Shown here: one piece after another, positions 1-64,000 of the stretch | Layout of the letters: each line of letters begins with the position of its first letter | How positions within the stretch are numbered: position 1 is the first letter of the stretch | Assembly: GCA_028699255.1 (NCBI GenBank) | Contig: JAQVUX010000006.1 | Coordinates: 25,928-89,927 of the forward strand | Length of the DNA: 64,000 nt | Direction of reading: 5' to 3' | From: Candidatus Omnitrophota bacterium | GTDB taxonomy: Bacteria; Omnitrophota; Gorgyraeia; 2-01-FULL-45-10 | Translations under genes and position numbers: made by a program | Notes under the pieces: generated by a model | What the model was told of the DNA's origin: nothing | Databases searched by the model: none | Seen by the model: the letters and a program-made list of their open reading frames with translations, nothing else

Positions 1-2633
1 TCTTCCTCGGAATGTCCATTTTTAAAACTCATCGATATTATGAATGCGATATGTTCTGTTAATGTCTTCCAGCTACCACTATAAAGATATGTCTTGCCTC
101 TATCGAGTGCTTCTCCGAATGGCTCTTCTGATGTAGCATCTATTATATAATGATAAATTTTCCCAAAAGCTATTTCAGCATTCGGCATAGTATCAATCAA
201 TGTTCCGTCCAAATCAAAGAAAGCGACTTTAGGCTTAGGATTAATAGATGAATTCGCTATATGGAATTCGTCCTTCGACGGTCTGGGTAGGTCGACTTCC
301 GGTATCTCTTTGTATTCCCAGAAAACATCGGTTACATGATATGAACCGTTTAAAAATTCTATCCTTCCTTCATTTTGAAAACTCTTTAATGCCTCGTTTA
401 ATTTTTCTATCTCAAGCTCCGTATTGAATAAGTTGGCAATCTTATTTTTTATATCTTCCACCAAAAAATGTTTTTCAGCAAAATATGTTCTTATCATTTC
501 TCTAGCAATGCTTCTGTATGCAATCCTCTCAAGATGTTTTGCATCAATAGTTATGTCGCCGCTTTTGATATAGGAAAGTGCCCCTAAAATATCCTTTACA
601 AGTCTTTCACTATATTTACCAGCAACAGTATTCATTTGGTATTCGGTTTCGCAACGCACCATATCTTCTAGATAATCTAGCAGAATCACTGTTTGTTCGG
701 CCATTATCTTTTTTAAGATTCCTCTTTCCTTGTCAGATGTTTCTCCAAATTTTGACGACCGGAATATTATTTTCAGAACCCAAAAAAACATCTGTTGGCT
801 TTCTTCCCAATCTTTTATACTAGACAAGACTTGAACAACTTGCGAATTTTCATAAACGTATTCATAAGATAATGCGTTAGGGTCATATTCATTTGGGTCA
901 ACAAGACCTTTTTCTATTAGTTGCGAAGTATAGCTTGCTCCTCTTAATGGAATATATGATTTGATGGGATAAGTAATTCTTTTGTCCATTCCTGTTTCTC
1001 GAAGAAAAGCGATGCTTTCTCGTAGTTCTTGTAAAGTTACAAGTGGGTCAAACATAATAAAACCGGGAACATTATGAATTCCAAGCCCTTCGATTATCTC
1101 AAGGGCTTTTTTATTCTCAAAAACGGTGGCCGCTTTTCCATAACGTTTCAATTGGGATGGTGAACCTGATTCAATACCAATAAAGAGAACAGATAATCCT
1201 GCTTCTTTGAGTTTCTTAAATGCCTCGACTCTTTTATTGTTATTTTCTTCTGAATCACCTGCTTTATAAACTAACCGTGTGCTCGCCGAGGTGCCAAATG
1301 TAAGGTCGGCGGGAATTCTGCCAGACTTTTTGAGTGCAATTATTCTATCCGCCAATTCGACTACTCTCTCAACGCCTCCAGCAAACAGGTCTTCGTCGAC
1401 AAAATTTACGAAACGTCCACCATGGTCGCAAACCACTACTAAGTCATTTATCACATCGTCTATCGCACGACCTCGCCATCCCCCCTTACCTAAAAAAGGT
1501 TTTCTGGCGCATATCGCACAATTAAAAGGACATTCTCGGCTGGTTTCCATAAAAACTGCTCCGCCACTATCTATGGTATAAGACAATACATCTCTTTGCG
1601 GAACTCCTGCATTTACGAGATTGGTCTTCATAGACGAATTAACTGTTATTTGACCATTGTGCATATACGCAATATTAGGAACGTCGGGAAGTGAAACTTC
1701 GCCTTTAAAATATCTTACTGTTTGCTTTATTGCTTCCTCTCCTTCTCCTTTACACACGATCACTTCTGGATATTTAGTTAACAATAGGTCTGCATTATAT
1801 GTGGCGAGCACATTGCCTAGTATTATTAAAGGTCTTTCTCTCGATGGCAAAGATTTCAAATAATCCATAATTTTTGCAAGGTCGTCTAAGGTATTAAAAA
1901 ATAAAGATAATCCCACTATATCCGGTTTCTCTTTTCTTAATCTAGCTATTATTCCTTCGGTGCCATTTTCAATAACATGGTGAATCGTTGAAATTTCCAC
2001 GGAATTTTTGAATTGTTTTTTCAACACACCCGACAGGGTAGATACAGCCAGTGGCTCATCTACCTTCGATTCGTCCCTAATTTTACTCATCCAGCATAAC
2101 GCAACTTTGACAGTTCGCTTAAAAGGTGCTCTACGCATAACCGGCTCATTAGATGAGCTATATGCGGGAAGTGCTGTTATTCTATGAATAATCTGTCTGT
2201 GTAATCGTGGAGCAATTATTTTAGTTTGGAGTTTTGAAATATCGGAATAAGGCGTTATAACATTGGTTTTAGTTGGGTCAAAATAGCGAACAGCTAATTC
2301 TTCATTCGGAATTTCAATTACAATTTCATACGGTAATACGGTTATATTGGAGTTTTTTTCTGCATCTAATCGTGCTAATACATCGTTTAGATATGATTTA
2401 TCATCAAGGTTACCATCATGTTCGACATGCTTGCATATTGCGGTTACCGTAAGCGAATATTTAAAGTCTTCGCTATTAAGTCTTGATTCAGGGGCTAATT
2501 TATTGTTATCGACTGGGTAGGAAGAAAAAGACTTATTTTCAATCGCAGTAGAAAACAGTCTCGCTTCCTTAGCCCAGCCAAAAGTGCCTGTAAACAAAAA
2601 GACCCATAGTAGAATAACCGTAAGGGTCTTCAT
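1..2633 (-). CDS. Partial CDS (C-terminus lies beyond the window start). Signal peptide, then a B12-binding radical SAM domain, then a C-terminal HAD-like hydrolase domain.
   Basis: Manual reverse-complement translation from ATG at 2633 gives MKTLTVILLWVFLFTGTFGWA (a possible alternative ATG at 2660 was not resolved). Then ETSRECPFNCAIC, the class-B radical SAM CxxxCxxC motif, near 1500-1550. Then KVAFFDLDGTLIDT, HAD motif I, near 200-240. No minus-strand ORF is listed in the track for 1-2650, consistent with an open frame running off the window edge. Confidence 0.6.
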   Translation of the reverse strand, partial: MKTLTVILLWVFLFTGTFGWAKEARLFSTAIENKSFSSYPVDNNKLAPESRLNSEDFKYSLTVTAICKHVEHDGNLDDKSYLNDVLARLDAEKNSNITVLPYEIVIEIPNEELAVRYFDPTKTNVITPYSDISKLQTKIIAPRLHRQIIHRITALPAYSSSNEPVMRRAPFKRTVKVALCWMSKIRDESKVDEPLAVSTLSGVLKKQFKNSVEISTIHHVIENGTEGIIARLRKEKPDIVGLSLFFNTLDDLAKIMDYLKSLPSRERPLIILGNVLATYNADLLLTKYPEVIVCKGEGEEAIKQTVRYFKGEVSLPDVPNIAYMHNGQITVNSSMKTNLVNAGVPQRDVLSYTIDSGGAVFMETSRECPFNCAICARKPFLGKGGWRGRAIDDVINDLVVVCDHGGRFVNFVDEDLFAGGVERVVELADRIIALKKSGRIPADLTFGTSASTRLVYKAGDSEENNNKRVEAFKKLKEAGLSVLFIGIESGSPSQLKRYGKAATVFENKKALEIIEGLGIHNVPGFIMFDPLVTLQELRESIAFLRETGMDKRITYPIKSYIPLRGASYTSQLIEKGLVDPNEYDPNALSYEYVYENSQVVQVLSSIKDWEESQQMFFWVLKIIFRSSKFGETSDKERGILKKIMAEQTVILLDYLEDMVRCETEYQMNTVAGKYSERLVKDILGALSYIKSGDITIDAKHLERIAYRSIAREMIRTYFAEKHFLVEDIKNKIANLFNTELEIEKLNEALKSFQNEGRIEFLNGSYHVTDVFWEYKEIPEVDLPRPSKDEFHIANSSINPKPKVAFFDLDGTLIDTMPNAEIAFGKIYHYIIDATSEEPFGEALDRGKTYLYSGSWKTLTEHIAFIISMSFKNGHSEE

Positions 2634-2960
2634 AAGTATCACACTGTTATTTTTTAGCATTGGTTTAGTCGTAATGACCTATAAATAAAAAGTGACTGAA
2701 TTAACTAGTATTTAGCACTAGGCAATCCAGCCATCTAATAAATAAAATATTACTAGACCTGCGATTTTGCGCCCCTATGTCACCATAGGTTTGCCTTTAT
2801 CTAGAATATTGTATATTAAGTATAGCATAGAATATAGTTAAGTCAATAGAAAGTAACAACCTTTTTGAATTACTAACCTTGATGAGTGGTGGTTATTTTC
2901 TCAGTGTCCATCCAGTGACTATAGCACGTCAAAATACGTCCTATTCCGTCATAATTCATA

Positions 2961-2995
2961 CAAAAACAAAAGGACGCTCGAATATGAGCATCCTC
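2961..2995 (-). terminator. Intrinsic terminator downstream of gyrA: GGACGCTC / GAGCaTCC hairpin followed by a T-rich tract on the minus strand.
   Basis: Hairpin at 2971-2995; an A-run at 2961-2970 gives a U-tract on the minus-strand RNA. Confidence 0.4.
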
Positions 2996-3056
2996 TTGTT
3001 TTACGGCAAGTTACGCTTGTTTTATGTTGATTTTATCAACAGATTTTAAATCGCTA

Positions 3057-5675
3057 TTACTTTTTCCGTTTTATCGACTTCTTCTTCGCTTCGCTCTTGG
3101 GTGGCGCAACCTTTTCTTTGGGCGCAGTTTTCTTTTCTTCAGTCGGAGTCGTCTCGGGTTTCGCCTCTTCGAGCTTTTCTTTCACGGGAACAGGCGCGGC
3201 TGTAACCGTAGCCGCGTTTACAACTGCCGCGGCCGGAGCGGTTTCGCTTTCGTCTTCGGGAACTATCTTAGCGACCGACGCGACTTTATCCGCCGCATCC
3301 AGACGCATAAGCCTCACGCCCTGCGTCGAGCGCCCGGTAGTGCGTATATCTTTTATCGGACAACGAACGATCATGCCTTTTTCCGTCATAAGCATTATCT
3401 CGTCCTTGTCGGAAACTGTCGTAAGGCTCACGGCCTCGCCGTTCTTGCCTGTCACCTTCATATTTATAATACCTTTACCGCCCCGGGATTGCAAACGATA
3501 TTCTTTGAAGGGTGTCCGCTTCCCGAAACCCTGTCCGCTGACAGTAAGTACCGTCTGCTCGGGCTTGACTATTTCCATGGCGATACATGCGTCTTTTTTG
3601 CCGAGCGTTATACCTTTGACGCCTTTGGCGGCCCGGCCCATATCGCGAACCTGCGCTTCTTTGAACCGTATGGCTTTGCCCTCTTTGGTAGCGAGCAATA
3701 TCTCGTCGTCGCCGTTCGTCATCTCGACTTCGATAAGTGCGTCGTCTTTCTCGAGGCCGATACCTATAATGCCGCCCTTCCTCGGGTTGGAATATGCGGT
3801 AAGTGCCGTCTTCTTGATGAGCCCGTTCTTCGTGGCCATGATAAGGAAGTGCCCGTCTTTAAACTCTCTCACCGGCACAAACGCGCTTATATTCTCCCCC
3901 TGGGCTAACGCGAGCATGTTAACTATAGCTTTGCCTTTGGACGTCCTGCCGCCCTCGGGTATCTCGTGGACTTTCAGCCAGTGAATGTTACCTTTGTCCG
4001 TAAAGAACAGCATATAGTCGTGGGTCGATGCTATAAAGAGGTGCTCGACAAAATCTTCCTCTTTCATATCGGCGCCTGTAACGCCCTTGCCGCCCCGATG
4101 CTGTTTTTTGTAACTGGACACGGGCAGTCTCTTGATGTATCCCGAATGGCTTATCGTTATGACGACATCCTCTTCGGCGATCAGGTCTTCGATATCGAGC
4201 TCTTCAGCTTCGGGCGCTATCTCCGTCCTTCTCTCGTCGCCGATTTTTTCGGCCAATTCTTTCGTCTCTTCTTTTATTATCTCGAGAACCTTCCGCTCGC
4301 TGGCAAGAATAGATTTTAAAAACTCTATTCTTTTTATGAGCTCGAGATATTCTTTCTCTATCTTGTCACGCTCGAGGCCGGTCAGGCGCTGTAACTGCAT
4401 CTCGAGTATCGCGGTCGCCTGTTTTTCCGACAGATCGAACTTCTTTATAAGCTCTATCTTCGCCGCCTGCGGGCTCTCGGACTCTTTTATGACCTTTATG
4501 ATCCTGTCGAGATTTTTCAGCGCTATCTTTAATCCCTCGAGGATGTGCGCCCTGTCCTGGGCCTTGGCCAGCTCGAATTTCGTCCTTCTTACTATTATGA
4601 CCTTGCGGTGTTTTATGAATTCATCGAGGATCTCTTTTAAGTTTAAAACCTTGGGCCTGCCGCCGACGAGCGCCAGCATAATAACGCCGAAGGTCTCCTG
4701 CATCTGCGTATGTTTGTACAGTTGATTTAACACGACGTGCGCGTTGATGCCGCGCTTCAGTTCTATGACTATGCGCATCCCGTCCTTATCCGACTCGTCC
4801 CGTAGATCGGAAATGCCCTCTATCTTTTTATCCTGTATCAGATCCGCTATCGATTTGATGAGATTCGCTTTATTAACGAGGTACGGTATCTCTTTGACGA
4901 TGATGGCTTCTTTGCCGTTTTTCTGCTCTTCAATAAACGCCTTCGCGTTTATTTTAAGCCGCCCGCGTCCGGTCGTATAAGCGCTTTTTATACCGTCGTA
5001 GCCGCGGATTATCCCTCCCGTCGGGAAATCGGGCCCCTTCACCTTCTTTAAAAGATCTTTCGGTTCGCAATCGGGGTTGTCTATCACAAAGATGATCGCA
5101 TCGGCTATTTCTCTCAAATTATGCGGGGGGATGTTCGTCGCCATGCCGACGGCTATGCCGCTCGACCCGTTGACTAAAAGATTCGGCAGGCACGCCGGAA
5201 GAAGCGCCGGCTCCTGGAGCGACCCGTCGAAGTTAGGGACAAAATCCACCGTATCTTTTTCTATGTCGAGTAGCATCCAATCCGTTATGCGCTCGAGCCT
5301 GGCTTCCGTGTACCTCATGGCGGCCGCTGAATCTCCGTCGATCGAACCGAAATTTCCCTGGCCGTCGACTAAAGGATAACGCAGTGAGAAATCCTGCGCC
5401 ATGCGCACAAGAGTATCGTAAACCGCGCTGTCTCCATGCGGGTGATATTTACCTAATACCTCTCCTGTGATCCTCGCGCATTTTTTATACGGCTTATTGT
5501 GCTCGAGTGAAAGCTCTTTCATCGCGTAAAGGATCCTGCGGTGGACGGGCTTCAACCCGTCGCGCACATCGGGCAGGGCGCGGCCTACGATGACCGACAT
5601 CGCGTAATTAATATAGGAATCCTTCATCTCTTCTTCTATGTATCGCGTGATTACTTTTTCATTCCGTGTGTACAT
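3057..5675 (-). CDS. gyrA: DNA gyrase subunit A
   Basis: 872 aa; N-terminus [30 protein letters not shown]; GyrA beta-pinwheel repeats present; lysine-rich C-terminal tail. Confidence 0.95.
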
Positions 5676-5695
5676 TATTCTCTCCTAAGAATTAT

Positions 5696-8466
<2,771 letters not shown>

Positions 8467-8467
8467 T

Positions 8468-9565
8468 TTATGTTATCTGCATCGGCAGGACGACATAAAC
8501 ATATTCCGTACCTCTTCTGACAACGCCCGGCTTTTCGGTATCGGCAACTTCGAAAGATACTTTTTCGTCGTCTATATTTTTAAGAAGATCTATCAGGTAG
8601 TCGGGATTGAACCCTATGGACATGTCCTTACCTTTATATTCCGTATCCATCTCCACCCGGGCCTCGCCCAAATACGGCGCGCTCTTCGATATCACCGCCT
8701 TATCTTTGCTCAAATCTATTTTTATCGCCGACGAATCCTGGTTTGTGAAAAGCGCCGTCCGTTTTACTGCAGACAAAAATACATTTCTGGATACCGTAAA
8801 TTTATCTTTAGCTTCTTTTGGTATGACCTGTTCATAATCCGGGAACTCGCCTTCTATTAAACGCGATACGAGCCGCGTCTTACCCATATCGAAAAATATC
8901 TGGTTATTATTAAAGAATATTTTAACCTCTCCGTCATCTCCCAGGGTACTATCGAGTTCGTTGACCGCTTTTGTCGGCACGATAAATTTCCGTTCCAGGG
9001 TTTTTGGAAGTTGTATCTTATCCTCTATCATAGCCAGACGTCTTCCGTCGGTAGCGACGAGGCGTATGTATGCGGGTTTTATCACAAAAAGCACGCCGTT
9101 CAATATGTACCGGGACTCGTCATGGCTTATCGCGAACTTTGTCATCCGGAGCATTGTTTTTAATTTTTTTTGCTGTAGGATCAACGAGTCTTTATCTTTA
9201 AACTCCGGTAATTGTGGAAACTCTTCTTTTGGGAGACCCATTATTTTAAAAACGCTCTTCCCGCATTCAATATTAACAAGATTATTTTTTTTAACAGACA
9301 CGGATATTTGTTCGCCCTCCGGCAGTTCGCGAATTATATCTGAGAATTTTTTTGCCGGTATTGTTATCGCTCCGGTGTTTTGAGGCTTTACCGGTATTTT
9401 TGATGTTATCCCTATATCGAGATCCGTTGTTGTCAGTATAATATTATCTTCGGTAGCTTCGATAAGTATATTTGCCAATATGGGAAGATTTGATTTTGTG
9501 CTTATAGCTGATTGCACTTCCTGTATGCCTTTTAACAACACATCTTTCGTTGTTGTGAATTTCAT
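8468..9565 (-). CDS. dnaN: DNA polymerase III beta sliding clamp
   Basis: 365 aa, three-domain clamp, immediately downstream of dnaA. Confidence 0.9.
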   Translation of the reverse strand: MKFTTTKDVLLKGIQEVQSAISTKSNLPILANILIEATEDNIILTTTDLDIGITSKIPVKPQNTGAITIPAKKFSDIIRELPEGEQISVSVKKNNLVNIECGKSVFKIMGLPKEEFPQLPEFKDKDSLILQQKKLKTMLRMTKFAISHDESRYILNGVLFVIKPAYIRLVATDGRRLAMIEDKIQLPKTLERKFIVPTKAVNELDSTLGDDGEVKIFFNNNQIFFDMGKTRLVSRLIEGEFPDYEQVIPKEAKDKFTVSRNVFLSAVKRTALFTNQDSSAIKIDLSKDKAVISKSAPYLGEARVEMDTEYKGKDMSIGFNPDYLIDLLKNIDDEKVSFEVADTEKPGVVRRGTEYVYVVLPMQIT

Positions 9566-9629
9566 CCCCAGAATACCTCCCTCTATTACATATCTTTAAA
9601 CTTAAAAAACAGTAAAAGAATTAGTAGAG

Positions 9630-9725
9630 CCTGTGGATAAGTTGATAACCCTATAACCACCTACCCAAACAACAGGTTACACAACAAAACAACCAGGCAA
9701 AACTCTAAAAACTTATCAACACACC
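9630..9725. promoter_or_regulatory. DnaA-box cluster in the dnaA-dnaN intergenic region (candidate oriC half or dnaN control region)
   Basis: TGTGGATAA at 9633-9641 (perfect reverse box), adjacent GTTGATAAC, TTATCAACA at 9714-9722; an AT-rich stretch at 9590-9625. Confidence 0.5.
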
Positions 9726-9739
9726 CAACAGTATATTCA

Positions 9740-11113
9740 CTATTCTTTAATACTTTGGATAACCCTGTCGATTATAGCCCTAAAACCAGGCTTATCCTTC
9801 AACTCTCTCTCGATCTTTTCACACGCGTGTATTACGGTGGTGTGATCCCTGCCGCCAAACTGGTCGCCTATCTCCGGAAGCGAAAAATCCGTTAACTGCC
9901 TTACCAGATACATCGCGATCTGGCGGGGATACGCGATCGCCTTGCTTCTCTTCTTCGCGCGCATGTCGGAAAGTTTTATATCGAAATATTCGCTGACTTT
10001 TTTCTGAATAAGATCTATGGTTATTTTCTTCTCACCCTCTATTATCATGTCTTTTAAGACCTCTTTCGCGAGATCTACGGAAACTTCTTTACCTATAAGT
10101 TTCGCGTAAGCGACAACTCTTATCAACGCGCCTTCAAGCTCCCTAATATTGGTTTTTATTTTTTCGGCCAGGAAATAAAATACATCCTCACTGAGCGCGA
10201 TCGTCTCTTTTTCAGATTTCTTTTTTATTATCGCGATACGTGTTTCGAAGTCGGGCGGCTGTACATCGACGACGATGCCGTATAAAAAACGCGAGACGAG
10301 CCGTTCCTCGAGATGCTGTATCTCCTTCGGAGGGCGGTCGCTTGTCACGACTATCTGTTTGTGCGCGTCGTATAGCGCGTTAAATGTGTGAAAGAACTCT
10401 TCCTGCGTCGACTCTTTGCCGGCTATGAATTGTATATCATCTATCAGGAGAATGTCAACACTGCGGTACTTTTCGCGGAATTTCTGCGTCGAGCGGTTCT
10501 GTATCGCGCTTATAAGCTGATTCGTGAACTCTTCACTGGATAAGTAGAGTATCTTTGATTTTGGCGCTTTATGCAGAGCGCTGTGGCCGATCGCGTGCAT
10601 AAGGTGTGTTTTGCCGAGGCCGACACCGCCGTATATAAAAAGCGGGTTGTATGCTTTTGCCGGAGATTCGGAGACGGCCACCGACGCCGCGTGAGCGAAC
10701 CTGTTGCTTGGGCCTATCACGAAACTTTCGAACGTGTACTTTGGATTTAAACCAACTTCTTTTGCGACATCCTGCGTCTGCCGGCTGAACGGCCAGAAAG
10801 GTTTTGCTTCTTTTTTCTCAACCTCCGCCCTTATCCTCTTTAAGGCATCCTCGCCGATCTCTTCACTAAACGAAAACTCTATCTTCAGATCCCTGCCCGC
10901 GGTTTTCTGCAGGCTCTCTCTTAATAATGGCATATAGTGTTCTACGATCCAGCCCTGGAAAAATTTATTAGGGACCTCAAGGACTATAGTTTCGTTCGAC
11001 AAAGAAACATGTTTTATCGGAACGAACCATATATTATAAGCCTGGTCATTCCCAAGCACCTGCTTTATTATCTCTTTGGCCTGTGTCCAGACCACATCGG
11101 TTTCTATCGGCAT
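9740..11113 (-). CDS. dnaA: Chromosomal replication initiator DnaA
   Basis: 457 aa; AAA+ motif GGVGLGKTHLMHAIG; C-terminal DnaA-box-binding domain. Confidence 0.95.
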   Translation of the reverse strand: MPIETDVVWTQAKEIIKQVLGNDQAYNIWFVPIKHVSLSNETIVLEVPNKFFQGWIVEHYMPLLRESLQKTAGRDLKIEFSFSEEIGEDALKRIRAEVEKKEAKPFWPFSRQTQDVAKEVGLNPKYTFESFVIGPSNRFAHAASVAVSESPAKAYNPLFIYGGVGLGKTHLMHAIGHSALHKAPKSKILYLSSEEFTNQLISAIQNRSTQKFREKYRSVDILLIDDIQFIAGKESTQEEFFHTFNALYDAHKQIVVTSDRPPKEIQHLEERLVSRFLYGIVVDVQPPDFETRIAIIKKKSEKETIALSEDVFYFLAEKIKTNIRELEGALIRVVAYAKLIGKEVSVDLAKEVLKDMIIEGEKKITIDLIQKKVSEYFDIKLSDMRAKKRSKAIAYPRQIAMYLVRQLTDFSLPEIGDQFGGRDHTTVIHACEKIERELKDKPGFRAIIDRVIQSIKE

Positions 11114-11124
11114 TAAGCTCCCTT

Positions 11125-11345
11125 TTAAAGGTTATCCACAGCCCCACAAGCACGTTTTCAACACAAAAATTAGAGTTATGCACAAGTTGTGCACAAAACA
11201 CCCTGCGCGCGGGGCGGCATAAAAACCAGATTTTAATTATAATGAATGGAATAACATTTTGCAACACAAAAATTCTTTTTCTTTTTAGCCTTGACTGAGA
11301 ATCGTATTATGATATAATTACACTACGAAAATTTTCCACATAATG
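11125..11345. promoter_or_regulatory. DnaA-box cluster (candidate oriC / dnaA autoregulatory region) plus the rpmH promoter
   Basis: TTATCCACA at 11132-11140 (perfect), TTATGCACA at 11176-11184, TTGTGCACA at 11186-11194, TTTTCCACA at 11332-11340. AT-rich 11225-11330. TTGACT-N16-TATAAT at 11291-11318 upstream of rpmH. Confidence 0.55.
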
Positions 11346-11356
11346 AAGGGAGAGTT

Positions 11357-11494
11357 ATGAAGCTTAATTTAAGATGTAAGTCAAACCTGAAGCGGAAGAG
11401 AAAACACGGTTTCAGAAAACGCATGAAGAGCCGCAACGGCAGGACGGTCTTAAAAAGACGCAGACAGAAGGGCCGCCATAAGCTCGCCGTATGA
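11357..11494 (+). CDS. rpmH: 50S ribosomal protein L34
   Basis: Manual translation [45 protein letters not shown]. This ORF is below the track's length cutoff. Confidence 0.9.
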
Positions 11495-11850
11495 TCCCCG
11501 ACGAGAAATTCCGGAAAAAAGAACATCTTTTAAAATCAAAAGACTTCTTTAAGGTATACAAAAAAGGCATTTCGTATAAAGCGGGCGGGGTTATATTGTA
11601 CGTGCTCGCGAATGCTCTCGGGCATAATCGTCTCGGTTTCTCGATAGGGTCCAAAGCGATCAAGCGCTCTACGGTTCGGAACAGGATACGCAGATTATTC
11701 CGGGAAGCCTATAGAAAAAATAAAGGCGCTCTTAAGGCCGGGTTTGATATGGTTATAGTGGCCAGAAAAATGCCGGAAAACATAACTACATATGTTTCTG
11801 CAGAGGACGTATTGCTAAAACTCACCGCTGGCACAAGGCTTAAAACATGA
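11491..11850 (+). CDS. rnpA: RNase P protein component
   Basis: 119 aa basic protein; ATGA overlap with the rpmH stop; conserved rpmH-rnpA order. Confidence 0.85.
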
Positions 11851-12053
11851 AAAAGATAGCTATTCTGGCATTAAAGTTTTACCGTAAGTATTTGTCAATA
11901 TTAATGTTACAGCACTGCAGGTTCTACCCATCCTGTTCACAATACGCAATAGACGCGATAGAGAAAGACGGATTTTCAAAAGGAATATTTAAAAGCATCT
12001 GGCGTATTCTTCGGTGTAACCCTTTTTCAAAAGGCGGGTATGACCCCGCATAA
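11847..12053 (+). CDS. yidD: Membrane protein insertion efficiency factor YidD
   Basis: 68 aa; YPSCSQYAIDAIEKDGFSKG motif. Confidence 0.85.
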   Translation: MKKIAILALKFYRKYLSILMLQHCRFYPSCSQYAIDAIEKDGFSKGIFKSIWRILRCNPFSKGGYDPA

Positions 12054-12070
12054 TAAAGGATAAAAATATC

Positions 12071-13666
12071 ATGGAAAAACGGCTGATAATTGCAATCGCT
12101 TTATCGATCCTCATCATAGTAGGGTTCCAATATTTTACAGTTAAACCCACCCGCCCATCATCGTCGGCGCCGCTTACCGGACAGGCCGCCCAGGCTTCCT
12201 CCGCCAAAGCGCCTGCGATAGTGCCTATAGCCGAGCCCGCGAAATTGCCCGATGAGAAAGAGCTGGAAGCTCTGACCGGGAAATACGCGCTTACCTTCAG
12301 TAATATAGGCGGCTCGATAAAGAGTATAAAGCTCAAAGACTATAATGAGGCCAACTCTAAAGAACCGTACTGTCTCTCCCAGGCATCCAATCCAAAAGAA
12401 TACCTTTTTAATATAAGCGATCTATCGGGTAGCCAAAATTTTGATCTTGTCGAATACAAGGCAAAGACAGACGGCTTAACCATAACATACGTCTTAACCA
12501 CCAAAGATTATGAGATACGTAAGAAATATATTTTACGTAACTCAAGTTATGGCATTGACTTAGAATTATCGGTAAAGAATATATCTGTCTCACCAAAAGG
12601 ATTTAATTATAGCATTGTCGGTGGCTCCGGCGTTACCGAGAAAGCCAAGCAAGACGCGATATCTATCGAAGTAGCTTCGAAAATTGATGGAAAATCAGTT
12701 AAATTCAAACGGCCAAAGATAGGTGAGCGCGTGATGAGCGTAGGCATGGTAGGCTGGTCAGCCCTTAAAAATAAATATTTTTGCATCATCTTAAAGCCTT
12801 TTACCCAGACACGCGGCGCTTTTTATTACGAAGGTTCAGACGGCACACTTGTAACGGGCGTAGATTCTGAAAAAATCGTTATCGAGCCAGGCGCCAGTAT
12901 CGAGAATAAATATGCGTTATATGCCGGGCCAAGCAGTATACCGGTTCTGAAAGAATTCGGCTATGGTGTCGAGGAATCGGTAAATTACGGCATATTCGGC
13001 GGGATCAGTAAGGCACTAATCGTGGTTCTTAAAGGTTGCCATTCCGTCGTACGGAACTGGGGACTTTCCATAATACTTTTATCGCTTGTGCTAAACGTGA
13101 TCCTATTCCCTCTCACCGCAAAGAGTTTCAAGTCGATGCAAAAGATGCAGGAGTTGCATCCTCAAATGGAGAAGCTGAAAGTTCAATTTAAAGACCAGCC
13201 ACAGAAGCTTAATCAAGAGATAATGGGATTGTATAAAAAATACAATATCAATCCATTCAGCGGTTGCCTGCCCATACTTTTGCAGATGCCGATATTCATA
13301 GCTTTGTATCAGGCATTGATGAAATCTATAGAGTTGCGCGGCGCCGGGTTTTTATGGATACGGGATCTTTCATCGACGGAGGCAGTTTCTATCCCATTCT
13401 CTTTCCCGATAATCGGCAATTCTATAAACATACTGCCGCTTATTATGGTGGCCGCTATGGTAGTCCAGCAAAAGATGTCTATGTCATCTTCCGGTGCCGC
13501 TGTTTCTGAAGAGCAGAAACAACAGCAAAAGATAATGCTTATCATGATGCCGATAATGTTCGGATTCATATTCTATAATATGCCTTCCGGGCTCGTTTTG
13601 TACTGGGTAGTCAATACAGTACTTACCATAGGCGAACAAGCGATTATTTTGCGCCGCACTGTTTAG
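12071..13666 (+). CDS. yidC: Membrane protein insertase YidC
   Basis: 531 aa; N-terminal TM helix, periplasmic domain, C-terminal 5-TM core. Confidence 0.9.
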   Translation: MEKRLIIAIALSILIIVGFQYFTVKPTRPSSSAPLTGQAAQASSAKAPAIVPIAEPAKLPDEKELEALTGKYALTFSNIGGSIKSIKLKDYNEANSKEPYCLSQASNPKEYLFNISDLSGSQNFDLVEYKAKTDGLTITYVLTTKDYEIRKKYILRNSSYGIDLELSVKNISVSPKGFNYSIVGGSGVTEKAKQDAISIEVASKIDGKSVKFKRPKIGERVMSVGMVGWSALKNKYFCIILKPFTQTRGAFYYEGSDGTLVTGVDSEKIVIEPGASIENKYALYAGPSSIPVLKEFGYGVEESVNYGIFGGISKALIVVLKGCHSVVRNWGLSIILLSLVLNVILFPLTAKSFKSMQKMQELHPQMEKLKVQFKDQPQKLNQEIMGLYKKYNINPFSGCLPILLQMPIFIALYQALMKSIELRGAGFLWIRDLSSTEAVSIPFSFPIIGNSINILPLIMVAAMVVQQKMSMSSSGAAVSEEQKQQQKIMLIMMPIMFGFIFYNMPSGLVLYWVVNTVLTIGEQAIILRRTV

Positions 13667-13724
13667 TTGCGTCTTGACAATTTACGATTTATAGGGTATA
13701 GTTTAAGCATAAATTCTGGGAAAA

Positions 13725-13740
13725 TGTTCTTCGTGGAACA
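13725..13740. promoter_or_regulatory. Degenerate parS-like site TGTTCTTCGTGGAACA just upstream of parA
   Basis: Right half GTGGAACA matches 7/8 of GTGAAACA; left half matches 5/8. Confidence 0.3.
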
Positions 13741-13749
13741 CTCTAAGAA

Positions 13750-14604
13750 ATGGCGAAAATAATAGCGATTTGCAATCAAAAAGGCGGCGTAGGAAAGACA
13801 ACTACGGCTATAAACCTGTCGGTTTATCTCGCCCTGTCGGATAAAAAAGTTCTCCTTATAGATATCGACCCACAAGGTAATGCCACAAGCGGATTAGGCA
13901 TAAACAAACATAATATCAAAACCAGTATCTACGATCTTGTAATCCACGAGATAGACCCGCATAGCGTTATAATAGGAACTGGAATTAATAACCTCTCCCT
14001 TATCCCATCCACAATAGCATTAACCGGAGCGGAGGTAGAGCTCGTCGGTATTATGGGCCGCGAATACCGTCTGAAAAAGGCCCTCTCCCCCATTTCCATA
14101 GAATATGATTTCATTATAATGGACTGCCCCCCATCTCTCGGATTACTGACTGTAAATGCCCTTTCTGCCGCAGGTTCGGTGCTTATACCGATCCAGTGCG
14201 AATATTATGCGCTGGAAGGTTTAAGCCAATTAGTCAACACCATAAATCTCGTTAAGGAAAACTTAAACGCTACCTTAGAGGTTGAGGGCGTTTTGTTGAC
14301 GATGGCGGACTTCAGGACTAACCTTACAAATGAAGTTATCAAGGAAGTGCGCAACTTCTTTAAAGAAAAGGTTTATAATACTGTAATACCAAGAAATATC
14401 AGGCTAACCGAAGCTCCTGGTTTTGGAAAACCAATCGCGCTTTATGATAAGAATTCTATCGGTGCGCAAAAATACCATGATTTTATGGGAGAATTATTAG
14501 GAGCAAAAAAAGATATCTCCAAAGATTTCGAAACAAAAAAACTCGATAACTCCAATAATGAAAATGAGTTAGAAAAAATAAATGAAGGAGATGTTAAGTC
14601 ATGA
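13750..14604 (+). CDS. parA: Chromosome partitioning ATPase ParA/Soj
   Basis: KGGVGKTT deviant Walker A; 284 aa. Confidence 0.85.
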   Translation: MAKIIAICNQKGGVGKTTTAINLSVYLALSDKKVLLIDIDPQGNATSGLGINKHNIKTSIYDLVIHEIDPHSVIIGTGINNLSLIPSTIALTGAEVELVGIMGREYRLKKALSPISIEYDFIIMDCPPSLGLLTVNALSAAGSVLIPIQCEYYALEGLSQLVNTINLVKENLNATLEVEGVLLTMADFRTNLTNEVIKEVRNFFKEKVYNTVIPRNIRLTEAPGFGKPIALYDKNSIGAQKYHDFMGELLGAKKDISKDFETKKLDNSNNENELEKINEGDVKS

Positions 14605-15458
14605 CAAGCAAAGCATTAGGTAAAGGTTTAAGTGCGCTTATACCAACGCGAGATGATTCACAAGAGAATAGAGAGTCAGTATTAAGAATACCAATATCTA
14701 AAATTAGAATAAACAAATACCAACCACGCTTGGAGTTTAATAAAGAAAAGTTAGATGAGCTTACCAGCTCTATAAAAGAGAAGGGTGTCGTTCAACCGGT
14801 ACTGGTTAGAGCGTCACAGGACGGGTATGAGCTTATCGCAGGTGAAAGACGGCTCAGGGCGGTTACCAATTTGGGAATGGAGTCTATACCGGCCATCGTG
14901 AAAAATGTCGCGGATATCGACATGCTGGAGTTGTCGCTTATCGAGAATATACAGCGCGAAGAGTTAAATCCGATGGAAGAAGCGTCAGCTTTTCAGAAAT
15001 TTATAACAGATTTTAATTTTACGCAGGAAAGAATAGCCACAGCTGTCGGGAAAGACCGTTCTACCGTAGCGAACACACTACGATTATTAACGCTTCCTAA
15101 AAAAATACAGGATTTTATATCCAAGGGCAGTATCACAGCCGGGCACGCGAAAGCCATACTCTCTGTCCCGACGGAGAATGACCGTCTCAGGGTCTGCAAT
15201 CTTGTGGTGAAGAAGGGGCTTTCGGTAAGGGAGACAGAGGCTTTGGCCGCGCGCAGAGCCGCAGGGGAAACGGAAGAGGCGAAAGTACGTGAAAAAGACC
15301 AGGACATCGCCGACCTCGAGAATAAATTACAGCAGTTTTTCGGTACAAAAGTGAAGATATTCCACGGAAATAAGAGGGGGCGCATACAGATAGAGTATTA
15401 TTCGACCGAGGACTTGAACCGCATACTCGAACTTTTTTCCCCGAAGCCGCAAGTTTAA
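14601..15458 (+). CDS. parB: Chromosome partitioning protein ParB/Spo0J
   Basis: GERRLRA ParB box; helix-turn-helix; overlaps the parA stop. Confidence 0.85.
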   Translation: MTSKALGKGLSALIPTRDDSQENRESVLRIPISKIRINKYQPRLEFNKEKLDELTSSIKEKGVVQPVLVRASQDGYELIAGERRLRAVTNLGMESIPAIVKNVADIDMLELSLIENIQREELNPMEEASAFQKFITDFNFTQERIATAVGKDRSTVANTLRLLTLPKKIQDFISKGSITAGHAKAILSVPTENDRLRVCNLVVKKGLSVRETEALAARRAAGETEEAKVREKDQDIADLENKLQQFFGTKVKIFHGNKRGRIQIEYYSTEDLNRILELFSPKPQV

Positions 15459-15463
15459 TCTTC

Positions 15464-15492
15464 TTGACGTAAAAGAGATTAATCATTACAAT
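15464..15492 (+). promoter_or_regulatory. Sigma-70-like promoter TTGACG-N17-TACAAT upstream of ndk, followed by a ~130-nt GC-rich leader
   Basis: TTGACG at 15464-15469, TACAAT at 15487-15492. Confidence 0.35.
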
Positions 15493-15622
15493 ATATTACC
15501 TTATCCCGCCACGATGCATTCTGGGCTTTACCCGCGGGCAGATGGGGCGGGATTTGCTTCAGGCGAAAGAAGTCTGCCGGGGTTTTTAGCCGGGGAGCTT
15601 CATAATATAAAGGAGTGGGCTT

Positions 15623-16123
15623 ATGATCCAGCAGACGCTTGTTCTTATAAAGCCGGACGGATTAAAAAAATCCCTTACAGGGAACATCCTTACGCGATTA
15701 TCGGAGACAAAGCTCGATATAATTGCCACCAAGATAGTTAAGGTTTCCAAAGAGCTTGCGGCGGAGCACTACAGGGAACTCAAAGATAAACCATTCTTCA
15801 ATGATCTTTTAAAATATCTCATGGGTGAATATCATAAAAAGAAGGTTATGGCACTGGTGTATTGGGGCGAGGACGCGATAGATAAAGTGCGCAAGGTATG
15901 CGGCTCGACGAATCCGGAAGAAGCCGATGCCGTATCCATACGCGGGGCGTACGGCAGGATCACCACCAAGGGTGTATATGAGAACGTTATTCACGCGTCG
16001 GCAAATCCGAAGGACGCCGAACGGGAAATAAAACTGTGGTTTTCGCCCGACGAGATACTGGAAACGCCGTATCCGACGAAGACGATAAAAGCGTCCGGCG
16101 AAAAGAAAGTGTGGCAGGAATAA
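15623..16123 (+). CDS. ndk: Nucleoside diphosphate kinase (with a C-terminal extension)
   Basis: LVLIKPDG and NVIHAS active-site region; 166 aa. Confidence 0.75.
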   Translation: MIQQTLVLIKPDGLKKSLTGNILTRLSETKLDIIATKIVKVSKELAAEHYRELKDKPFFNDLLKYLMGEYHKKKVMALVYWGEDAIDKVRKVCGSTNPEEADAVSIRGAYGRITTKGVYENVIHASANPKDAEREIKLWFSPDEILETPYPTKTIKASGEKKVWQE

Positions 16124-16125
16124 TC

Positions 16126-17004
16126 ATGATTAAATCTATGACAGGGTTTGGTAAAGGCGAGGCGCGTTTTAAAACCGGCAAAGTTGTGGTCGAGATCAAG
16201 ACGGTAAATCATAAATTTCTCGAAGCGACGCTTAAATTACCGACGGGGCTCACAGCGCTCGAAGATAAGATAAAAGAGGTTTTACAGAAGAAGCTGAAGA
16301 GGGGAAAGGTGTACCTCAACCTTACGCACGATGGATCGCTTTTAAAAGGCGAGAGGATATCGATAAACAGGAAGGCCGCGCGAAATTATTATAATGAGCT
16401 CGCCGGGCTTGGGAAATATCTCGGGTTGAAAGAAGAAGTAAGCATGAAAGAGATCCTGGCCCTGCCGGGAGTGATAAATTTCGACGCCTTAGATCGCGGC
16501 ATTGAGGAATTCTGGCCAAAGACGAAAAAGGCTCTCGATATGGCGATAGAGAAACTCGTTATCGACAGGCAAAAAGAGGGGAAGGCGCTCTACCTGGATC
16601 TCACCGGCCGTACGAAAAAAATCGCCTCGATGCTTGCTACTATAAGAAGCCGCGCGCATCTCAATATAGAAGAGTACAGGAAGAGATTTGCCGACAGGGT
16701 CAAGGATCTTACCGGCGGACGCGATATAGATATGGGCCGCCTCGAGATGGAGGTTGCGATTTTCGCTAAAAATAGCGATATATCCGAAGAGATAACCCGG
16801 CTCGAGAACCATCTTTCCAATTTCAACAAGACGATAGCCTGCGACGGAGAGGTAGGCAAAAAGATCGATTTTATCGCCCAGGAACTCCATCGCGAAATAA
16901 ATACCATCGGTTCGAAAGCGAGCGATTTCAAGATAGCCAAAAACGTCATAGAGATAAAAGGCGAAATAGAGAAGATACGCGAACAGGCCAAAAATCTAGA
17001 ATGA
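16126..17004 (+). CDS. yicC: YicC-family stress-induced protein
   Basis: MIKSMTGFGKGE start with RBS GGAA; the track ORF from 16036 is a spurious upstream extension that overlaps ndk. Confidence 0.8.
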   Translation: MIKSMTGFGKGEARFKTGKVVVEIKTVNHKFLEATLKLPTGLTALEDKIKEVLQKKLKRGKVYLNLTHDGSLLKGERISINRKAARNYYNELAGLGKYLGLKEEVSMKEILALPGVINFDALDRGIEEFWPKTKKALDMAIEKLVIDRQKEGKALYLDLTGRTKKIASMLATIRSRAHLNIEEYRKRFADRVKDLTGGRDIDMGRLEMEVAIFAKNSDISEEITRLENHLSNFNKTIACDGEVGKKIDFIAQELHREINTIGSKASDFKIAKNVIEIKGEIEKIREQAKNLE

Positions 17005-17573
17005 ACGCGCGCATATTCGTGATATCCGCCCCGTCGGGAAGCGGTAAGACCACTTTATGCAATAAGCTTTTAAAGGACGGCCCGGCGCTGGAAAATTCCA
17101 TATCCATGACGACGCGCCCACCGCGTCCCGGAGAAAAAGACGGCGTCGATTACCGGTTCGTATCCGAAAAATATTTCCGGGCCTCCATAAAAAAGGACGC
17201 ATTCCTCGAATACGAAGAGAACTTCGGGAATTTTTACGGTACGCCGAAAGATTTTGTAGAAGATAACCTCAGAAAAGGCAGGAGCGTTCTTTTAAGCATC
17301 GATGTAAAAGGCGCAATGAAAGTAAAGAAGCAGTTTCCGGCGAAGAGCGTGCTTATATTCATAATGCCGCCTTCGATCGCAGTGCTCGAAAAGAGATTGC
17401 GGTTGAGAAAGTCCGAGGATGACGACGCCATTTCGCGGCGGCTTTCGCTCGCAAGAGAGGAGATGGCGTATAAAGACAAGTACGACTATATCATAGTAAA
17501 TGACCGGCTCGACGCCGCGTATGAAAAATTAAAAGAAGTCGTGGTTTCGGAACTAAAAACTGAAGGAGTATAG
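17001..17573 (+). CDS. gmk: Guanylate kinase
   Basis: SAPSGSGKTT P-loop; yicC-gmk-rpoZ synteny. Confidence 0.9.
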   Translation: MNARIFVISAPSGSGKTTLCNKLLKDGPALENSISMTTRPPRPGEKDGVDYRFVSEKYFRASIKKDAFLEYEENFGNFYGTPKDFVEDNLRKGRSVLLSIDVKGAMKVKKQFPAKSVLIFIMPPSIAVLEKRLRLRKSEDDDAISRRLSLAREEMAYKDKYDYIIVNDRLDAAYEKLKEVVVSELKTEGV

Positions 17574-17577
17574 CTAT

Positions 17578-17781
17578 ATGCCAGAGATAGACATACAGAA
17601 ATTATTGAATAAAGTCGGCAGTTTATATAAACTCGTTGTCCTGACTTCATTAAGGGCTGTGGAACTCGGGGATCCTTCGGCGAACTTCTCCGGCGGCAAA
17701 ACGGATACCAAAACGATAAACGCGGCATTAAAAGAGATCGCCGACGGCAAAATCGAGTATAAAATTAAAGAGAAAAAATGA
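17578..17781 (+). CDS. rpoZ: RNA polymerase omega subunit
   Basis: 67 aa; LVVLTSLRAVEL motif. Confidence 0.8.
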   Translation: MPEIDIQKLLNKVGSLYKLVVLTSLRAVELGDPSANFSGGKTDTKTINAALKEIADGKIEYKIKEKK

Positions 17782-18323
17782 TCAAGAAGACCGGCCCGGT
17801 GGTACTGGGCGTTACAGGCAGTATTGCGGCATACCGCTCGTGCGAGATCATAAGCGCTCTCCGTAAAGAAGGCGTGGAAGTACAGCCCGTATTGACTAAA
17901 GAGGGTGCCGAGTTCATAACGCCTTTGTCCCTGCAGACCTTAGCGCGCAACAAGGTCGCGATGGGCATGTTCGAGACCCCGGAGAAGTGGGAGCCGGTGC
18001 ATACCGCGATAGCGGACAGGGCGGGCCTTATACTGATAGCGCCCGCGACGGCAAACGTGATAGGTAAGCTCGCCAACGGCATATGTGACGACTTGCTTAC
18101 CTGTATCGTATTTGCGACGAACGCGCCCGTTTTGATAGCGCCGGCCATGAATGAGAAGATGTATGAGCACAAGATAGTGCGCGAGAATATAGCAAAGCTT
18201 AAGGCGATCGGTTATAAGTTCGTCGGCCCGTCGAAGGGGCGGCTGGCATGCGGCCACGTAGGCACAGGCCATATCGCCGATACAAAGGAGATAGTAAAAG
18301 AGGCTGTAAGGCTTCTGAAGTGA
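17778..18323 (+). CDS. coaC: Phosphopantothenoylcysteine decarboxylase (flavoprotein CoaC domain, a separate ORF here)
   Basis: 181 aa flavoprotein fold (VLGVTGSIAAY); ends in a TGA that overlaps the coaB ATG. Confidence 0.8.
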   Translation: MIKKTGPVVLGVTGSIAAYRSCEIISALRKEGVEVQPVLTKEGAEFITPLSLQTLARNKVAMGMFETPEKWEPVHTAIADRAGLILIAPATANVIGKLANGICDDLLTCIVFATNAPVLIAPAMNEKMYEHKIVRENIAKLKAIGYKFVGPSKGRLACGHVGTGHIADTKEIVKEAVRLLK

Positions 18324-18979
18324 TGGCGAATACCAGGCGAAAAAAAATGATCCCCGTCCTCGTAACCGCAGGCCCCACGCGCGAGAAGATAGATCCCGTC
18401 AGGTTCATATCGAACTATTCCACCGGAACGTTTGGATATGCTATCGCGAGAGAAGCTTTTCGCAGGGGGCACGATGTTACGCTGGTTAGCGGGCCAACTC
18501 ATATCGAAGCACCGCGCGGCGTCAGGCTTTTAAAGATCGAAACCGCTATGGAAATGCGCCGGGAGGTATTAAAGAGGGCAAAGCCCGGCACATTGGTGAT
18601 AATGGCCGCCGCGGTCTGTGATTGGGCTCCGATGAAGATGGCCGCAGGTAAGATAAAGAGAAAAAGCTCCGGGCTTTCCATTAAACTTAAAGAGAATCCG
18701 GATATATTAAAAGAGCTTGGGCAGAGCAAGAAAAACATTCTGGTTGGCTTTGCGCTTGAAACCGAAAATTTAGAAAAGAATGCCCTGGAGAAGCTAAAGA
18801 AGAAGCATCTGGATATGGTGGTGGCCAATAAACTGACCAAAAAAAGCGCGTTATTCGGTTCGGGTGCTACAGATGTGGTGATCATAGACAGGTTTGGCCG
18901 GAAAGCGGCATATCGAGGCAGAACCAAGCAGGAATTGGCCAAGATTATCCTTGACAAGGCCTCGAATTTTAATATATAG
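18323..18979 (+). CDS. coaB: Phosphopantothenate-cysteine ligase (CoaB domain)
   Basis: MANTRRKKMIPVLVTAGPTREKIDPVRFISNYSTG; ATGA overlap with coaC but in a different reading frame. Confidence 0.8.
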   Translation: MANTRRKKMIPVLVTAGPTREKIDPVRFISNYSTGTFGYAIAREAFRRGHDVTLVSGPTHIEAPRGVRLLKIETAMEMRREVLKRAKPGTLVIMAAAVCDWAPMKMAAGKIKRKSSGLSIKLKENPDILKELGQSKKNILVGFALETENLEKNALEKLKKKHLDMVVANKLTKKSALFGSGATDVVIIDRFGRKAAYRGRTKQELAKIILDKASNFNI

Positions 18980-19037
18980 TCGATTCCTTGGCGCTTGAGC
19001 GGAATCGATCCTGAGCAATGTCGAAGGATCAAGAGTT

Positions 19038-19460
19038 ATGTTAAAAAAGCGTTCCTTTACGATAACAGAATTACTGATAGTGGCTGTGGTGTTTTTAGCC
19101 ATGATAGCGGTGCTTATGCCATTCGTCAGAATGGCGAAGGCGCGCTCTCGCAGGATGTATTGCGCTAACAATTTGAGGCAGATAAGGTTAGGATTACGCA
19201 AATATGCAATGGAGCATAAAAATAATTTTCCGGCAACTTTAGGTGAATTATATCCTAACTATGTTATCGGGCAGGACGTGTTTGATTGCCCGGCCAGCAA
19301 AACGATCGGAACAAAAGATAGTCCGGATTACAGTTATGCCCCAGGGCTCACGGAAGTGTCATCGGGCGATAAAGTGATAGCGCAGGATAAAGACGGTAAT
19401 CACAAAGAAGCCGGCAAGCATATATTGAGGGTCAACGGTTCGGTCGAGTGGGTGAAGTAA
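19038..19460 (+). CDS. Prepilin-type N-terminal domain protein, DUF1559 / H-X9-DG family-like
   Basis: FTITELLIVAVVFLAMIAVLMP followed by AKARSRRMYCANNLRQIRLGLRKY (the DUF1559 pattern); C-terminal HILRVNGSVEW. Confidence 0.6.
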   Translation: MLKKRSFTITELLIVAVVFLAMIAVLMPFVRMAKARSRRMYCANNLRQIRLGLRKYAMEHKNNFPATLGELYPNYVIGQDVFDCPASKTIGTKDSPDYSYAPGLTEVSSGDKVIAQDKDGNHKEAGKHILRVNGSVEWVK

Positions 19461-19551
19461 GGCGCGGATAGGCACCTACTACTGTAATACTCGTGGCGCG
19501 GTAGTCCTACCCGAATCTGAGTAGGTAGGCACCTACCCGCGTGATTTTACT

Positions 19552-19626
19552 GGCGCGGTAGCCAAGCGGTAAGGCAGTTGTCTGCAAAACAACTATACAG
19601 CGGTTCAATTCCGCTCCGCGCCTCCA
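19552..19626 (+). tRNA. tRNA-Cys (GCA)
   Basis: Cloverleaf read by eye; anticodon loop CTGCAAA; 3' CCA encoded. Confidence 0.85.
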
Positions 19627-19758
19627 AATTTGCCGTAGTTTAAATGTAGGCAAATTGCTCCGAAGCCTATCCGAAAAATATCGAAGAGATTTTTCGGATG
19701 TTTAGGCGAGGAGCTGATCAGTGTTTGTTCTTAAGGTGCTCTTCAGAGAAATTTTCAA

Positions 19759-19835
19759 GGGCAGTTAGCGCAGTTGGTTAGCGCACCACGTTGACATCGT
19801 GGGGGTCAGAGGTTCGAGTCCTCTACTGCCCACCA
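19759..19835 (+). tRNA. tRNA-Val (GAC)
   Basis: Acceptor GGGCAGT/ACTGCCC; anticodon loop TTGACAT; T-loop TTCGAGT; CCA encoded. Confidence 0.85.
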
Positions 19836-19980
19836 TTTTTCACGTTGTTTGACATGAGTAGTAGAGGGTGAGTCAGGAGGACTCGAAGCGAGCGAGCGCC
19901 GAGCGAATAGCGAGGAAAAGCGCTATGCGCGACAGCGAGCGAGGTGAGGTTACGCAGGCGCCTGGCGGCGCCGTAGTAAC

Positions 19981-20003
19981 CGAGTCCTCTACTGCCCACC
20001 ATT
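19981..20003 (+). repeat. Direct repeat of the last 23 nt of tRNA-Val (CGAGTCCTCTACTGCCCACCATT)
   Basis: Identical to 19816-19838; it lacks the 5' half of the T-stem, so it is not a functional tRNA. Confidence 0.6.
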
Positions 20004-20005
20004 CT

Positions 20006-20091
20006 GCCGGGATGGCGGAATTGGCAGACGCAAGGGATTTAAAATCCCTCGGCCGCAAGGCCACGGGGGTTCGACCCCCCCTCCCGGCACC
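20006..20091 (+). tRNA. tRNA-Leu (TAA)
   Basis: Long variable arm; anticodon loop TTTAAAA; acceptor GCCGGGA/TCCCGGC; CCA encoded. Confidence 0.85.
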
Positions 20092-20138
20092 ATTCTATGA
20101 AAAAGGTAAGGATAGAAAGAGAAAAGTAAGGAATTATT

Positions 20139-21854
20139 ATGGATCTGGCAACGCTAAGACACAGCACGTCGCACGTGATGGCACAGGCGGTAAAGAGCCT
20201 GTGGCCCGACGTGAAGCTCGGTATCGGCCCGTCGATAGAGGACGGGTTCTATTACGATTTCGAAAAGGAAGAGCCGTTCGTGCCGGAAGACCTCGAACTG
20301 ATAGAGAATAGAATGCGCGAGATAATACAGAAGAACTATAAGTTTGAGAAAAAAGAGATGAAGAAAGCGGAAGCCGTAAAGCTCTTTAAAAAAATGAAAG
20401 AAAAATACAAAGTCGATCTCATCGAAAAAATACCCGGGGATACGGTTACCATTTACCAGGACGGGGATTTTATAGACTTATGCCGCGGCCCGCACATCGA
20501 TTCGACGGGCGGAATAAAGGCGTTTAAATTATTGTCTCTGGCCGGGGCATATTGGCACGGTATAGAGACCAACCCCATGTTAAGACGCATCTACGGTACG
20601 GCGTTCGATACGGAAAAGGAACTGCAGAATTATCTGACTTTACTGGAAGAAGCGAAAAAACGCGACCACAGAGTGCTCGGTAAACAACTGGAGTTTTTCA
20701 GTTTCAATGAAGAGGTTGGGCCGGGGCTCGTCCTGTACCATCCGAAGGGCGCGCGACTGCGCAGTATCATAGAGGATTATATAAGGAAAGAGCACTTGAA
20801 GCGTGGCTACGAGCTCGTGCTTGGCCCGCATATAATGAAGAGCGATATCTGGATAGAGTCGGGCCATTACGAATATTATAAAGAGAATATGTACATGTTC
20901 GAGATCGAGGGACAGGAATACGCGATAAAGCCGATGAACTGCCCCGGACATATATTAGTCTATCGATCAAAGACCAGAAGTTACAAAGATCTGCCGATCA
21001 GGTATTTTGAGCTTGGCACTGTGTATAGAAACGAAAAGTCCGGCGTTCTACACGGGCTTCTGCGCGTTCGCGGATTTACGCAGGACGACGCGCACATATT
21101 CTGTTTACGCGACCAGGTTGAGGACGAGATAATAAAGGTCATTAATTTCGTTATCGACACGTTGAATGTGTTCGGGTTCGAGGATTTCTCCGTCGAGGTA
21201 TCGACGAGGCCCGAGAAATCTATCGGTAATGACGCCGATTGGGAAACGGCCGAACGCGCTCTCATTCAGGCTTTGAAACGCAAATATTTAAATTACACCA
21301 TCAACGAAGGCGACGGCGCTTTTTATGGGCCGAAGATAGACATAAAACTTAAAGATGCTTTGAAGCGCGAATGGCAGTGCGCGACGATACAATGCGATTT
21401 TGCCCTGCCGGAGCGGTTCAATCTTACTTACGTGGGCCAGGATGGAAAAGAATACCGTCCGATAATGTTGCACAGGGTTATTTTAGGCTCTCTGGAACGC
21501 TTCATGGGGGCCCTGATAGAACATTTCGCGGGGGCGCTACCTTTATGGCTTGCGCCGGTTCAATGCGCGATAATTCCGATATCGGATAAAGCGCTTGAAT
21601 ATGCCAAAAAGACGGAAGCCTTGTTTGTCGAAAACGGCGTCAGAGTTTCTCTCGATCATAGAAATGAGCGTCTGCAGAAGAAGATACGCGACGCGGAACT
21701 CGAGAAGATACCGTATATGATAATCGTGGGAGAGAAGGAGGCCGCCGGCGGAGTTCTGTCGATACGGTCGAAAGCTCAGGGCGACATGGGGATAATGACG
21801 CCCGAAGAGTTCATTCAAATGATAAATAAAGAGATAAAAGAAAAAGTGAGGTAA
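20139..21854 (+). CDS. thrS: Threonyl-tRNA synthetase
   Basis: 571 aa; class II aaRS core and anticodon-binding domain; appears to lack the N-terminal extension of the E. coli-type enzyme. Confidence 0.9.
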   Translation: MDLATLRHSTSHVMAQAVKSLWPDVKLGIGPSIEDGFYYDFEKEEPFVPEDLELIENRMREIIQKNYKFEKKEMKKAEAVKLFKKMKEKYKVDLIEKIPGDTVTIYQDGDFIDLCRGPHIDSTGGIKAFKLLSLAGAYWHGIETNPMLRRIYGTAFDTEKELQNYLTLLEEAKKRDHRVLGKQLEFFSFNEEVGPGLVLYHPKGARLRSIIEDYIRKEHLKRGYELVLGPHIMKSDIWIESGHYEYYKENMYMFEIEGQEYAIKPMNCPGHILVYRSKTRSYKDLPIRYFELGTVYRNEKSGVLHGLLRVRGFTQDDAHIFCLRDQVEDEIIKVINFVIDTLNVFGFEDFSVEVSTRPEKSIGNDADWETAERALIQALKRKYLNYTINEGDGAFYGPKIDIKLKDALKREWQCATIQCDFALPERFNLTYVGQDGKEYRPIMLHRVILGSLERFMGALIEHFAGALPLWLAPVQCAIIPISDKALEYAKKTEALFVENGVRVSLDHRNERLQKKIRDAELEKIPYMIIVGEKEAAGGVLSIRSKAQGDMGIMTPEEFIQMINKEIKEKVR

Positions 21855-21873
21855 GAAAGGGAGGTGATTTGGT

Positions 21874-22383
21874 ATCGCTAAGAAAGAGCTGAGGATAAAT
21901 AACCGGATAAGAGTAAGAGAGGTCAGGTGTGTCGGCGAAGCCGGCGAACAACTCGGGGTGTTGCCCACGCCGGATGCGTTGAAGAGGGCCGAAGAGGCAG
22001 GGCTCGACCTTGTCGAAGTGGCTCCGACGGCAGTGCCGCCTGTTTGCAGGATCATGGATTATTCGAAATACAAATACGAACAGGAGAAACGCGAGAAAGA
22101 GGCGCGAAAGAAACAGAAGATAGTGCATCTAAAAGAGATACGGCTCGGGCCCAAGATAGGCGAGCATGACTATCAGTTCAAGCTCAGAAATCTCGAAGAT
22201 TTTCTGAAACGAGGCGACAAGGTGAAGGTTACCATGATGTTCAGGGGCAGGGAGATGGCCCACGTCGACCTTGGCAGGAAGTTATTCGATCGCCTTGCGA
22301 GCGATATTTCGCAGATAGGCGAAGTTGAGGAACCGCCCAGGCAGGAAGGCCGTTTTATCAATATGGTGGTCAGGGCAAAATAG
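21874..22383 (+). CDS. infC: Translation initiation factor IF-3, non-canonical ATC start
   Basis: The conserved N-terminus KKELRINNRIRVREVR lies upstream of the first ATG or GTG. In-frame TGA at 21865; GGAGG at 21860-21864; ATC 9 nt downstream. Confidence 0.75.
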   Translation: MAKKELRINNRIRVREVRCVGEAGEQLGVLPTPDALKRAEEAGLDLVEVAPTAVPPVCRIMDYSKYKYEQEKREKEARKKQKIVHLKEIRLGPKIGEHDYQFKLRNLEDFLKRGDKVKVTMMFRGREMAHVDLGRKLFDRLASDISQIGEVEEPPRQEGRFINMVVRAK

Positions 22384-22476
22384 AGATCGAAAACAGATTT
22401 CGTAAAAGCGTAAAACGTCGGATAGAAAGCGCGAAGATATGCGTTAACGGAATTTGCTTTATATAAGGAGGCAAAA

Positions 22477-22677
22477 ATGCCAAAACTAAAGACCAATAGA
22501 AGCGTTAAAAAAAGAATGAGAGTGACGAAATCCGGCAAGATAAAAAGGTTCAAGGCTAATAAGAGCCATCTTTTGACCGGCAGGACGGGGAAGCGGAAAC
22601 GGCATCTGACAAAAGCCACATATGTCTCGAAGAGTTTTGAGAATATTATGCACAAGCTCCTGCCATACGGAGCGTAA
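22477..22677 (+). CDS. rpmI: 50S ribosomal protein L35
   Basis: MPKLKTNRSVKKR. Confidence 0.9.
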   Translation: MPKLKTNRSVKKRMRVTKSGKIKRFKANKSHLLTGRTGKRKRHLTKATYVSKSFENIMHKLLPYGA

Positions 22678-22689
22678 TAAGGAGGAGAA

Positions 22690-23037
22690 ATGAGTAAAGT
22701 CAAACATGCAGTAGCGGCGCATAGACGCAAAAAACGGGTAATGAAGGCGGCTGAAGGCCAATGGGGCGGCAGATCGCGTTTTCACAAGCGCGCCATGGAG
22801 TCCGTGGCTAAAGGCATGATGTACAGTTACAGAGACCGCAAAGCGCGCAAACGCGATTTCCGTTCATTGTGGATCGTGAGGATAAATGCCGCATGCAGGG
22901 AGAATGGGATATCTTATTCGCGCTTTATGGAAGGGTTGAAGAAGATAAAGATCCTGATCGATAGGAAAATGCTGTCGGAAATTGCGGTATCGGACAAGAA
23001 AGCGTTTTCGAAAATAGTTGAGGCTGTAAAGGCTTAA
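22690..23037 (+). CDS. rplT: 50S ribosomal protein L20
   Basis: 115 aa, basic. Confidence 0.9.
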   Translation: MSKVKHAVAAHRRKKRVMKAAEGQWGGRSRFHKRAMESVAKGMMYSYRDRKARKRDFRSLWIVRINAACRENGISYSRFMEGLKKIKILIDRKMLSEIAVSDKKAFSKIVEAVKA

Positions 23038-23056
23038 ATCGGTAAGGAAAGCGAAA

Positions 23057-24130
23057 GTGAAAGAAGAGATAAAGCAGATCGAGCTTTCGGCACTGCAGGA
23101 TATAGCTTCTTCCGGCGGCAATCGGGCGCTTCTGGAAGAGATGAAAGTAAAATATCTTGGCAGGAAGGGTGTCGTAACCGAGCTTTTTAAGAAGATGGCC
23201 ACGCTTTCGGTGGAAGAGAAGCCGGCAGTGGGCGTTCTCGTCAATGCGCTGAAGAGCGCCATAACGGCCGCTCTCGACGAGCGGCTCGCGGTGGCCGCTG
23301 GCGCCGAAGAGGCGGTCGATCGTCTTGACGTGACGCTTCCCGGTATCGCCGCGCGGCCGGGCAGGATGCACCCGATAACGCAGACGATAAACGAAGTGTG
23401 CGATATCTTCAGGTCCTTAGGCTTCCGCATAGTCGAAGGGCCCGAGATAGAGACGGAACATTATAACTTCGAAGCGCTCAATATTCCTCTGGAGCACCCA
23501 TCGAGAGACGCGTTCGACACGTTCTATTTGAAGACAGAATCCAAAGAAGAGAAATTTTTACTTCGCAGTCACACCTCTCCGGTCCAGGCGCGTTTCATGG
23601 AAAAGAATAAACCGCCGTTCGCGATAGTCGTCCCGGGTAAAGTGTACCGCCCCGACGCTACAGACGCTACGCATTCCTTTATGTTCCACCAGATAGAAGG
23701 GCTTGTCGTAGGCCCGTCTATAAAATTTTCCGATTTGAAAGGCACTCTCGAGATGTTTGCCAGGCGATGCTTCGGCAAATCTACCAGGATGCGTTTTCGA
23801 CCGAGCTTCTTCCCGTTCACAGAGCCGAGCGCCGAAGTCGATATCTCGTGCATCCTGTGTTCAAACACTGCACGGCCGACGACCCATAGCGCTGTTTCAG
23901 GCGCGGGCCCCGGGCAAAAATGCAGTCTTTGCGGCGGGAAAGGCTGGCTGGAAATACTCGGCGCGGGCATGGTAAACCCGAAAGTTTTCAAAGCGGTTGG
24001 TTACGACCCGGAAAAAGTTACCGGGTTTGCTTTCGGCATGGGCTTAGACCGCATAGCCATATTGAAATACGGCATTACCGACATAAGACTCTTCTTCGAA
24101 AACGATATCAGATTTTTAAAACAATTCTAA
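23057..24130 (+). CDS. pheS: Phenylalanyl-tRNA synthetase alpha subunit
   Basis: Class II motifs; GTG start; internal CxxC...CxxC insertion. Confidence 0.9.
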   Translation: MKEEIKQIELSALQDIASSGGNRALLEEMKVKYLGRKGVVTELFKKMATLSVEEKPAVGVLVNALKSAITAALDERLAVAAGAEEAVDRLDVTLPGIAARPGRMHPITQTINEVCDIFRSLGFRIVEGPEIETEHYNFEALNIPLEHPSRDAFDTFYLKTESKEEKFLLRSHTSPVQARFMEKNKPPFAIVVPGKVYRPDATDATHSFMFHQIEGLVVGPSIKFSDLKGTLEMFARRCFGKSTRMRFRPSFFPFTEPSAEVDISCILCSNTARPTTHSAVSGAGPGQKCSLCGGKGWLEILGAGMVNPKVFKAVGYDPEKVTGFAFGMGLDRIAILKYGITDIRLFFENDIRFLKQF

Positions 24131-24135
24131 GGCGT

Positions 24136-26172
24136 ATGAAAATAAACTATACCTGGTTAAAAGACTACATCGATACCGCACTATCGGCTGAAAAAGCGGC
24201 AGAAGTCCTTACGATGGCCGGGCTTACCGTCGAGAGTATCCGCAAAGCTACGGACGGTGATATCCTCGAGATAGAGGTGACGTCGAACCGGCCGGACTGG
24301 CTTTCATACGTCGGCGTTGCCCGCGAACTCGCCGCGGTATCGGGCGGAAAGCTGAAACTGCCGAAAGTAAAACCGCTCCCGGCAAAAAAACTTACCGATG
24401 TAAAAATTACCATCGAAGACAAAACACTTTGCCCCAGATACACCGCGCGCGTAATCCGTAATGTTAAAGTCTCCGCCTCGCCGGACTGGCTTAAAAAGAA
24501 GATCGAGTCGATGGGATTAAGATCGGTCAACAATATAGTCGATATAACTAATTTCTGCCTGTTCGAGACCGGAGAACCCCTGCATGCGTTCGATCTCGAT
24601 AAAATCGCGGGCTCCGAGATCATCGTCCGTAAGGCAAAGCCCGGCGAAAAGATTACAACGATCGACGGCGTTTCCCGTGAACTCACCGGCTCTATGCTGG
24701 TAATAGCCGATAAAGATAAACCGGTGGCAGTGGCTGGTGTGATGGGAGGCGTGAATACGGAAGTTACCTCCGACACGAAAAACATACTCCTCGAGGCCGC
24801 GTCTTTCGACCAGATATCGATCCGGAGAACGGCCAGGGTTCTTGCCATTTCAACCGATTCGAGCTACAGGTTTGAAAGAAAAGTTGATCTAAATAATATC
24901 GTTCACTCATCCGACAGGGCTGTATCGCTTATACAGGAAGAAGCGCTCGGACAGATCTGCGGATTTCAGGATATCGGTAAAAAAGAAACGCATGAAAAAA
25001 CGATAACATTACGCCTCGCGCGGCTTTCCGCCATCCTCGGGACGGATATCCCGCCGGCCAAAATAAAAAAGATAGTGACTTCCCTCGGGCTTAAGATATT
25101 GAGCTCGTCCGACGGCGTTTTGAAAATGAAGCCCCCGGCGTTCAGGTGCGACCTTACCGCCGAGGTAGACATAATAGAGGAAGTCGCGCGCGTTTATGGG
25201 TATGATAAGATACCGAGCACGATACCGGACGCGGTCGAACAGGATATGAATATACCGCGCGATATCGCGGCCGAAAAGAAGGTCCGTGAAGTTCTTACGG
25301 GCCTCGGCGCCTGCGAGATAATTACCTACAGCCTTCTCGGAAAGAATATTCTGAATATGGCGCTCGCCGGCGATACCGACTCTATGGCGGAGATAAAAAA
25401 TCCTCTATCGGCCGAACAGGAAATCATGCGTCCCTGTCTTATGCCGGGTATGCTTCAGGCCATATTATGGAATGTGAACAGACGCTCTAAAGACTTAAGG
25501 CTGTTTGAGCTCGGCAAGACATACACAAAAGCATCCGGCGGACATTTCACCGAGGAGAAGATGTTGTCCATCGGGATAGTCGGTGAGGTTTCGACCTGGA
25601 TGGAGAGCGCGCGAAAATTGGGATTTTTTGACCTGAAAGGATGCGTTGAGACCGTGGCTGAGGAGCTGGGCATAGAAGGGATTACCTTTAAATGCGTACG
25701 CAACAACGGTTTTTCGCCATCCTGCGCCGCTACGATCGAATTGGACGGCCGCAGGATCGGTACGGCCGGAGAAGTAGCAAAGAGTATACTCAATAATTTC
25801 GGCATAAAAGAACTGGTATATTTCTGCGAGATATCACTCGACGCGATATGCAAAGCGGCAAGGCTTAAAAAAGAGTTCCACGAGCTTCCAAACCACCCGT
25901 CCGCGTTCAGGGACATATCGATAGTGGTCGCGAAAGAGATTATGAATGCCGATCTGGCCTCGGCGGCAAAAAACGCGGCCGGACAGATATTGAAAGAGGT
26001 AAAACTTGTCGATAGATACACCGGTAAGCAGATACCCGATGGCAAAATAAGCCTGACGTACCGGCTCGAATATGCCGACCCAGCCAGGACTCTCGAAGAG
26101 AAAGAAGTTTCCTCGGCCCACGCGAATATACTGCGCGCGCTTGAGGAAAAATACGGCGCGAAATTACGATAA
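24136..26172 (+). CDS. pheT: Phenylalanyl-tRNA synthetase beta subunit
   Basis: MKINYTWLKDYI start at 24136; the track ORF from 23920 is an upstream extension that overlaps pheS. Confidence 0.85.
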   Translation: MKINYTWLKDYIDTALSAEKAAEVLTMAGLTVESIRKATDGDILEIEVTSNRPDWLSYVGVARELAAVSGGKLKLPKVKPLPAKKLTDVKITIEDKTLCPRYTARVIRNVKVSASPDWLKKKIESMGLRSVNNIVDITNFCLFETGEPLHAFDLDKIAGSEIIVRKAKPGEKITTIDGVSRELTGSMLVIADKDKPVAVAGVMGGVNTEVTSDTKNILLEAASFDQISIRRTARVLAISTDSSYRFERKVDLNNIVHSSDRAVSLIQEEALGQICGFQDIGKKETHEKTITLRLARLSAILGTDIPPAKIKKIVTSLGLKILSSSDGVLKMKPPAFRCDLTAEVDIIEEVARVYGYDKIPSTIPDAVEQDMNIPRDIAAEKKVREVLTGLGACEIITYSLLGKNILNMALAGDTDSMAEIKNPLSAEQEIMRPCLMPGMLQAILWNVNRRSKDLRLFELGKTYTKASGGHFTEEKMLSIGIVGEVSTWMESARKLGFFDLKGCVETVAEELGIEGITFKCVRNNGFSPSCAATIELDGRRIGTAGEVAKSILNNFGIKELVYFCEISLDAICKAARLKKEFHELPNHPSAFRDISIVVAKEIMNADLASAAKNAAGQILKEVKLVDRYTGKQIPDGKISLTYRLEYADPARTLEEKEVSSAHANILRALEEKYGAKLR

Positions 26173-26416
26173 CACCCCGGGAAGCGCGATTTGCCTTTCG
26201 ACAAAAGGCATGATATACTTTTATTGAAATAAAATATCCCTGCGGTGCGCGTGATTGGAACAGGAATCTTGAGCCAACAGTATGTTAAAAGGGAGTTTAA
26301 CTGAGTGAGCGCCTTGGCGTTCATTCGAGAGCTCCCACCTGATGAAAATCGGGGTCAAGATTACTTTCTCCACACGGCACAGGCGGGGATTTTTTTAATT
26401 TTGCACCCCTGAAGAA

Positions 26417-26537
26417 GCCCGCAGAGATTCGTGTCTCGCGGGACGCGAAATTTTGGCCATGCAAAATTTCACTGCGAAAAAAGTTCTCGCATCTGCTCGA
26501 ACTTTTACGCCCCGCTTAGACACGAATCTCTGCGGGC
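26417..26537. repeat. Perfect 20-bp inverted repeat (GCCCGCAGAGATTCGTGTCT / AGACACGAATCTCTGCGGGC) separated by 81 bp. Each arm is followed by GGACGCGAAATT.
   Basis: Seen directly in the rarA upstream intergenic region. Confidence 0.5.
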
Positions 26538-26586
26538 TATTTTCGGACGCGAAATTAAAAAAATCTTGGGGACATCACAAGGAAAA

Positions 26587-27891
26587 ATGGATTTATTTCA
26601 AAAAGAAGGCAAAAAGCCGAATGTGAACGAGCCAATGGCCGCCAGAATGCGGCCGACGACTCTCGACGGGTTTATCGGGCAGGAACACATCCTGGGCGCG
26701 GGAAAACTCCTGCGGCGGCTTATCGAATCCGACACGATATCCTCGATAATACTCTACGGCCCGCCGGGTTGCGGAAAGACGACCCTGGCTCTTATAATAA
26801 GCGAAAAGACGAACTCATATTTCGAGCGGATAAACGCCGCTTCCAATAATGTCGCCGACATGAGGAGGATAATAGATCAGGCCCATAAGCGTGAGGCGAT
26901 CGACGGTAAACGCACGATACTTTTAGTCGATGAGATCCACCGTTTTAACAAGGCCCAGCAGGACGTGCTGATGCCAGACGTAGAAGCCGGCAATCCGATA
27001 CTGATCGGCACCACGACCCACAACCCGTTTTTTTACGTGAACGCGGCCCTACTTTCCCGCTCCCAGGTTTTCGAGTTCAGGAAACTCTCCGAAGATGACG
27101 TGATAGCCATATTGAAGAATGCCCTCTCCGATAAGGAGAAAGGCTTGGGGAAGATACCCGTTGAAATGGATGTCGACGCGCTGGCGCATCTGGCGAAAGT
27201 CTCCGAGGGGGACGCCCGGCGCGCGCTTTTGGCTCTCGAAGTAGGCGCTCTTACGACGCCGGCCGACAAAAGTAAAAAAATTAATTTCACCATGAAGGTC
27301 GCCGAAGAATCGATACAGAAGAAGGCGGTCATTTATGATAAAGACGAAGATGGGCATTACGATACCATATCCGCGTTCATCAAATCGATGCGCGGCTCCG
27401 ATCCCGACGCTGTTTTATACTGGCTGGCGAAGATGATATACGCCGGCGAGGATCCGAGATTCATAGCGCGCAGGATCGTGATATGCGCCGCAGAGGATGT
27501 CGGCCTGGCGGATCCGCAGGCGCTTGTGCTGGCGAATGCGGCCCTGCAGGTAGCGGAATTCGTGGGTATGCCGGAAGCGCGGATACCGCTTGCGGAGGCG
27601 GCCGTATATGTGGCGTGCGCGCCTAAGTCGAACGCCAGTTATCTGGGCGTGGAGGCGGCGTTAAAAGATGTGGAGGGGGGTAAAACACTCGAGGTGCCGG
27701 ATCATCTGAAAGACGCCAGCCTTGATGGGGACGCCCTCGGCCACGGCAAGGGTTACAAGTATGCACACGACTATAAGGATCATTACGTAAAGCAGGAATA
27801 TAAGCCGTCGGACAAGCGTTATTATATACCGACGGATATGGGCCATGAGAAGCGGATCAAGGAGTGGCTCGAGAAGTTGCGCGGTAAGTAA
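26587..27891 (+). CDS. rarA: Replication-associated recombination protein A (RarA/MgsA AAA+ ATPase)
   Basis: MDLFQKEG start; GPPGCGKTTLA Walker A; MgsA C-terminal region. Confidence 0.8.
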   Translation: MDLFQKEGKKPNVNEPMAARMRPTTLDGFIGQEHILGAGKLLRRLIESDTISSIILYGPPGCGKTTLALIISEKTNSYFERINAASNNVADMRRIIDQAHKREAIDGKRTILLVDEIHRFNKAQQDVLMPDVEAGNPILIGTTTHNPFFYVNAALLSRSQVFEFRKLSEDDVIAILKNALSDKEKGLGKIPVEMDVDALAHLAKVSEGDARRALLALEVGALTTPADKSKKINFTMKVAEESIQKKAVIYDKDEDGHYDTISAFIKSMRGSDPDAVLYWLAKMIYAGEDPRFIARRIVICAAEDVGLADPQALVLANAALQVAEFVGMPEARIPLAEAAVYVACAPKSNASYLGVEAALKDVEGGKTLEVPDHLKDASLDGDALGHGKGYKYAHDYKDHYVKQEYKPSDKRYYIPTDMGHEKRIKEWLEKLRGK

Positions 27892-28015
27892 AATTGCGTC
27901 TATGCGTATGAAAAAAAACAACAGTTTAAACAGTTAAACAGCCAGAAAATTTTAATTGACAAAAGCGCAAAATGTGAGATAATAAGCACCAAGAAAAGTT
28001 TAACATAACCCTTTT

Positions 28016-28045
28016 AATTCCGCTCCCGAGAGGACGGAAAAGGAG
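28016..28045 (+). promoter_or_regulatory. PyrR-binding loop (pyr attenuator)
   Basis: UUCCGCUCCCGAGAGGACGGAAAAGG matches the PyrR binding-loop consensus UCCNGAGAGGCUNGNAAGG. Confidence 0.5.
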
Positions 28046-28061
28046 ATGAAGATGAAAAGTA

Positions 28062-28104
28062 ACCCGCTTATCTATGTAAAAATAGACAGCGGGCATTTTA
28101 TTTT
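28062..28104 (+). terminator. Attenuator terminator: CCCGCT...AGCGGG hairpin plus a T-tract just before pyrR
   Basis: Hairpin at 28062-28094 followed by ATTTTATTTT. Confidence 0.55.
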
Positions 28105-28118
28105 CCGGGGGTTCTGCC

Positions 28119-28667
28119 ATGACGCTTAAAGAGAAGTCCAAGATACTCGATAAAGACGCTATCGACAGGGTGCTGGAGAGAATAGCCCACGAGATAGTCG
28201 AGAACGATAAATCTGTCGGACGGATTGCGATAATAGGCATAAAGAATAGAGGCGCTTATCTGGGCGGGCGTCTTGCCGCGAAGGTCGAAAAGATAGCGCT
28301 TACCAAGATACCGGTCGGCGCGCTCGATATCACATTATACAGGGATGATCTTACGGAGGTTTCGGCCCAACCGGTGGTTCACGCAACCGAAATAGATTTC
28401 GATATCGCAGGAAAGAAGATAATTTTAGTCGACGATGTGCTTTATACCGGCCGGACGATACGATGTGCGCTCGACGCCCTGATAGATTTCGGCAGGCCTG
28501 GACAGATACAACTCGCAGTCCTGATAGACCGCGGACACCGGGAGCTTCCCATAAGGGCCGATTATGTCGGTAAGAACGTGCCGACATCGTTGAAAGAGAC
28601 GGTGGCGGTCAGGCTTTCCGAGACCGACGGTAAAGACGAAGTAGTCTTGTGCGAAAAGGCGGCGTAG
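28119..28667 (+). CDS. pyrR: Pyrimidine operon regulator / uracil phosphoribosyltransferase
   Basis: 182 aa; PRTase motif ILVDDVLYTGRT. Confidence 0.9.
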   Translation: MTLKEKSKILDKDAIDRVLERIAHEIVENDKSVGRIAIIGIKNRGAYLGGRLAAKVEKIALTKIPVGALDITLYRDDLTEVSAQPVVHATEIDFDIAGKKIILVDDVLYTGRTIRCALDALIDFGRPGQIQLAVLIDRGHRELPIRADYVGKNVPTSLKETVAVRLSETDGKDEVVLCEKAA

Positions 28668-28669
28668 GT

Positions 28670-29614
28670 ATGGCGGAAAAGAAGACGATTTGGACGAAGA
28701 AAGACCTTCTGGGGCTCGAATATCTCTCGAAAGAAGAGATAGAACTTATATTATACACCGCCGGAAGTTTTAAAGAGGTTACTACCCGCCAGATAAAAAA
28801 GGTTCCCGCCCTCCGGGGTAAGACGGTTGTAAATCTCTTCTATGAGCCTTCAACGAGAACCCGCACGTCATTTGAACTCGCCGCGAAACGCCTGTCCGCC
28901 GACGTAGTGAATATCGAGATAGAAGCATCGAGCGTGAAGAAGGGCGAAACGCTTATAGATACGGGTAAAAACATAGAGGCGCTCAAGATAGATATAATCG
29001 TGGTACGCCATTCCTCGAGCGGCGCGCCAAATATACTCGCCAGGTCGGTCAAGGCGCGCGTTGTAAACGCCGGCGACGGTTGGCACGAGCATCCTACCCA
29101 GGCGCTACTCGATATGTTTACCTTGAAGTCGAAACTTGGCAGGATAGAGGGCCTGAAGGTTAGCATCATCGGCGACATAGCGCATTCGCGCGTCGCGCGT
29201 TCAAATATATGGGGGCTGACGAAGCTTGGGGCAGAGGTTACCGTCTGCGCGCCGCGCATGCTGATACCCGACGGGATAGAGAAGATGGGCGTCAGGATAA
29301 CCTCCGATATAGAGGAAGCGTTAAGAGGCGCCGATGCTATAAACGTCCTGCGGATGCAGTTCGAGCGGGACGCGGCGCTCGCATTCCCGTCGAAGCTGGC
29401 ATATTTTAAGGAATACGGCATTACCGCCGAACGGCTTAGAGCCTGCAAAAAAGATATAGTTGTAATGCATCCGGGCCCGATAAATAGGGGGATAGAGATG
29501 TCGAGCGAGGTTGCCGACGGTAAAAATTCGGTGATATTGGAACAGGTGACGAACGGCATTGCGGTGCGAATGGCCGTTTTATACCTTGTAGCTTATGCAA
29601 AAGGGGTAGAATGA
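28670..29614 (+). CDS. pyrB: Aspartate carbamoyltransferase catalytic subunit
   Basis: STRTR and HPxQ motifs; ATG at 28670 (a GTG at 28649 is an alternative start). Confidence 0.85.
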   Translation: MAEKKTIWTKKDLLGLEYLSKEEIELILYTAGSFKEVTTRQIKKVPALRGKTVVNLFYEPSTRTRTSFELAAKRLSADVVNIEIEASSVKKGETLIDTGKNIEALKIDIIVVRHSSSGAPNILARSVKARVVNAGDGWHEHPTQALLDMFTLKSKLGRIEGLKVSIIGDIAHSRVARSNIWGLTKLGAEVTVCAPRMLIPDGIEKMGVRITSDIEEALRGADAINVLRMQFERDAALAFPSKLAYFKEYGITAERLRACKKDIVVMHPGPINRGIEMSSEVADGKNSVILEQVTNGIAVRMAVLYLVAYAKGVE

Positions 29615-30930
29615 ACAAAAGATATTTAATAAAAGGCGGAAGGGTTATCGACCCGGCCAATAAAATAGACGCGCTTCTTGATATAATAATTGCCGATGGC
29701 AAGATTGAGAAGATCGGCCAAGGTGATTTACACCCCGGGGTGGAAATCCCACCCCGGGGTGGAAATATAGAAGTAATAGACGCCAAAGGCAGGATAATCG
29801 CACCCGGGCTTATCGATATGCACGTCCACTTAAGGGAGCCGGGCCGTGAAGATGAAGAGACGGTCTGGACGGGTTCGCGCGCGGCCGTTACGGGAGGATT
29901 TACCGCGGTTCTATGTATGCCGAATACCGATCCGGCCATTGACAACCCCGCCGTGGTGAAAACATTGAAGGAAATTATTGCCAGGGATGCCGCCTGCCGC
30001 GTCTTTATATGCGGCGCCATAACGGAATCCAGAGCGGGAAAGAAGCTGGCAGATCTTACTAAATTTAAAAAAGAGGGCATTGTAGCCGTATCCGACGATG
30101 GCTCCGGCGTCCAGGACAAAAAAGTTATGCAGGACGCGTTAAAGGCCGCCGCTGTGACGGGAATTATCCCGATAGAACATTGTGAAGACGACGCTCTTAC
30201 TTGCGGCGGGGTAATGAATAATGGGTTTGTCTCGACGAAGGCGGGTTTAAAAGGGATAAGCGCCCGCAGTGAATACGATGCCGTAAAGCGCGACCTTGAG
30301 CTTGCCGGAAAATTTTCTACGCCAATACATATCGCGCATATAAGCTGTAAGGAATCGGTTGAACTCATTCGTACGGCGAAGGCCGCAGGCGTCAAAGTTA
30401 CGGCGGAGACGGCGCCGCACTATTTCAGCCTGACGGATGAGCGCTGTGCCACCTACGATACGAATACAAAGATGAATCCGCCGCTTAGGACAAAGGAAGA
30501 CGTGGAAGCGATAAAGGCAGGCCTGGCCGACGGTACTATAGACGCGATCGCGACCGACCACGCTCCGCACACAGATTCCGAAAAGGACGTCGAATTCGAC
30601 TACGCGCCGTTTGGCATAATAGGGCTGGAAACAGCAATCCCGCTCTGTATGATGGAACTGGTTGATAAAAAAATATTATCATGGAGCGGCCTTATTGCGA
30701 AACTTTCGACAAATCCGGCAGGCATACTCGGCGTCCCCGGCGGAAATCTTAGGGAAGGCGCTCTTGCGGACATAACTATAATAGATCCCGAGAAGGAATA
30801 TACGTTTAAAAAAGAGACGATAGTTTCGAAATCAAAGAATTCGCCTTTCATAGGCTGGAAGCTCAAAGGAAAAGCCGTAACGGTTTTTGTGGGCGGCACT
30901 CTTGTGATGAAGGACGAGGTATTGCTATAG
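29611..30930 (+). CDS. pyrC: Dihydroorotase
   Basis: DMHVHLREPG metal-binding motif; 439 aa. Confidence 0.85.
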   Translation: MNKRYLIKGGRVIDPANKIDALLDIIIADGKIEKIGQGDLHPGVEIPPRGGNIEVIDAKGRIIAPGLIDMHVHLREPGREDEETVWTGSRAAVTGGFTAVLCMPNTDPAIDNPAVVKTLKEIIARDAACRVFICGAITESRAGKKLADLTKFKKEGIVAVSDDGSGVQDKKVMQDALKAAAVTGIIPIEHCEDDALTCGGVMNNGFVSTKAGLKGISARSEYDAVKRDLELAGKFSTPIHIAHISCKESVELIRTAKAAGVKVTAETAPHYFSLTDERCATYDTNTKMNPPLRTKEDVEAIKAGLADGTIDAIATDHAPHTDSEKDVEFDYAPFGIIGLETAIPLCMMELVDKKILSWSGLIAKLSTNPAGILGVPGGNLREGALADITIIDPEKEYTFKKETIVSKSKNSPFIGWKLKGKAVTVFVGGTLVMKDEVLL

Positions 30931-30945
30931 GATAGATACCGATAT

Positions 30946-30982
30946 GACCTCCGAGGGCGACTTTATGTCGACCTCGGAGGTC
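30946..30982. repeat. 16-bp near-perfect palindrome (GACCTCCGAGGgCGAC / GTCGaCCTCGGAGGTC) between pyrC and the PHP nuclease gene
   Basis: Seen directly; no U-tract follows. Confidence 0.5.
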
Positions 30983-30995
30983 GGATGAGGTTAAT

Positions 30996-32231
30996 ATGCC
31001 GTTTATCGCTGATTTCCATATCCATTCGAAATATTCCCGCGCGACAGCGAAGGATATGGATCTGGCGAGCCTTGTAAAATGGGCGAAGATAAAAGGCATA
31101 TCGATGCTCGGCACCGGAGATTTTACTCACCCGTTATGGTTTTCAGAACTTGAGACGCGCCTTGAAAAGACTTCCGCGCCCGGCGTATACCGCTACGATG
31201 GTATCGATTTCATATTGACCGTCGAAGTCTCAAATATATATTTCAAAGCGGGCAGGACGAGAAAAGTCCATAATATAATATTCGCGCCATCGCTTGAAAC
31301 GGCGCGGGAAGTATCTGCCGCGCTGTCGGAATACGGGGAGCTGTCGTCGGACGGACGGCCCATATTAAGCGTGGAATGCGACAAGATGGCGAGGCTTCTC
31401 GCCCGGATAGATCCGAAGATATTTCTGATACCCGGCCATGCCTGGACGCCGCACTTCAGTATATTCGGCTCCAACTCCGGGTTCGATTCGCCGGAAGAGT
31501 GCTTTGAGGATCAGACGGATAAGATATTCTCGATAGAGACGGGGCTTTCGAGCGATCCGGGTATGAACTGGCGCTGGTCGAAACTCGACAGGTTCTGCCT
31601 TACATCAAACTCGGATGCGCACTCGCCGTCGAGGCTGGGCCGCGAGGCGAATGTATTCAAAGAGAAAATAGATTACGACAGCCTGGTTGAAATATTAAAG
31701 ACCAAAGATAAAGACAAATTTCTTTATACGATCGAATTTTTCCCGGAAGAAGGCAAATACCACTGGGATGGCCACAGAGGATGCAATGCGCGCCTCTGCC
31801 CGCAGGAATCGAAGACGATAAATAATATTTGCCCTGTGTGCGGCAAGAAGGTTACAATAGGCGTAATGCACCGGCTCGAAGACCTTTGCGACAGGGCTGA
31901 AGGTTATGTCGATGCGCGGAGCCCTTCTTTTAAAAGGATGGTGCCGCTTACGGAAATAATAGGCGCCGCATTCGGCGTCGGGGCAGGGTCCGTAAAGGTT
32001 GAGAGAGAATATTTCCGGCTGATAAAAAATTTCGGGACGGAGTTCAATATACTGCTGTGGATGGACGAGCGGGAGTTACAGTCCGCTCTTCCCGAAAGAA
32101 TAGCCGCAGGCGTAATAAACGTAAGAAAAGGCGATGTCGAAATAAAGCCGGGTTATGACGGAGAATACGGCACCGTCGATATTTTAAGAGACAGCGGCTC
32201 GCCCGGCGACAAACAACTGAGCTTCTTTTGA
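30996..32231 (+). CDS. PHP-domain nuclease with C-terminal zinc ribbon, endonuclease Q-like (TIGR00375-type)
   Basis: FHIHSKYSRA and GTGDFTHPLW PHP motifs; CNARLCPQESKTINNICPVCGKK zinc ribbon; 411 aa. Confidence 0.5.
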   Translation: MPFIADFHIHSKYSRATAKDMDLASLVKWAKIKGISMLGTGDFTHPLWFSELETRLEKTSAPGVYRYDGIDFILTVEVSNIYFKAGRTRKVHNIIFAPSLETAREVSAALSEYGELSSDGRPILSVECDKMARLLARIDPKIFLIPGHAWTPHFSIFGSNSGFDSPEECFEDQTDKIFSIETGLSSDPGMNWRWSKLDRFCLTSNSDAHSPSRLGREANVFKEKIDYDSLVEILKTKDKDKFLYTIEFFPEEGKYHWDGHRGCNARLCPQESKTINNICPVCGKKVTIGVMHRLEDLCDRAEGYVDARSPSFKRMVPLTEIIGAAFGVGAGSVKVEREYFRLIKNFGTEFNILLWMDERELQSALPERIAAGVINVRKGDVEIKPGYDGEYGTVDILRDSGSPGDKQLSFF

Positions 32232-32239
32232 GTAAAATT

Positions 32240-33028
32240 ATGAAACAAGTACAGGCAAAGATACTAAAGAACAAAGAAATCGCCAAAGGTTTCTACAGGA
32301 TGCGTATCGCGTCCTCATATCTTGCCGGTTATTCACGGCCGGGGCAATTTGTCGAGGTGAGGTGCTCGCAGGAGACCGACCCGCTCCTGCGCCGGCCGTT
32401 CGGCATTCACAGGGTCATCGACGCAGGCATAGAGCTTTTATATGAAGTCGTCGGCCGTGGAACGGATGCATTGTCGCAGAAAAAACCCGGAGAGACACTC
32501 GACATTATTGGGCCCCTCGGGAATGGTTTTGATCTCGGTCTTGCGACCTGCGCGCGTCAACGCCCGGCCATTCTGGTCGCAGGCGGTAACGGCGTGGCGC
32601 CATTATTCTTTTTAGCCGAAGAATTGAAGAGAAAAAGTATAAAAATTCATGTTTTGATCGGTGGGCGCTCGAAGGGGCATATATTATGCGAAAAGGAGTT
32701 TAAAAAACTCGGCGCAAAAGCGGTAATTACTACGGACGATGGCTCGAAGGGGCTTAAAGGTCTTGTGACAAACCCATTATTGACAGCGCTCTCAGCCGCC
32801 GCTTCTCGTCCGTCGGTAATATATGCCTGCGGGCCGACCGGTATGCTGAAGGCGGTATCACGCTTAGCATACAGTAGCGGCGTCCCGTGTCAGGTTTCGC
32901 TCGAAGAGCACATGGCTTGCGGTGTCGGTGTATGTTTAGGCTGTCCTGTAAAAGTTAAAACGGATAGCCGATACAAAATGGTATGCAAAGACGGTCCGGT
33001 TTTCGACGCCGGGGAGATAATATGGTAG
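32240..33028 (+). CDS. pyrK: Dihydroorotate dehydrogenase electron-transfer subunit
   Basis: FAD/NAD-binding fold; C-terminal CGVGVCLGCPV 2Fe-2S motif. Confidence 0.8.
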   Translation: MKQVQAKILKNKEIAKGFYRMRIASSYLAGYSRPGQFVEVRCSQETDPLLRRPFGIHRVIDAGIELLYEVVGRGTDALSQKKPGETLDIIGPLGNGFDLGLATCARQRPAILVAGGNGVAPLFFLAEELKRKSIKIHVLIGGRSKGHILCEKEFKKLGAKAVITTDDGSKGLKGLVTNPLLTALSAAASRPSVIYACGPTGMLKAVSRLAYSSGVPCQVSLEEHMACGVGVCLGCPVKVKTDSRYKMVCKDGPVFDAGEIIW

Positions 33029-33933
33029 ATCTTTCGGTTAATATCGGCAGATTGAAACTTAAAAATCCAGTTATGACCGCATCCGGGACGTTTGGCCCGG
33101 AATACGGCGAGCTCTTCGACGTAAATGCGCTCGGCGCCGTTGTATTAAAGACGATAACGCTTGAAGCCCGCGTCGGGAACCCGCCGCCGCGCATCGCGGA
33201 AACATTTTCGGGAATGCTTAATTCAATAGGTCTTGAGAACAAAGGACTCGATGATTTTATAAAGAACAAACTGCCGAAGGTAAAAGGGATAAAAGCACCG
33301 ATCGTGGTAAGTATAGCCGGTAATAACGAAAGAGAATATGCCTTGCTTGCCAAAAGACTTAGCGCTGTAGCGAAAATATCAGCGCTTGAGATAAACCTAT
33401 CGTGCCCCAACGTAAGGCACGGGACATTGGCCGGACTCATAGCGCAGGATCCCGACGTTACCGGAAGGATAGTCCGCGCCGTGAGAAGCTCGACGAGGTT
33501 GCCGTTAATCGCGAAGCTTACACCGAATGTTACGGATATTTCAGTGATAGCCGCGTCGGCCGAGAAGGCCGGTGCCGATGCCGTGCTTTTGGTTAATACG
33601 TTCCCGGCGATGGCCGTCGATATTGAAACGAAAAAGCCGAAGCTCGGAAATATAACCGGCGGCCTAAGCGGCCCGGCGATAAAACCTATCGCTTTAAAGA
33701 TGGTATGGGATGTTTACAATAAAGTGGATATTCCCATAATAGGCTCGGGCGGCATAATCAATTACAAAGACGCGATAGAGTTTATGCTCTGCGGGGCCAC
33801 TGCCGTACAGATTGGAACCGCCGTATTTACCGATCCCCGCACCCCGGGGTGCGTAATCAAAGATATAAGAAGATATTTAGAGCATGCCGGCTATCGCCGT
33901 ATAAAAGATATCATCGGAGGGTTAAAAGCATAA
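33022..33933 (+). CDS. pyrD: Dihydroorotate dehydrogenase, catalytic subunit (class 1B)
   Basis: MVDLSVNIGRLKLKNPVMTASGTFG start at 33022, overlapping the pyrK stop. Confidence 0.85.
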   Translation: MVDLSVNIGRLKLKNPVMTASGTFGPEYGELFDVNALGAVVLKTITLEARVGNPPPRIAETFSGMLNSIGLENKGLDDFIKNKLPKVKGIKAPIVVSIAGNNEREYALLAKRLSAVAKISALEINLSCPNVRHGTLAGLIAQDPDVTGRIVRAVRSSTRLPLIAKLTPNVTDISVIAASAEKAGADAVLLVNTFPAMAVDIETKKPKLGNITGGLSGPAIKPIALKMVWDVYNKVDIPIIGSGGIINYKDAIEFMLCGATAVQIGTAVFTDPRTPGCVIKDIRRYLEHAGYRRIKDIIGGLKA

Positions 33934-34647
33934 ATGGAACCGATCAAACAACTTATAGTAGCTCTGGACCTGAAGACTGAAGACGCCGCCATAGAAATGG
34001 CGGAAAAATTGAAGGAATATGTCGGATTTTTTAAGATCGGCCTCGAGCTCTTCTCCTCATGCGGGCCGCGCATAGTCGAGAGGATACGCGAAACCGGTTG
34101 TGACGTATTCCTCGACCTGAAATTTTACGACATCCCGACCACCGTCGCGAAAGCGTCCGTAGCGGTAACGAGCCTTAAGCCGTTAATGTTCAATGTGCAT
34201 GCCCTGGGCGGATATGAAATGATGAGACGTACGGCCGAGGCTGTGACGGCCGAAGCCGCGCGGCTCGGCATAGCGAAACCGAATATCCTGGCAGTTACAA
34301 TACTTACATCCTTTGACGAGAAGGCATTGAAGGATATAGGTGTTGAGGGCAGTCCCAAGGAAGCGGTTTTACGGCTTGCCCATCTTGCTAAAAAGGCGGG
34401 GCTGGACGGAGTGGTGGCGGCACCGACGGAGACAAAAGCCATAAGGCAGAATCTCGGCAAGGATTTTTTGATAGTGACTCCCGGAGTGCGTCCGGCATGG
34501 GCCGCCGTAGATGACCAGAAAAGGATAATGACGCCGAAGGAGGCCGTGGCGGCGGGGGCCGATTATATAGTAGTCGGAAGGCCCGTAACCGAATCCGCCG
34601 ACCCGGCTGACGCGGCGCAGGAGATATTAAGGGAGATGGAGTCATGA
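33934..34647 (+). CDS. pyrF: Orotidine 5'-phosphate decarboxylase
   Basis: IVALDL and DLKFYDIP motifs. Confidence 0.85.
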   Translation: MEPIKQLIVALDLKTEDAAIEMAEKLKEYVGFFKIGLELFSSCGPRIVERIRETGCDVFLDLKFYDIPTTVAKASVAVTSLKPLMFNVHALGGYEMMRRTAEAVTAEAARLGIAKPNILAVTILTSFDEKALKDIGVEGSPKEAVLRLAHLAKKAGLDGVVAAPTETKAIRQNLGKDFLIVTPGVRPAWAAVDDQKRIMTPKEAVAAGADYIVVGRPVTESADPADAAQEILREMES

Positions 34648-35213
34648 CGGAAAAAGATGTTTTAGGATTATTCCACGAAAAAAACGCCCTGCTTACCGGG
34701 CACTTTAAATTATCAAGCGGCCTGCACAGCCAGAATTATCTGCAATGCGCGCTCGTATTGCAGTATCCGGATATCGCGGAAAAGTTTTCGCGCGAGATTG
34801 CGAAAAAATTCCAGCAAAGTAAAATAGATCTTGTTGTGGGGCCTGCGCTCGGCGGGGTAACCCTCGCATACGAGGTCGCCCGCGCCCTCAAAGTGAGAGG
34901 GCTGTTCACGGAAAGACAGGAAGGGGCGATGGTGCTCCGCAGGGGGTTTGCGATCTCCGCCGGCGAGCGGGTACTGGTCGTGGAAGATGTCATAACGACG
35001 GGCGGTTCGACTAAGGAAGTGATGGATCTGGTTTCTAAAGCAGGCGGCGTAGTCATCGGGGTTGCAAGTATCATCGACAGGAGCTCGTCACCGGTAGATT
35101 TCGGCGCGCCGTTTTTTGCGCTGGCCAAGATAGACGTCAAGACCTATAAAGAGAGCGAGTGCCCACTCTGTAAAAACAATATTCCCATAACAAAACCCGG
35201 CTCGAGGAAGTAG
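34644..35213 (+). CDS. pyrE: Orotate phosphoribosyltransferase
   Basis: VLVVEDVITTGGS PRPP-binding motif. Confidence 0.85.
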   Translation: MTEKDVLGLFHEKNALLTGHFKLSSGLHSQNYLQCALVLQYPDIAEKFSREIAKKFQQSKIDLVVGPALGGVTLAYEVARALKVRGLFTERQEGAMVLRRGFAISAGERVLVVEDVITTGGSTKEVMDLVSKAGGVVIGVASIIDRSSSPVDFGAPFFALAKIDVKTYKESECPLCKNNIPITKPGSRK

Positions 35214-35270
35214 AAAATCCTAAATGATTGCGCCGGAAACAGCGATTATGGTATTATAATCTCTCTTAAG

Positions 35271-35344
35271 GGCAAGTAGCTCAATGGCGGAGCAATCGGT
35301 TTACATCCGATAGGTTACAGGTTCGACCCCTGTCTTGCCCACCA
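35271..35344 (+). tRNA. tRNA-Val (TAC)
   Basis: Acceptor GGGCAAG/CTTGCCC; anticodon loop TTTACAT; CCA encoded; TATAAT at 35254-35259 upstream. Confidence 0.8.
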
Positions 35345-35370
35345 CTTTAACTCAATAACATAACTATCTT

Positions 35371-37149
35371 ATGCACGCATTAACACTCATAATAGTAGCC
35401 CTACTCGTATTCGCGCTCGCGTACCGTTTTTACGCGAAGTTCATTACGGCGAAAGTTCTTGTTCTTAACGATAAGAATCAGACCCCGGCCCATACCTTTA
35501 AGGACGGACGCGATTATCACCCGACGAATAAATATGTCTTGTTCGGCCACCACTTCGCCGCTATATCCGGCGCGGGGCCTCTGGTTGGTCCTGTACTCGC
35601 CGCGCAGTTTGGTTACCTCCCCGGATTCCTGTGGCTTCTTATCGGCGCTGTTCTCGGCGGCGCGGTTCATGACGTGGTCATACTTTTCGCCTCCGTGCGC
35701 ACCAAAGGGCTTTCTCTTACGCGTCTGGCACGGAAGAATGTCAGTAAAACCGCCGGGCTCATAACCGGAATAGCGATTCTTTTTATAATCATCACTGCCC
35801 TGGCGGGGTTGGCCATAGTGGTGGTGAACGCGTTGAGCGAAAGTGCATGGGCCACATTCACCATAGCTATGACGATACCGGCCGCTCTCTGCGTCGCGTT
35901 TTACATGTACAAACTGCGCCCCGGTAAGGTAGTAGAAGCGTCGATCATAGGTGTCGTTATCGTGGTCGCGGGTGTCGTATTTGGCGAGCCTATCGCAAAG
36001 ACGGCGTTTGGCCAATACTTTTTATTATCAAAAACAGCCCTTTCAATAATTTTACCTATATACGGATTTATAGCGTCGGTCCTGCCTGTATGGCTTCTCC
36101 TATGCCCGCGTGATTATTTGAGCTCGTACATGAAGATAGGCACCATAATACTACTTGCCGGCGGCATATGTTTAGTCGATCCGATACTAAAAATGCCCGC
36201 GGTAACCAGTTATATCCATGGAGGGGGACCGATAATACCAGGGAAGGTCTGGCCCTTCGTGTGCATTACGATCGCATGCGGAGCCATAAGCGGTTTTCAT
36301 GCGTTAATAGCGTCCGGCACTACGCCCAAGATGATCGACAAGGAATCCGACATAAAGATGATAGGCTTCGGGGCCATGCTTGTAGAGTCGATCGTCTCCA
36401 TACTGGCGCTCATAGCGGCGACGGTACTATTGCCCGGGGATTATTTTGCCATAAATGTCCCGGCAGATGTATTCGCTAAAATGGGCCTGGGTACAACTCA
36501 GCTTGCTGAGATCGAGCGGATGACGGGGGAGACGCTCTCCGGCAGGGCGGGCGGGGCGGTGTCGCTCGCCGCAGGCATGTCGGTGATACTGTCGTCTATC
36601 CCCGGCATGAAGGGGCTGATGGGTTATTGGTACCATTTTGCGATCATGTTCGAGGCGCTCTTCATCCTTACTACGGTCGATACAGGCACGCGTGTAGCGC
36701 GTTATATACTGCAAGAACTCGCCAGGCTGGTCAAACCAAGGATGAAGTTCGACAAGACGCTTGCCGGCTCACTCTTGAGCGGCGCGGCGGTAAGTGCGCT
36801 ATGGGGTTATCTCGTCTATAACGGGGATATTACGACCATATGGCCGATGTTTGGCGTGGCGAACCAGCTTTTAGCGACGCTCGCATTGGCGATCGGCACG
36901 GTTTATATTTTGAAACATTCCAAGAACTGGAGATATGGACTTATAACGTTTATACCCGCCGTGTTCATGTTCGTTACCACGGTAACGGCCGGTATCATGA
37001 ACATAACCGATAATTATATTCCCAAGCATACCTTCCAGGGAAATATGAACGCGGCTTTGTCGGTTATAATGATAGCGCTCGTTATCATAATATTTATTGA
37101 AGCTGTAAAGAAGATATACAGTATGCGAAGGCAGTTATTCGTACCTTAA
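35371..37149 (+). CDS. cstA: Carbon starvation protein A (peptide/pyruvate transporter family)
   Basis: 592 aa polytopic membrane protein with CstA N-terminal signature. Confidence 0.85.
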   Translation: MHALTLIIVALLVFALAYRFYAKFITAKVLVLNDKNQTPAHTFKDGRDYHPTNKYVLFGHHFAAISGAGPLVGPVLAAQFGYLPGFLWLLIGAVLGGAVHDVVILFASVRTKGLSLTRLARKNVSKTAGLITGIAILFIIITALAGLAIVVVNALSESAWATFTIAMTIPAALCVAFYMYKLRPGKVVEASIIGVVIVVAGVVFGEPIAKTAFGQYFLLSKTALSIILPIYGFIASVLPVWLLLCPRDYLSSYMKIGTIILLAGGICLVDPILKMPAVTSYIHGGGPIIPGKVWPFVCITIACGAISGFHALIASGTTPKMIDKESDIKMIGFGAMLVESIVSILALIAATVLLPGDYFAINVPADVFAKMGLGTTQLAEIERMTGETLSGRAGGAVSLAAGMSVILSSIPGMKGLMGYWYHFAIMFEALFILTTVDTGTRVARYILQELARLVKPRMKFDKTLAGSLLSGAAVSALWGYLVYNGDITTIWPMFGVANQLLATLALAIGTVYILKHSKNWRYGLITFIPAVFMFVTTVTAGIMNITDNYIPKHTFQGNMNAALSVIMIALVIIIFIEAVKKIYSMRRQLFVP

Positions 37150-39120
37150 GGCTTCTATGGGGTTTAATTTGGACGCCTGACGCGCAGGCCATAATCCAAA
37201 TACGAGTCCTATAGCGACGGAGAATGTAGTAGCAAGTACTACCGAGAAGACAGTCACCTTTATAGTCCACCCAACCACCATAGCTAAGAGCGCGGCTATT
37301 CCAGAACCCAGCAACACCCCGATTATCCCGCCGCTCAAAGTCATGGTTACCGATTCTATCAAAAATTGCATCATGATATCCGATTCCCGCGCGCCGATAG
37401 CTTTTCTTAAACCTATCTCTCTGGTTCGCTCGGTTACAGAAACGAGCATTATATTCATGATACCTATCCCGCCAACGAGAAGCGATATAGCGGCGATCGA
37501 TCCCAGAAGCATGGAGATGGTGTTAGTCGTGGCTTCGAGGGTCTGTTTGATGTCGGCCATATTTCGTATCTCGAACGCTTCTTCCCGGTCTTTAAGTGTC
37601 GTAAGCCGGTGGCGTTTTATAAGAAGCGCTTTTATCGCATCCTCTACTTCGTCCATTGACGCTATGTCATTCACCTCAACATCTATTGAATCGATGTACT
37701 GTTTGCCCAGGAGCCGGTACATGCCAGTCGTTACCGGTATTATAATAATGTTATCCTGATCATTAGGCCCGGCCGCGCCTTTTTCCGGCAGGATACCGAT
37801 TATTTTGAAATTGATCCGGTTTATCTTGATATAGGCATCCAGAGGATTTTCATTAGGGAAAAGTTGTTTAAGAACGGTTACGCCGACCACCGCTACGCGC
37901 GCGCGCATACGCACTTCCTCCTCGGTAAAAAACCTGCCGGTCGTCGGCACAGCGGCGCGCATCTGGGCGTAATTTACGCTTACTCCCTGGACTTGCGTAC
38001 TGCAGTTCTCATTGGCATATACCGCCTGGGCGCTACTGGATACACTGGCCGAGACGTTTTTTACGTTGGGTATTTTTGATATTGCTTCCACATCCTGGGA
38101 TGTGAAACGCGCTATCGCGCCTGCGCCGAGCGCTACGCCGCGCGTCTGATGGGAACCGGATCTTATCATGAGGAGGTTTGAGCCGAGAGAGGCTAACTGT
38201 TTTTTGATAGATTCCTGCGCGCCTGTGCCCAGAGCAAGCATAGCTATGACCGCGGCCACTCCTATGAGTATGCCGAGCATCGAAAGCGCTGAGCGCAGTT
38301 TGTGTGATACTATCGACCAGAACGCTTGTCGTAAGTGATCGCTTATCTCCGCGCGTTTTATATTGGGTGTTTTTTCAGCCAGTATATGGCTTATATCCGG
38401 CCGCCCAGCATCCTCTTCGTTAGTCCGGATAATTCCACTGGTCTTTTGTGTCTTATTCAGTTCGTCGGATACTATTTGCCCGTCGCGCATTTTTATAATG
38501 CGTGCCGCGTGTTCGGCCACCTCTTCTTCATGGGTGACCATGACTATGGTCTTGCCTTCGGCGTTCAATTTTTCCAATATTGCAATGATCTCGTTCTGGC
38601 TTTTTGAGTCTAGGTTTCCTGTCGGCTCATCGGCAAGAATAAGCGGCGGATCGTTTACCAATGAACGGGCTATCGCGACGCGTTGCTGTTCGCCGCCGGA
38701 TAGTTCGTTAGGTCTATGCAGGGCCCTGTGCGAAAGGCCCACCGCCTCGATCTTTTGAAGAGCGCGTTCTTTTAAGTGGCGCTTGCCGGCGTATATTAAA
38801 GGAAGCTCGGCATTTTCTAAGGAGGTAACTCTCGGAAGCAGATGGAACTGCTGGAATATGAATCCCATAAGGTGGTTTCTTATCGCCGCCGACTGCGTAT
38901 CGGTGACATTTGCTACGTCACTGCCCGCGAGGTAATATTGCCCGGAGTCCGGCATATCGAGAAGGCCTAAGATGTGCAGGAGTGTGGATTTACCGGAACC
39001 GGAGGGCCCCATTATCGCGACGAACTCTCCATGCCCTATTTTGACGGATACGCCGCGCACCGCGGCGACTCCTACCGTACCCGTATGGTATGTCTTACTT
39101 ATATTTTTTAACTCGATCAT
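37135..39120 (-). CDS. macB: MacB-type ABC transporter (fused ATPase plus FtsX permease)
   Basis: N-terminal GPSGSGKSTLL and LSGGQQQRVAIAR; C-terminal 4-TM FtsX domain. Confidence 0.8.
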   Translation of the reverse strand: MIELKNISKTYHTGTVGVAAVRGVSVKIGHGEFVAIMGPSGSGKSTLLHILGLLDMPDSGQYYLAGSDVANVTDTQSAAIRNHLMGFIFQQFHLLPRVTSLENAELPLIYAGKRHLKERALQKIEAVGLSHRALHRPNELSGGEQQRVAIARSLVNDPPLILADEPTGNLDSKSQNEIIAILEKLNAEGKTIVMVTHEEEVAEHAARIIKMRDGQIVSDELNKTQKTSGIIRTNEEDAGRPDISHILAEKTPNIKRAEISDHLRQAFWSIVSHKLRSALSMLGILIGVAAVIAMLALGTGAQESIKKQLASLGSNLLMIRSGSHQTRGVALGAGAIARFTSQDVEAISKIPNVKNVSASVSSSAQAVYANENCSTQVQGVSVNYAQMRAAVPTTGRFFTEEEVRMRARVAVVGVTVLKQLFPNENPLDAYIKINRINFKIIGILPEKGAAGPNDQDNIIIIPVTTGMYRLLGKQYIDSIDVEVNDIASMDEVEDAIKALLIKRHRLTTLKDREEAFEIRNMADIKQTLEATTNTISMLLGSIAAISLLVGGIGIMNIMLVSVTERTREIGLRKAIGARESDIMMQFLIESVTMTLSGGIIGVLLGSGIAALLAMVVGWTIKVTVFSVVLATTFSVAIGLVFGLWPARQASKLNPIEALRYE

Positions 39121-39127
39121 AGTTTTA

Positions 39128-40096
39128 CTATTTACCGCCTTTTCGCATCGATGGCATAAACGGATTTTTACCGGTTTTAGAAGAAGAATCCGGCATGGTA
39201 AACTTTTGGCTTACGGCGAGGATGCGATCATTTTCGGATAATCCTGAAAGAACTTCCACATTTTTTTCATCAGAAGCTCCAAGCTCTATTTTACGCTCTT
39301 CCTTCTTGCCTTGAGCCTGTCCGATGATGACATAATCACCATCCTTGCCATGTTTGACGACTTCCTGCGGTATCGTAAGGACGTTATTCTTTTCGCTCTC
39401 GAGGATATTTACCGTGGCCGTCATGCCGGAGCGGAATACGGCGGGCACTGTTTCAGGAACTATGTCCACCTGGTAGATATTCACGTTATTTACTGTTTCC
39501 GATTCATAATATATATGGTCGACCACGCCGTTTAGTTTTATATCGGGATAAGCGTCGAGCGATATGCCGACGCTTTGGCCGAGACGCACTTTTCCTATAT
39601 CCGTTTCGTCAATCTGGGCCTGGACGATAAGCCTGTCCGAGATAACTACGACGATGTCGGAGGTCGTAACGGTTTGTCCGGGCTTGTCGGTGCTGACTAT
39701 AACCTGGCCGTCTATGGGCGATATGAGGGGCGTGGCTTTGTACACGTCTGCCCAGTATTTCATCGCTTCTTCACCGCGTCCGCGTGCCGCGTCGAGAAGA
39801 GCGGCCCTTTCGGTCGAGCTCATCCACGCCAGGGTCTGCCCCGACTTTACCGTCTCGCCCTCTTTAACCAGTATCTCGTTTATGCGGCCGTTGATCGGCG
39901 GTTTTATCTCTAATCTACTCTGCGGCTGTACGATGGCAGTGGAGCTTATTACCGATTGTATATTTCCTACCATAGGAAATATCTCCCGGACAACTTCTTT
40001 GGACGATTTCCCCTTAGGCATGATCATCAAGATCGCCGCGGCGGATATCAAAATCAATACGCTCACAAAGATCGCTCTTTTGCTATTGTGCGTCAT
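39128..40096 (-). CDS. macA: Efflux periplasmic adaptor (HlyD/MacA family)
   Basis: Signal-anchor; lipoyl, beta-barrel and coiled-coil architecture; operon with macB. Confidence 0.7.
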   Translation of the reverse strand: MTHNSKRAIFVSVLILISAAAILMIMPKGKSSKEVVREIFPMVGNIQSVISSTAIVQPQSRLEIKPPINGRINEILVKEGETVKSGQTLAWMSSTERAALLDAARGRGEEAMKYWADVYKATPLISPIDGQVIVSTDKPGQTVTTSDIVVVISDRLIVQAQIDETDIGKVRLGQSVGISLDAYPDIKLNGVVDHIYYESETVNNVNIYQVDIVPETVPAVFRSGMTATVNILESEKNNVLTIPQEVVKHGKDGDYVIIGQAQGKKEERKIELGASDEKNVEVLSGLSENDRILAVSQKFTMPDSSSKTGKNPFMPSMRKGGK

Positions 40097-41399
40097 AATC
40101 GAGAGTTCCTCCTTTTGCCTGTATCCAATTTGCTTCCGCTATCAACGCGGCCTGTTGGGTGGATAGAAGCGTTTTCTTTGCCGTAACGAGGTTATTTTCT
40201 ATTATTATCCAGTTGTCATATGTCAAAAGACCTATGGAATATTCGGCGGTGGATATCTTGGCTCGCTCGCTCGCGGCTTCGAGGGACTTTCGCGATACTT
40301 CGACCTGATCCAGGGTGTTTTGCAGGGTTGTCCACGTGTTCGATAATGTGTAAATTACGCCGTCGCGCCCACTGCGTTCGTCCTCCATGGCCTGCTTCCA
40401 CGCCTCTTTAGCTTTTGGCACACCAGCGATTATGTTCCCCTGAAATATAGGTAAAGAGAAGCTGGTGCCGAATGACCATTCGTTTTTATCGGGGAAGGCA
40501 TCAATGTTGGTGTTATTCATCGTTCCCGTCGCGTAAATTTGCGGGAAGAACTGCGCCTTGGCGGAACTTAATCCGAATTTGGCCGCCTCTTTTTTAGCGA
40601 CGAGCTGACGCAGGAGGGGGGTCGATTCGCACAATTTTTCAAAGTCCGGCCTGTCGCGGTCTTTTTCCGCGACTACAAAATCCCCCCTGGCTGTTATGGA
40701 CACAAATTTAGACCGTCCCAATTCTTTTGTAAGCTGGCGCTCGGCCAGGTAGATGCTTCTTTTTGCCTGGTTGACCTCAAAGTTTGCTTGTGCCCAATCC
40801 GCCTCTGAGGTGAGAAGAGAGCCTCTGTGCTCTCTGCCGCCCTCATAGCGCAATTTGACAAGTTCCATGGCCTGTTTACGACGGCCTTCGATTTCTTCGG
40901 TAACTTTGAGAAGCTCCTGCGCGGTAAGAAGAGCAACGTATGCTGTTCTAAGGCTAAGGCGTATGTTTGACGACGTAACATCGTAGGTATATCTCGAGGC
41001 TATTATGGTTCTTTCCGCACCGGAGAGATCGTAAGAAGTTTTAAAACCATCGAAGAGAAGCTGTTGGACTGTTGCGCCATAATCATAAGTAGTTGTCGAA
41101 TTGCTGTCGGTAGAGGATTCGATCGTGGAAGACCCGCCGCCGGCACTGCCGAATACCGCGCCCTTCGATGTGGTCTCGCTCGCCGTGCCCGTTATCTGCG
41201 GCATGACGGCGCCTCTGGTAACTTCTTTGGCGGCGATATTCTGCTTTATCTTTGCCGCGGCGCTTGCGAGGTCGGGATGCTGGGCGCGAGCCTCTTTTAC
41301 GCACTCTTTCCACTCAAGCGCCTCTTCGGCGTGCGCATAAGATGCGGCGCCTAAGAAGATAGATAGCGATATCGTGAGGATGAATTTTAAACGTGTCAT
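40083..41399 (-). CDS. TolC-family outer membrane efflux protein
   Basis: Signal peptide; two structural repeats; 438 aa. Confidence 0.7.
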   Translation of the reverse strand: MTRLKFILTISLSIFLGAASYAHAEEALEWKECVKEARAQHPDLASAAAKIKQNIAAKEVTRGAVMPQITGTASETTSKGAVFGSAGGGSSTIESSTDSNSTTTYDYGATVQQLLFDGFKTSYDLSGAERTIIASRYTYDVTSSNIRLSLRTAYVALLTAQELLKVTEEIEGRRKQAMELVKLRYEGGREHRGSLLTSEADWAQANFEVNQAKRSIYLAERQLTKELGRSKFVSITARGDFVVAEKDRDRPDFEKLCESTPLLRQLVAKKEAAKFGLSSAKAQFFPQIYATGTMNNTNIDAFPDKNEWSFGTSFSLPIFQGNIIAGVPKAKEAWKQAMEDERSGRDGVIYTLSNTWTTLQNTLDQVEVSRKSLEAASERAKISTAEYSIGLLTYDNWIIIENNLVTAKKTLLSTQQAALIAEANWIQAKGGTLDYDAQ

Positions 41400-41641
41400 T
41401 TTTTGGGCAGTTCGCCTTCCATTTTGGATATGGCTTTAGAAGCTTTATGCAGAAAAGATGTAAAATCCGCCTCGCGCATGAGATGCACCACCTTTGTATC
41501 GGCCTTGGCGAAAACCATAAGCCTGTCGCCGGATTTTATTTTTAATTCTTTGCGCAAAACCGCCGGAATAACCAGCTGTCCTCTTTCCCCGACCGTTACC
41601 GAGCCGTAAGCATTACCCTGAAATATAGAACTCATGATCAT
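41396..41641 (-). CDS. AbrB/MazE/SpoVT-family DNA-binding protein, first gene of the efflux operon
   Basis: GQLVIPAVLRKELKIKSGDRLMV swapped-hairpin motif; 81 aa. Confidence 0.6.
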   Translation of the reverse strand: MIMSSIFQGNAYGSVTVGERGQLVIPAVLRKELKIKSGDRLMVFAKADTKVVHLMREADFTSFLHKASKAISKMEGELPKK

Positions 41642-41709
41642 TCTCCTTTGATTTGTATGAAATGTATGTCAAGTATGATAACGCATACCGCGAATAGTGT
41701 CAACAACGA

Positions 41710-42867
41710 TTATTTGGATCTGCGCTTTGCTATGTCTTTCAATACGGGGTCGAAGTTCTCGAACTTCAAGAACTGGCATATAAGGTTGAATGCCGGGCGC
41801 AGCATCCTGTTGCGGAGTTTTACGTAGAGGTAAAGCGGGATGAAGTCAAATCCGAGGCGGCGTTTCGGTTCGTAGCCGGTGATGCCCATCTCGTATCGTT
41901 TTATTTTGTGGTGGATAGCCCAGGTGAGCACGTCGCGGAATTTGATGAAATAGAGATAGTATTTGTATGCGACCGAATAGTCGAGTCCTACGTAATAATC
42001 TATCAGCATATCTTCCGATACCAGGCAGAGAAGGAACGCCACAAGCTTACCGTCGATCTCCCAGAGGAAGAACTTTACCTTATGCGGCATATTTTTCGAT
42101 ATATTCTGGAAAAATTCTACGGGAAGGAGCTCAAAACCCATGTCGTGTTTTGCGACTATGTCGAGGTACAAGCGATAAACCTCACCCAATGTTTTATCAT
42201 CGAGTGAGTCGACGATCCGCAAGTTGATTTTTACATGCCCGTCTACTTTTTTAAATTTTCGCCGCAAGTCATATCTATTAGGAGCGCTCAGTGTATTCAG
42301 GTACTCTTCGAAATCCTTGAACCATACATTGAGTTCGGTCGTAGGAAGGCTGTTAAATTTAACGTAACCTTTTTTTTGCAAGGGATCGAGCAGGGGGGTG
42401 TACGATTTATCGAAGTCCTTGAACGCTATTATCGGCGCTTTCTCTTTTTTAGCCAATTGCTCTATCCGGCGTAATATCGTGTGCATTATGCGGTCGCTCT
42501 GCCCAGCTATGCCTATGCGCCCCTGGCCGATCGGCATGCCGCACACAAACGCTTTTATGCTGAATATACCGGGTAATATTTTTTTAATGGAATTGGATAT
42601 GCGTCTTAAAGGGCCGTTTATGCTGGTGTCGAGCGAATAGTTAACGACGAAGCAGGCCGTTGCCGCTACCGGGGTTTTGCGGTCGTAGACGATTATATAG
42701 TATGGAGGGAATTGCTCGAGGTTCGATTCGTCAAGAGCATGGAAGAACTCGTAATTTTCGAGTATGTCCGGGAATACCTTCTTCCAGTCGTGCGCCGGTA
42801 TTTCGTGTATCCTGCGCGCCACTTTCGTCGTAAGGCCCGTTCTCTTATGGCGTTTAGATATTATCAC
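41710..42867 (-). CDS. GNAT-fold acyltransferase, BioF2/FemAB-like (EPS/PEP-CTERM-associated type)
   Basis: 385 aa; resembles FemAB-related acyltransferases found in EPS loci. This call is from memory and should be treated as tentative. Confidence 0.4.
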   Translation of the reverse strand: MIISKRHKRTGLTTKVARRIHEIPAHDWKKVFPDILENYEFFHALDESNLEQFPPYYIIVYDRKTPVAATACFVVNYSLDTSINGPLRRISNSIKKILPGIFSIKAFVCGMPIGQGRIGIAGQSDRIMHTILRRIEQLAKKEKAPIIAFKDFDKSYTPLLDPLQKKGYVKFNSLPTTELNVWFKDFEEYLNTLSAPNRYDLRRKFKKVDGHVKINLRIVDSLDDKTLGEVYRLYLDIVAKHDMGFELLPVEFFQNISKNMPHKVKFFLWEIDGKLVAFLLCLVSEDMLIDYYVGLDYSVAYKYYLYFIKFRDVLTWAIHHKIKRYEMGITGYEPKRRLGFDFIPLYLYVKLRNRMLRPAFNLICQFLKFENFDPVLKDIAKRRSK

Positions 42868-42997
42868 GCCGCTCCCTCCTTAGGTAAGTATACAGTTTAC
42901 TATTTACCCGGTGTCCGTACAACTTATTTTTTTACGAAACGAATGCTTCGCACTCTTTTCTTGACCGCTCGCCTTGTAGCGGGTATACTTATCACAA

Positions 42998-44182
42998 ATG
43001 GCTAATATCAAATATACCCTGTTAATAATATCAACAGCGGCTTTCCTCACCGTATTTATTTCTACTGCTTCAGCTAAAAATACCGAGATACGCATAGGAT
43101 CACTAAAGGTTAGTCCGTGGACGGCTATCGAACAATCATACGATGACAACATATTCCTTGCCGCATACGGAGCCCATAATAATGATAATATAACTACCAC
43201 GACTATAGGCGCGAATGTGAAATTGCGCTCAAGTGATGCCGAAGACAGTAAGTTTAAATTCAAAGCCGCTTATAATGCCGATATCCTGGAATACTGGGAG
43301 CACATACATCAAAGAAGAGTAGATCACACTCTGATATCTTCGGCCAGACTGGATCTTGGGCATAATTTTTTTATGAAAGCTGAAGAGACGTTTTATAAAA
43401 CGGCCTATCCGCAAAGCACGGAATTGGTTGGGTTGGAAAAGAGCATATATAATAACGTAAAAGCTTATGTAGGATATGATAATAAAAAGACCGGTTTATA
43501 CGGTGGTTTTGAAGAAGTGCGCGCACAGTATTTTTCAACGTCGGTGCCAAACTATAACAGGTATATTTTTTCCGTTTCGGGTTATTGTAAACCTCGCGAT
43601 AAGACCACTCTTATATCTAGCTACAATTACGCCTATACACTTTACGATAAGGTAAACTTTCGTAATTCCACATACTATCAGTGGATTTTCGGCGTGCGCG
43701 AGGACATAACGCGTTGTCTTCAAGCGGAAATAGGCGCCGGTATAAGGTATGCGGATTTTTATAAAAATAGCAGGGCTTTCAATACTTGTATTGCATCAGG
43801 GCGATTAATGTACCGCCCTGACAGAAAGACATACATCGAGTTTTACGGCCTGCGCACCCTCATAGATTCTCTCTATGCCGGCAATAATTATTTCTCTTAT
43901 ACGACATTCGGGGGATGGTACAAGCGTCAACTCACACGTAAGCTTGCGATAAGGGCGGGTGGAAATTACATCGCGGACGTATATCCGGAAGTTACAACCG
44001 AAGCCTGGGATGTCGGAAAACGCATAGACAGGATTTATACGGCGGACGTGATGCTCGAATACAAACCGACAGCGCACTGGATCCTCGGGCTTGAGTATAA
44101 ATATTCCCGTAGAGGATCCCGGTTTGGAAAATACAGTTATACCGACAATATTATTATGGCTTCCGCAAAATTAGCCCTTTAA
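42998..44182 (+). CDS. Outer-membrane beta-barrel protein (EPS-locus associated)
   Basis: Signal peptide MANIKYTLLIISTAAFLTVFISTASA; alternating aromatic-rich beta strands. Confidence 0.45.
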   Translation: MANIKYTLLIISTAAFLTVFISTASAKNTEIRIGSLKVSPWTAIEQSYDDNIFLAAYGAHNNDNITTTTIGANVKLRSSDAEDSKFKFKAAYNADILEYWEHIHQRRVDHTLISSARLDLGHNFFMKAEETFYKTAYPQSTELVGLEKSIYNNVKAYVGYDNKKTGLYGGFEEVRAQYFSTSVPNYNRYIFSVSGYCKPRDKTTLISSYNYAYTLYDKVNFRNSTYYQWIFGVREDITRCLQAEIGAGIRYADFYKNSRAFNTCIASGRLMYRPDRKTYIEFYGLRTLIDSLYAGNNYFSYTTFGGWYKRQLTRKLAIRAGGNYIADVYPEVTTEAWDVGKRIDRIYTADVMLEYKPTAHWILGLEYKYSRRGSRFGKYSYTDNIIMASAKLAL

Positions 44183-44184
44183 AA

Positions 44185-45594
44185 TCATCTCGCCCCTATA
44201 CCCATAATTACGGTTTTTATCGTCTTCAGAAGTATCAGAAGGTCAAGCGTTATAGATCTGTTGCGGACGTAATAGATATCATAGAAAAGTTTTCGCCGGC
44301 TCTCCATTATAGTAGAGGCGTATCCCATATTCACTTGCGCCCATCCCGTGATTCCCGGTTTTGCATTTAGCCTTTCCGCGTAATGAGGCAATTTTTTTAA
44401 CAGGATATTGGTGTAATAGCGGGTTTCCGGCCGCGGCCCGACTGTGCTCATATCGTTGAAAATGACATTTATAAGCTGTGGCAATTCGTCTATCCTGAAA
44501 TGCCTTAAAATACGGCCGACAGGTGTTATCCGGGCGTTCCCGGGTTTGGTCCATCCTTCTATACGTGCTTTGCCGGTCATTGTTCGTAGTTTATACATGA
44601 TAAATATCCTGCCTTTGTAGCCGACCCTCTTATCATAGTAAAAAACAGGCCCTCTCGAAGTCAGTTTTATAATAACGGCAGAAATAAGAATTAACGGGAG
44701 TGTTATCGACAAAAGAATAAGCGATAGCGCTATATCTATGAGCCTGTTTACCATTGGATACCAGGTAGGTATGCGGTTGCGGGCGATAAAAAAATCAAAA
44801 GGAGCCCCAAAAAGCGTTGTCACCCTTTGCTGGGTATCGGCAGATGCGAAGAAGACGACATTCTTTTTTGTACGAAAAGCGGAAAGTATATTTTCGAGAT
44901 TGGTGTCGGAAAGATTGTCCGTAGCGATAAAAACTTTATCAACAGGATACCGGTTCGCTATAGTTTCTATGTCTTTAAGCGTTCCCACAACCGGAAACTG
45001 AGTTAGGTTGACACCCCTTTCTTTATCGTCGCACCGGACGAATCCGACAATATTGTTTATCTCGGCGACCTCATGCAGAAGTGTGAATAGCGCCTGTTCC
45101 GAGTCGTCATCCGCGCCTATTATAAGCAGATTTGCTTTTAAAAAATCCTTATCCATAAATAATCTCACGATATGCGCGGCGGCGTAACGCCAGAAACCCA
45201 AAAACACAATGCTTAAAAGTCCTGCGTATATAGCGGCGAGGCGTGAAAACCTGTATGTCTCCAGGAAATATGCCAGGGTCATTATGGCGAAGAAACCAAG
45301 TATTATTGCCTTTATGATATATGTAAAAGCAATAAAAGTGCCCTTATATTCCGGTTTTCTATAAGTTCCGAGGATGTATAGAAAAAGCGCCCTAGCCAGA
45401 ATCGTGAAGAGGGCGATTTGTGTGTAATAGGTAAAATCTTTTGTTTGACGAAATTCCGGGCCGAATCTTAAGAATAAGGCGAATATGTCCGAGCAATACA
45501 TAACAAGCAGGTCCCCGGCAAAAACTATTCCGCTAAAATATTCTTTTCCGACGGTATTTTTTATTTTCATAGTATCAGGATTTTCCCTTATCAA
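44185..45594 (-). CDS. Exopolysaccharide polyprenyl-phosphate glycosylphosphotransferase (bacterial sugar transferase, WbaP/EpsB-like)
   Basis: C-terminal sugar-transferase domain (RVGYKGRIFIMYKLRTM, GITGWAQV); N-terminal TM region. Confidence 0.8.
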   Translation of the reverse strand: MIRENPDTMKIKNTVGKEYFSGIVFAGDLLVMYCSDIFALFLRFGPEFRQTKDFTYYTQIALFTILARALFLYILGTYRKPEYKGTFIAFTYIIKAIILGFFAIMTLAYFLETYRFSRLAAIYAGLLSIVFLGFWRYAAAHIVRLFMDKDFLKANLLIIGADDDSEQALFTLLHEVAEINNIVGFVRCDDKERGVNLTQFPVVGTLKDIETIANRYPVDKVFIATDNLSDTNLENILSAFRTKKNVVFFASADTQQRVTTLFGAPFDFFIARNRIPTWYPMVNRLIDIALSLILLSITLPLILISAVIIKLTSRGPVFYYDKRVGYKGRIFIMYKLRTMTGKARIEGWTKPGNARITPVGRILRHFRIDELPQLINVIFNDMSTVGPRPETRYYTNILLKKLPHYAERLNAKPGITGWAQVNMGYASTIMESRRKLFYDIYYVRNRSITLDLLILLKTIKTVIMGIGAR

Positions 45595-46396
45595 GTTTGT
45601 TCCACTCGCCGAAAGCCGGGGGGTGGATGATGTAACGGTGTTTCGCGAAATAGTATAAAAGGCCCGCCAGATGAGAAAGGGAGAGGGCGTTGAATGGTTT
45701 CACATGATTTATTTGCTGAGTATGGTGCAAAATTTCAAGTCGTGGATAGTATATGACGCCCTTTCCTGCTTTCCACGACCTGAGGCAGTAATCGATATCC
45801 TCAGGCGCATAGAATATGCGTTCATCCAGCAACCCTATCAGATCCGTAAGGCTTTTTTTGAAGAACCAGCACGCCGATATCGCACTGTCTACCGTAACGG
45901 CGGTATCGGCCGGTAGCGACGTATAATATTCGCATATGCCTGCCTTGCCCGACCCCAGTATTGACTTAAGTTTACAGAGTTTATTCCATAGAGAAGGGAA
46001 GCGTTTTACCGATTGCTGTACGCTTCCGTCAGGCATAATAAGCCGCGGGGCTAATATGCCTATACGCTCATCGGATAATAATAACCGGCACGCTTCCGAA
46101 AGGCTTCCTTTTAATATCTCGGTGTCCGAATCGAGAAAACATATTATATCGCCTGTCGCATGTTTTAAGCCGAGGTTGCGGGTTCTGGTGGTGCCCATAT
46201 TTCTGTCGAGCGATATCTTCGTTATACTCGTGGCATAATGTGTCAGAATAAGGCCCGTCCCGTCTTTCGAGCCGTTGTCTATGACGATAACCTCGTAATC
46301 GATATTTTCGGCGGCGCATTTCCCGAAGATCGACTCGAGACACCGGGCGATATAATTTGCGCTGTTCCATGTAAGAATTATGAAAGATATTTTCAT
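45575..46396 (-). CDS. Glycosyltransferase family 2
   Basis: ISFIILTWNS and VIVIDNGSKDGT motifs. Confidence 0.75.
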   Translation of the reverse strand: MKISFIILTWNSANYIARCLESIFGKCAAENIDYEVIVIDNGSKDGTGLILTHYATSITKISLDRNMGTTRTRNLGLKHATGDIICFLDSDTEILKGSLSEACRLLLSDERIGILAPRLIMPDGSVQQSVKRFPSLWNKLCKLKSILGSGKAGICEYYTSLPADTAVTVDSAISACWFFKKSLTDLIGLLDERIFYAPEDIDYCLRSWKAGKGVIYYPRLEILHHTQQINHVKPFNALSLSHLAGLLYYFAKHRYIIHPPAFGEWNKLDKGKS

Positions 46397-47871
46397 AATG
46401 GCTTTTGTTTTAATTCCTGTTTTAGCAGGTATTTGGCGAACGTTTTTAATGATCTGAATGTCCGCCTTGCCTCCGCGCCGCTAAATAGGCACTGTTTTAA
46501 TTTATACCATATATACCCCGGCCGCAAATAATATTTTCTACGGGCATAATCGCAGAACGCGGTTATCTCCGCGGCGGTGAGGTCCGCACTGCCGACGAGC
46601 GCCTTATGATATCCTTCGGTGGTTAACCATTTATCATATCCGGTCTCTTTTAAAAAACCACCTGCCTTCGACCAGGCATATGCTTCAGTCCCGGGATAGG
46701 GGATGAGCGGGAAGAACTGGGCGGTGTCGAGCCCCAGTTTTATCGCGAACTTAAGCGTTTCGAGCATCGTCCGCCGCGTTTCCCCCGGATTGCCGACCAT
46801 GAAACAGCCGTGGACGAGAAGGCCGGCCTTTTTCGCATTTCGCGCAAATGCGAGCGACTGCTCGAGCTTGATCCCTTTTTTCATATTATCAAGGATCTTC
46901 TGCGAGCCGCTTTCGAAGCCGGGTATGACTATTCTGCAACCGGCCGCTTTTAGAAGTTTCATCGTTTCAAAATCCAGGTCTACGCGCACGTTAGCCCACC
47001 AGCTTATGCGTTGCGCCGTGCCCTTTTTTATCAAGAGTTCGCATATCCTGCGTGCCCGCCCAACGTCGCTGGTGAAAGTATCATCTTCAATACCTACAGC
47101 TTTTACTTCAGGCATATCCTTAATGATATATTCAAATTCTGCTGTTACATTATCGGCGCTTCTGAGTCGGTAGCAGTGGCCGTGGAATGTCTGAGGATAT
47201 ACACAGAAGAAACAGCGGTGAGGGCAACCTCGGCCCGCCATTGTCATTACCATAGGGTACAACCCCGCCGAGAAAAAATATTTTCTCACATCGAGATGTT
47301 TTTTATAAACGGCGCTTACGAACGGCAGGTCGTCGAGATTTTCTATGAAAGGGCGGTTTTGATTTTTAATTATTATCTCACCCTGTCTGTAAATAATCCC
47401 CGCAATTCCTGCCATCCCGGATTCGTGGCTTAAAGCGCCGGCGAGGTCACGTAGCGTATAGTCATATTCGCCATGCGCAATCGCATCAATTTTTTTATTC
47501 AAACGAAGCGTTTCTTCCGCCAGCGCGCTTGGATGCGTTCCTACCAGGACTATCACGCTTTTCGGAAGAGCGTCTTTAAGCAACGCGCCGACTTCTATGT
47601 CATTATAAATACTCGGTGTGCTCGTATCGATTACTATAAGCCGTGGTTGGAATTTTAATGCGAGCTCGACTGTTTTTGGCCGGTCATATTTGTACGCGCA
47701 GGCATCTATTAATTTTACTTCATGGCCGGCTTTTTCAAGTACGCCTGTCGCGTATGCGAGCCATATGGGATAGTAAAGCGTTCCGCTTTTTGCGATAGCC
47801 GGACTGCGCGACGATCTCGAAAATCTGCCAAGTTCTGTTTTGAAAGGAGGATTCAGCAGTAGTATTTTCAT
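46393..47871 (-). CDS. B12-binding domain radical SAM protein
   Basis: N-terminal B12-binding domain, then GRGCPHRCFFC CxxxCxxC motif. Confidence 0.75.
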   Translation of the reverse strand: MKILLLNPPFKTELGRFSRSSRSPAIAKSGTLYYPIWLAYATGVLEKAGHEVKLIDACAYKYDRPKTVELALKFQPRLIVIDTSTPSIYNDIEVGALLKDALPKSVIVLVGTHPSALAEETLRLNKKIDAIAHGEYDYTLRDLAGALSHESGMAGIAGIIYRQGEIIIKNQNRPFIENLDDLPFVSAVYKKHLDVRKYFFSAGLYPMVMTMAGRGCPHRCFFCVYPQTFHGHCYRLRSADNVTAEFEYIIKDMPEVKAVGIEDDTFTSDVGRARRICELLIKKGTAQRISWWANVRVDLDFETMKLLKAAGCRIVIPGFESGSQKILDNMKKGIKLEQSLAFARNAKKAGLLVHGCFMVGNPGETRRTMLETLKFAIKLGLDTAQFFPLIPYPGTEAYAWSKAGGFLKETGYDKWLTTEGYHKALVGSADLTAAEITAFCDYARRKYYLRPGYIWYKLKQCLFSGAEARRTFRSLKTFAKYLLKQELKQKPL

Positions 47872-49190
47872 GGGATCGCCTCCTTTTCCGGCCGATAAAC
47901 AGCGGTGACAAGTCCGACGAGCCCTGCCTGTAGCCAGAAGTATATCTTAAAGAAATCACTTATGAAAAATAGCATTATAGTCATAGCAAAAAGGCCGGTT
48001 GTAAATCCGAGAACAATGAATCCTCGCGGATCCGATCGCGCCAAAAGCCATTTTGCCGCGGAAGAGCCTCTATAAATCGTTACCCCGAAAAACCATATCG
48101 CAAAGATAAGCGCAAATATACCGTTTTCTGCGCCTAATTCGAACCAGCTATTATGAGCCTGCTTTGTAATATATTCGGTAATACGGCCTTGCCCTACGCC
48201 CCACCAGATGTGACGCGACATTAGATCGTAACTCTGATTCCATAAAGTGCCGCGACTTGCCATGAATGCGCTTCGATAAGTAAACCCCTTTATTATAAAT
48301 CCGAGGAAAGGGATAAAAGCCGCTGAAAAAAGGGTGATTAAAAGAATAGAGCGCAAACCAATCAGTCGTTTAATGATTTTTTGCGGTATGTGCAATGTCA
48401 AAAACAATATGCCGGCCAAAAAACTGAAAGCTATCCCGCGGGAAAACGTGAGAACGAGATGAGCAACCAGTAGTAGAGACGCGCATATATAATATACCGA
48501 TTTTTGCCCTTTAATTATGCGCGAAAGCGTTATCCCAATGATACAAAAAAGAAGAGGTAATATATAATTACCATAGGCGAGTGAATCCCATTCAAAAGCG
48601 CGCAATCGGGCTACGATATCTGTGGAGTAAAGATATAACATGCCGGCGTCTTCTCTGCCGGAAGCAATTTTCGTCAAACCACTCATGAATAAAGTGAATG
48701 ACGAGATCCCGATAATAGCGTATGCCACACCGGTGATTGTAATAACGCGATTTGTCAACGCGATATCTTTTTCTTCCTGGATGTATACGAGATAAGCGGC
48801 GACAATTGCCAGATGCCAGGCGATCAAAAGGTAATTGCGGATCGACTCTGTCGAGTTCCCCGTAAAAATCCCTGATATAAGAAATGAAGCCATGAGTCCG
48901 ATCAGCGGTATTATGCCTGGCCTGGCGATAGTCAGGACGCGATTTATTCTTTGCCGCAGGTCTTTGATCAATAACATTCTTCCGAAGAGGAGGATACTGA
49001 AGATCAGGTATGGTTTCAGGGCAAAGCCGATAGCGAGGCTGTAACGCTGGATACCGTTTAGTGGGATAAGCGCGTTGGCGAAACCATACCCTCTCGTGAA
49101 GAAAAGCGCAAGGACGGCTATCATAAGAAACGCCGTTATGACCAGCGCAAGAATATAGAACTGCGCGAAGAATTGCGAAAGATCAGCCAT
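47868..49190 (-). CDS. O-antigen ligase / Wzy-like polysaccharide polymerase
   Basis: 440 aa polytopic membrane protein with a large loop near the C-terminus. Confidence 0.6.
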   Translation of the reverse strand: MADLSQFFAQFYILALVITAFLMIAVLALFFTRGYGFANALIPLNGIQRYSLAIGFALKPYLIFSILLFGRMLLIKDLRQRINRVLTIARPGIIPLIGLMASFLISGIFTGNSTESIRNYLLIAWHLAIVAAYLVYIQEEKDIALTNRVITITGVAYAIIGISSFTLFMSGLTKIASGREDAGMLYLYSTDIVARLRAFEWDSLAYGNYILPLLFCIIGITLSRIIKGQKSVYYICASLLLVAHLVLTFSRGIAFSFLAGILFLTLHIPQKIIKRLIGLRSILLITLFSAAFIPFLGFIIKGFTYRSAFMASRGTLWNQSYDLMSRHIWWGVGQGRITEYITKQAHNSWFELGAENGIFALIFAIWFFGVTIYRGSSAAKWLLARSDPRGFIVLGFTTGLFAMTIMLFFISDFFKIYFWLQAGLVGLVTAVYRPEKEAIP

Positions 49191-50331
49191 TCAAAACCCT
49201 CTCTATCTCATGAATTATTTTTTCAGAAAATATTTCGGTGGTATGTAATTTCGCAAATCGCAGTCCGTTTTGCGCGTATGTTTGAAACAGCACAGGATCC
49301 TGTAATATTTTAACGATCGTATCGGATAAAGATATATGATCCTTATATCTGAATGTTTCGCCGCCATTGCTTTGTGCGATCAGCTCAGCCGCGCCGCTTA
49401 TGTCCGGGCCTATTACCGGGATCCCCACTGCGCCGCTCTCCAAAAGAGCGAGCGAAAAACCTTCCTGTCCAGCTACGACCGAAAGCGCGCTCACTTTTAA
49501 TATGGCCGGTATATCAGACCTTTCACCTAAAAATTTAATTTTTTCAACGGCACCCGAAGCTTCGGCGAGACGCGAGAGTTCGTTCATATATGCAATATAT
49601 TCTTTGCGAGTACGGCCCGCCAAGAATAGCCGCGCATCCGGATATTTTTTGACCACCATAGCAAAAGCGCGGATAATAGTGTCCTGATGTTTTTCCGGTT
49701 GGATTATACCGATGGATGTGATTATTTTATCGGCAAGTTTTATGTCAAACTCTTTCCTGATGCCGGCATCGTTTACGCCCGTGAACCGCGATATGTCAAT
49801 GCCGTTATAGATTACCACGGCTTTACTATGTAGCCGCGGTAATGTCTTAGAGATATCATAGGAAACGAATATCGTTTTTTTTACGGCGGGTAATGACCCA
49901 AACCATCCTAACAGTCGCGTAACGAATTTATCACGGAACGGGTTATGGATGTGCCAGATAACAGGTATGGATAATAATTGTCCGGCGATGGCTCCCCATA
50001 TAAAAGCCCGTGAACCGTTTATATAAATCAGATCCACGCGGCTTTTTCTCAAAATACCATAAAAAGCGCCAACCGTCCGGAAAGAGTCAAAGGCGAATTT
50101 AAAATAATCAAAAATATTCTTAGTGACTAGCGAATAATTATTTACCGGCAGGATGTGATATCTGAATCCGTGTGACCTCAACGCATCCGAAAGATCCCCG
50201 TCCCCCGGGATAACATACTCAACATTATAATTACCGGTTTTTTGGAGCGCCAGGCCTATTTGCAAAGAGACCCGCTGTCCTCCTCCCAAAAAAGGCAGGA
50301 CTTCCCATATAAGTATATTTTTTTGCGCCAT
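49183..50331 (-). CDS. Glycosyltransferase family 4
   Basis: GT-B fold; C-terminal E-x7-E-like motif. Confidence 0.75.
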   Translation of the reverse strand: MAQKNILIWEVLPFLGGGQRVSLQIGLALQKTGNYNVEYVIPGDGDLSDALRSHGFRYHILPVNNYSLVTKNIFDYFKFAFDSFRTVGAFYGILRKSRVDLIYINGSRAFIWGAIAGQLLSIPVIWHIHNPFRDKFVTRLLGWFGSLPAVKKTIFVSYDISKTLPRLHSKAVVIYNGIDISRFTGVNDAGIRKEFDIKLADKIITSIGIIQPEKHQDTIIRAFAMVVKKYPDARLFLAGRTRKEYIAYMNELSRLAEASGAVEKIKFLGERSDIPAILKVSALSVVAGQEGFSLALLESGAVGIPVIGPDISGAAELIAQSNGGETFRYKDHISLSDTIVKILQDPVLFQTYAQNGLRFAKLHTTEIFSEKIIHEIERVLNG

Positions 50332-50348
50332 TTTCCCCTCGGCTATAT

Positions 50349-51800
50349 TTATATGCCGAACGATTTTTTTATAATAGGAGCGATATCCGTCAGGGTCATT
50401 TGTTCTTTAAAAAGGTTTTCCGAAATGTTTTTCGTAAATAAGATGGGCGTCCGGCGTCTATGTGCGCCCGGTTTAAGCTGGAAAATGCCCGGCTCGTTTG
50501 TGAAAAGCCCCTCATGACATGCCCAGCCTACCCCATAACGTTCGTCGAGCTCGAAGAGTATCTCCGGGTACCTGTGCAGATATAGGCCATTATACAACTT
50601 CTCGCGCCTTAAGACCCATTTTACAACACTTGTGCCGGTTTTTTCATCCTTTAAAGTTTGGAGTGAATCGATAATGTCTTCTATGACCCTGTTTTTTTCG
50701 GTTTTGACAGTATCATTTATACGGATGCCGCCATAGCTATAATTTTTTACCGCGGAAAGATCCGACACATACGCTTTGGTATTATACCAGTCGATGTCGC
50801 CTGCTGAAGCGAATATCTGTTTCCATACCGGAAATTTTTTTGCCAATCGCATAACAATACCGCCCGCGCCAAAACGTTCGATAAAACTACCGAGAATTTT
50901 TTTAAAGTGACGGTTTTTTTCAGTATTTCGCACCGAACGTTCTTTTACCGCAAGATATCCCCGATGTCTAAGCCATTCATTGATATTGACCGTTTGCGAA
51001 GGGCGGGGTCCGTGGCCATGATCACTTAATACCATTATGGCATCATCTTTTTCACAACGTGAGACAAACTCTCCTATCATCCTGTCGGCTTCCGTGTAAA
51101 AATCCGGTATAACCGATTCAAATTCATTGGCGCCAGGATATAAAGGATGATTTTTGTCATAGTACGGCCAGAAGACATGCTGGATCTCATCCAATGCCGA
51201 ATAGTACGCGAAAAAACACCGCCAACCTTCTTTATCGAACATTGTTAGGGCGAGCCTGTGTTCTTCGGCAAGGCGAGCGCGCAAAGTATCGACAAGTTTT
51301 TTGAGTTTTGATTTTGCGAAAAACTCGGGGACAAGATTAAGCTTTTTAGGGTCAGGAGAATACTTTTTGATAAGATTACGCGGAAATGCCGATAGGGGGG
51401 TGGTTTCTGACCGCGGCTCGGTCGAACGCGTTATCATGCCTCCTTTTACCACCCATCCGGGGGAGACTATCATAGGAAGAACTACGCATACTCCTATGCC
51501 CGAAGCCGACAGTTCATCCCAGAATGTTTTGCCCATTATAAACCCATCCTCTACTTTGAATGGCCGGTAACCGCCGTTTTTATCAGCGGCATTAACGAAA
51601 TTAATGACTCCATGTTCCGCCGGGTTCATGCCGGTGTAGATGCTGGCCCAAGCCGGCGTCGTATCCGGAGGAAAGATCGACGAGAAGTCTGTCTTCGGGG
51701 TCGAAGCGCCAAGAGAAGCAATATTCGGCAGACGTCCGATCATGGAGTGAGCCACATCCCTATCCATCCCATCGAATCCCAGGATGATCATGCGATTCAT
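50349..51800 (-). CDS. Alkaline-phosphatase-superfamily protein (type I phosphodiesterase / nucleotide pyrophosphatase-like)
   Basis: LGFDGMD and VLSDHGHG metal-binding motifs. Confidence 0.55.
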   Translation of the reverse strand: MNRMIILGFDGMDRDVAHSMIGRLPNIASLGASTPKTDFSSIFPPDTTPAWASIYTGMNPAEHGVINFVNAADKNGGYRPFKVEDGFIMGKTFWDELSASGIGVCVVLPMIVSPGWVVKGGMITRSTEPRSETTPLSAFPRNLIKKYSPDPKKLNLVPEFFAKSKLKKLVDTLRARLAEEHRLALTMFDKEGWRCFFAYYSALDEIQHVFWPYYDKNHPLYPGANEFESVIPDFYTEADRMIGEFVSRCEKDDAIMVLSDHGHGPRPSQTVNINEWLRHRGYLAVKERSVRNTEKNRHFKKILGSFIERFGAGGIVMRLAKKFPVWKQIFASAGDIDWYNTKAYVSDLSAVKNYSYGGIRINDTVKTEKNRVIEDIIDSLQTLKDEKTGTSVVKWVLRREKLYNGLYLHRYPEILFELDERYGVGWACHEGLFTNEPGIFQLKPGAHRRRTPILFTKNISENLFKEQMTLTDIAPIIKKSFGI

Positions 51801-52459
51801 GATACGCCGCCTTTCTGTCTGATTACTACGAGCGATTCTTTTAGCACATCGGAAGCCGGCCCAATCCCGTTTATGGTAATTATATCCGTGTTATTAACCA
51901 TCGTTTTGTAATAATAAAGCCTATGCTTGAGATAATCGATATGCGGGATGTCTTTTTTGCGGGCCATCGATATCTCCGATGGGACCGATACAAATATGAC
52001 TATATCCGGGTTTGGAAAGAACCGAGCCCAATGCTTGAGCATTGCCAGAAATGCGTTTTCATCGAGTCCGCGATTCGAAGCTATATTTACAACGGTGTCA
52101 AAAAAGTATCGATCACATATTACGCCGTGCCCAACAAGGAGCCGGAGCGTTACCTTGAAGAACATTTCGAGCGTATATTCCAAAAGAACCGCCGTTTCAT
52201 ATAGAAACATGGCAAATTTATTGGTGCCGGCTTTTTTCAAACTTTTGTCGTATGAAGCATAATCCCCTCGAGGGGAGGATTCTTTCATGAGAATGCGTTT
52301 TGCCAGAAGGACGAACGGACGCAATAATAAAAGCTCGTAACCGCCCCATATTACGTTGTATGGCGCCTCCGGTGAGGAGATAATCTTGCCGATAGAATGC
52401 GCGAGCGTTGATTTCCCTGATCCGTCCGTGCCCATAATAACTATAAGTTTTCCTTTCAT
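51797..52459 (-). CDS. Thymidylate-kinase-like P-loop kinase
   Basis: IVIMGTDGSGKSTL Walker A, typical of the dTMP and deoxynucleoside kinase family; 220 aa. Confidence 0.5.
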   Translation of the reverse strand: MKGKLIVIMGTDGSGKSTLAHSIGKIISSPEAPYNVIWGGYELLLLRPFVLLAKRILMKESSPRGDYASYDKSLKKAGTNKFAMFLYETAVLLEYTLEMFFKVTLRLLVGHGVICDRYFFDTVVNIASNRGLDENAFLAMLKHWARFFPNPDIVIFVSVPSEISMARKKDIPHIDYLKHRLYYYKTMVNNTDIITINGIGPASDVLKESLVVIRQKGGVS

Positions 52460-53460
52460 TCCAAAACCTCATTGTATATTTTCAAAAGTTCGCTCGAAGC
52501 GATTTCCCAGGTATGAGACATTACTTTTTCCCGTGTTTTTACCGGCGCCTTCCCGATATTCAGGACGGACTCCCGGATCTTTTCATAGATTTCCGATGGA
52601 TTGTTAACATATGACAGGCCTTCGCCTTCGTTGAAATACTCCGGAAGCGCGCCGAAGCGCGATGTTATTACCGGGATATTCGTTGCCATTGCTTCAAAAA
52701 CCGAAAGCGGGGCCGCAATAGAGCTCGATGGATTTATTGTGGGGAAAACGCAGATATCGGAAGCCTGATAGAGCTCATTGATATTCGGCAAATAGCGCCG
52801 TATTATTATAGCGTCATTTTTAATAAGTAGTTTTAAGACAGGTGTATCCGCCCGGAAAATCGGACTGGCGACCACGAGTATTTTATAGGGCGCTTTAACT
52901 GGTTCCGGAGGGAAAAGCGCCTCAAGATTCCGTCCCGTAGTGATGTGTCCCACATGAAGCACGAGCGGTATGGCGCAGAGCAGACCGTATTTTTTTCGCA
53001 GTGCCGTTTTTTCTTCCTGTGAAACGCCGTGGAAACGCGAAATATTAACACCGATTTTAAGCCGTGCGGTTTTTGCGCCTGCATCGTGAAATGCGGCCTC
53101 AATATCAGCGGATAACGCTGTTACGCAGGCGGGCATCAATACTTTCATCATGTGTGATCTGCCGAAGAATGGTAACGAAGGCGGCTGGAGCGCGGCAAAG
53201 ATTATTTTACACTTTGGAAGACATACCCCGCATATCCGGGCAAATAAGAATGTCTTAAAATTTGCCCGGAGGAATATATGCATAATCTCGGGGTCAAAAG
53301 TTTTCAATGTTCTGCGAAAAAAGCCGGGTGTTGCCGCTTCATGTACATTGCAATGCAAAACCTCATGCTTTTTAGACAGCTCATAAGCAAATGCGCTTGC
53401 TACGTTGCGCTGGCCCTCATCTAAAAAAATGCCCCTGTTGCTTATTATGCAAATTTTCAT
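52456..53460 (-). CDS. Glycosyltransferase (GT4-like)
   Basis: C-terminal GT-B domain; ILVVASPIFR motif. Confidence 0.65.
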   Translation of the reverse strand: MKICIISNRGIFLDEGQRNVASAFAYELSKKHEVLHCNVHEAATPGFFRRTLKTFDPEIMHIFLRANFKTFLFARICGVCLPKCKIIFAALQPPSLPFFGRSHMMKVLMPACVTALSADIEAAFHDAGAKTARLKIGVNISRFHGVSQEEKTALRKKYGLLCAIPLVLHVGHITTGRNLEALFPPEPVKAPYKILVVASPIFRADTPVLKLLIKNDAIIIRRYLPNINELYQASDICVFPTINPSSSIAAPLSVFEAMATNIPVITSRFGALPEYFNEGEGLSYVNNPSEIYEKIRESVLNIGKAPVKTREKVMSHTWEIASSELLKIYNEVLE

Positions 53461-54674
53461 ATTATCCCGCGCACGATAAGGTTTTTTCTTAATTGTGCCG
53501 AACTTGCTTCAAAAGAATAGCGCTCGCTTATGAAACGCGCCGAATACTCGGAAAATTTTTCAAGGACTTCGTTACTGCAAGAGAATGCTTCGCGCAAGCC
53601 GTTTTCTATAGACGCAGATGAGCTTTCTTTTAAAAGCCAACCTGTTTTATCCGGTATGACTACGCCCGGCATACCACCTACGTAGGTCGCGATAACAGGG
53701 GTCCCGCATGCAAGTGCTTCCAGCACGGCGTTGGGCAACCCTTCGCTTATAGATGGCATAATAAGTATTTTGGAACTATTAAAGATCGCCGGCATGTCAT
53801 TATATCCAGCCCAACTTTTTAATGACACATTAGGAATATTTTTTATTCTATTGCGGACAAAGTTGTCAAGGTTTCCACTGCCGACCACAAGCATCGTTAT
53901 TTTCTTCGCAGTTGTTTTATTATAGTTTTCAAAAGCATCCAAAAGCTGAGGCACACCTTTTTCGACAGATAGCCGGCCTACAAAACATAAGTCGAATTCG
54001 CGTTTTTCTATGGGGAGCTTTTTATGAAACAGGTCGACATACACCACATTTCGCATCTCAACCAATTTTGGAGCGTGTTTATCGAGTATTTTTGCGAAAG
54101 TTTGTACCATTATCGGGTGTTCTATCAAGATATATGAGCTTAACCATAAGTGGAGTTTTTGCAGAATAGCGAGTATGGAAGATAGGAAATGGCCCTTGAT
54201 GCCGGAATATTTAGTTGAGGCGATAAGAGAAACGTCTCCGACAAAAGTAAACATGGTAATGGCGCCTCGCATTTTTGCATAAAGATGCGGTATGGGGAAT
54301 ATGTGCGCCAGGAAGAAGAGTATTTTAACGTTTTTTAAATCGTATTTTTGCAAGACTCGACACACGGCTAACTGTATCCGAAAACCCGCCCACATTTTCG
54401 CAAAGAGATTTTTCTTCTTCCGGCCGTCCGGTTCGACGGAAACCCAGCTGATCCAGTCAGGTGAACCGTTTGACGCACCGTCGGCACCCGGCATAAGTAC
54501 AATAATTTTTTCAAAAATCACACTGAAGAGCGCCAGATATTTTTTAAGTACCGTCTGGCCCGCCTCATTGTCTAAGGGCACCGATTGGGTTATCCATATC
54601 AAGAGGGGAGCGCGCTTGTTGTTTTCTATACGCAATCTTCTTGTCTCCTCCCACCACCAGTGATAATTATCCAT
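53457..54674 (-). CDS. Glycosyltransferase family 4
   Basis: FVGRLSVEKG and ISEGLPNAVLEALACGTPVIAT motifs. Confidence 0.75.
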   Translation of the reverse strand: MDNYHWWWEETRRLRIENNKRAPLLIWITQSVPLDNEAGQTVLKKYLALFSVIFEKIIVLMPGADGASNGSPDWISWVSVEPDGRKKKNLFAKMWAGFRIQLAVCRVLQKYDLKNVKILFFLAHIFPIPHLYAKMRGAITMFTFVGDVSLIASTKYSGIKGHFLSSILAILQKLHLWLSSYILIEHPIMVQTFAKILDKHAPKLVEMRNVVYVDLFHKKLPIEKREFDLCFVGRLSVEKGVPQLLDAFENYNKTTAKKITMLVVGSGNLDNFVRNRIKNIPNVSLKSWAGYNDMPAIFNSSKILIMPSISEGLPNAVLEALACGTPVIATYVGGMPGVVIPDKTGWLLKESSSASIENGLREAFSCSNEVLEKFSEYSARFISERYSFEASSAQLRKNLIVRGII

Positions 54675-54685
54675 GACAGCCCCTA

Positions 54686-57343
54686 TTACTTCTTATTTTT
54701 TTTGAGAAATTGAAAAATCATGTTAAGCCGCAACGGCTCATGCCTGAGCGAAAGGAACCCTACGGCAAGGACGGCGTACAAAATGAATATCCCCGCCGAC
54801 ACGCCTGCGACAGGTAAAACGCCGCCCATCTCTTCAATCCCCGGCGCTAAAAAGCGCGTAAATACAGTTATGAGAACACTTGTTATAATGTAAGGCGCGG
54901 CATGCCACATGAAACTTTTTTTCATATCCCCCGATAGATACACGAACGATACAAGTAAGGATATCACATAAGCGCCGGATGAAAAAGCGAGAACACCGAG
55001 CGGCACCTTTAAGGCAAACATCGCTATAAGAGCCAGGTATGTCAGCCCAGCCGTCGCGTTAGCCCAAAGGTTTACAGACGGTTTTTTTAAAGTGAACAAC
55101 ACAAAGGAGGGGACGATATTGCACGTCCTGAATAAATAACCGACGGTGAGCCCCTTTAACACCCATGTCGCTTTTTCCGCGAAAGCATTGCCCATCCATA
55201 TACGTAAGACCGGCCCTCCCATAATGAATATCCAGGTTGCCGCGAGAAAAGCCAGAAAGAGCTCCGCGTCCAGCGCTATCCTGAATATCTTCTTCCAGTC
55301 TTTTTCTTCCCGGTCGAGATCTTTTTCAACCACTCCGCTTAAATGAGGCAGGAAGACCTGGGCAATCCTTACGATGATCTGTTCTCCCTTGCCAAGTATG
55401 GCCATAGGAACACTGTATAGTGTTACGGCCGCCGCGTTCAAAAAGAAGCCGATAAAGAGCCTGTCGAATATTCCCATGGCAGTAAGCGTTACGTTAGTGA
55501 GGAGGGAAATGCCGCCGAACGAGGCTATCTCTTTAAGCTCGCGCAGGGTGCCCGCAATACGCATGTTCCATCCGGGGAATACCCTTTTTAGCATAAAGAT
55601 GCCGATAAAAGCGAAGCACCAATTCAATATGACGGAATATTCTACGGCGGGTGCCAAAGCACTGGTTATAGACACTATGACGACAACTCCTATGGTATTT
55701 AGCGCATTCCTACCCACTAAAAGAGCGCTTGAAACATCGAACCTTTGGAAACCTATCGCTATAGAGGCCATAAGATTTACTATGATGGTCGGCAGGACGC
55801 CCAGAGCCAGTAGATAAAAAGATTTTAACGAATCGGCGTAATGCCGGTCGGAGGCGTTGAAAAAATGCGATGCTAATACCGGCGCGGCCAAAAAGAGCAA
55901 AATCGAGAAAAGAGCGCCCAGCCACGCCGTAAAACGCAGGATGCTGTTTATGTGCCTGTTGAGGCCATCCAGGTCTTTTTTTGCAATGTATTTTGGAATG
56001 AAGGCGGTAGCCGTCATTTTAAGTCCAAAATCCAGCAGGTCTGCTAACCCAAGCAATATACTGCAAATCGCCCATATTCCATACAGCTCCAGGCCCAATT
56101 CTTTAACGAGAAATGGCGTTGCGAATATCAATAAAAGAGCGGGGAGTAATAATGTGAGAAGATTGTATGCGCTGTTTCTGGTGACTGTCCGCAGGGGCGG
56201 CATAAGCCGCCGGTCGGGATTCGTTATTTGATATATGCTTTTTCGCAGGATAGGGAACAGGACGTAAAAGAGTTCTTTTAACAGTATTATCGGGGAGTGG
56301 CGCAGGCTTATCGAAATACCCGAGGCGCACCCGGGGCATTTTTTGAAGAACATGCACCTCTCCGCCGCTTTATATTCGGGCGAGCGTAGTATTTCCGTTA
56401 ACGGATTTATGGTAAGATTGCCGCGTCTTCCCATTGACCAGCAACCCCCGAATACGTTTCCCCTCGAATCGATACACAACCTTTTCTGGGAGGTAACGCA
56501 GGGAAGTTTTTCTTGCCGCGGATTTGCGAAATAATTGCGCATGAAAGTGATTTCAGAGTATAAAAGATTGACGGAATCCCGATCACGGTTTTTCTGCTCG
56601 ACCAGAATGCGTTGTGCCTCGGCGACGGTAGTTTCATCCGGCCAGTAGTCGTCTCTTTCCATGGATGACCGCCCCGCTCTGAAAAAATACGGGGTCGAAT
56701 CGAGAAGATTAAGGCCGATGGGGATATTTAATTTTTCCCGGAAGGCTAAAACAGAGGGCAGATAAGCTATCGTTTTTTTTGTAAGCGTGAAGCTTATGAT
56801 GCCCCTAAGCTTTCCTTCATTTATCCTGCTTGCGATAAGCTCGCACGCTTTTTCCACTTTTTCATACGAGCCTTTTATGCCGCGGACGGATTCGAACTCT
56901 TCTCCTATACCGTCAACGGATACGGCTATGAATTTCGTACCTGACTCTATTAGCGTGTCGAGCAGAGGCTTATCGAGGAGATAGCCGTTTGTGATCAGTC
57001 CGACGCTCATACCGAAGTTTTTCGCTGTTTCTACGAGTTCCGGCAGGTCTTTCCGTAGAAGCGGTTCGCCACCCGCGAAAACCACATTCGATATGCGGTT
57101 ATCTTTAAGTTGTTTTAATACGTTTTTCCATCCGTCTGTGGTAAGCTCTCCGGCGCCGTCACTGTGCCATGCGCCGCAGGTAACGCACTGGAAATTGCAC
57201 CGGTCGGTTACGTTGACCGCCGCATAGGAATGCGCCTCTTTCAAGAGAGGATACAGGAACGGGATTCGATATGCGATATTGGCGTTTATAAGTGAAGGGA
57301 AGTATCGTGCGGATATATTAAAAATACTCTTTTTTTTATGCAT
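54686..57343 (-). CDS. Fusion protein: N-terminal radical SAM/SPASM domain plus C-terminal Wzx-like polysaccharide flippase (PST family)
   Basis: CNFQCVTC radical SAM motif; SPASM-like Cys clusters (CVTSQKRLCIDSRGNVFGGC, CMFFKKCPGC); then ~500 aa with 12 or more predicted TM helices. Single ORF of 885 aa. Confidence 0.6.
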   Translation of the reverse strand: MHKKKSIFNISARYFPSLINANIAYRIPFLYPLLKEAHSYAAVNVTDRCNFQCVTCGAWHSDGAGELTTDGWKNVLKQLKDNRISNVVFAGGEPLLRKDLPELVETAKNFGMSVGLITNGYLLDKPLLDTLIESGTKFIAVSVDGIGEEFESVRGIKGSYEKVEKACELIASRINEGKLRGIISFTLTKKTIAYLPSVLAFREKLNIPIGLNLLDSTPYFFRAGRSSMERDDYWPDETTVAEAQRILVEQKNRDRDSVNLLYSEITFMRNYFANPRQEKLPCVTSQKRLCIDSRGNVFGGCWSMGRRGNLTINPLTEILRSPEYKAAERCMFFKKCPGCASGISISLRHSPIILLKELFYVLFPILRKSIYQITNPDRRLMPPLRTVTRNSAYNLLTLLLPALLLIFATPFLVKELGLELYGIWAICSILLGLADLLDFGLKMTATAFIPKYIAKKDLDGLNRHINSILRFTAWLGALFSILLFLAAPVLASHFFNASDRHYADSLKSFYLLALGVLPTIIVNLMASIAIGFQRFDVSSALLVGRNALNTIGVVVIVSITSALAPAVEYSVILNWCFAFIGIFMLKRVFPGWNMRIAGTLRELKEIASFGGISLLTNVTLTAMGIFDRLFIGFFLNAAAVTLYSVPMAILGKGEQIIVRIAQVFLPHLSGVVEKDLDREEKDWKKIFRIALDAELFLAFLAATWIFIMGGPVLRIWMGNAFAEKATWVLKGLTVGYLFRTCNIVPSFVLFTLKKPSVNLWANATAGLTYLALIAMFALKVPLGVLAFSSGAYVISLLVSFVYLSGDMKKSFMWHAAPYIITSVLITVFTRFLAPGIEEMGGVLPVAGVSAGIFILYAVLAVGFLSLRHEPLRLNMIFQFLKKNKK

Positions 57344-57388
57344 TGTTCAAACTTTCCGGCAATCTTACAGCGCTTGGGACAGCCGTTA

Positions 57389-58828
57389 TCAGCGTTTCTC
57401 ATAATAGCCGTATTCTCCAACCCCGTCCATTACCCTATTGACTATTATGCCTGTTATTGTTCCGTGCGATTCTATTATTCTATCTTTCGTTTCACGAATC
57501 ATACCGACGGAAGTATGCGGGCCATTGACGACAAGCACTATTCCATCGACAGCAGATGAGAGAAGGGAGGTGTCGGCAACGCTGAGCATTGGGGCCGAGT
57601 CCAAAAGGATAATGTCGAATCTTGTTTTTAATAATGATATCAAAGAAACGGTCTTTTTCGAGTAAAGCAATTCCGCCGGGTTTACGCAGAAGCCCCCGGT
57701 GGAAATCAGGGATATGCCTGGTATTGAAGTGGACCGTATAATGTTGTCTATCGCCGCCTTGTCGGTTAAAAATTCGCTAATGCCGGGTTTTTGAGGAAGG
57801 TTGAATATTGTATGGAGGCCTCCGCGGTGCAGATCCATATCTATCAGAAGAACACGTTCGTTCATACGAGCAAAAGTTATCGCTAGATTGGAGGACACAA
57901 AGCTTTTACCTTCCCGCGGCATCGTAGAAGTGATAAGAAGGCTTTTTAGTGAACGCTTCTCATGGGTCAAAAAACGTATCGCGGCCGCCGCTACGCGGAA
58001 CGATTCGGAAACCGCAGACTCGGTATATTTATGACAGACCAATTCTTTATCACAGGCAGAATTCGACCAGATATTGACCGATGGGATATAGCCGAGAAAA
58101 TGAAAACCGAGATTGCGCGCGTCTGCGGCGGTGAATTTTGTAGATTCGACGAATTCCAGGCCTAATGCCGCCAAAACTCCGAGGAATATCCCTGCCAATA
58201 ACCCGACGATAAAATCGATGAGGCGTCTTGGGCGTATCGGCTCGCGCGGAGGCCTCGCAAGATCGACAATGCGTATTCGCGAAATCTCTACATCTTCTCT
58301 AAAAATACGCCCCGCCCTTAAAGCGGCTTCCTGCGCCGCCATAGTTCGGGCTTTGGTATCTTCTTCGATATAGGCATTGGCAAGCGCGTTGGCAATATTG
58401 CTTGCCAATCGCGGATCATTGTTTTCGACGTGTATGAGAACAATGTGACTATTCTTTACAATCTCTATGCTTATTTTTTTTCTTATCTGTTCGATAGGAT
58501 CCATAGTGTCATTGAAAATATTTTTTTCACCCAACCGTAAATGTTTAAATACCATTTCAGTCAGGGTATACGATTGCAGGATTTTGGCCTGTGTTTCATA
58601 ATATTGTGTTTCGCTGTAATCCGGTTGATAGACGTCTTGAATATTAGTAATTCTCGGTGGTGTTTTTTCTATAAGAATGCTCGAGGTTGCCATGTAAACA
58701 GGCGGTGCAACAAAGATATACAGCGCGGTTGCTATTAATGCGGTCGAAAAAAAGCCAATGGCTATGAGCCATCGCTTTTTCAAAATATGCTTGATATCAT
58801 CAATTGTCATCTCTTGCGGATATGCCAA
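57389..58828 (-). CDS. Polysaccharide co-polymerase / BY-kinase (compact Wzc/GumC-like tyrosine autokinase)
   Basis: N-terminal Wzz TM domain; C-terminal P-loop TSTMPREGKS...LLIDMDLHRG; 479 aa. Confidence 0.75.
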   Translation of the reverse strand: MAYPQEMTIDDIKHILKKRWLIAIGFFSTALIATALYIFVAPPVYMATSSILIEKTPPRITNIQDVYQPDYSETQYYETQAKILQSYTLTEMVFKHLRLGEKNIFNDTMDPIEQIRKKISIEIVKNSHIVLIHVENNDPRLASNIANALANAYIEEDTKARTMAAQEAALRAGRIFREDVEISRIRIVDLARPPREPIRPRRLIDFIVGLLAGIFLGVLAALGLEFVESTKFTAADARNLGFHFLGYIPSVNIWSNSACDKELVCHKYTESAVSESFRVAAAAIRFLTHEKRSLKSLLITSTMPREGKSFVSSNLAITFARMNERVLLIDMDLHRGGLHTIFNLPQKPGISEFLTDKAAIDNIIRSTSIPGISLISTGGFCVNPAELLYSKKTVSLISLLKTRFDIILLDSAPMLSVADTSLLSSAVDGIVLVVNGPHTSVGMIRETKDRIIESHGTITGIIVNRVMDGVGEYGYYEKR

Positions 58829-58846
58829 GCTAATCCTCGTTTATTA

Positions 58847-59725
58847 TCAGAAAAATGATTCTGGAACAGATATTGTATCATTCGCTTTTAACAGTACGTC
58901 TTTTGACTTATTTCCGGTATGCAGAATAGTAGTAATAGGAACAACTATAACGATATTTTTATCGCCGTCTTTTCGTATTATTTTTGTAGCGTCTCCCGCG
59001 GCGTATTCGTCGAAACCACCTGCGAGCGCGATTGCCTCGACGGCGGTAAGTCCGGCTTTTAGTTCATAAGCCCCTGGCTTTTTAACCTCACCCAAAACGT
59101 ATACCTTAGCGTATTCTTTAGTAAAAGGGTTGACTCTCTGGTCTACAAGCACCGATATGGTATCGTTTGGTTTTAATATAATGTCTTTTGATCTGTCGCC
59201 GGTCTGCAGGATGGTTGCCACCGGAACGATTATGACGGTATCTTTATCGCCGTCTTTTCGCATAATCTTTGTTTCATCTCCATCGGCGTATTCACCAAAA
59301 CCACCTGCGAGCGCGATTGCCTCGACGGCGGTAAGTCCGGCTTTTAGTTCATAAGCCCCTGGCTTTTTAACCTCACCCAAAACGTATACCTTAGCGTATT
59401 CTTTAATAAAAACGCTGACTTTCGGATCTAAGAAATAACCCTCTTTTAAAAGTCCGACAAGCGTTATTTCTACTTCACGTGCGGTAAATCCGGCAACATC
59501 AATATTGCCAAGAGGAGAATAGGTGATAGTACCATCGGCAGCTACGCGAGCCTCTTTACTAAAATCCGGCTCTCCATGCACTTCGATTCTAAGAAGATCG
59601 CCTACAGCTATACGATAATCGGAGTTTTGTGCTTCCTGAGCGTATGTGAGCGCGCCCGCAAATACCACTAATAATGCCATAGATAATAAGGCTAAAAATT
59701 TTTTCATTTGCACCTCGCTTAGCAA
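58847..59725 (-). CDS. Polysaccharide export protein (Wza-like, SLBB domains) with an internal tandem duplication
   Basis: Signal peptide; two ~95-aa repeats (KEYAKVYVLGEVKKPGAYELKAGLTAVEAIALAGGF...) sharing a ~110-nt identical DNA core. Confidence 0.7.
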   Translation of the reverse strand: MLSEVQMKKFLALLSMALLVVFAGALTYAQEAQNSDYRIAVGDLLRIEVHGEPDFSKEARVAADGTITYSPLGNIDVAGFTAREVEITLVGLLKEGYFLDPKVSVFIKEYAKVYVLGEVKKPGAYELKAGLTAVEAIALAGGFGEYADGDETKIMRKDGDKDTVIIVPVATILQTGDRSKDIILKPNDTISVLVDQRVNPFTKEYAKVYVLGEVKKPGAYELKAGLTAVEAIALAGGFDEYAAGDATKIIRKDGDKNIVIVVPITTILHTGNKSKDVLLKANDTISVPESFF

Positions 59726-59856
59726 ATTTCATTATACAAATATTTTACTCTAATATAACATATAACCACTTGTGCGTCAAGGCACGAAAGAAATGCGTAA
59801 AAAAACCTTGCCATATGAAGCCGGGGGTTATATAATAAGGTCGCAAAATTTCTAAA

Positions 59857-59933
59857 GGGGACGTAGTTCAGCTGGTTAGAACGTCAGATTGTCGATCTGA
59901 AGGTCGCGGGTTCGATCCCCGTCGTCCCCGCCA
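59857..59933 (+). tRNA. tRNA-Asp (GTC)
   Basis: Acceptor GGGGACG/CGTCCCC; anticodon loop TTGTCGA; CCA encoded. Confidence 0.85.
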
Positions 59934-60035
59934 AAATTAAAAAGCTTCTGTTTAAATATCGGCTTTTTAATTTTGCTCCGAAGGTCTGGCGAAAAAATAT
60001 GCCCATTTTAACCTAAATGCAAATTCATAAAATGG

Positions 60036-60064
60036 CCAGAATTTTTCGCCGCGCTTAGACCGAG
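60036..60064 (+). repeat. Left copy of a 29-bp imperfect direct repeat, CCAGAATTTTTCGCCgcgCTTAGACCGAG
   Basis: Matches 63751-63779 at 26 of 29 positions, in the same orientation. Confidence 0.5.
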
Positions 60065-60119
60065 GAGCTACCTTTGGAGTTTTGATAATGCATAGCAGGC
60101 CGATATAGATAATCATATA

Positions 60120-60143
60120 GCAACCCAAGCGGTTGCTTTTTTT
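60120..60143 (+). terminator. Rho-independent terminator: GCAACC-caagc-GGTTGC stem-loop followed by seven T residues
   Basis: Seen directly, downstream of tRNA-Asp and upstream of the KAP gene. Confidence 0.5.
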
Positions 60144-60224
60144 ATTCTTGGAAGGCATGGCACAAAAATGGCACAGTAAACGGAACCAAGCAGAGTATGG
60201 AAAAACTTGCATGGGGAGGAAAAA

Positions 60225-63200
60225 ATGGTTGAAGAAAAATCTTCTAGCACGAGTTACTTATCAGATTCCGCTGTAAATAAATTGACAGAGGATAAGTTTA
60301 AGCATGCTGAGATTGCAAAAATAATAAAACAGATAACAATGGAATGTCCTATGCCATTTACTATTGGCCTGTTCGGAAGTTGGGGAACAGGCAAAACTAC
60401 AATTTCGAACTTTTTTAGAGATATGTTACTAAAAATTGAAAAAATCGCAGTAGTTTATTTCGATGTTTGGAAATACGAGCGAGATTGTTTAAGAAGGCAA
60501 TTTTTAATTACGTTGGTAGACAGTCTAAAAAAACAAAAAAAGTTAGGTAATAAATTCAAATTAAATAAGGCATTGTTTTTTAATATTGGTACACCGGAAA
60601 TAAAAATTAAATGGCTAACGTGGTTGATACATGTCAGCATTTATATCATACCGCTAGTATTGATTTTCATAATAAATGTGTATTGTTACAGACAAATGGC
60701 AATGACAAACTCTGCCGTTTTTATTTTTACTGTCATTTATCTTCTTGTTTTTCTAAAAATGCTTTACGAGAGCATCAAGACCATTGCCCAATCCATCTCT
60801 GTTGAAACGACCACAATCGAGCAAGATCGTTTGAGCGAGCCGGATGAATTTGAAAGTGAATTTGATAGAGTTCTTAAAGAAATGGAAAATGTAGACAGGT
60901 TAATCATCGTGATTGATAATCTTGATAGATGCGAACATAGAAAAGCCACAGAGTTATTGTCTACAGTAAAAACTTTTTTAGAGAAAGATAAATGTGTTTA
61001 TGTAGTTCAGTGTGACGAAAAAGCAATCAAGGATCATCTTAAGAAGGTGTATGAAGAAATCGACCCGGATGAGTATCTAAGGAAATTCTTTAACACCGTT
61101 ATTAATATTCCCAGTTTTATCAGAAGTGATTTGGATAATTATACAGAGAAATTATTAGGAATAACTAAGATACCCGAATTCAATGCTTCAGAAGTTGGTA
61201 CAATTATTACAACAGCATTTAGAGAAAATCCTAGAAGAATAAAACAGTTTATAAATATGCTGATTTCTTATCTCCTCTTAGCAAAAGAAAGAGAATCTGA
61301 AATATCGAAAAGCTTATTGCCCGAAGGTGTTATAACAAAAAACATTCCATTTTTAACTAAATTTTTAATATTAAGACATAACTGGCCCGATTTTTTTGAA
61401 ATCGTTAAAGATGATCCTAGCATTCTCGACGAAATTAATTTTTCTTATAGGGACCACAAAATTCAACTAATTGAAAAAATTAAAAATATACTTAACAAAG
61501 ACCGAAAGCTGGATGATTTTCTTAGAAGTACGCAATTGTATACTACAAAATATCCAAGAGCATTTTTATATTTAAAGCAATCGTCGGAAGAACTCAAAAT
61601 ACCCGAAAGCGAAGATATTAGAATAGCCCTATTAGACGGCAAACAAAGTTTCATCGAAGAAAAATTTAAGATGATAAAAGTGAACAAAGAACTGATAACT
61701 GCCTATGAGAAAATAGTTCTGGACCTTCTTGATAATAGCTCCGATCGATTAACGAGGCTTTTCCATATTTTGAATGTCTCAATTAGCGGATCCCGGAAAA
61801 TTGGTATTAATTTTAGCCAAAATCTCCATAATAAAGCAATTGATATAATTTCTAGCAAACTTGCCGACTATTTCTATCGTTTTGATCCAGAGGATATTTT
61901 TATGGTTCTCGACCAATGTTCACCGACATTGAGAAAACCAATAATAAATCGCTGTTCAAAATTATTATCGGAATCAAAATTACCGGGATCGGATGAGCTG
62001 TTTGGAACCATTGATCTAAAGAAATATCAAGAGAGTCTAATTCACCAAATCTCATTACATATGTCGTGGTTTGAGGAGGAAAAAAATGATATCCAAAAAA
62101 CAATAGCTGTTAGTTATACACATGATCTAGAAATCATTGAGCAGCTATGCCAAGATAATAATTTAATCAAATTTTTTATATCGAAAGATGCTCTTGGCAA
62201 AATAGTCGATCAGATCTCTGATGCTGAGGTACAAGAAACGAAAGAGGGCGAGAAAATTAAACTAGAGCGAAGAATAAAAATTTTGAAAAGCTGTGATAGT
62301 CTGATGAATAACAACATTAAACTCGCACTGATTACTAAACTAGACAATTTATTAAAACTAGTCAATCCTCAACCTTTAACCGAGTCAAAACGCCAGTTTT
62401 TAGCATCACTTTCTACTGTTTTAGCCAATTTTAATCTCGACGTAATTAATAACAATAAAGAAATAACTATTTTATCAAAAGATTTATTGAGCGGATATAA
62501 CGCTGCTGGCTCAGAACAAATAAGAACAGAGTACATAATTCCTTTGATTCTTATCGAAGAAAAAGTCGGGGCAGATATGAAGTCAACTATTAATAGTGTT
62601 GTAACCCCGTTTCTTACAAATACCAAGCCAAATTTAATTTCAGAAATAGTTTCCAAATTGACTAATCTAGGCGTAAAAAAGTTCATAGAAGAAAAGTATA
62701 AATCAATTTTCTTCATACGCGCATCGCAATATCCAGCAATTTTTGATTCATTGTGGACGAATTATGGCCCAGAATTGAAAGATGCATTGTTTGTAAACAT
62801 GATAGTGTCTTCGCATTATATGACTGCTATGAATAAAATCAAAAGTGCCAATTATAAGGTTGAAAAACCATCTTTGATTGCTCAAGCTATAATTGAAAAA
62901 CTCCCCTTGATTAATGCTAATGAAAAAGCCGAATTTTATACCGCTTTATCTGCTTTAAATTGTGGAGATTCGCAGGAAATACTAGAAAAATATATAGTTC
63001 AACTTAGGGGCGAATTGATATCTGGTGATATGCAACGAGAGGAAATCGGGTATCGTGCTTTAAAAGAAGGAAAAAATTCAAAAGTTCTTAATTTGGAAAC
63101 ATGCAAAACTATTGTTAACGACTTGATAAATAGTTTGGAAAAAATAGAAATCCTGACTCAAAAAAATACTTTCGCGTTTGATACAGTTATATTTTTATGG

Positions 63201-63500
63201 AATGATTTGAGCCTTACACACAGAGATAAGTTTGTTACGTTAATCGTTTATAAATTAATTGAAAAAAATGCGGAGATCGAAACAAAAAAAATAGGATTAT
63301 CCAAATTGGCAGAGTGCAAACCAGCATATAATGATCATGAGTCAAACTTTGATCACTTATTAAGCATCATAGAAAAAATTGCGGACGCAAATAACAAAAA
63401 AATAGTAGCTGATGAATTTTTGAAATCTATGCCAACAAAAGAAAAAATGGATAAAAAAGAAGAAACGTTTTGGAATAAAGTCGAGAAAATGACAAAGTGA
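60225..63500 (+). CDS. KAP-family P-loop NTPase with ~750-aa C-terminal extension
   Basis: GSWGTGKTT Walker A; two TM helices inserted before Walker B LIIVIDNLDRC (the KAP hallmark); RBS GGGGAGG 5 nt upstream of ATG at 60225; the track ORF starts at TTG 60207. Confidence 0.75.
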   Translation: MVEEKSSSTSYLSDSAVNKLTEDKFKHAEIAKIIKQITMECPMPFTIGLFGSWGTGKTTISNFFRDMLLKIEKIAVVYFDVWKYERDCLRRQFLITLVDSLKKQKKLGNKFKLNKALFFNIGTPEIKIKWLTWLIHVSIYIIPLVLIFIINVYCYRQMAMTNSAVFIFTVIYLLVFLKMLYESIKTIAQSISVETTTIEQDRLSEPDEFESEFDRVLKEMENVDRLIIVIDNLDRCEHRKATELLSTVKTFLEKDKCVYVVQCDEKAIKDHLKKVYEEIDPDEYLRKFFNTVINIPSFIRSDLDNYTEKLLGITKIPEFNASEVGTIITTAFRENPRRIKQFINMLISYLLLAKERESEISKSLLPEGVITKNIPFLTKFLILRHNWPDFFEIVKDDPSILDEINFSYRDHKIQLIEKIKNILNKDRKLDDFLRSTQLYTTKYPRAFLYLKQSSEELKIPESEDIRIALLDGKQSFIEEKFKMIKVNKELITAYEKIVLDLLDNSSDRLTRLFHILNVSISGSRKIGINFSQNLHNKAIDIISSKLADYFYRFDPEDIFMVLDQCSPTLRKPIINRCSKLLSESKLPGSDELFGTIDLKKYQESLIHQISLHMSWFEEEKNDIQKTIAVSYTHDLEIIEQLCQDNNLIKFFISKDALGKIVDQISDAEVQETKEGEKIKLERRIKILKSCDSLMNNNIKLALITKLDNLLKLVNPQPLTESKRQFLASLSTVLANFNLDVINNNKEITILSKDLLSGYNAAGSEQIRTEYIIPLILIEEKVGADMKSTINSVVTPFLTNTKPNLISEIVSKLTNLGVKKFIEEKYKSIFFIRASQYPAIFDSLWTNYGPELKDALFVNMIVSSHYMTAMNKIKSANYKVEKPSLIAQAIIEKLPLINANEKAEFYTALSALNCGDSQEILEKYIVQLRGELISGDMQREEIGYRALKEGKNSKVLNLETCKTIVNDLINSLEKIEILTQKNTFAFDTVIFLWNDLSLTHRDKFVTLIVYKLIEKNAEIETKKIGLSKLAECKPAYNDHESNFDHLLSIIEKIADANNKKIVADEFLKSMPTKEKMDKKEETFWNKVEKMTK

Positions 63501-63535
63501 CATTAGGGTTAAGTAATTTGTTTGCGAATCAATAT

Positions 63536-63590
63536 TCAAACTTCAATTCAAACTTCAATTCCAAACTTCTAATTCAATTCCGGGGACACG
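63536..63590 (+). repeat. About 2.5 tandem copies of a 12-13 bp unit (AAACTTCAATTC)
   Basis: Immediately downstream of the KAP gene stop. Confidence 0.4.
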
Positions 63591-63750
63591 CAACTTAATT
63601 ATTAATCTCTTTATTATTGCTGTTATGATTTTTGTATGGCTTGCATAGCTCGTATTGTTGTTCCCGGCATCCCTCATCATGTTACTCAATGAATACAATG
63701 CATAATGGGGGACATCTCACACCGCACCTAATATTCCTACGTTTTCCCAG

Positions 63751-63779
63751 CCAGAATTTTTCGCCTTACTTAGACCGAG
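63751..63779 (+). repeat. Right copy of the 29-bp imperfect direct repeat, CCAGAATTTTTCGCCttaCTTAGACCGAG
   Basis: See 60036-60064. Confidence 0.5.
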
Positions 63780-63904
63780 ATGCTCTGCGATCACGGCCAC
63801 AAAAGATATTAGTGTTGCTCAGAGATATGTTCATTATGGCAAAGCCTACTTACAGAATAATATGAATAATATTGGGGAGCTGGATAGATATTCAAGTAAA
63901 AGGA

Positions 63905-63947
63905 ACGCCCCCCTTGACGATTAGCATACTTTAGAGTATACTACTTT
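63905..63947 (+). promoter_or_regulatory. Promoter TTGACG-N17-TATACT overlapped by two tandem 15-bp repeats (TACTTTAGAGTATAC x2) that contain the palindrome AGTATACT
   Basis: Seen directly, upstream of the ORF starting at 63978. Confidence 0.4.
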
Positions 63948-63977
63948 AGAGTATACTAATTGAAAGAGGTGGAAAAC

Positions 63978-64000
63978 ATGAAGTTTATCAATCGGGAAAT
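63978..64000 (+). CDS. Partial CDS (5' end only), MKFINRE...; possibly an ATPase
   Basis: RBS AGAGGTGG 6-13 nt upstream; only 7 codons visible. Confidence 0.3.

Follow-up and report, generated by a model that had tools for sequence, protein, structure and literature searches.

Why would an open reading frame that encodes a B12-binding region and a radical SAM (rSAM) motif begin like a secreted protein, and what would such a protein do with the HAD phosphatase motif that follows? Radical SAM and cobalamin enzymes are considered to be confined to the cytoplasm. The question is raised by a gene at the edge of a 64-kb window (the whole stretch of "Candidatus Omnitrophota" DNA analyzed, 64,000 nt). 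The answer that we favor, with a probability of only about 0.4, is that the gene belongs to a family of cyclic dinucleotide-induced, Sec-targeted carriers whose enzyme cargo can be swapped.

Signal peptide-like, radical SAM, and HAD segments share one reading frame

The frame lies on the minus strand, is free of stops over 877 codons (translated from 2633 to 1), and leaves the window at its start. A first-pass annotation had read into it a signal peptide, a B12-binding region, a radical SAM motif, and HAD motif I, and all of these strings are present: MKTLTVILLWVFLFTGTFGWA is aa 1 to 21 (2571-2633), ETSRECPFNCAIC is aa 363 to 375 (1509-1547), and FFDLDGTLIDT is aa 805 to 815 (189-221). Its three-part list of domains was correct as to the parts named but left out a conserved N-terminal domain (the N-core) and an extension of ~245 aa that follows the radical SAM domain (Table 1). 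The start had been placed at ATG 2633; the in-frame ATG 2660 is the more likely one, since P0132 (1,337 aa; locus L028), a database copy of the protein, begins there. P0132 is a 9-aa-longer copy of P0001 (1,328 aa), the full-length protein of a "Ca. Omnitrophota" MAG, and the window covers the 5' two-thirds of the 1,337-aa gene. Paralogues have MTKP... starts one codon block upstream of ATG 2660, where the window has ACG in place of ATG. Completion of the C terminus from P0001 supplied the missing part of the HAD domain as well as a conserved C-terminal module of 240 aa (the C-module). The gene is flanked by gyrA upstream and by a nucleotidyltransferase pair and an AAA_14 ATPase gene downstream; no secretion system genes were found among these neighbors, and tblastn revealed no paralogues elsewhere in the 64-kb window.

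Table 1. Coordinates of features of the gene and its leader in the window
Feature	Position	Strand	Basis
Promoter-like site, TTGACT-16 nt-(TG)TATACT	2819..2846	-	Consensus match alone, 10/12 plus TG extension
c-di-GMP-I class (GEMM-I) riboswitch aptamer; best model, RF03167 c-di-GMP-I-GGC	2717..2804	-	Covariance model
Intrinsic terminator: hairpin (2694-2732) and U-tract (2681-2692)	2681..2732	-	MFE fold
Start codon (ATG 2660, alternative 2633) and Sec-type signal peptide-like segment MLKNNSVILMKTLTVILLWVFLFTGTFGWA/KE	2571..2660	-	Composition rules
Low-complexity linker ahead of N-core	2505-2570	-	
N-core, conserved domain of unknown function (aa 44-157)	2163..2504	-	Conservation
OxsB-like cobalamin-dependent radical SAM core (aa 172-788)	270..2120	-	Pfam, OxsB alignment
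B12-binding domain	1725-2051	-	Pfam
Radical SAM domain	1002-1547, CX3CX2C at 1509-1532	-	Pfam
C-terminal extension of radical SAM core, ending ...IPEVDLPRP	270-1001	-	
HAD-IA phosphatase, first 76 residues; remainder past window start	3..230; motif I DLDGT within 189-221	-	Pfam fragment

The enzyme core resembles OxsB

Pfam placed a B12-binding domain (PF02310) at aa 195 to 303 (42.5 bits versus a cutoff of 32.1) and a Radical_SAM domain (PF04055) at aa 363 to 544 (45.5 bits versus 29.5), and the three-Cys [4Fe-4S] motif CPFNCAIC (CX3CX2C) lies at aa 368 to 375. To judge by sequence, this motif and the Rossmann-like domain N-terminal to the radical SAM domain would make the protein a class B (cobalamin-dependent) radical SAM enzyme. 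It was not assigned to any of the curated subfamilies (HpnR, PhpK, the MCR Gln C-methyltransferase, and BchE), for which the best NCBIfam scores were 50 to 80 bits versus cutoffs of 251 to 700. The nearest solved homologue is OxsB of oxetanocin A biosynthesis in Bacillus megaterium (PDB 5UL2; chain 5ul2_A, E = 7.3e-38, 133.5 bits), followed at a distance by the next PDB match (E = 1.5e-9); core residues 24 to 377 align with OxsB residues 138 to 497, which span its Cbl and radical SAM domains (~355 residues). The HAD fragment in the window (~76 aa) scored 21.6 bits, under the cutoff of 26.4. The full domain on P0001 was matched by PF00702 (63.8 bits, aa 802 to 1013) and PF13419 (54.3 bits) and includes a motif IV-like FGDSDGD; searched against NCBIfam, it gave weak phosphoglycolate phosphatase-like matches, all of them under their cutoffs, and reached no equivalog cutoff.

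The substrates of OxsB are dAMP/dADP/dATP, and it needs a phosphohydrolase, OxsA, as its partner (PMC9204698). The activity that defines OxsB is a ring contraction of 2'-deoxyadenosine phosphates. The two systems share a Cbl-binding Rossmann domain and a radical SAM domain, followed by a C-terminal region, and in both the core is paired with a phosphohydrolase. The partner of OxsB is a separate HD domain protein, whereas the partner here is a HAD domain fused in cis, and no HD domain was found in the full protein. Moreover, the cluster motif of OxsB is longer by one residue in the alignment, the N-terminal domain I of OxsB is unmatched here, and the present protein adds a signal peptide and two conserved domains. 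The analogy makes plausible one half of an earlier proposal, that a methyltransferase and a phosphatase act as a pair on a phosphorylated substrate; the methyltransferase half is not indicated, as OxsB is a non-methylating enzyme and no methylase model came near its cutoff. We propose that the pair would work on a phosphorylated nucleoside or sugar, with radical C-H chemistry by the radical SAM core and then dephosphorylation by the HAD domain, an order suggested by the parallel with OxsB and OxsA.

Conserved ends enclose interchangeable enzymes

The radical SAM cassette (~615 aa) recurs at 45 to 51% identity in P0002 to P0008, with other flanking modules or none. What stays constant is the pair of domains on either side of the cargo enzymes, the N-core (~115 aa) and the C-module (~240 aa). 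The N-core is 59 to 81% identical among proteins with unrelated middles, the matches being limited to the first ~165 aa, and the last ~240 aa are conserved to an equal degree around unrelated middles. A profile of the C-module gathered ~226 cluster representatives (1.84 billion proteins searched); the module ends at most 5 residues from the C terminus in 164 of 168 proteins, and the final residue is nearly always Ala. The N-core was found in 82 of 271 proteins scanned and, in the 3,751-aa protein P0140, directly precedes the C-module. The two domains belong together.

Neither domain had a Pfam, NCBIfam, or PDB match, and Foldseek searches of PDB with the constant domains gave nothing informative (E >= 0.12); what we infer of their role is therefore purely that. 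The AF2 model of the N-core (pLDDT 64 to 81) has two helices and five strands. A full-length model of P0022 (pTM 0.41) was too poor for N-C contact to be judged, and its Foldseek search was uninformative. Among 81 members, the invariant or near-invariant residues of the N-core are R116, Y117, E71, Q147, P109, and C67. A Cys-His autoprocessing protease (CPD- or C39-like) was considered for the N-core and rejected, as there is no invariant Cys-His pair: of 75 aligned members, 71 have Cys67 and 3 have Ala or Arg in its place, and His150 is less than 80% conserved.

The cargo is diverse, with 54 Pfam families across 34 members. It includes methyltransferases, kinases, G6P isomerase, UDP-GlcNAc 2-epimerase, nucleotidyl transferase, Fic, NAD-epimerase, deaminase plus PHP, GH130-like, LpxC, GT5, and GT35, and a MafB19-like deaminase is among the types. 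Every cargo type needs cytoplasmic cofactors (Fe-S, SAM, B12, ATP, NAD, or nucleotide sugars), and the cargo is mostly metabolic (sugar-phosphate and nucleotide-sugar enzymes) rather than toxic. The 27 genome loci all come from Omnitrophota MAGs, some of them titled "uncultured Planctomycetia," at no more than 3 copies per genome. This is a lineage-restricted family of modular carrier proteins, in which the rSAM-HAD pair is one of many interchangeable cargoes and not the organizing principle.

Searching for orthologs and their neighborhoods, as advised in the first-pass annotation, brought this family to light but yielded no operon partner: in an all-versus-all ORF comparison of 28 loci, no neighbor was common to the close subfamily. 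The distant loci share a large downstream signal peptide protein without a Pfam match. In L001, L030, and L032, tRNA genes lie directly upstream.

Cassette-like exchange of middles between conserved ends recalls classical polymorphic toxins or effectors, in which a constant trafficking region would serve swappable toxic enzymes (Fic, deaminase, PHP, rSAM) directed against competitors, with cognate immunity genes. The Fic, MafB19-like deaminase, and PHP cargo would suit such a family, as would the GC content of the gene (37%, below the 46% of the window; most close paralogues are likewise poorer in GC than their flanks), the tRNA genes upstream of three loci, and chromosomal positions that differ between related genomes (L002 versus the window). 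However, the variable part is central and the C terminus is the most conserved part, there is no small downstream "immunity" ORF conserved across the loci, most of the cargo is metabolic, and no Rhs/YD, PAAR, LXG, MuF, or other known trafficking domain was found. We therefore consider a toxin family quite improbable.

A GEMM-I riboswitch and a terminator precede the gene

The leader upstream of the gene (2681-2846), an element beyond those listed in the first pass, contains a promoter-like site, a riboswitch aptamer, and a terminator. Both the -35 and the extended -10 hexamers are kept in the leaders of L029, L030, L031, L032, L035, and L036. The 88-nt aptamer, which lies 57 nt ahead of ATG 2660, matched positions 1 to 80 of RF03167 with 62.6 bits, above the gathering score (59 bits; E, 1e-14 to 2e-12). 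A scan of the 64-kb window revealed no other riboswitch, and neither a cobalamin nor a SAM riboswitch was found upstream of the gene. Five paralogues that carry other cargo have near-identical aptamers (92% mean column identity) 27 to 45 nt upstream; 4 of 11 close paralogues and every distant family locus lack the riboswitch. In this paralogous gene family, a 5' block from about -180 to +480, comprising the leader and the 5' coding region, is conserved at the DNA level.

The terminator folds with an MFE of -43 kcal/mol (z, -3.75) into a hairpin of 10 plus 6 bp, followed by CUUUUUAUUUAU, and the 5' arm of the hairpin is the 3' end of the aptamer (16 nt in common). In a comparison of 5 distinct leaders, every cell (100%) of the 10-bp outer stem is paired; four terminator-stem pairs vary on one side (G-U to G-C or A-U) and none varies on both. 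The terminator is an expression platform coupled to the aptamer, and ligand binding would prevent its formation, which would make the element an ON switch. With other GEMM-I riboswitches (Rfam clan CL00126; RF01051, RF03167), it shares a full-length match above the gathering score, a position in a 5' leader on the coding strand, and a terminator that competes with the aptamer; it differs from them in that copies 92% identical to one another are matched best in some cases by the canonical model and in others by the "GGC" variant, so that ligand specificity is uncertain. GEMM-I elements usually control genes for surface, adhesion, pilus, and secreted proteins. The constant frame of the family is thus a sigma70-like promoter, a GEMM-I riboswitch with an overlapping terminator, a signal peptide, the N-core, variable enzymes, and the C-module.

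The N terminus looks like a Sec signal peptide

The N-terminal segment consists of a positive n-region (MLKNNSVILMK), an 11-aa hydrophobic core (LTVILLWVFLF), and a c-region ending in G-W-A (TGTFGWA, followed by K). This corresponds to the rule-based description of a Sec (SPase I) signal: a positive n-region, an h-region of 7 to 15 residues, and a polar c-region with small residues at -3 and -1. Tat and lipoprotein signals (RR in the n-region and L-x-x-C at the c-region) were absent from P0001 and its close paralogues; the 1,328-aa protein has no further TM segments, and across the family such segments are almost absent beyond the N terminus. The n/h/c layout occurs in 95 family members, with a median hydrophobic core of 11 aa; the flank charge (N, +3.4 net; C, -0.9) follows the same pattern in 92 of these, and small-x-small follows the core in 73. 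Judged by such rules, the segment is a putative Sec-type signal peptide. Its joining to a cobalamin-dependent radical SAM enzyme and a HAD domain, described as unusual in the first pass, is real. The frame contains no stop, and the segment does not look like a cytoplasm-facing anchor, the two points at which that reading might have failed.

Could this be an ordinary cytoplasmic rSAM-HAD fusion, its hydrophobic N terminus being a matter of gene calling or chance? P0007 ("Ca. Termititenax"), a stand-alone homologue of the radical SAM core without an obvious signal peptide, would fit such an explanation. In contrast, P0002 to P0006, Omnitrophota carriers of the same core, also begin with signal peptide-like segments, the segment type is kept in 95 of 120 full-length members while its sequence varies, and it stands between a conserved leader and a conserved domain. 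We regard this explanation as very improbable indeed.

A weightier possibility is a membrane-tethered, cytoplasmic glycan-tailoring enzyme. The N terminus would be an uncleaved tether with the bulk of the protein in the cytoplasm, the N-core and C-module would dock enzymes on a polysaccharide synthesis-export machine, and c-di-GMP would turn on the tailoring of a precursor of exopolysaccharide or envelope glycan, with rSAM chemistry on a sugar phosphate or nucleotide sugar and then dephosphorylation by the HAD domain. Exopolysaccharide production is a classical response to c-di-GMP, and the cargo, in which sugar-phosphate and nucleotide-sugar enzymes dominate, needs cytoplasmic cofactors and substrates. 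The same window also has a Wzx/Wzy-type cluster (Wza-like, Wzc-like, GT4s, Wzy) holding a B12-rSAM gene (46393-47871) and a gene whose product joins a radical SAM domain to a flippase-like membrane protein (54686-57343), which indicates that this genome uses rSAM chemistry on glycans at the membrane. The accessible text of a 2026 preprint weighs a tether-like topology for about half of the long Omnitrophota proteins (10.64898/2026.06.07.730766). However, a hydrophobic core of ~11 residues is too short to cross a bilayer, a tether would need the orientation opposite to the N-in/C-out one predicted from the flank charges (92 of 95 proteins), and small-x-small follows the core in 73 of 95. Furthermore, the cluster lies 44 kb from the gene, and family genes in other genomes are at unrelated positions. 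A tethered enzyme is doubtful in our view, with a real chance nonetheless of being correct.

A proposed mechanism for an exported carrier

We tentatively prefer the inducible, Sec-targeted carrier with exchangeable cargo. A rise in the cyclic dinucleotide, for example in attached or sessile cells, would lead the aptamer to fold, which would block the terminator and permit transcription. The signal peptide would then direct the protein through the cytoplasmic membrane, and the N-core and C-module would perform a step common to the whole family, be it export, anchoring, assembly, or hand-over. Where the cargo acts is the least certain step; since all cargo types need cytoplasmic cofactors, the cytoplasm of another cell, prey or host, is the most likely site, in agreement with proposals made for the giant "Archaeovorin" proteins of the phylum. 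Sec export hands over unfolded, cofactor-free protein, and we know of no route by which [4Fe-4S] or cobalamin is loaded outside the cytoplasm, nor, to our knowledge, is there any earlier case of a radical SAM enzyme being exported. Counting against an export carrier, much of the cargo (G6P isomerase, UDP-GlcNAc 2-epimerase, nucleotidyl transferase, kinases, and LpxC) resembles ordinary glycan-precursor metabolism, the neighbors of the gene include no secretion system genes, and part of the family lacks the riboswitch.

A bolder version, which we think unlikely, is that the N-core and C-module form a delivery device. An ultrasmall, host-dependent or predatory bacterium would, on a cyclic dinucleotide cue, export interchangeable cofactor-dependent enzymes into the cytoplasm of prey or host, where they would acquire their cofactors and rewire nucleotide and sugar metabolism. 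If true, it would add a new effector-carrier architecture and the first case of a radical SAM enzyme exported as an effector.

The recurrence of one gene frame with varied enzymes in related Omnitrophota suggests a previously undescribed deployment of enzymes at or beyond the cell envelope. The family puts radical SAM enzymes, kinases, NAD-dependent epimerases, and SAM methyltransferases behind textbook-like signal peptides, with several members under a riboswitch of the cyclic dinucleotide class. Its tractable items are two unannotated domains, an OxsB-like enzyme fused to a phosphatase, and an aptamer of 88 nt coupled to a simple, putatively ON-type platform.

Comparison with giant proteins and other modular systems

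As described in the accessible text of two preprints, giant proteins of Omnitrophota carry Radical_SAM, HAD_2, and methyltransferase domains along with signal peptides or TM segments, are linked to c-di-GMP parts (GGDEF, PilZ), and are proposed to act on prey (bioRxiv 10.1101/2023.11.21.568195; 10.64898/2026.06.07.730766). On the same text, these "Archaeovorins" (West-Roberts et al. 2023; 2026 complete-genome preprint) share with the present family the phylum, signal peptides or TM segments on cytoplasm-type enzymes, the c-di-GMP link, and the resulting topology paradox. The protein described here does not belong among them, having only domain types and phylum in common: at 1,328 to 1,337 aa, it is of 1.3 kaa and not tens of kaa, and it has neither a T2SS-like locus upstream nor pilZ downstream. 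It has defined constant N- and C-domains and a riboswitch leader, none of which was matched by a term search of the available text of those two preprints. The family can be viewed as a small, tractable version (0.7 to 2 kaa, defined modules, an RNA switch) of the Omnitrophota giant-protein puzzle.

In logic, the family also resembles cellulosomal enzymes (signal peptide, catalytic domain, and dockerin), the CWB2 proteins of C. difficile, and MARTX toxins, all of which combine constant noncatalytic modules with varying enzymes; like MARTX, it has its variable part between conserved ends. Its constant domains resemble neither dockerin nor CWB2, RTX repeats, or a cysteine protease domain in sequence, and no significant fold match links them to any of these. 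Those systems deploy hydrolases or classical toxins, whereas the cargo here consists of cofactor-dependent enzymes of the cytoplasmic type.

Reading frame and full-length protein

Translation of the minus strand from 2633 to 1 gave 877 codons with zero stops, so the focal frame is open as the first-pass annotation had it, and the three strings quoted there were all recovered, at aa 1 to 21, 363 to 375, and 805 to 815. The B12-binding and Radical_SAM domains exceeded their Pfam cut-offs (see the table); the part of the HAD domain within the window fell under its cut-off (21.6 versus 26.4 bits), and the complete domain was found on the full-length protein (PF00702, 63.8 bits, aa 802 to 1013). 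That protein, P0001 (1,328 aa; NCBI MDD3906027.1), is an identical database entry from a 154-kb contig of a "Candidatus Omnitrophica bacterium" MAG. The focal gene is the only one of its family in the window, which lacks its final 451 codons. Another database entry, P0132, has 9 additional residues and begins at the in-frame ATG at 2660; paralogues start (MTKP...) slightly upstream, where the focal gene has ACG in place of ATG, and for both reasons 2660 is, judged from sequence, the likely start.

The neighbors gyrA, gyrB, dnaN, and dnaA lie on the strand of the focal gene. Downstream, on the 9.5-kb contig carrying P0132 (L028), are a nucleotidyltransferase gene (NTP_transf_2/Polbeta) and a 136-aa ORF, which may form a toxin-antitoxin pair, and an AAA_14/DUF4143 ATPase gene; a similar ATPase gene adjoins the family gene at L029. 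No gene resembling a pathway partner was found among the neighbors on the upstream side in the window or on the downstream side in L028. GC content is 37.4% in the focal gene (window 1 to 2660), 46.1% across the window, and 50.9% in gyrA, and most close paralogues lie 3 to 12 GC points under their flanks, which hints at a separate history of the family.

Features of the window and of other family loci, with coordinates where available
Feature	Sequence	Position	Strand	Evidence or context
B12-binding domain	Focal protein	aa 195-303	-	Pfam, 42.5 bits, exceeds cut-off
Radical_SAM domain	Focal protein	aa 363-544	-	Pfam, 45.5 bits, exceeds cut-off
Predicted terminator hairpin, 10+6 bp, then U-tract	Window	2694-2732		Minimum-energy fold of leader, z -3.75
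c-di-GMP-I clan riboswitch	Window	2717-2804	- (coding)	RF03167, full-length, 62.6 bits (gathering 59)
Promoter-like TTGACT-16-TGnTATACT	Window	2819-2846		Consensus match just upstream of aptamer
Weak second GEMM-I-like match	Window	2958-3035	-	RF03168 c-di-GMP-I-UAU, 21.7 bits, E 0.05; between gyrA stop and promoter-like site
gyrA	Window	3057-5675	-	Neighbor
gyrB	Window	5696-8140	-	Neighbor
Candidate replication-origin region	Window	11114-12070		~950-bp gap between divergent dnaA (9740-11113, -) and yidC (12071-13666, +)
Three-tRNA cluster	Window	19552-20089	+	
6S RNA	Window	26234-26393	+	72.3 bits
TolC-like gene	Window	40083-41399		
FemAB-like gene	Window	41710-42867		
Wzx/Wzy polysaccharide cluster	Window	44185-59725		Wza-like and Wzc-like proteins, GT4s, GT2, Wzy, phosphodiesterase, sugar transferase
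Stand-alone B12-rSAM	Window	46393-47871		In Wzx/Wzy cluster
rSAM-flippase fusion, 885 aa	Window	54686-57343	-	In Wzx/Wzy cluster; N-terminal radical SAM domain, Polysacc_synt_3 (Wzx-like flippase) membrane domain
tRNA	Window	59857-59930	+	Adjoins 1,097-aa KAP-family P-loop NTPase (60207-63500, +)
Aptamer before P0015	L029			
Aptamer before P0020	L030			P0020 middle: Fic cargo
Aptamer before P0010	L031			P0010 middle: GH130-like
Aptamer before P0016	L035			P0016 middle: methyltransferase, cytidine deaminase, PHP
Aptamer before P0022	L038			P0022 middle: CheB methylesterase
P0019 middle				Radical SAM, NAD-epimerase/dehydratase
c-di-GMP-I-GGC riboswitch	L023	10400-10511		63.2 bits; precedes ORF at 10641-18519
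tRNA directly upstream of family gene	L001	5712-5782		
tRNA directly upstream of family gene	L030	3491-3563		
tRNA directly upstream of family gene	L032	259-330		
AAA_14/DUF4143 ATPase	L028	7933-9093		Downstream of family gene
AAA_14/DUF4143 ATPase	L029	4515-5666		Upstream of family gene
Large downstream signal-peptide protein	L010	12489-16280		
Large downstream signal-peptide protein	L021	10939-15333		
Large downstream signal-peptide protein	L012	3002-8257		Also at L016, L018, L006, L026

An OxsB-like radical SAM core fused to a HAD domain

Residues 172 to 788 form a cassette that recurs elsewhere at 45 to 51% identity, in a Ca. Termititenax protein without extra modules and in Omnitrophota proteins P0002 to P0006, which have other signal-peptide-bearing frames. 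In P0003 to P0006, it sits within a third architecture, with a signal peptide, a different ~350- to 450-aa N-terminal domain (..FRPLHLR..LLLDKGD..WVNLSPY..), and a different C-terminal domain. Among solved structures, OxsB is by far the closest relative (5UL2; E 7.3e-38; alignment across the Cbl and rSAM domains). OxsB, a radical SAM enzyme dependent on cobalamin, carries out ring contraction on the deoxyribose of dAMP, dADP, or dATP and has the HD-domain phosphohydrolase OxsA as its partner (PMC9204698). Sequence places the focal core among the OxsB-like class B radical SAM enzymes, and the fused HAD is an ordinary HAD-IA domain. Because no curated methylase model came near its cut-off on the focal cargo, the methyltransferase activity proposed in the first-pass annotation is not the default reading. 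The fusion of the HAD-IA domain to the OxsB-like core suggests, by analogy, that the substrate may be a phosphorylated nucleoside or sugar that is dephosphorylated after the radical chemistry.

A constant frame surrounds unrelated middles

A homology search returned, as an unexpected class, ~25 proteins with 59 to 81% identity to the query across just ~18% of its length, namely, the first ~165 aa, in which a short linker joins the signal-like segment to a ~115-aa conserved domain (N-core). The last ~240 aa of P0001 (C-module) are also common to these proteins (43 to 83% identity), and the middles are unrelated. A C-module profile search against 1.84 billion representatives retrieved 226 proteins of 200 to 4,420 aa, counts that rest on clustered metagenomic proteins, many of which are fragments. 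The module ended no more than 5 residues from the C terminus in 164 of 168 proteins examined, and the final residue was nearly always Ala (AA, n = 97; RA, n = 25). Among 120 apparently full-length members, 95 had an N-terminal hydrophobic segment, hardly any had a second TM-like segment, and 75 had the N-core (68 of these with a start before residue 120). P0010 (761 aa) and P0012 (754 aa) keep the N-core and lack a recognizable C-module. Both nevertheless finish with ...LAEILTAA, preceded by a helical stretch that resembles the last helix of the C-module; the essential functional element may be the tail at the very C terminus.

When 34 further members were scanned with Pfam, their cargo spanned 54 families, including radical SAM, B12-binding, deaminases, methyltransferases, HAD, PHP, UDP-GlcNAc 2-epimerase, EPSP-synthase-like, G6P isomerase, nucleotidyl transferase, and APH kinase; genome loci also carry LpxC, GT5-like, and GT35-like cargo. 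In P0140 (3,751 aa), sugar-phosphate enzymes occupy ~3,300 aa between a signal-like N terminus and the N-core, and the C-module comes directly behind the N-core. The two modules can thus adjoin each other, and from this adjacency we infer that they probably act together. Neither matched anything in Pfam, NCBIfam, or PDB sequences.

Scanning one genome per species gave 27 family loci with at most 3 copies per genome, and among the scanned genomes the family is restricted to Omnitrophota MAGs, some of them titled "uncultured Planctomycetia." At L002, the family gene comes after a FemAB-like gene, as it also does at L033, and lies between homologues of the FemAB-like and TolC-like genes that adjoin in the window, with a further ~6 kb before the TolC-like homologue. 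This arrangement, together with the tRNA genes upstream of family genes in three unrelated loci, indicates that the chromosomal position is variable and possibly island-like. Distant family loci have a common downstream gene for a large (1,100- to 1,750-aa) signal-peptide protein with no Pfam match and with conserved N-terminal (..LDVxTFTLPxHLG..IHIQDAH..) and C-terminal (..ITRVNWxEI..) regions of its own, a second "bookend" family.

A riboswitch and terminator in the leader

The 420-bp gap behind gyrA contains the leader elements of the focal gene, a promoter-like site, an aptamer, and a terminator hairpin, and the aptamer is the only riboswitch identified in the 64-kb window. Since the 3' end of the aptamer doubles as the 5' arm of the hairpin, aptamer and hairpin are predicted from the fold to be mutually exclusive, which implies an ON switch. 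The weak second match may be the remnant of a tandem aptamer or a product of chance.

In the contigs compared, five close paralogues (see the table) carry the same aptamer (92% mean column identity) 27 to 45 nt ahead of the start codon; in other close paralogues, it is split by an ~80-nt insertion at L032, its core is lost with the promoter kept at L036, and it is absent at L033, L034, and L037. At the DNA level, the paralogues become conserved abruptly at about -180 and remain so to about +480, where the N-core ends. The outer stem of the terminator was paired in 5 of 5 distinct leaders, with one-sided pairing-preserving changes in 4 pairs and a two-sided change in 0; because the changes are one-sided only, the structure is compatible with the alignment, and covariation falls short of proof. 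Distant family loci had no such riboswitch at the gathering level. In Ca. Tantalella remota (L023), a related riboswitch stands before a different ORF, which has a signal-like N terminus, extends for at least 2,626 aa, and runs off the locus; large signal-peptide proteins of the phylum may commonly be under GEMM-I control.

A signal-peptide-type N terminus and the location of the cargo

Across the 95 members with an N-terminal segment, the strongly hydrophobic core had a median of 11 residues (IQR, 10 to 12) and the uncharged span a median of 19, with a net charge of +3.4 over the 15 residues before the span and -0.9 over the 15 after it. The N side was more positive than the C side in 92 of 95 members, and a small-x-small motif stood at the span end in 73. 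Between subfamilies, the sequence varies and the layout is kept; neither a twin-arginine motif nor a lipobox was present in the segment. By these rules, the segment matches cleavable Sec signal peptides in its n/h/c layout (...TGTFGWA/KE in the focal gene), in agreement with the signal segment claimed earlier for the rSAM-HAD protein; a membrane-spanning anchor does not fit the pattern, and a chance N terminus is very improbable.

Export poses a difficulty, since cofactors of the cytoplasm are required by every cargo type. Two preprints on Omnitrophota giant proteins present the same paradox: signal peptides or TM segments precede Radical_SAM, HAD_2, and methyltransferase domains. They also note GGDEF and PilZ ties to c-di-GMP and propose that the proteins act on prey cells (10.1101/2023.11.21.568195; 10.64898/2026.06.07.730766). 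In view of this difficulty and its recurrence there, we rank first, at a probability of about 0.42, an exported carrier whose cargo would be active in the cytoplasm of another cell. A membrane-tethered cytoplasmic glycan-tailoring enzyme would suit the sugar-nucleotide flavor of the cargo and the Wzx/Wzy cluster in the window, with its B12-rSAM and rSAM-flippase fusion; against it stand the shortness of the hydrophobic core and the asymmetric charge of the N-terminal segment, and this reading ranks second, somewhat less likely than the exported carrier. That these are classical polymorphic toxins seems improbable. For the exported carrier, a cyclic dinucleotide would induce expression via the riboswitch, Sec would translocate the protein, and the N-core and C-module would share a role in export, anchoring, or hand-over.

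Comparison with known systems

The frame of signal peptide, N-core, swappable cargo, strictly C-terminal Ala-ending module, and shared riboswitch leader was not described in the Pfam and NCBIfam libraries or in the passages of the two preprints reached by term searches. The focal RNA is a member of the known GEMM-I clan. Within the phylum, the focal protein is a miniature likeness of an Archaeovorin but falls outside the size and neighborhood limits of that group. The architecture has no homology with cellulosome dockerins, CWB2 proteins, or MARTX, but it resembles all three in joining a constant targeting module to variable enzymes.

Follow-up and report, generated by a model that had tools for sequence, protein, structure and literature searches.

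An endonuclease Q homolog encoded as an accessory cistron of the pyrimidine biosynthesis operon in Candidatus Omnitrophota

Endonuclease Q (EndoQ), a DNA-repair nuclease that cuts 5′ of dU, dI, dX, or an AP site, has mainly been presented as an archaeal enzyme that also occurs in "a limited number of bacteria," and the Bacillus-type PyrR-attenuated operon has the gene order pyrR-pyrP-pyrB-pyrC-pyrAA-pyrAB-pyrK-pyrD-pyrF-pyrE and carries three PyrR leaders. In the Pyrococcus furiosus enzyme (PfuEndoQ), roles as PHP-domain metal ligands have been assigned to H8, H10, E76, H84, H139, and D193, with H195 conserved (PMC5961232), and T142, E167, G169, L170, S171, and N191 have roles in a lesion pocket that excludes T and A (PMC5961232, PMC8307549); a wedge function has been proposed for Trp144, in the β7-α5 loop, which is described as only "relatively conserved" (PMC5961232). 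Among bacterial proteins, the EndoQ enzymes of Bacillus pumilus and B. subtilis are active, "families 2 and 3" have been distinguished for bacteria (PMC5961232, citing Shiraishi et al., 2017), clamp motifs were noted earlier in bacterial EndoQ homologs (PMC4858679), and an antiviral function was suggested for the Bacillus protein (PMC8307549). The descriptions by which we compared the Bacillus enzymes report no pyr-operon context for them, and we found no link of EndoQ to Omnitrophota or to pyrimidine biosynthesis in the literature searched.

We analyzed a 64-kb stretch of DNA from a Candidatus Omnitrophota bacterium, referred to here as the window. The initial annotation had placed an open reading frame for a 411-aa PHP-domain protein between pyrC and pyrK, and we found this gene, here called endoQ, at that position in an operon with the order pyrR-pyrB-pyrC-endoQ-pyrK-pyrD-pyrF-pyrE (Table 1). 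The pyr assignments of the flanking genes held as well, with NCBIfam scores above the cutoff for PyrR, PyrB, PyrC, PyrD, PyrF, and PyrE and slightly under it for PyrK; a gene identical to pyrK carries the Pfam domains NAD_binding_1 and DHODB_Fe-S_bind. The pyrB frame opens with the GTG at 28649, the tested 314-aa product beginning at 28670; pyrK starts at either the TTG at 32228, which overlaps the endoQ stop codon, or the ATG at 32240; and the true start of pyrD is likely at 33022. Like the Bacillus type, the operon encodes PyrR as its regulator and has its genes in the same order, preceded by a putative leader with PyrR-binding and terminator hairpins, which here scores below threshold. In contrast to the Bacillus operon, it lacks pyrP and carAB, has a repair-nuclease cistron after pyrC, and has one detected PyrR leader instead of three. 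The carA-carB pair is even kept between pyrC and pyrK, as in Bacillus, in two related loci (L022 and L104), where it lies between endoQ and pyrK, and no carAB, Mut7-C, or second UvrD-like partner gene was found elsewhere in the 64-kb window.

Table 1. Features of the pyr operon and of the endoQ product in the window
Feature	Position	Strand	Basis or remark
Sigma-70-like promoter (TTGACA, 16-nt spacer, TG-extended GATAAT)	27956..27983	+	Consensus match, predicted
Putative PyrR-binding leader (binding hairpin UCCCGAGAGG, then terminator hairpin and U-run)	28007..28102	+	RF00515, sub-threshold
pyrR (attenuation regulator/uracil phosphoribosyltransferase)	28119..28667	+	NF003549, 248.6 bits (cutoff 138)
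pyrB (aspartate carbamoyltransferase)	28649..29614	+	NF002032, 408 bits (cutoff 263)
pyrC (dihydroorotase)	29611..30930	+	TIGR00857, 436.5 bits (cutoff 279)
Intercistronic inverted repeat/RNA stem-loop	30946..30982	+	5-nt loop between 16-nt arms with 1 mismatch; T-run absent
Putative Shine-Dalgarno GAGG	30987..30990	+	5 nt before the endoQ ATG, outside the stem; read from sequence
endoQ (PHP-domain lesion-specific endonuclease homolog)	30996..32231	+	411 aa; profile, sequence, fold, residues
endoQ product regions	PHP ~1-250; Zn module ~256-290; helical MJ0043_C ~300-396; QLSFF 407-411		Residue numbers
pyrK (DHOD electron-transfer subunit)	32228..33028	+	NF000799, 214 bits, and NF000798, 198.6 bits, each slightly under cutoff
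pyrD (dihydroorotate dehydrogenase B, catalytic subunit)	32983..33933	+	NF005574, 392.6 bits (cutoff 269)
pyrF (OMP decarboxylase)	33934..34647	+	NF001273, 284 bits (cutoff 193)
pyrE (orotate phosphoribosyltransferase)	34644..35213	+	TIGR01367, 228.5 bits (cutoff 150)

We detected one promoter-like site and one candidate PyrR leader, both upstream of the whole operon. The predicted promoter is the best consensus match within 27800-35500, with 11 of 12 positions matching. The leader ends 17 nt before pyrR and aligns to the full RF00515 model at 34 bits; the gathering threshold of that model is 54 (E = 0.0039 in the local search and 0.11 over 10 kb). With a strict regular expression for the PyrR loop, TCCNGAGAGG, just 8 of 37 related loci had the motif ahead of pyrR because the pattern was too strict; by inspection and with a looser pattern, the motif is present in all 37.

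The initial annotation had likened the 411-aa protein to EndoQ, a resemblance that a profile search bore out. The endoQ product matches TIGR00375, a hypothetical equivalog family, over its full length (model positions 2 to 373 of 374, E = 1.6e-52), at 179.1 bits, which is below the curated cutoff of 326.6. PfuEndoQ (PDB 5zb8) aligns to residues 5 to 396 at E = 1.4e-50, as does 7k30 at about 1e-50, and the two proteins are 33% identical across 374 aligned residues. An AF2 model of the endoQ product (pLDDT 81, pTM 0.84, with low confidence at the active-site loops 151-159 and 181-188) has the PHP barrel, Zn domain, and C-terminal helical domain of the PfuEndoQ structures (5zb8, 7k30-7k33). In Foldseek, this model matches 5zb8 and 7k30 at TM 0.80 to 0.83 (E = 1e-31 for 5zb8, with about 400 aligned columns), and the nearest non-EndoQ PHP structures reach TM 0.17 to 0.48 with E values of at least 3e-3. 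Foldseek ranks 5 to 9 are held by PHP-fold relatives that include nucleotide phosphoesterases and RNase AM. The domain PF27218 (MJ0043_C) is annotated on a protein identical to the endoQ product, and close homologs already bear the NCBI name "endonuclease Q family protein." Neither a HisJ-type nor any other PHP enzyme family appears among the Pfam and NCBIfam matches of the product, so the alternative of a different PHP family, such as a histidinol phosphatase without the EndoQ residues, found no match. Judged by sequence and fold together, the protein is a genuine member of the bacterial EndoQ branch, an enzyme type that is itself known.

The residues assigned roles in PfuEndoQ are largely kept. 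All seven metal ligands are identical in the endoQ product (H8, H10, E77, H92, H148, D207, and H209) and invariant across 80 genomic homologs, save for H8 and H10 in one truncated sequence, where they are gapped. The six pocket residues are also identical (T151, E181, G183, L184, S185, and N205) and invariant in the same 80 homologs, except that the equivalent of N205 is kept in 74 and varies in 6. The initial annotation had described a C-terminal Zn ribbon; a Zn module does exist, but it is central, and the C-terminal third consists of the helical MJ0043_C domain and a clamp tail. The module aligns with the C4 Zn site of PfuEndoQ (C249, C252, C268, and C271) and is predicted to bind metal through H260, C263, C279, and C282, the first ligand thus being His instead of Cys, as it is in all 80 bacterial homologs sampled. 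We also found differences near the pocket: Phe141 of PfuEndoQ is Trp150 here, and the proposed wedge Trp144 is replaced by His153. At this wedge position, 27 of the 42 Omnitrophota proteins have His and 15 have Trp, while Trp predominates in other phyla, with 32 sequences against 6 that carry His. A clamp-interaction motif lies at the extreme C terminus in both proteins, as a PCNA PIP box in PfuEndoQ and, in the endoQ product, as the terminal KQLSFF, which fits the predicted bacterial beta-clamp motif found in other bacterial EndoQ homologs; 41 of 43 Omnitrophota sequences end in Qxx[LF][FLI]. Compared with PfuEndoQ, the host is a mesophilic bacterium, the gene lies inside a pyr operon, and the activity is predicted.

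The initial annotation had called the position of endoQ within the pyr operon noncanonical, and synteny showed that the arrangement is real and recurrent. In all 42 of the closest genomic homologs, which come from Candidatus Omnitrophota and are 54 to 80% identical, endoQ lies at the pyrC/pyrK junction, mostly with gaps of less than 20 nt on both sides, and it stays there even in three otherwise rearranged operons (L007, L022, and L036). When operons were sampled through pyrC, regardless of endoQ, 16 contained the gene and 9 had pyrC joined directly to pyrK. Presence and absence are interleaved on a PyrC tree and need about 6 to 7 state changes; the number of losses is approximate because the tree is a simple neighbor-joining tree of one protein. 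The gene is therefore an accessory gene of the Omnitrophota pyr operon. Other nucleic-acid enzymes occupy the same junction in some loci: 10 loci from genomes and 2 from metagenomes carry a Mut7-C nuclease there, and L036 carries Fpg/MutM. Our EndoQ search returned more than 3,600 cluster representatives, with Omnitrophota, Patescibacteria, WOR-3, and Aminicenantes among the phyla represented, and all 38 of the loci taken from other phyla than Omnitrophota lacked pyr neighbors. Outside Omnitrophota, the neighbors are heterogeneous; examples are PolX-like genes (4 Patescibacteria loci), an adjacent UvrD gene (3 loci), topoisomerase I (3 loci), and genes for membrane proteins. None is a pyr gene, so a general context did not emerge. 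Among the nearest relatives outside Omnitrophota, many have EndoQ fused to a UvrD helicase in proteins of 1000 to 1200 aa, whereas the Omnitrophota protein stands alone. The protein is an ordinary EndoQ, and what was previously undescribed is its phylum-specific pyr-operon setting.

We also compared the history of endoQ with that of its neighbors. Pairwise EndoQ and PyrC distances covary (Spearman 0.82, Mantel P = 0.001), the GC and GC3 contents of endoQ equal those of the flanking genes, and its dN/dS between the window and a 98%-identical strain (L081) is 0.10, close to that of the pyr genes. Recent horizontal transfer was rejected on the composition and on the distances, which track PyrC. 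Our best explanation overall, to which we assign a probability of roughly 0.72, is that an EndoQ-family enzyme is a vertically inherited accessory cistron of the pyr operon and that the palindrome before it is specific to one species. In this explanation, endoQ would have entered the pyrC/carA junction, to which the carA-carB pair of L022 and L104 points and which is now pyrC/pyrK, in an Omnitrophota ancestor. It would then have been passed on vertically along with the operon, with purifying selection acting on it and several clean losses. Its transcription would most likely start at the operon promoter and be subject to PyrR attenuation, and the GAGG would give it a ribosome-binding site of its own. 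By homology, its product would be a Zn-dependent PHP-domain endonuclease that flips dU, dI, or an AP site, in which the base is deaminated or lost, into the pocket beside the metal site and then nicks the strand directly on its 5′ side, while the QLSFF tail would anchor the enzyme on the beta sliding clamp.

The strong palindrome reported between pyrC and endoQ is real and has 16-nt arms (30946-30961 and 30967-30982), but the arms are 94% complementary, with one mismatch, and the element is species specific. Its RNA folds at -37.9 kcal/mol (z = -4.8), a value equaled by 0 of 200 shuffles, and across the 64 kb just one further hairpin, inside pyrC, reaches arms of 16 nt or more with no more than one mismatch. 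Strain L081 keeps the palindrome, with a single C:G pair changed to U:A in compensation, and the identical contig L082 has it too; it is absent from relatives at 78 to 80% identity, in which the alignment shows pyrC-endoQ gaps of about 15 nt or less. It is limited to one species and therefore falls outside the conserved arrangement. Several identities for it were rejected. As a repeated element, its arm GACCTCCGAGG occurs only once in the window and, among 82 loci, its arm CCTCGGAGGTC is palindromic elsewhere only in L082; L024 has a lone unpaired match to the latter arm. As a conserved intercistronic feature, it is the only strongly structured case among the folded pyrC-endoQ gaps of 20 to 120 nt, with L012 moderate. 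As an intrinsic terminator, the stem is followed by GGATGAGGTTAAT, no T-run is present on either strand, and the terminator scan reports nothing there. We conclude that the palindrome represents an insertion confined to this species; as intercistronic RNA it forms a stable stem-loop, and it is not an intrinsic terminator. A regulatory function, as a terminator, processing site, or protein operator that separates endoQ expression from that of pyrRBC, would fit its high, nonrandom stability, the compensatory change that keeps the outer stem in L081, and its precise placement within the gap. We nevertheless consider this function unlikely, given the lack of a T-run or terminator-like site, the altered inner stem in L081, the moderate structure in just one other locus, and the absence of the element from all relatives at or below 80% identity, whose gaps are a few nucleotides. 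A strong block at this point would also cripple the pathway because pyrKDFE lie downstream as well. So stable a stem-loop upstream of endoQ could still shift its expression relative to pyrRBC.

From the operon architecture, it is plausible that uracil repair is coregulated with the pyrimidine pool, as the initial annotation had raised, but this reading is weakened because endoQ was repeatedly lost. A stronger version holds that the placement is adaptive, PyrR attenuation tying incision of uracil- or hypoxanthine-containing DNA to the pyrimidine pool or to growth-linked nucleotide demand, with more nuclease made at low UMP/UTP, when the dUTP/dTTP balance or the replication load favors uracil in DNA. 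The fixed junction, including that of the rearranged operons, the single upstream leader and tight gene spacing, the gathering of Mut7-C and Fpg/MutM at the same site, and a clamp motif that suggests action at replication forks are all consistent with such a link. However, vertical inheritance by itself explains the constant position, the gene is missing from 9 of 25 related operons through several independent losses, and the loci from other phyla have no pyr linkage; low UMP should also reduce dUTP, which leaves the direction of any benefit ambiguous. We therefore regard adaptive placement as possible but improbable. It is a little more doubtful still that the pyrC/pyrK junction is a selected "repair slot" in which the expression of EndoQ, sometimes accompanied by Mut7-C or Fpg, scales with de novo pyrimidine synthesis, UMP/UTP attenuation tuning the incision of DNA containing uracil or hypoxanthine.

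Two further readings concern the substrate of the nuclease. It could act mainly against phage, on foreign DNA with uracil or modified bases, and not in genome maintenance, as the antiviral proposal for bacterial EndoQ would allow (PMC8307549). Its patchy, accessory distribution resembles that of defense genes, and a Mut7-C nuclease is sometimes adjacent, but vertical inheritance, housekeeping-like purifying selection, host-like composition, and the lack of a defense-island context make this quite improbable, and the predicted clamp-binding tail and operon placement fit housekeeping repair. We give even less credence to the idea that EndoQ ancestry is misleading and that the product took on a new role in pyrimidine metabolism as a phosphoesterase acting on small molecules or RNA. 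Its neighbors are metabolic genes, the PHP enzymes, its fold relatives among them, include nucleotide phosphatases or phosphoesterases and RNases, the wedge Trp is replaced by His153, and a uracil-accepting pocket could in principle take a uracil nucleotide. Against this, the product keeps all three EndoQ domains, among them the Zn module and the helical domain that binds DNA, homologs fused to UvrD helicases show no variation in these pocket and metal residues, the wedge Trp is retained in 15 of the 42 Omnitrophota orthologs, and a C-terminal beta-clamp motif is sensible only for a DNA enzyme.

The number of cluster representatives and the phyla that they span indicate that EndoQ is a widespread bacterial repair option. 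If the link to the operon is merely historical, the finding amounts to a routine annotation and a tidy synteny note; if the junction were a "repair slot," it would connect the sensing of nucleotide pools to base-damage repair through a regulatory link not recognized before. The fixed operon position, the predicted metabolite-sensing attenuator, and the repeated loss of the gene make the tuning of repair to the pyrimidine pool directly testable, and Omnitrophota endoQ thus offers a clean natural experiment on base-damage repair and the pyrimidine pool.

The 411-aa product of the ORF between pyrC and pyrK had one NCBIfam match, to TIGR00375; the match spans the full model (E=1.6e-52), with a score of 179 bits that falls below the curated cutoff of 326.6. 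A Pfam search gave a weak PHP_C match and nothing else, and the precomputed annotation of the identical protein includes PF27218 MJ0043_C. Among solved structures, the sole real matches were those of Pyrococcus furiosus endonuclease Q (PfuEndoQ; PDB 5zb8 and 7k30-7k33) at ~E=1e-50, spanning query residues 5-396 and chain residues 5-382. An AlphaFold2 model of the protein (pLDDT 81.3, pTM 0.84) aligned to 5zb8 with a TM of 0.80-0.83, and the next fold matches after EndoQ were other PHP phosphoesterases, with E ≥3e-3 and TM ≤0.48. We located the PfuEndoQ residues with metal and pocket roles in the structural papers (PMC5961232, PMC8307549) in an alignment that joined the window protein to 80 genomic homologues. 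The metal ligands are all conserved (H8, H10, E77, H92, H148, D207, and H209 in the window protein), as are the lesion-pocket residues T151, E181, G183, L184, S185, and N205; the pocket residues of EndoQ let in U and Hx and shut out T and A (PMC5961232, PMC8307549). The sole variable pocket position is the N205 equivalent, changed in 6 of the 80 homologues. Profile, fold, and residues together bear out the EndoQ identity proposed in the initial annotation, and none of the three points to a different PHP family lacking EndoQ residues.

There are also differences from the archaeal enzyme. The first Zn-finger ligand is Cys249 of a C4 site in PfuEndoQ and His in all 80 bacterial homologues (H260 in the window protein, codon at ~31773-31775), making a predicted HCCC site; the Zn module had been placed at the C terminus in the initial annotation, and it is central in this protein. 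The proposed wedge, Trp144 in PfuEndoQ, is His153 here, and among Omnitrophota this position is His in 27 and Trp in 15. The window protein ends in KQLSFF, and Qxx[LF][FLI] is found at the extreme C terminus of 41 of 43 Omnitrophota sequences and of many other-phylum homologues, a match at the sequence level to the bacterial beta-clamp-binding consensus. The predicted beta-clamp motif is the parallel of the stimulatory PCNA PIP box of archaeal EndoQ, and it had already been recorded in bacterial EndoQ homologues (PMC4858679). The best-supported assignment is to a bona fide bacterial EndoQ-family endonuclease, which by homology would be clamp-tethered and would nick 5' of dU, dI, or AP sites.

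Features of the pyr region (window positions)
Feature	Position	Strand	Remarks
6S RNA	26234-26393	+	RF00013, 72.3 bits (gathering score 46.4); just upstream of RarA/MgsA-type gene
RarA/MgsA-type AAA ATPase gene	26431-27891		precedes pyr operon
Promoter-like site	27956-27983		TTGACA, 16-nt spacer, TG-GATAAT; best candidate in region
Putative PyrR binding site	28007-28102		RF00515 full-length match, 34 bits, under gathering score of 54
pyrR	28119-28667		upstream of endoQ; NCBIfam, above curated cutoff
pyrB	28649-29614		upstream of endoQ; NCBIfam, above curated cutoff
pyrC	29611-30930		upstream of endoQ; NCBIfam, above curated cutoff
In-frame 27-nt insertion	29726-29766		in pyrC, variable PyrC loop; strain-specific
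Inverted repeat	30946-30961 / 30967-30982		in the 65-nt pyrC-endoQ gap
Probable endoQ ribosome-binding site	30987-30990		GAGG; outside the stem
endoQ	30996-32231	+	411-aa ORF
pyrK	32228 or 32240 to 33028		downstream of endoQ; NCBIfam score just under cutoff
pyrD, pyrF, pyrE	after pyrK, ending 35213		NCBIfam, all above curated cutoffs
tRNA-Val	35270-35344	+	anticodon TAC; 57 nt past pyrE
CstA-like transporter gene	35371-37149		after tRNA-Val

EndoQ searches supplied 80 genome loci, against which the pyr proteins of the window were compared. We found endoQ directly after pyrC in 42 of 42 loci at 54-80% identity (by depositor label, 28 Omnitrophota/Omnitrophica, 13 uncultured Planctomycetia or Planctomycetales, and 1 uncultured bacterium), followed in most by pyrK-D-F-E and with flanking gaps on both sides mostly below 20 nt, so that the noncanonical placement noted in the initial annotation holds across the closest loci. 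In the 38 loci that belong to other phyla (47-54% identity), no pyr gene neighbored endoQ; their only pyr-type matches were an antisense pyrB-like hit 4 kb off (L067) and a PRTase hit at 35% identity (L045), and the endoQ neighbors were heterogeneous. The genes from rarA through pyr to cstA (26431-37149) have a GC content of 0.50-0.54, compared to 0.461 for the whole window, which must therefore have markedly more AT-rich parts elsewhere.

The junction itself varies in gene content. A gene for a ~150-aa protein with a Mut7-C RNase domain (PF01927, E=1.4e-40) and a CxxC...CPxC motif lies between pyrC and endoQ in 10 genome loci (L005, L010, L016, L017, L023, L024, L036, L037, L039, and L041) and 2 metagenome loci (L093 and L104); no copy is present in the window. 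In L022 (5173-9547) and L104 (4897-9263), carA-carB is retained between endoQ and pyrK, an order equal to the Bacillus-type pyr operon with endoQ added after pyrC. The endoQ-pyrK interval of L036 (11239-13555) holds genes for a flavodoxin, a SLOG/LOG-like protein, UPF0047, and Fpg/MutM.

Metagenome contigs were sampled through PyrC, so that this sample was not conditioned on EndoQ. Among Omnitrophota-type operons with a readable gene after pyrC, endoQ followed in 16 and pyrK directly in 9 (L084, L085, L088, L090, L092, L094, L095, L103, and L130). On a neighbor-joining PyrC tree, endoQ-bearing and endoQ-less operons are interleaved, a pattern that needs ~6-7 state changes and would imply repeated loss, and basal lineages carry endoQ; this fits a gene that would have been ancestral at the junction and then cleanly lost several times over. 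EndoQ and PyrC distances co-vary (Spearman 0.82, Mantel P = 0.001), the endoQ dN/dS against a 98%-identical strain (L081) is 0.10, inside the pyr-gene range, and its GC3 is the same as that of the flanking genes. Together with the presence pattern, these values indicate that endoQ is vertically inherited, functional, and dispensable. The best-supported reading is that an Omnitrophota ancestor already carried endoQ as an accessory cistron of a pyr operon under predicted PyrR control, and that the gene has been carried in this role ever since.

The RF00515 match in the leader includes a UCCCGAGAGG loop followed by a terminator hairpin with a U-run and ends 17 nt before pyrR; related loci have the same layout upstream of pyrR, with a loose motif in 37 of 37. 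Our scan of the window found no second PyrR site and no plus-strand terminator-like site between pyrR and pyrE. The simplest reading of the leader and these scans is a single, predicted PyrR-attenuated transcript containing endoQ.

The palindrome reported ahead of endoQ exists, though its pairing is not perfect (16-nt arms, 1 mismatch, 5-nt loop). Its RNA fold has an energy of -37.9 kcal/mol (z = -4.8), equalled by none of 200 shuffles, and by direct count hairpins of such quality occur in 2 places in the 64 kb, the palindrome and one inside pyrC. The palindrome is kept in the identical contig (L082) and in L081; the L081 copy has a different inner stem, and its outer stem stays paired through one C:G to U:A double change. 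The ~50-nt segment is missing entirely in relatives at 78-80% protein identity; among other loci, moderate structure was seen in one pyrC-endoQ gap only. No T-run follows the palindrome on either strand. Most probably it was inserted recently, at the species level, and gives a stable stem-loop between the two cistrons; it stands outside the conserved arrangement and may protect or punctuate the mRNA. The insertion within pyrC, site of the second of these two strong hairpins, is built from a 17-nt unit, CACCCCGGGGTGGAAAT, repeated twice in tandem to give a palindrome with 18-nt arms; it is missing even in L081.

The initial annotation had raised the idea of adaptive coupling, in which the pyrimidine pool would tune how much repair the cell can carry out. 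The single position shared by all Omnitrophota endoQ copies found and the further repair and nuclease genes gathered at this junction are in its favor, but endoQ has been lost repeatedly, the linkage to pyr genes is absent elsewhere, and vertical inheritance explains the position sufficiently, so we regard such tuning as unlikely; its strongest form, pool-sensing control of base-damage repair, is distinctly doubtful. Metabolic repurposing of the protein is very unlikely, since it has DNA-binding domains, a clamp motif, and an active site identical to that of helicase-fused homologues. Action against foreign DNA is conceivable though unlikely, and we found no support for it here.

Metagenome-assembled genomes of Candidatus Omnitrophota are the source of the close homologues; NCBI already calls several of them "endonuclease Q family protein", and the legacy name "DNA helicase UvrD" persists on a few. 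Many of the nearest non-Omnitrophota representatives are 1000-1200 aa long and join an EndoQ module at the N terminus to a UvrD/PcrA-type helicase (proteins P0123 and P0125, P0128, most top cluster representatives, and loci L053 and L054), and these fusions account for the legacy name on stand-alone Omnitrophota proteins. UvrD is adjacent to EndoQ, not fused, at L058, L065, and L071. Homologues P0121 and P0124 contain inteins with LAGLIDADG domains. An exhaustive search of cluster representatives with EndoQ gave 3,607 clusters at E ≤1e-3, a total well in excess of the "limited number of bacteria" of the literature (PMC5961232). The window protein is a further member of this known, already annotated family, and our literature searches returned no paper linking EndoQ with Omnitrophota or pyrimidine biosynthesis. 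What appears to be new, as an observation of context and not a new kind of system, is that all Omnitrophota endoQ copies found lie at the pyrC/pyrK junction and that presence there is variable.

Follow-up and report, generated by a model that had tools for sequence, protein, structure and literature searches.

A predicted radical SAM enzyme joined end to end with the Wzx-type flippase of an Omnitrophota exopolysaccharide locus

Introduction

In the flippase WzxE both termini are cytoplasmic, as are the N-termini of MOP flippases, and TM1 bends during the transport cycle and is central to the conformational change (PMC11706664). TacF and MurJ are flippases with 14 TMs in which TM1 and TM8 flank the inward-facing entrance, beside the TM13-14 groove, and an arginine of TM1 binds the diphosphate; TacF monitors phosphocholine decoration while transporting (PMC13385700). 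MOP flippases can thus be tuned to the tailoring state of what they carry. Little is understood of the way in which finished repeat units are chosen by Wzx-type flippases, or of how tailoring at a late stage is coordinated with export.

Among radical SAM (rSAM) enzymes, the Twitch domain is a shortened SPASM domain that offers Cys ligands for a single cluster, and BtrN/SpeY-type enzymes act on carbohydrate-like substrates, their auxiliary cluster being a proposed electron acceptor (PMC9012708). In literature searches nothing came up on a fusion of radical SAM enzyme and flippase, on an rSAM enzyme acting on undecaprenyl-linked glycans, or on BlsE together with the term twitch. Here, a gene in which the two protein kinds are joined was analysed in a 64,000-nucleotide stretch of Candidatus Omnitrophota DNA (the window, meaning the whole stretch at its full length).

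Results

Architecture of the fusion gene

The gene is a single unbroken ORF (positions 54686-57343, minus strand) with an ATG start and an 885-aa product; the exact protein is on deposit as MDD3906076.1 under the label 'radical SAM protein', and its source is a Candidatus Omnitrophota metagenome-assembled genome (MAG), where it lies on a contig of 154 kb. Its features are as follows.

54686..57343, minus strand: whole fusion gene, 885 codons and stop
56228..57343, minus strand: complete radical SAM module, aa 1-372, delimited by end-to-end alignment with stand-alone family members
57176..57199, minus strand: CX3CX2C motif CNFQCVTC (C49, C53, C56), predicted ligands of the SAM-binding [4Fe-4S] cluster, invariant in a 75-member alignment
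57065..57073, minus strand: GGE motif (G91, G92, E93), predicted to bind the SAM methionine, invariant in the family alignment
56327..56500, minus strand: Twitch-like auxiliary-cluster region, aa 282-339 (C282-X18-C301 ... C336-X2-C339)
56204..56227, minus strand: ITNPDRRL linker (aa 373-380, about 8-9 residues) that connects the final rSAM helix to the flippase, placed by alignments and model
56201..56203, minus strand: in-frame Met381 codon, three codons upstream of the aligned Met1 of the stand-alone flippase P0150
54686..56203, minus strand: complete MOP/PST (Wzx-type) flippase module, aa 381-885, with 14 predicted TM helices and a basic C-terminal helix

A sequence-only reading of the window had claimed an 885-aa ORF that opens with a CxxxCxxC radical SAM core and continues into a PST-family, Wzx-like part with 12 or more TM segments, and had named a domain search as the check that could refute the first half. 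All of this held: CNFQCVTC occupies aa 49-56; Pfam Radical_SAM (PF04055) matched aa 43-176 with 83.8 bits (cutoff 29.5), alongside a Fer4_12 match; and Polysacc_synt_3 (PF13440) matched aa 419-723 with 51.7 bits (cutoff 23) in a part with 14 predicted TM helices and a MurJ/WzxE/MATE fold. NCBIfam gave only generic matches on the fusion protein (NirJ, AhbC, PqqE, MoaA, BlsE etc.), all far under their cutoffs.

The N-terminal module has the partial TIM-barrel fold of radical SAM proteins. Its GGE motif corresponds in role to that described for BlsE (PMC3715490), and with the cluster-binding cysteines also in place the first 372 residues read as a radical SAM enzyme with all catalytic motifs intact. 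The same reading had spoken of SPASM-type clusters, which stood only in part: auxiliary cysteines do exist, but just four (C282, C301, C336 and C339) are conserved family-wide in the 75-sequence alignment, located in a beta-hairpin/helix region; SPASM (PF13186) scored 16.7 bits on aa 282-339, under its cutoff of 21.5; and the seven-Cys SPASM motif CX2CX5CX3C is absent, with CX2C(XC) in its place. At position 341 the fusion protein has Ser, where 76% of the family carry Cys. The auxiliary ligands of BtrN are spaced C...C / CX2C, which is the basis of comparison with this module. The auxiliary domain is probably Twitch-like, with one auxiliary cluster.

At the junction, alignments of stand-alone rSAM homologues (~365-375 aa) cover 92-100% of residues 1-375, with 37-45% identity, and stop exactly at the query's '...RKSIYQ' (aa ~372), and P0150 (514 aa, 39% identity), the closest stand-alone flippase among the matches listed, places its residue 1-2 at query 384-385. 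From these ends on either side, two complete proteins are joined by about nine residues. Met381 is plausibly the ancestral flippase start, and the origin of the fusion looks, from the alignments, like the joining of adjacent genes through stop-codon loss. No Shine-Dalgarno-like sequence was found upstream of Met381; since about half of the window genes are also without one, this neither supports nor excludes separate expression of the flippase. In the full-length model, a helix (351-374) is followed by a loop (375-381) and the TM1 helix (382-416), and the segment ahead of TM1 is strongly basic (RK...RR...R..R, aa 367-389).

Independent assembly and a diverged population

Where the source is a MAG and the architecture is otherwise unseen, it is conceivable that two separate genes were joined artificially, by a frameshift or as a chimera. 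The Logan assembly of SRR22315503, which is independent, returned 7,357 bases including the entire fusion gene with zero differences. A second population (SRR8925730, locus L001) has a syntenic cluster with an 885-aa orthologue (96% aa and 94.4% nt identity) that differs without indels by 96 synonymous and 37 nonsynonymous codon changes. Between the two populations dN/dS (Nei-Gojobori) was 0.081 across junction codons 373-420, against 0.109 in the rSAM part and 0.103 in the flippase part. Both halves are equally under purifying selection. An identical sequence from an independent assembler, together with a 5.6%-diverged copy in the same frame with a synonymous excess over the junction, effectively excludes a frameshift or chimera, and the artefact explanation is hardly credible; the assembly check that had been proposed for a frameshift-made fusion thus turned up none. 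Two complete proteins are fused end to end, and the fusion is genuine and selectively maintained.

The flippase module and its locus

The homologues found for aa 381-885 are ordinary 'O-antigen/teichoic acid export' proteins with PF01943, PF13440 and PF03023, and the columns invariant among them (P410, D438, G440, R534, W716 and G783) are all kept. Fourteen TM helices were obtained by model and by hydropathy, the last two at low pLDDT in the model, and the fold agrees with the MOP plan of two six-helix bundles, to which TM13-14 may be added. Foldseek of the flippase half returned MurJ, WzxE and MATE at probability 1.0 and target TM-scores of 0.55-0.81 (MurJ over 500-516 columns; WzxE at 0.78-0.81). 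The full-length AF2 model was built on an alignment of flippase homologues only, a combined alignment having misplaced flippases onto the rSAM half. The flippase half reached pLDDT 70-94 for most helices; the rSAM half lay below 50 over large parts, and since the alignment held flippases only, this half is poor and the inter-domain geometry is not trustworthy.

The neighbouring genes are co-directional with the fusion gene.

58847-59725, minus strand: upstream export gene, Wza-like (Poly_export/SLBB)
57389-58828, minus strand: upstream export gene, Wzc-like co-polymerase/kinase (Wzz+AAA_31)
57389..59725, minus strand: the upstream export genes together
44185..54674, minus strand: rest of the Wzx/Wzy cluster

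The order is Wza-like, Wzc-like, fusion, GT4, GT4, thymidylate-kinase-like, Phosphodiest, GT4, Wzy_C, B12-binding rSAM, GT2 and Bac_transf, the last being the initiating transferase. Intergenic gaps around the fusion gene measure 11-45 nt, and no nucleotide-sugar synthesis genes adjoin it in the cluster. Because the co-directional block holds no other MOP gene, the fusion is the flippase of the locus: by gene content and homology, the locus is a complete Wzx/Wzy-dependent exopolysaccharide locus whose single MOP/PST flippase is formed by the C-terminal 505 residues, with the predicted role of translocating Und-PP-linked repeat units.

An unfused orthologous locus (L011, on the JGI contig Ga0326864_10000768 that carries P0150) has a B12-rSAM, GT2, GT4, GT4, kinase-like, Phosphodiest, GT4, Wzy and flippase, and all nine genes and their counterparts in the window match each other reciprocally, with 33-51% identity. 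Its flippase P0150 is a stand-alone protein of 514 aa starting at query residue 384, and a Twitch rSAM is absent from the 12 kb seen (~5 kb of the contig lie outside that view). An unfused flippase with no visible Twitch rSAM suggests that flipping in this glycan system can do without the rSAM, which would be an accessory; judging from the orthologous genes, coupling of rSAM and flippase is not obligatory for a system of the window type.

The radical SAM family and the rarity of the fusion

The exhaustive phmmer search covered 1.84 billion representatives, and the matches listed are the best 150 of 36,725 hits. The only other protein that matched both halves among these 150 was P0001, a 96% variant; the remaining matches listed cover either residues ~10-370 or ~385-870. 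That the architecture is non-standard, as had been claimed, is borne out, with no second rSAM-flippase lineage among the best 150 of 36,725 phmmer matches, a depth below which unrelated, weakly scoring rSAM-MOP fusions could rank. Scans of GTDB species representatives and JGI metagenome contigs gave no further fusion copies; the scan hits L002, L003 and L013 were MoaA-like proteins, irrelevant to the fusion.

At E<1e-30 the rSAM family amounts to more than a hundred clusters of 50% identity. Seven independent contexts of stand-alone members (L004/5, L006/7, L008/9, L012, L014, L015 and L016) were all polysaccharide clusters (7/7), with glycosyltransferases, Wzy_C polymerases, sugar epimerases and further rSAMs, and also with methyl-, acetyl- and carbamoyl-transferases; a GT2 of ~300 aa directly follows the rSAM in 5/7. 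The family is uncharacterised and resident in polysaccharide-biosynthesis clusters. P0151, the closest stand-alone relative among the matches listed (45% identity), lies in a phosphonate-type cluster with a PEP mutase-cytidylyltransferase and a phosphonopyruvate-decarboxylase-like TPP enzyme, then GT2. About 34 of the best 150 of 36,725 phmmer matches are multidomain proteins, and 18 of these were domain-scanned: GT2 is the partner in nine, sometimes with Methyltransf_24 and TPR, and the other partners are class I methyltransferases (3), CDP-glycerol glycerophosphotransferase, Phosphodiest and extra rSAM copies. P0002 and P0021 are two additional GT2-rSAM fusions. No flippase domain was found in the scanned multidomain members, nor was one hidden in 900-1350-aa matches with several matched stretches, and TM-like segments were absent from the multidomain members and from 75 of the 76 stand-alone members. 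Given the polysaccharide contexts and the lack of TM segments, the module appears to be a widespread, normally soluble glycan-pathway enzyme for which the flippase is a unique partner. That the family's C-terminal helix is an amphipathic one that binds the membrane is doubtful (muH 0.39-0.51, net charge +3, not clearly over other helices).

In an Arn/Gtr-like scheme a GtrB-type GT2 would make an Und-P-monosaccharide, on which the rSAM would act and which a PMT_2 GT-C enzyme would use. This lead agrees with L014 and, in part, with L004. Against it, the rSAM-paired GT2 in L004, L008 and L015 is without a C-terminal TM hairpin, and a GT-C enzyme is absent from the window.

Discussion

Topology and proposed mechanism

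MOP N-termini are cytoplasmic and the linker is strongly basic, which together would place the rSAM module in the cytoplasm, where it could act only before flipping; we infer that it sits a few residues from the substrate entrance. To the question of membrane side raised by the sequence-only reading the predicted answer is thereby the cytoplasmic one, and that reading's proposal that the glycan is modified at the moment of translocation is not upheld: the module could act only on the pre-flip side.

The best explanation as a whole, which we hold with moderate confidence, is that the rSAM tailors the lipid-linked unit just before its export by the attached flippase. Its linker of ~9 residues would tie the enzyme to TM1 at that helix's cytoplasmic end, and TM1 and TM8 are the helices that frame the substrate entrance. 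Its substrate would be the finished undecaprenyl-diphosphate-linked repeat unit at the inner membrane face; SAM would be cleaved reductively, and the 5'-deoxyadenosyl radical would take an H atom from a sugar carbon, leading to a BlsE/BtrN-like tailoring (oxidation, decarboxylation or epimerisation). The tailored unit would then be handed directly to the attached flippase, making tailoring the last cytoplasmic step before export, and the rSAM would be a pathway add-on, not required for flipping. As a side point, SAM and low-potential reductants are available in the cytoplasm.

Several findings weigh against pre-flip tailoring. Every other family member examined is soluble or fused to soluble enzymes, which fits nucleotide sugars equally well; the L011 flippase is unfused, with no Twitch rSAM in the 12 kb seen; the fusion comes from a single lineage among the best 150 of 36,725 matches; the full-length AF2 model offers no reliable inter-domain geometry; and identity to BlsE is only 16%, the BlsE model scoring far below cutoff.

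A natural covalent fusion of a tailoring-type enzyme and a flippase is a concrete, testable case of physical coupling and a Rosetta-stone clue to the function of a widespread rSAM family. It suggests that in anaerobes the family takes part in glycan assembly close to the membrane, at the lipid-linked stage. In that case, the diversity of surface glycans would have a so far unexplored source in radical chemistry.

Alternative explanations

The main alternative to pre-flip tailoring, possible though doubtful, is a loose fusion with no mechanistic coupling: stop-codon loss would have merged neighbours, the product being kept for equal expression or because membrane localisation is harmless, while the target of the rSAM's tailoring would be an early intermediate or a nucleotide-sugar precursor in soluble form. 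This would agree with stand-alone and otherwise-fused family members that are without TM segments, with partners such as class I methyltransferases that are typical of nucleotide-sugar tailoring, and with the L006 rSAM, which lies among NDP-sugar genes (epimerases, NTP transferases and SDRs); the short linker and in-frame Met381 resemble simple stop-codon loss, and the L011 orthologue is unfused. However, the window cluster is without nucleotide-sugar synthesis genes beside the fusion, and a purposeless 43-kDa Fe-S domain on a 9-residue TM1 tether would probably be selected against, whereas junction dN/dS is 0.08.

A further reading, which is unlikely, is that of an enzyme-coupled flippase, in which the rSAM docks over the TM1/TM8 entrance and modifies the transporter-bound repeat unit, so that tailoring gates translocation. 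If true, this would be a covalent version of the TacF 'gatekeeper' principle and the first radical SAM enzyme known to act on a polyprenyl-diphosphate-linked glycan.

It is very improbable that the rSAM is a non-catalytic sensor or gate that regulates the flippase according to SAM, redox or Fe-S status. Being tethered directly to TM1, on which the conformational change centres (PMC11706664), would suit such a role, as would Ser at position 341 where 76% of the family have Cys; yet the catalytic motifs and four auxiliary Cys are all intact, identity to stand-alone enzymes is 37-45% over the full module length, and rSAM dN/dS equals that of the flippase half. We regard as similarly remote an rSAM that modifies the polyprenyl carrier or another membrane lipid and not the sugar: the sequence match behind this idea spans only the generic core (aa 32-151), BlsE, SkfB, PqqE, SuiB, anSME and MoaA all score higher structurally, and the family is partnered by glycosyltransferases and sugar methyltransferases. 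That a peptide (RiPP) maturase has been fused here to a MATE-like exporter can scarcely be entertained, as no RiPP-recognition domain was detected, gaps of 11-45 nt leave no space for a precursor gene, the context is wholly polysaccharide, the locus contains Wzy and has no flippase besides the fusion, and in L011 the orthologue is simply the flippase of its cluster.

Comparison with known systems

BlsE (cytosylglucuronate C5-decarboxylase, PDB 7VOB; PMC3715490) is 16% identical to the rSAM module. The BlsE family model TIGR04466 scored 55.9 bits against a cutoff of 400 and matched the N-terminal core only, which indicates fold resemblance and not membership. BlsE is a soluble antibiotic-pathway enzyme that acts on a nucleoside sugar; unlike the fusion, it is neither in a glycan-export locus nor fused to a transporter. 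The Twitch dehydrogenases of the BtrN/SpeY type (PMC9012708) have, like the rSAM module, a four-Cys auxiliary site, which would imply one cluster. GT2-rSAM and methyltransferase-rSAM proteins (P0002, P0193, P0204 and P0218) contain the same module at 29-35% identity over ~300-350 residues; their partners are soluble enzymes, never a transporter, and these proteins are uncharacterised.

Wzx/PST MOP flippases (WzxE, PMC11706664; TacF and MurJ, PMC13385700) have Polysacc_synt_3 and the MOP fold in common with the fusion, and the Wzx type shares a locus with Wzy, Wzc, Wza and an initiating transferase. With 14 predicted TMs the fusion resembles TacF and MurJ and differs from classical Wzx with its 12. 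That a flippase can discriminate a tailoring modification has a precedent in TacF, whose recognition is non-covalent and within the cavity. WzxE, TacF and MurJ carry no enzyme domain on TM1, unlike the fusion, whose architecture is a new combination of two known protein kinds in one Omnitrophota lineage as far as visible.

Further genes of the polysaccharide cluster

Besides the radical SAM (rSAM)-flippase fusion, a second radical enzyme, a B12-binding rSAM protein adjoining a GT2 gene, is encoded in the polysaccharide cluster of the window.

46393-47871, minus strand: B12-binding and Radical_SAM protein (class B type), 492 aa
50349-52459, minus strand: gene pair for a P-loop protein resembling thymidylate kinase (220 aa) and for a 483-aa Phosphodiest/alkaline-phosphatase-superfamily protein
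58866-59430, minus strand: tandem internal duplication of ~280 nt within the Wza-like Poly_export/SLBB gene (58847-59725)

The 492-aa protein has a counterpart at 48% identity in L011, the orthologous cluster with a stand-alone flippase, and is also found in L001, the syntenic cluster from a second population; B12-binding rSAM proteins are again among the genes of L004 and L014, two polysaccharide loci carrying stand-alone members of the fusion's rSAM family. The kinase-like/Phosphodiest pair is kept in L011 (41% and 51% identity, respectively), and in the multidomain protein P0213 a Phosphodiest domain is fused to an rSAM of the same family as the N-terminal half of the fusion. Together, the conserved pair and P0213 hint at a phospho-substituent on the glycan. 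In the Wza-like gene, the repeat copies share 84% DNA identity at a spacing of 285 nt and give rise to two SLBB domains; because a stretch of 36 residues is identical between these, the duplication looks recent.

Flanking genes and replication origin

3057-15458: chromosomal origin region (gyrA, gyrB, dnaA, yidC, parA, parB)
9740-11113, minus strand: dnaA
Within 37135-44182: tripartite efflux genes (MacB-type ABC transporter, HlyD-type adaptor, TolC-like OEP)
41710-42867: FemAB-like/GNAT protein
42998-44182: BBP2 beta-barrel porin
60207-63500, plus strand: KAP-family P-loop NTPase, 1,097 aa

On one flank of the cluster, the efflux genes are followed by those for the FemAB-like/GNAT protein and then the BBP2 porin, both of which may be members of the polysaccharide system. 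The KAP NTPase gene directly adjoins the locus; its region is strongly AT-rich (GC 33% versus 45-50% elsewhere) and may be an island of foreign or defence type. The GC skew switches sign at ~10-12 kb; the origin of replication of the Omnitrophota chromosome therefore lies within the window.

Neighbourhoods of stand-alone rSAM proteins

L004 6148-7959, L008 6193-8022, L014 5178-6998: ~605-aa protein immediately upstream of the rSAM
L012 2-3048: PEP-mutase/cytidylyltransferase fusion, phosphonopyruvate-decarboxylase-like TPP enzyme, APS-kinase-like protein
L014 8107-10951, L004 10066-11010 and 16889 onward, L015 13366 onward: GtrB/ArnC-like GT2 and PMT_2 (GT-C) glycosyltransferases

The ~605-aa protein, largely soluble by hydropathy and without a Pfam match, is conserved in three unrelated clusters, preceded by a Hexapep or unknown gene and followed by the rSAM and then the GT2, and looks like a so far undescribed partner of the rSAM-GT2 pair. 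P0151, the closest stand-alone relative (45% identity), adjoins the three genes listed for L012, a cluster for a phosphonate-decorated glycan. No GT-C enzyme is encoded in the window. In several stand-alone-rSAM clusters, a GtrB/ArnC-like GT2 that bears two TM helices at its C-terminus is co-encoded with a PMT_2 glycosyltransferase; these are hallmarks of periplasmic glycan modification via polyprenyl-phosphate sugars, and the substrate of the rSAM there could therefore be a lipid-linked monosaccharide.

What the first reader, a model, noticed from the sequence alone, without database searches (positions are those of the whole stretch)
60036..63779. A ~3.7 kb single-gene segment next to tRNA-Asp, bracketed by 29-bp imperfect direct repeats
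A 29-bp sequence, CCAGAATTTTTCGCC-NNNCT-TAGACCGAG, occurs at 60036-60064 and again at 63751-63779 with 26 of 29 identical, in the same orientation. The two copies bracket exactly one gene, the 1097-aa KAP NTPase. The left copy lies 100 bp past tRNA-Asp, a classic integration hotspot. Between the left copy and the KAP gene there is an intrinsic terminator (60120-60143). There is also a possible sigma-54-like element, TGGCAC-N5-TGGCAC with GG-N10-GC spacing at 60158-60174, read by eye with low confidence. A regulated gene follows the right copy. This architecture looks like attL/attR or target-duplication scars of a small integrated accessory island, but no integrase is visible in the window.
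Basis: seen in the sequence. Interest (0 to 1): 0.75.

Follow-up and report, generated by a model that had tools for sequence, protein, structure and literature searches.

The report
Acquired defence gene beside tRNA-Asp
A large AT-rich gene for a membrane-anchored KAP ATPase, of a kind shown elsewhere to block phages, was acquired from outside and sits in a variable defence-gene spot next to tRNA-Asp in an uncultured Omnitrophota bacterium; the short repeats around it are real, but they cannot be shown to be integration sites.

Summary
A 29-bp direct repeat (26/29 identical, extending to 35 bp at 30/35) lies at 60036-60064 and 63751-63779. It is the best non-genic repeat in the window and chance does not produce it. 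The repeats bracket one intact gene, a 1091-aa KAP P-loop NTPase (ATG at 60225).

That gene is clearly foreign: GC 0.32 against 0.47±0.04 for the other long ORFs. Its relatives sit beside restriction-modification genes or inside an integrase-bearing island.

Extending the contig by 3.9 kb shows no integrase. It shows a second candidate defence ATPase (DUF234, PDC-S27-like) and a Y1 (RAYT-like) transposase.

Two other contigs that share this tRNA-Asp carry different defence genes downstream of it, so the site looks like a defence hotspot.

The attL/attR reading is only partly supported:
- No empty site could be found.
- The repeat does not duplicate the tRNA end and has no internal dyad symmetry.
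- A third, inverted copy makes a 79-nt palindrome at the left site.
- The bracketed segment also holds a solo end of the neighbouring transposase element.
- The low-GC tract and the homology to other KAP genes stop at the ORF ends, not at the repeats.

Verdict: an ordinary defence islet, with a repeat that is probably a recombination scar.

The parts
59857..59933 (+). tRNA-Asp (GTC), the anchor of the variable region
   Evidence: ARAGORN and Rfam tRNA at 72 bits. It is 100% identical to the tRNA-Asp of L014 and 97% identical to that of L021.
59934..59979 (+). A/T-rich hairpin just after the tRNA; the last sequence shared with contig L021
   Evidence: Fold of -10.3 kcal/mol, z = -3.2. The blastn match of L021 420-489 covers window 59918-59979 at 79% identity, E=1e-8, and nothing matches beyond it.
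59983..60061 (.). 79-nt imperfect palindrome. Its left arm (59983-60010) is an inverted partial copy of the repeat, and its right arm overlaps the left direct repeat.
   Evidence: Inverted repeat I2. Fold of -24.8 kcal/mol, z = -2.6. The motif TTTTCGCC-N0-10-AGACC occurs three times in 68 kb (59983 on the minus strand, 60043 and 63758 on the plus strand) against 0.01 expected.
60035..60069 (+). Left direct repeat (DR-L)
60119..60147 (+). Intrinsic-terminator-like hairpin with a T run, between DR-L and the KAP gene
60158..60173 (+). Sigma-54-like string TGGCAC-N5-TGGCA. It is the only promoter-like string upstream of the KAP gene, and it is not statistically distinguishable from chance.
   Evidence: No sigma-70-like site was found on the + strand between 60065 and 60224.
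60225..63500 (+). KAP-family P-loop NTPase gene, 1091 aa. It has a P-loop domain with two inserted hydrophobic helices, followed by a roughly 700-aa all-helical HEAT-like solenoid. GC is 0.318.
   Evidence: Pfam PF07693 at E=1e-33. PADLOC hits PDC-S20, QatA and PifA on the N-terminal 350 aa. AlphaFold2 model with pLDDT 84.8. Foldseek matches HEAT-repeat proteins. Composition.
63534..63577 (+). 12-nt tandem repeat (ATTCAAACTTCA, 3.5 copies) abutting the transposase-element end
63576..63692 (+). Solo left end of a Y1 (RAYT/IS200-like) transposase element: the terminal repeat ATTCCGGGGACACGCAACTTAATTATT plus the first 18 codons, then a stop
   Evidence: 89.7% identical over 117 nt to the left end of the complete element at L001 5468-5584. 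The first 39 nt also match its right end in inverse orientation.
63750..63784 (+). Right direct repeat (DR-R). It has no palindromic partner.
63914..63958 (+). Sigma-70-like promoter (TTGACG-17-TATACT) overlapping a 15-bp tandem repeat. This is the start of the conserved DUF234 module.
   Evidence: Nucleotide homology to DUF234 modules in seven fetched loci (three distinct genomic contexts) starts at 63911-63914.
63978..64000 (+). Start of a 464-aa DUF234/ATPase_2 gene (PDC-S27-like) that runs off the window. A complete Y1 transposase element, then DUF134 and a permease, follow on contig L001.

Best explanation
The region from about 59980 onward is a small composite defence islet built downstream of tRNA-Asp in an uncultured Omnitrophota genome. 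Its first gene is a horizontally acquired, stand-alone KAP P-loop NTPase. This protein is membrane-anchored by a helical hairpin inserted in the ATPase domain and carries a long HEAT-like solenoid. By analogy with tested single-gene KAP systems, it most likely acts as an ATP-dependent antiphage sensor/effector.

The 35-bp direct repeats are real. I read them as the duplicated junction left when DNA was recombined in at a 79-nt palindrome that follows the tRNA. The crossover could have been site-specific or by short homology within the shared 16-nt or 11-nt blocks. Later rearrangement involving the neighbouring Y1-transposase element would then have produced the present mosaic.

The segment is not an autonomous element. 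It encodes no recombinase. At most, the repeats could allow it to be lost again or to be mobilised in trans.

Shown: the repeat, the foreign composition, the protein family and fold, the neighbours, and the variability of this site in two other contigs. Inferred: the defence function and the scar origin of the repeats.
For: - The repeat is non-random and unique to this spot.
- The KAP ORF has GC 0.318 and GC3 0.294, against 0.472±0.036 and 0.526±0.065 for 35 other long ORFs, and it has the largest codon-usage divergence of all. Four other members of this KAP clade are also about 31% GC, whatever their neighbours.
- Homologs at 56-74% identity lie beside R-M genes (EcoRI-type methylase with GmrSD, MjaI, BsobI, HinfI), and in one case in an island next to tRNA-Ser with a partial integrase.
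- DNA homology to the closest homolog covers the ORF only, 60221-63481.
- The next gene scores E=4e-48 against PADLOC PDC-S27.
- After the same tRNA-Asp, L014 carries PDC-S01 (E=5e-120), an IS110 and a DUF234 gene. L021 carries a C-protein/REase/MTase system.
- Tested single-gene KAP NTPases with unknown C-terminal regions protect against phage in a Walker-B-dependent way (PMC13552941).
- The window and an independent Logan assembly agree over all 4097 shared bases, through both repeats.
Against: - No empty site and no second genome with the repeat were found, so insertion between the repeats is not demonstrated.
- The compositional and homology boundaries are the ORF ends, not the repeats. 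The 160 nt between DR-L and the ATG are 41% GC.
- The bracketed segment contains an end of the same transposase element family that lies 1.7 kb downstream, so it was not imported as one clean foreign block.
- Three contiguous central mismatches flanked by perfect blocks are unusual for a crossover product.
- The defence function has not been tested for this clade. The PADLOC, QatA and PifA hits cover only the shared KAP domain.
Confidence: 0.5

Rival explanations
1. This is a classical tRNA-linked integrated element. The two repeats would be attL and attR made by a tyrosine integrase. The integrase gene has since been lost or acts in trans, as in a CIME (an integrase-less, att-flanked remnant of an integrative element), and the 3.7-kb unit can still be excised.
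For: - Direct repeats of att-like length flank a foreign gene near a tRNA.
- The closest KAP homolog is cargo of an island next to tRNA-Ser that has an Xis-like HTH_17 gene and a partial Phage_integrase gene.
- The attB-like left site is palindromic, as many integrase targets are.
Against: - No integrase lies within 18 kb upstream or 3.9 kb downstream.
- The repeat is 102 nt past the tRNA and unrelated to it, and the tRNA 3' end is not duplicated.
- There are no inverted core-type arms around the variable centre.
- Mismatches sit in the centre, where the strand-exchange region would need identity.
- Homology with L021 ends 56 nt to the left of DR-L.
- The segment is a mosaic.
Confidence: 0.2
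2. The repeat is a local functional cis-element and not a scar. It could be a structured RNA or terminator-like palindrome, or a protein-binding or REP-like sequence. It would be present as a doublet after the tRNA and as a singlet upstream of the next defence gene. The KAP gene would then simply lie between two copies.
For: - There are three copies, one of them inverted, and they form a stable 79-nt hairpin.
- The two direct copies lie at similar distances upstream of the two defence ATPase genes, 160 and 198 nt.
- A Y1/RAYT-like transposase, the enzyme class that acts on REP hairpins, lies 1.7 kb away.
- In L019 the DUF234 module is itself bracketed by REP-like direct repeats.
Against: - There is no other copy in 64 kb of the same genome or in 224 kb of fetched loci.
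- The transposase element's own terminal repeats are a different sequence.
- DR-R lies outside the conserved DUF234 promoter module.
- A terminator separates DR-L from the KAP gene.
- There is no Rfam match.
Confidence: 0.15
3. The pattern comes from a tandem duplication followed by gene replacement. A unit running from the DR through a gene to the transposase left end was duplicated. The first copy of its gene was then replaced by the KAP ORF. That would explain the interleaved order DR - KAP - LE1 - DR - DUF234 - LE2.
For: - Two repeat families are interleaved in exactly this order.
- The foreign tract is ORF-sized.
Against: - Apart from the 35 nt and the 117 nt, nothing is shared between the two units.
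- A 57-nt unrelated filler lies at the presumed junction.
- The two LE copies are only 89.7% identical, while the DR blocks are perfect.
Confidence: 0.1
4. The repeat is a chance match or an assembly artefact.
For: None beyond the short length of the repeat.
Against: - Shuffles never produce it.
- Two assemblies are identical across it.
Confidence: 0.02

Closest known systems
Stand-alone KAP P-loop NTPase antiphage genes (for example EF_KAP of Enterococcus faecalis and metagenomic KAP fusions, PMC13552941; PADLOC candidate PDC-S20; PifA of the F plasmid; QatA of the Qat system)
   Same: The KAP domain has Walker A and B motifs and hydrophobic helices inserted in the ATPase. A large C-terminal region of unknown function follows. 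The gene lies among R-M and other defence genes.
   Different: - It is much longer (1091 aa) and has a roughly 700-aa HEAT-like solenoid.
- Similarity to PDC-S20, QatA and PifA is limited to the first 350 residues or so.
- The QatA score is 99 bits against a cutoff of 600, and there are no qatBCD genes.
- The function of this clade has not been tested.
tRNA-linked genomic or defence islands, and CIMEs (integrase-less, att-flanked remnants of integrative elements)
   Same: It has foreign composition, a tRNA-adjacent site that varies between the contigs compared, flanking direct repeats and no recombinase of its own.
   Different: - The repeat is not the tRNA 3' end.
- No cognate integrase or empty site is known.
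- The segment is a mosaic.
- The compositional boundary lies at the ORF, not at the repeats.
Xer-dependent dif/pdif modules and IMEX elements (integrative mobile elements that use the host Xer recombinases), where genes are bracketed by 28-bp sites and moved by host recombinases
   Same: The sites are about 28-29 bp with a variable centre, they bracket a single accessory gene, and there is no recombinase in the module.
   Different: The arms on the two sides of the variable centre (AATTTTTCGCC and AGACCGAG) show no dyad symmetry. The copies are direct, whereas pdif sites alternate in orientation. Nothing links the site to a chromosome terminus.
REP/REPIN sequences with their RAYT (Y1 HUH) transposases
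   Same: A palindromic doublet plus a singlet lies in intergenic DNA within 2-6 kb of a RAYT-like gene.
   Different: - The RAYT-like gene scores below the NCBIfam cutoff (62 against 80 bits).
- Its own flanking repeats are a different sequence.
- The DR motif is not dispersed in the 64 kb available.

Membership tests
KAP family P-loop NTPase (Pfam PF07693) | Profile match above the curated threshold | tested here: met
   117.3 bits against a cutoff of 20, E=1e-33, residues 29-347.
KAP family P-loop NTPase (Pfam PF07693) | Walker A (GxxxxGK[ST]) and Walker B (hhhhD) motifs | tested here: met
   G54, G56, K57 and D231, N232, D234, R235 are invariant in 41 homologs. The sequence reads GSWGTGKT and LIIVIDNLDR.
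KAP family P-loop NTPase (Pfam PF07693) | Transmembrane helices inserted inside the P-loop domain | tested here: met
   Two long hydrophobic helices (residues 130-157 and 163-190) lie between Walker A and Walker B in the AF2 model and in the sequence. No dedicated TM predictor was run.
Qat system (QatA) | QatA equivalog score, with qatB, qatC and qatD neighbours | tested here: not met
   NF041923 scores 99.3 bits against a cutoff of 600. The neighbours are a tRNA and a DUF234 ATPase.
PADLOC candidate PDC-S20 | Full-length match to the PDC-S20 profile | tested here: inconclusive
   E=8e-25, but the match covers only residues 20-362 of 1091 and profile positions 16-320 of 464.
Integrase-mediated tRNA-linked island (attL/attR) | A tyrosine or serine recombinase gene in or beside the element | tested here: not met
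   There is none between the repeats. Of the 18 kb upstream, the ORFs of at least 250 aa that were scanned (13 of them) are exopolysaccharide genes. The 3.9 kb downstream holds DUF234, Y1_Tnp, DUF134 and a permease.
Integrase-mediated tRNA-linked island (attL/attR) | The repeats are a duplication of the target, typically the tRNA 3' end | tested here: not met
   The repeat starts 102 nt after the tRNA. The tRNA 3' end occurs only once in 8 kb.
Integrase-mediated tRNA-linked island (attL/attR) | An empty site with one repeat copy in related genomes | tested here: inconclusive
   No close relative is available. GTDB representatives reach at most 51% identity on the neighbouring gene. The repeat is absent from JGI metagenomes and from viral contigs. 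The only contig sharing the tRNA flank diverges at 59979.
Integrase-mediated tRNA-linked island (attL/attR) | The foreign composition is bounded by the repeats | tested here: not met
   The low-GC tract is the ORF (0.318). The DR-to-ORF spacers are 0.41 and 0.38-0.44 GC.
Xer dif/pdif module | An 11-6-11 site whose arms are imperfect inverted repeats | tested here: not met
   Direct reading of the sequence: the arms AATTTTTCGCC and AGACCGAGGAG are not complementary.
REP/REPIN-RAYT system | The same repeat flanks the RAYT gene and is dispersed through the genome | tested here: not met
   The RAYT element is flanked by ATTCCGGGGACACRCAACTTAATTATT, not by the DR. The DR motif occurs only around the KAP gene in the 68 kb available. 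The whole genome was not available.

The most novel reading that the evidence does not exclude
The palindrome and the 35-bp repeats are recombination sites of an integrase-less, single-gene defence cassette. The cassette would be swapped in and out of the tRNA-Asp hotspot in trans, possibly by the neighbouring Y1/HUH (RAYT-like) transposase. That transposase's own end sequences bracket the adjacent DUF234 defence gene here and, in related form, in another Omnitrophota genome (L019). This would be a previously undescribed way of shuffling defence genes.
Probability: 0.1. Interest if true: 0.6.

Novelty: new member of a known kind. Interest (0 to 1): 0.3.

Why it matters
If the reading is right, this is one more example of defence genes collecting at a tRNA-linked hotspot, here in a poorly studied candidate phylum.

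It also points to a well-conserved clade of KAP NTPases of about 1090 aa. Members combine a membrane hairpin with a HEAT-like solenoid and sit next to R-M systems in four of five contexts examined. That makes the clade a reasonable candidate for experimental testing as a single-gene antiphage system.

The repeats themselves would matter only if they prove to be sites of a recombinase-independent or trans-acting cassette exchange. The present data neither show this nor exclude it.

Tried and rejected
1. **The repeat as a decayed C-terminal coding remnant of a RAYT gene.** It looked plausible by eye, and the three differing bases fall in one codon. But there is no DNA or protein similarity above shuffles to the complete RAYT copy, and neither strand has a credible ORF.
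2. **The repeat as part of the conserved DUF234 promoter module.** Rejected. In seven fetched loci (three distinct genomic contexts) homology starts at 63911-63914, about 130 nt to the right of DR-R.
3. **Extended similarity beyond the repeat.** None on either side.
4. **Known RNA family.** Only the tRNA was found.
5. **Empty-site searches.** All came back empty:
   - The neighbouring Wza-like protein in GTDB representatives gave only relatives at 46-51% identity (plus one at 26%), with no tRNA nearby.
   - An exact look-up of the Wza-like protein found nothing on record.
   - The repeat pattern gave 0 hits in JGI metagenomes and in viral contigs.
   - The tRNA end plus its flank found one 2.9-kb contig (L021), and it diverges before the repeat.
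6. **KAP relatives in viral contigs.** None. On plasmids there were only distant haloarchaeal and cyanobacterial hits. The DNA itself has no match in plasmids.
7. **Repeats around KAP homologs elsewhere.** No bracketing repeats were found around the two checked, L006 and L009.
8. **Sigma-54 promoter.** The string is there, but it is not enriched over chance.
9. **dif-like or attC-like site.** Rejected on anatomy.


Full report
**The observation.** Without gaps the match extends to 35 nt (60035-60069 and 63750-63784, 30/35) and then ends abruptly. Neither the 100-150 nt before the repeats nor the 160-200 nt after them align better than shuffled sequence. Shuffles never reproduce the pattern. 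The local alignment scores 45, against a shuffle maximum of 26. In a scan of all 64 kb it is the only non-genic repeat with long exact blocks. tRNA-Asp(GTC) ends 102 nt before the left copy. The terminator-like hairpin at 60119-60137 with its T run is real. The TGGCAC-N5-TGGCA string is present, but strings that good are not rarer than chance in this window. An independent Logan assembly (L001) is identical to the window over all 4097 shared bases and runs through both repeats, so this is not an assembly artefact.

**The gene between the repeats.** The ORF is best started at the ATG at 60225, behind a GGAGG. That gives 1091 aa, identical to MDD3906079.1 from a Candidatus Omnitrophota MAG. It matches Pfam KAP_NTPase at E=1e-33. 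Walker A and B residues are invariant across 41 homologs. Two long hydrophobic helices are inserted between them, which is the hallmark of the KAP family. An AlphaFold2 model built on the alignment is confident (mean pLDDT 84.8). It shows the P-loop domain followed by about 700 residues of stacked helices. Foldseek relates these only generically to HEAT-repeat solenoids such as karyopherins, PP2A-A and CAND1. No solved structure is related by sequence. In PADLOC the N-terminal 350 residues or so hit PDC-S20, QatA and PifA. The QatA equivalog score is far below its cutoff, and there are no qatBCD genes. A 2026 study showed that stand-alone KAP NTPases with uncharacterised C-terminal regions protect against phage, and that both Walker B and the C-terminal region are required (PMC13552941). 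I therefore infer, but have not shown, an ATP-dependent antiphage role.

**The gene is foreign.**
- The ORF has GC 0.318 and GC3 0.294. The 35 other long ORFs of the extended window average 0.472±0.036 and 0.526±0.065. Its codon-usage divergence is the largest of all, although it is the longest ORF.
- Four other members of the clade (56-74% identity) are also about 31% GC, regardless of their surroundings.
- Their contexts are typical of defence islands. One has an EcoRI-type methylase, GmrSD and an HTH_17 gene before the KAP gene, with a partial integrase and a primase-helicase after it, next to tRNA-Ser. Another lies near an IS91 and an MjaI-type R-M system. Another follows HTH, methylase and BsobI genes. 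Another follows HinfI.
- Nucleotide homology between the window and the closest relative covers 60221-63481 only. That is the ORF and nothing else.

**The neighbourhood.** Upstream, 41.7-59.7 kb is an exopolysaccharide cluster (glycosyltransferases, Wzy, Wzc-like, Wza-like) with no recombinase among the ORFs scanned. The Logan contig extends the locus by 3.9 kb past the window end, and it shows no integrase either. It shows three things:
- A 464-aa DUF234/ATPase_2 gene that scores E=4e-48 against the PADLOC candidate PDC-S27.
- A complete 224-aa Y1 (IS200/RAYT-like) transposase gene, flanked by 27-nt inverted repeats (ATTCCGGGGACACRCAACTTAATTATT).
- DUF134 and permease genes.

Window 63576-63692 lies between the KAP gene and the right repeat. 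It is a solo copy of the left end of that transposase element: the terminal repeat plus 18 codons, 89.7% identical over 117 nt. The DUF234 gene is itself highly mobile. Homologs at 62-90% identity occur in Omnitrophota, Patescibacteria, Elusimicrobia and Melainabacteria, mostly on short contigs. In seven fetched loci (three distinct genomic contexts) the DNA homology starts at 63911-63914, the -35 box, and ends just before the stop codon. DR-R therefore lies outside that module.

**Other contigs sharing this tRNA-Asp.** No close relative exists in the collections I could search. Two contigs share the tRNA-Asp.
- L021 (97% tRNA identity) also shares the post-tRNA hairpin, up to window 59979. 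After that it carries a C-protein, a type II endonuclease and a methylase of 26-33% GC.
- L014 (100% tRNA identity) carries, after the tRNA, a small GIY-YIG element, a PDC-S01 ATPase (E=5e-120), an IS110 and a DUF234 gene.

So the 3' flank of this tRNA-Asp is a defence-gene hotspot with different contents in each contig. The shared sequence ends 56 nt to the left of DR-L.

**Anatomy of the repeat.**
- A third, inverted, partial copy lies at 59983-59995. It reads TTTTCGCC|AGACC on the minus strand and lacks the 6-nt spacer. The motif TTTTCGCC-N0-10-AGACC has three copies in 68 kb against 0.01 expected, and none in 224 kb of other loci.
- Together with DR-L the inverted copy forms a 79-nt imperfect palindrome (-24.8 kcal/mol, z = -2.6). 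DR-R has no partner.
- The only differences between the direct copies within the 29-bp core are three contiguous bases (GCG and TTA), flanked by perfect blocks of 16 and 11 nt.
- The sequences on either side of that centre are not inverted repeats of each other. The site therefore does not look like the core of a tyrosine recombinase or Xer site, and it is unrelated to the tRNA.
- The GC drop coincides with the ORF. The 160 nt between DR-L and the ATG are 41% GC, and the pieces between the ORF and DR-R are 28-44% GC.
- The two repeat families are interleaved: DR'/DR, KAP, LE1, DR, DUF234, then LE2-RAYT-RE.

**Interpretation.** It is well supported that this is an acquired defence-type gene in a tRNA-Asp-linked variable islet. 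The origin of the repeat is not settled. I favour a recombination scar at the palindrome, from either a site-specific event or a short-homology crossover within the 16-nt or 11-nt identical blocks, with later rearrangement that involved the Y1-transposase element. The reason is that the copies bracket the one compositionally foreign gene and occur nowhere else in the available sequence. The strict attL/attR model, with an integrase lost or acting in trans, remains possible. But it fails several membership tests: there is no integrase, the repeat is not the tRNA end, it has no dyad symmetry, its boundaries do not match the composition or the homology, and the content is a mosaic. A local cis-element (a REP-like or structural palindrome with a singlet copy) and a tandem duplication followed by gene replacement are the other live options. 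Each is refutable by a genome-wide count of the motif or by a single empty site in a relative.

**Comparison with known systems, and score.** The protein is a member of the KAP family, with all three defining features met. It is not QatA. It resembles the tested single-gene KAP defence proteins in architecture but differs from them in size and in its C-terminal fold. The locus works like a tRNA-linked defence island or hotspot. It cannot be filed as an integrase-type island, a dif/pdif module, an integron cassette or a REPIN. The finding is a new member of known kinds. Interest is modest (0.3). The more novel reading is trans-mobilised single-gene defence cassettes, perhaps linked to the Y1 transposase whose end sequences also bracket the DUF234 gene here and in L019. 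I give that reading about 10%.

Noticed in passing
window 63576-63692; L001 5468-6225 (window-equivalent 65371-66128): A complete Y1 (IS200/RAYT-like) transposase element with 27-nt terminal inverted repeats lies just past the window end. A solo copy of its left end, with the first 18 codons, lies between the KAP gene and the right repeat. The two left ends are direct repeats that bracket the DUF234 gene.
   Followed up: partly
L019 138-196 and 1685-1749: In another Omnitrophota MAG the DUF234/PDC-S27-like gene is bracketed by direct repeats of about 60 nt. Their core, GGGACAC[AG]CAA, matches the terminal repeat of the window's Y1-transposase element. It is absent from five other DUF234 contexts examined. 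This may link REP-like sequences to the movement of this defence gene.
   Followed up: partly
window 63914-64000 and L001 4011-5469: The DUF234/ATPase_2 gene has a conserved promoter and a 15-bp tandem operator-like repeat (TACTTTAGAGTATAC, 2 copies). Homologs at 62-90% protein identity occur across several phyla, and the DNA homology has identical sharp boundaries. It looks like a very mobile promoter-plus-ORF module.
   Followed up: partly
L014 2264-2716; L021 290-420: Small elements are inserted into the 3' end of tRNA-Asp with a 15-18 bp duplication of the tRNA end and similar terminal inverted repeats (TTCTRCTTCGC...GCGAAGTAG). The L014 copy carries an 87-aa GIY-YIG gene. The L021 copy is non-coding, like a MITE (miniature non-coding transposon derivative).
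   Followed up: partly
L014 about 4250-4360 and 5740-5850: An IS110-family transposase gene sits between imperfect direct repeats of about 110 nt.
   Followed up: no
window 58866-59430: The Wza-like polysaccharide export gene contains an internal 285-nt tandem duplication (84-93% identity). This probably explains why short-read assemblies break there.
   Followed up: no
window 63534-63577: A 12-nt tandem repeat (ATTCAAACTTCA, 3.5 copies) lies directly before the solo transposase-element end. The sequence AATTCC precedes both left ends and could be the element's target.
   Followed up: no
window 26391-26563: A 46-nt inverted repeat (76% complementary, 81 nt between the arms) of unknown nature.
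   Followed up: no
L006 5920-16400: The closest KAP homolog (74% identity) lies in an island next to tRNA-Ser(TGA). The island carries an EcoRI-type methylase, GmrSD, an HTH_17 gene, a partial integrase and an AEP/DnaB primase-helicase. No att duplication was found within 17 kb.
   Followed up: partly
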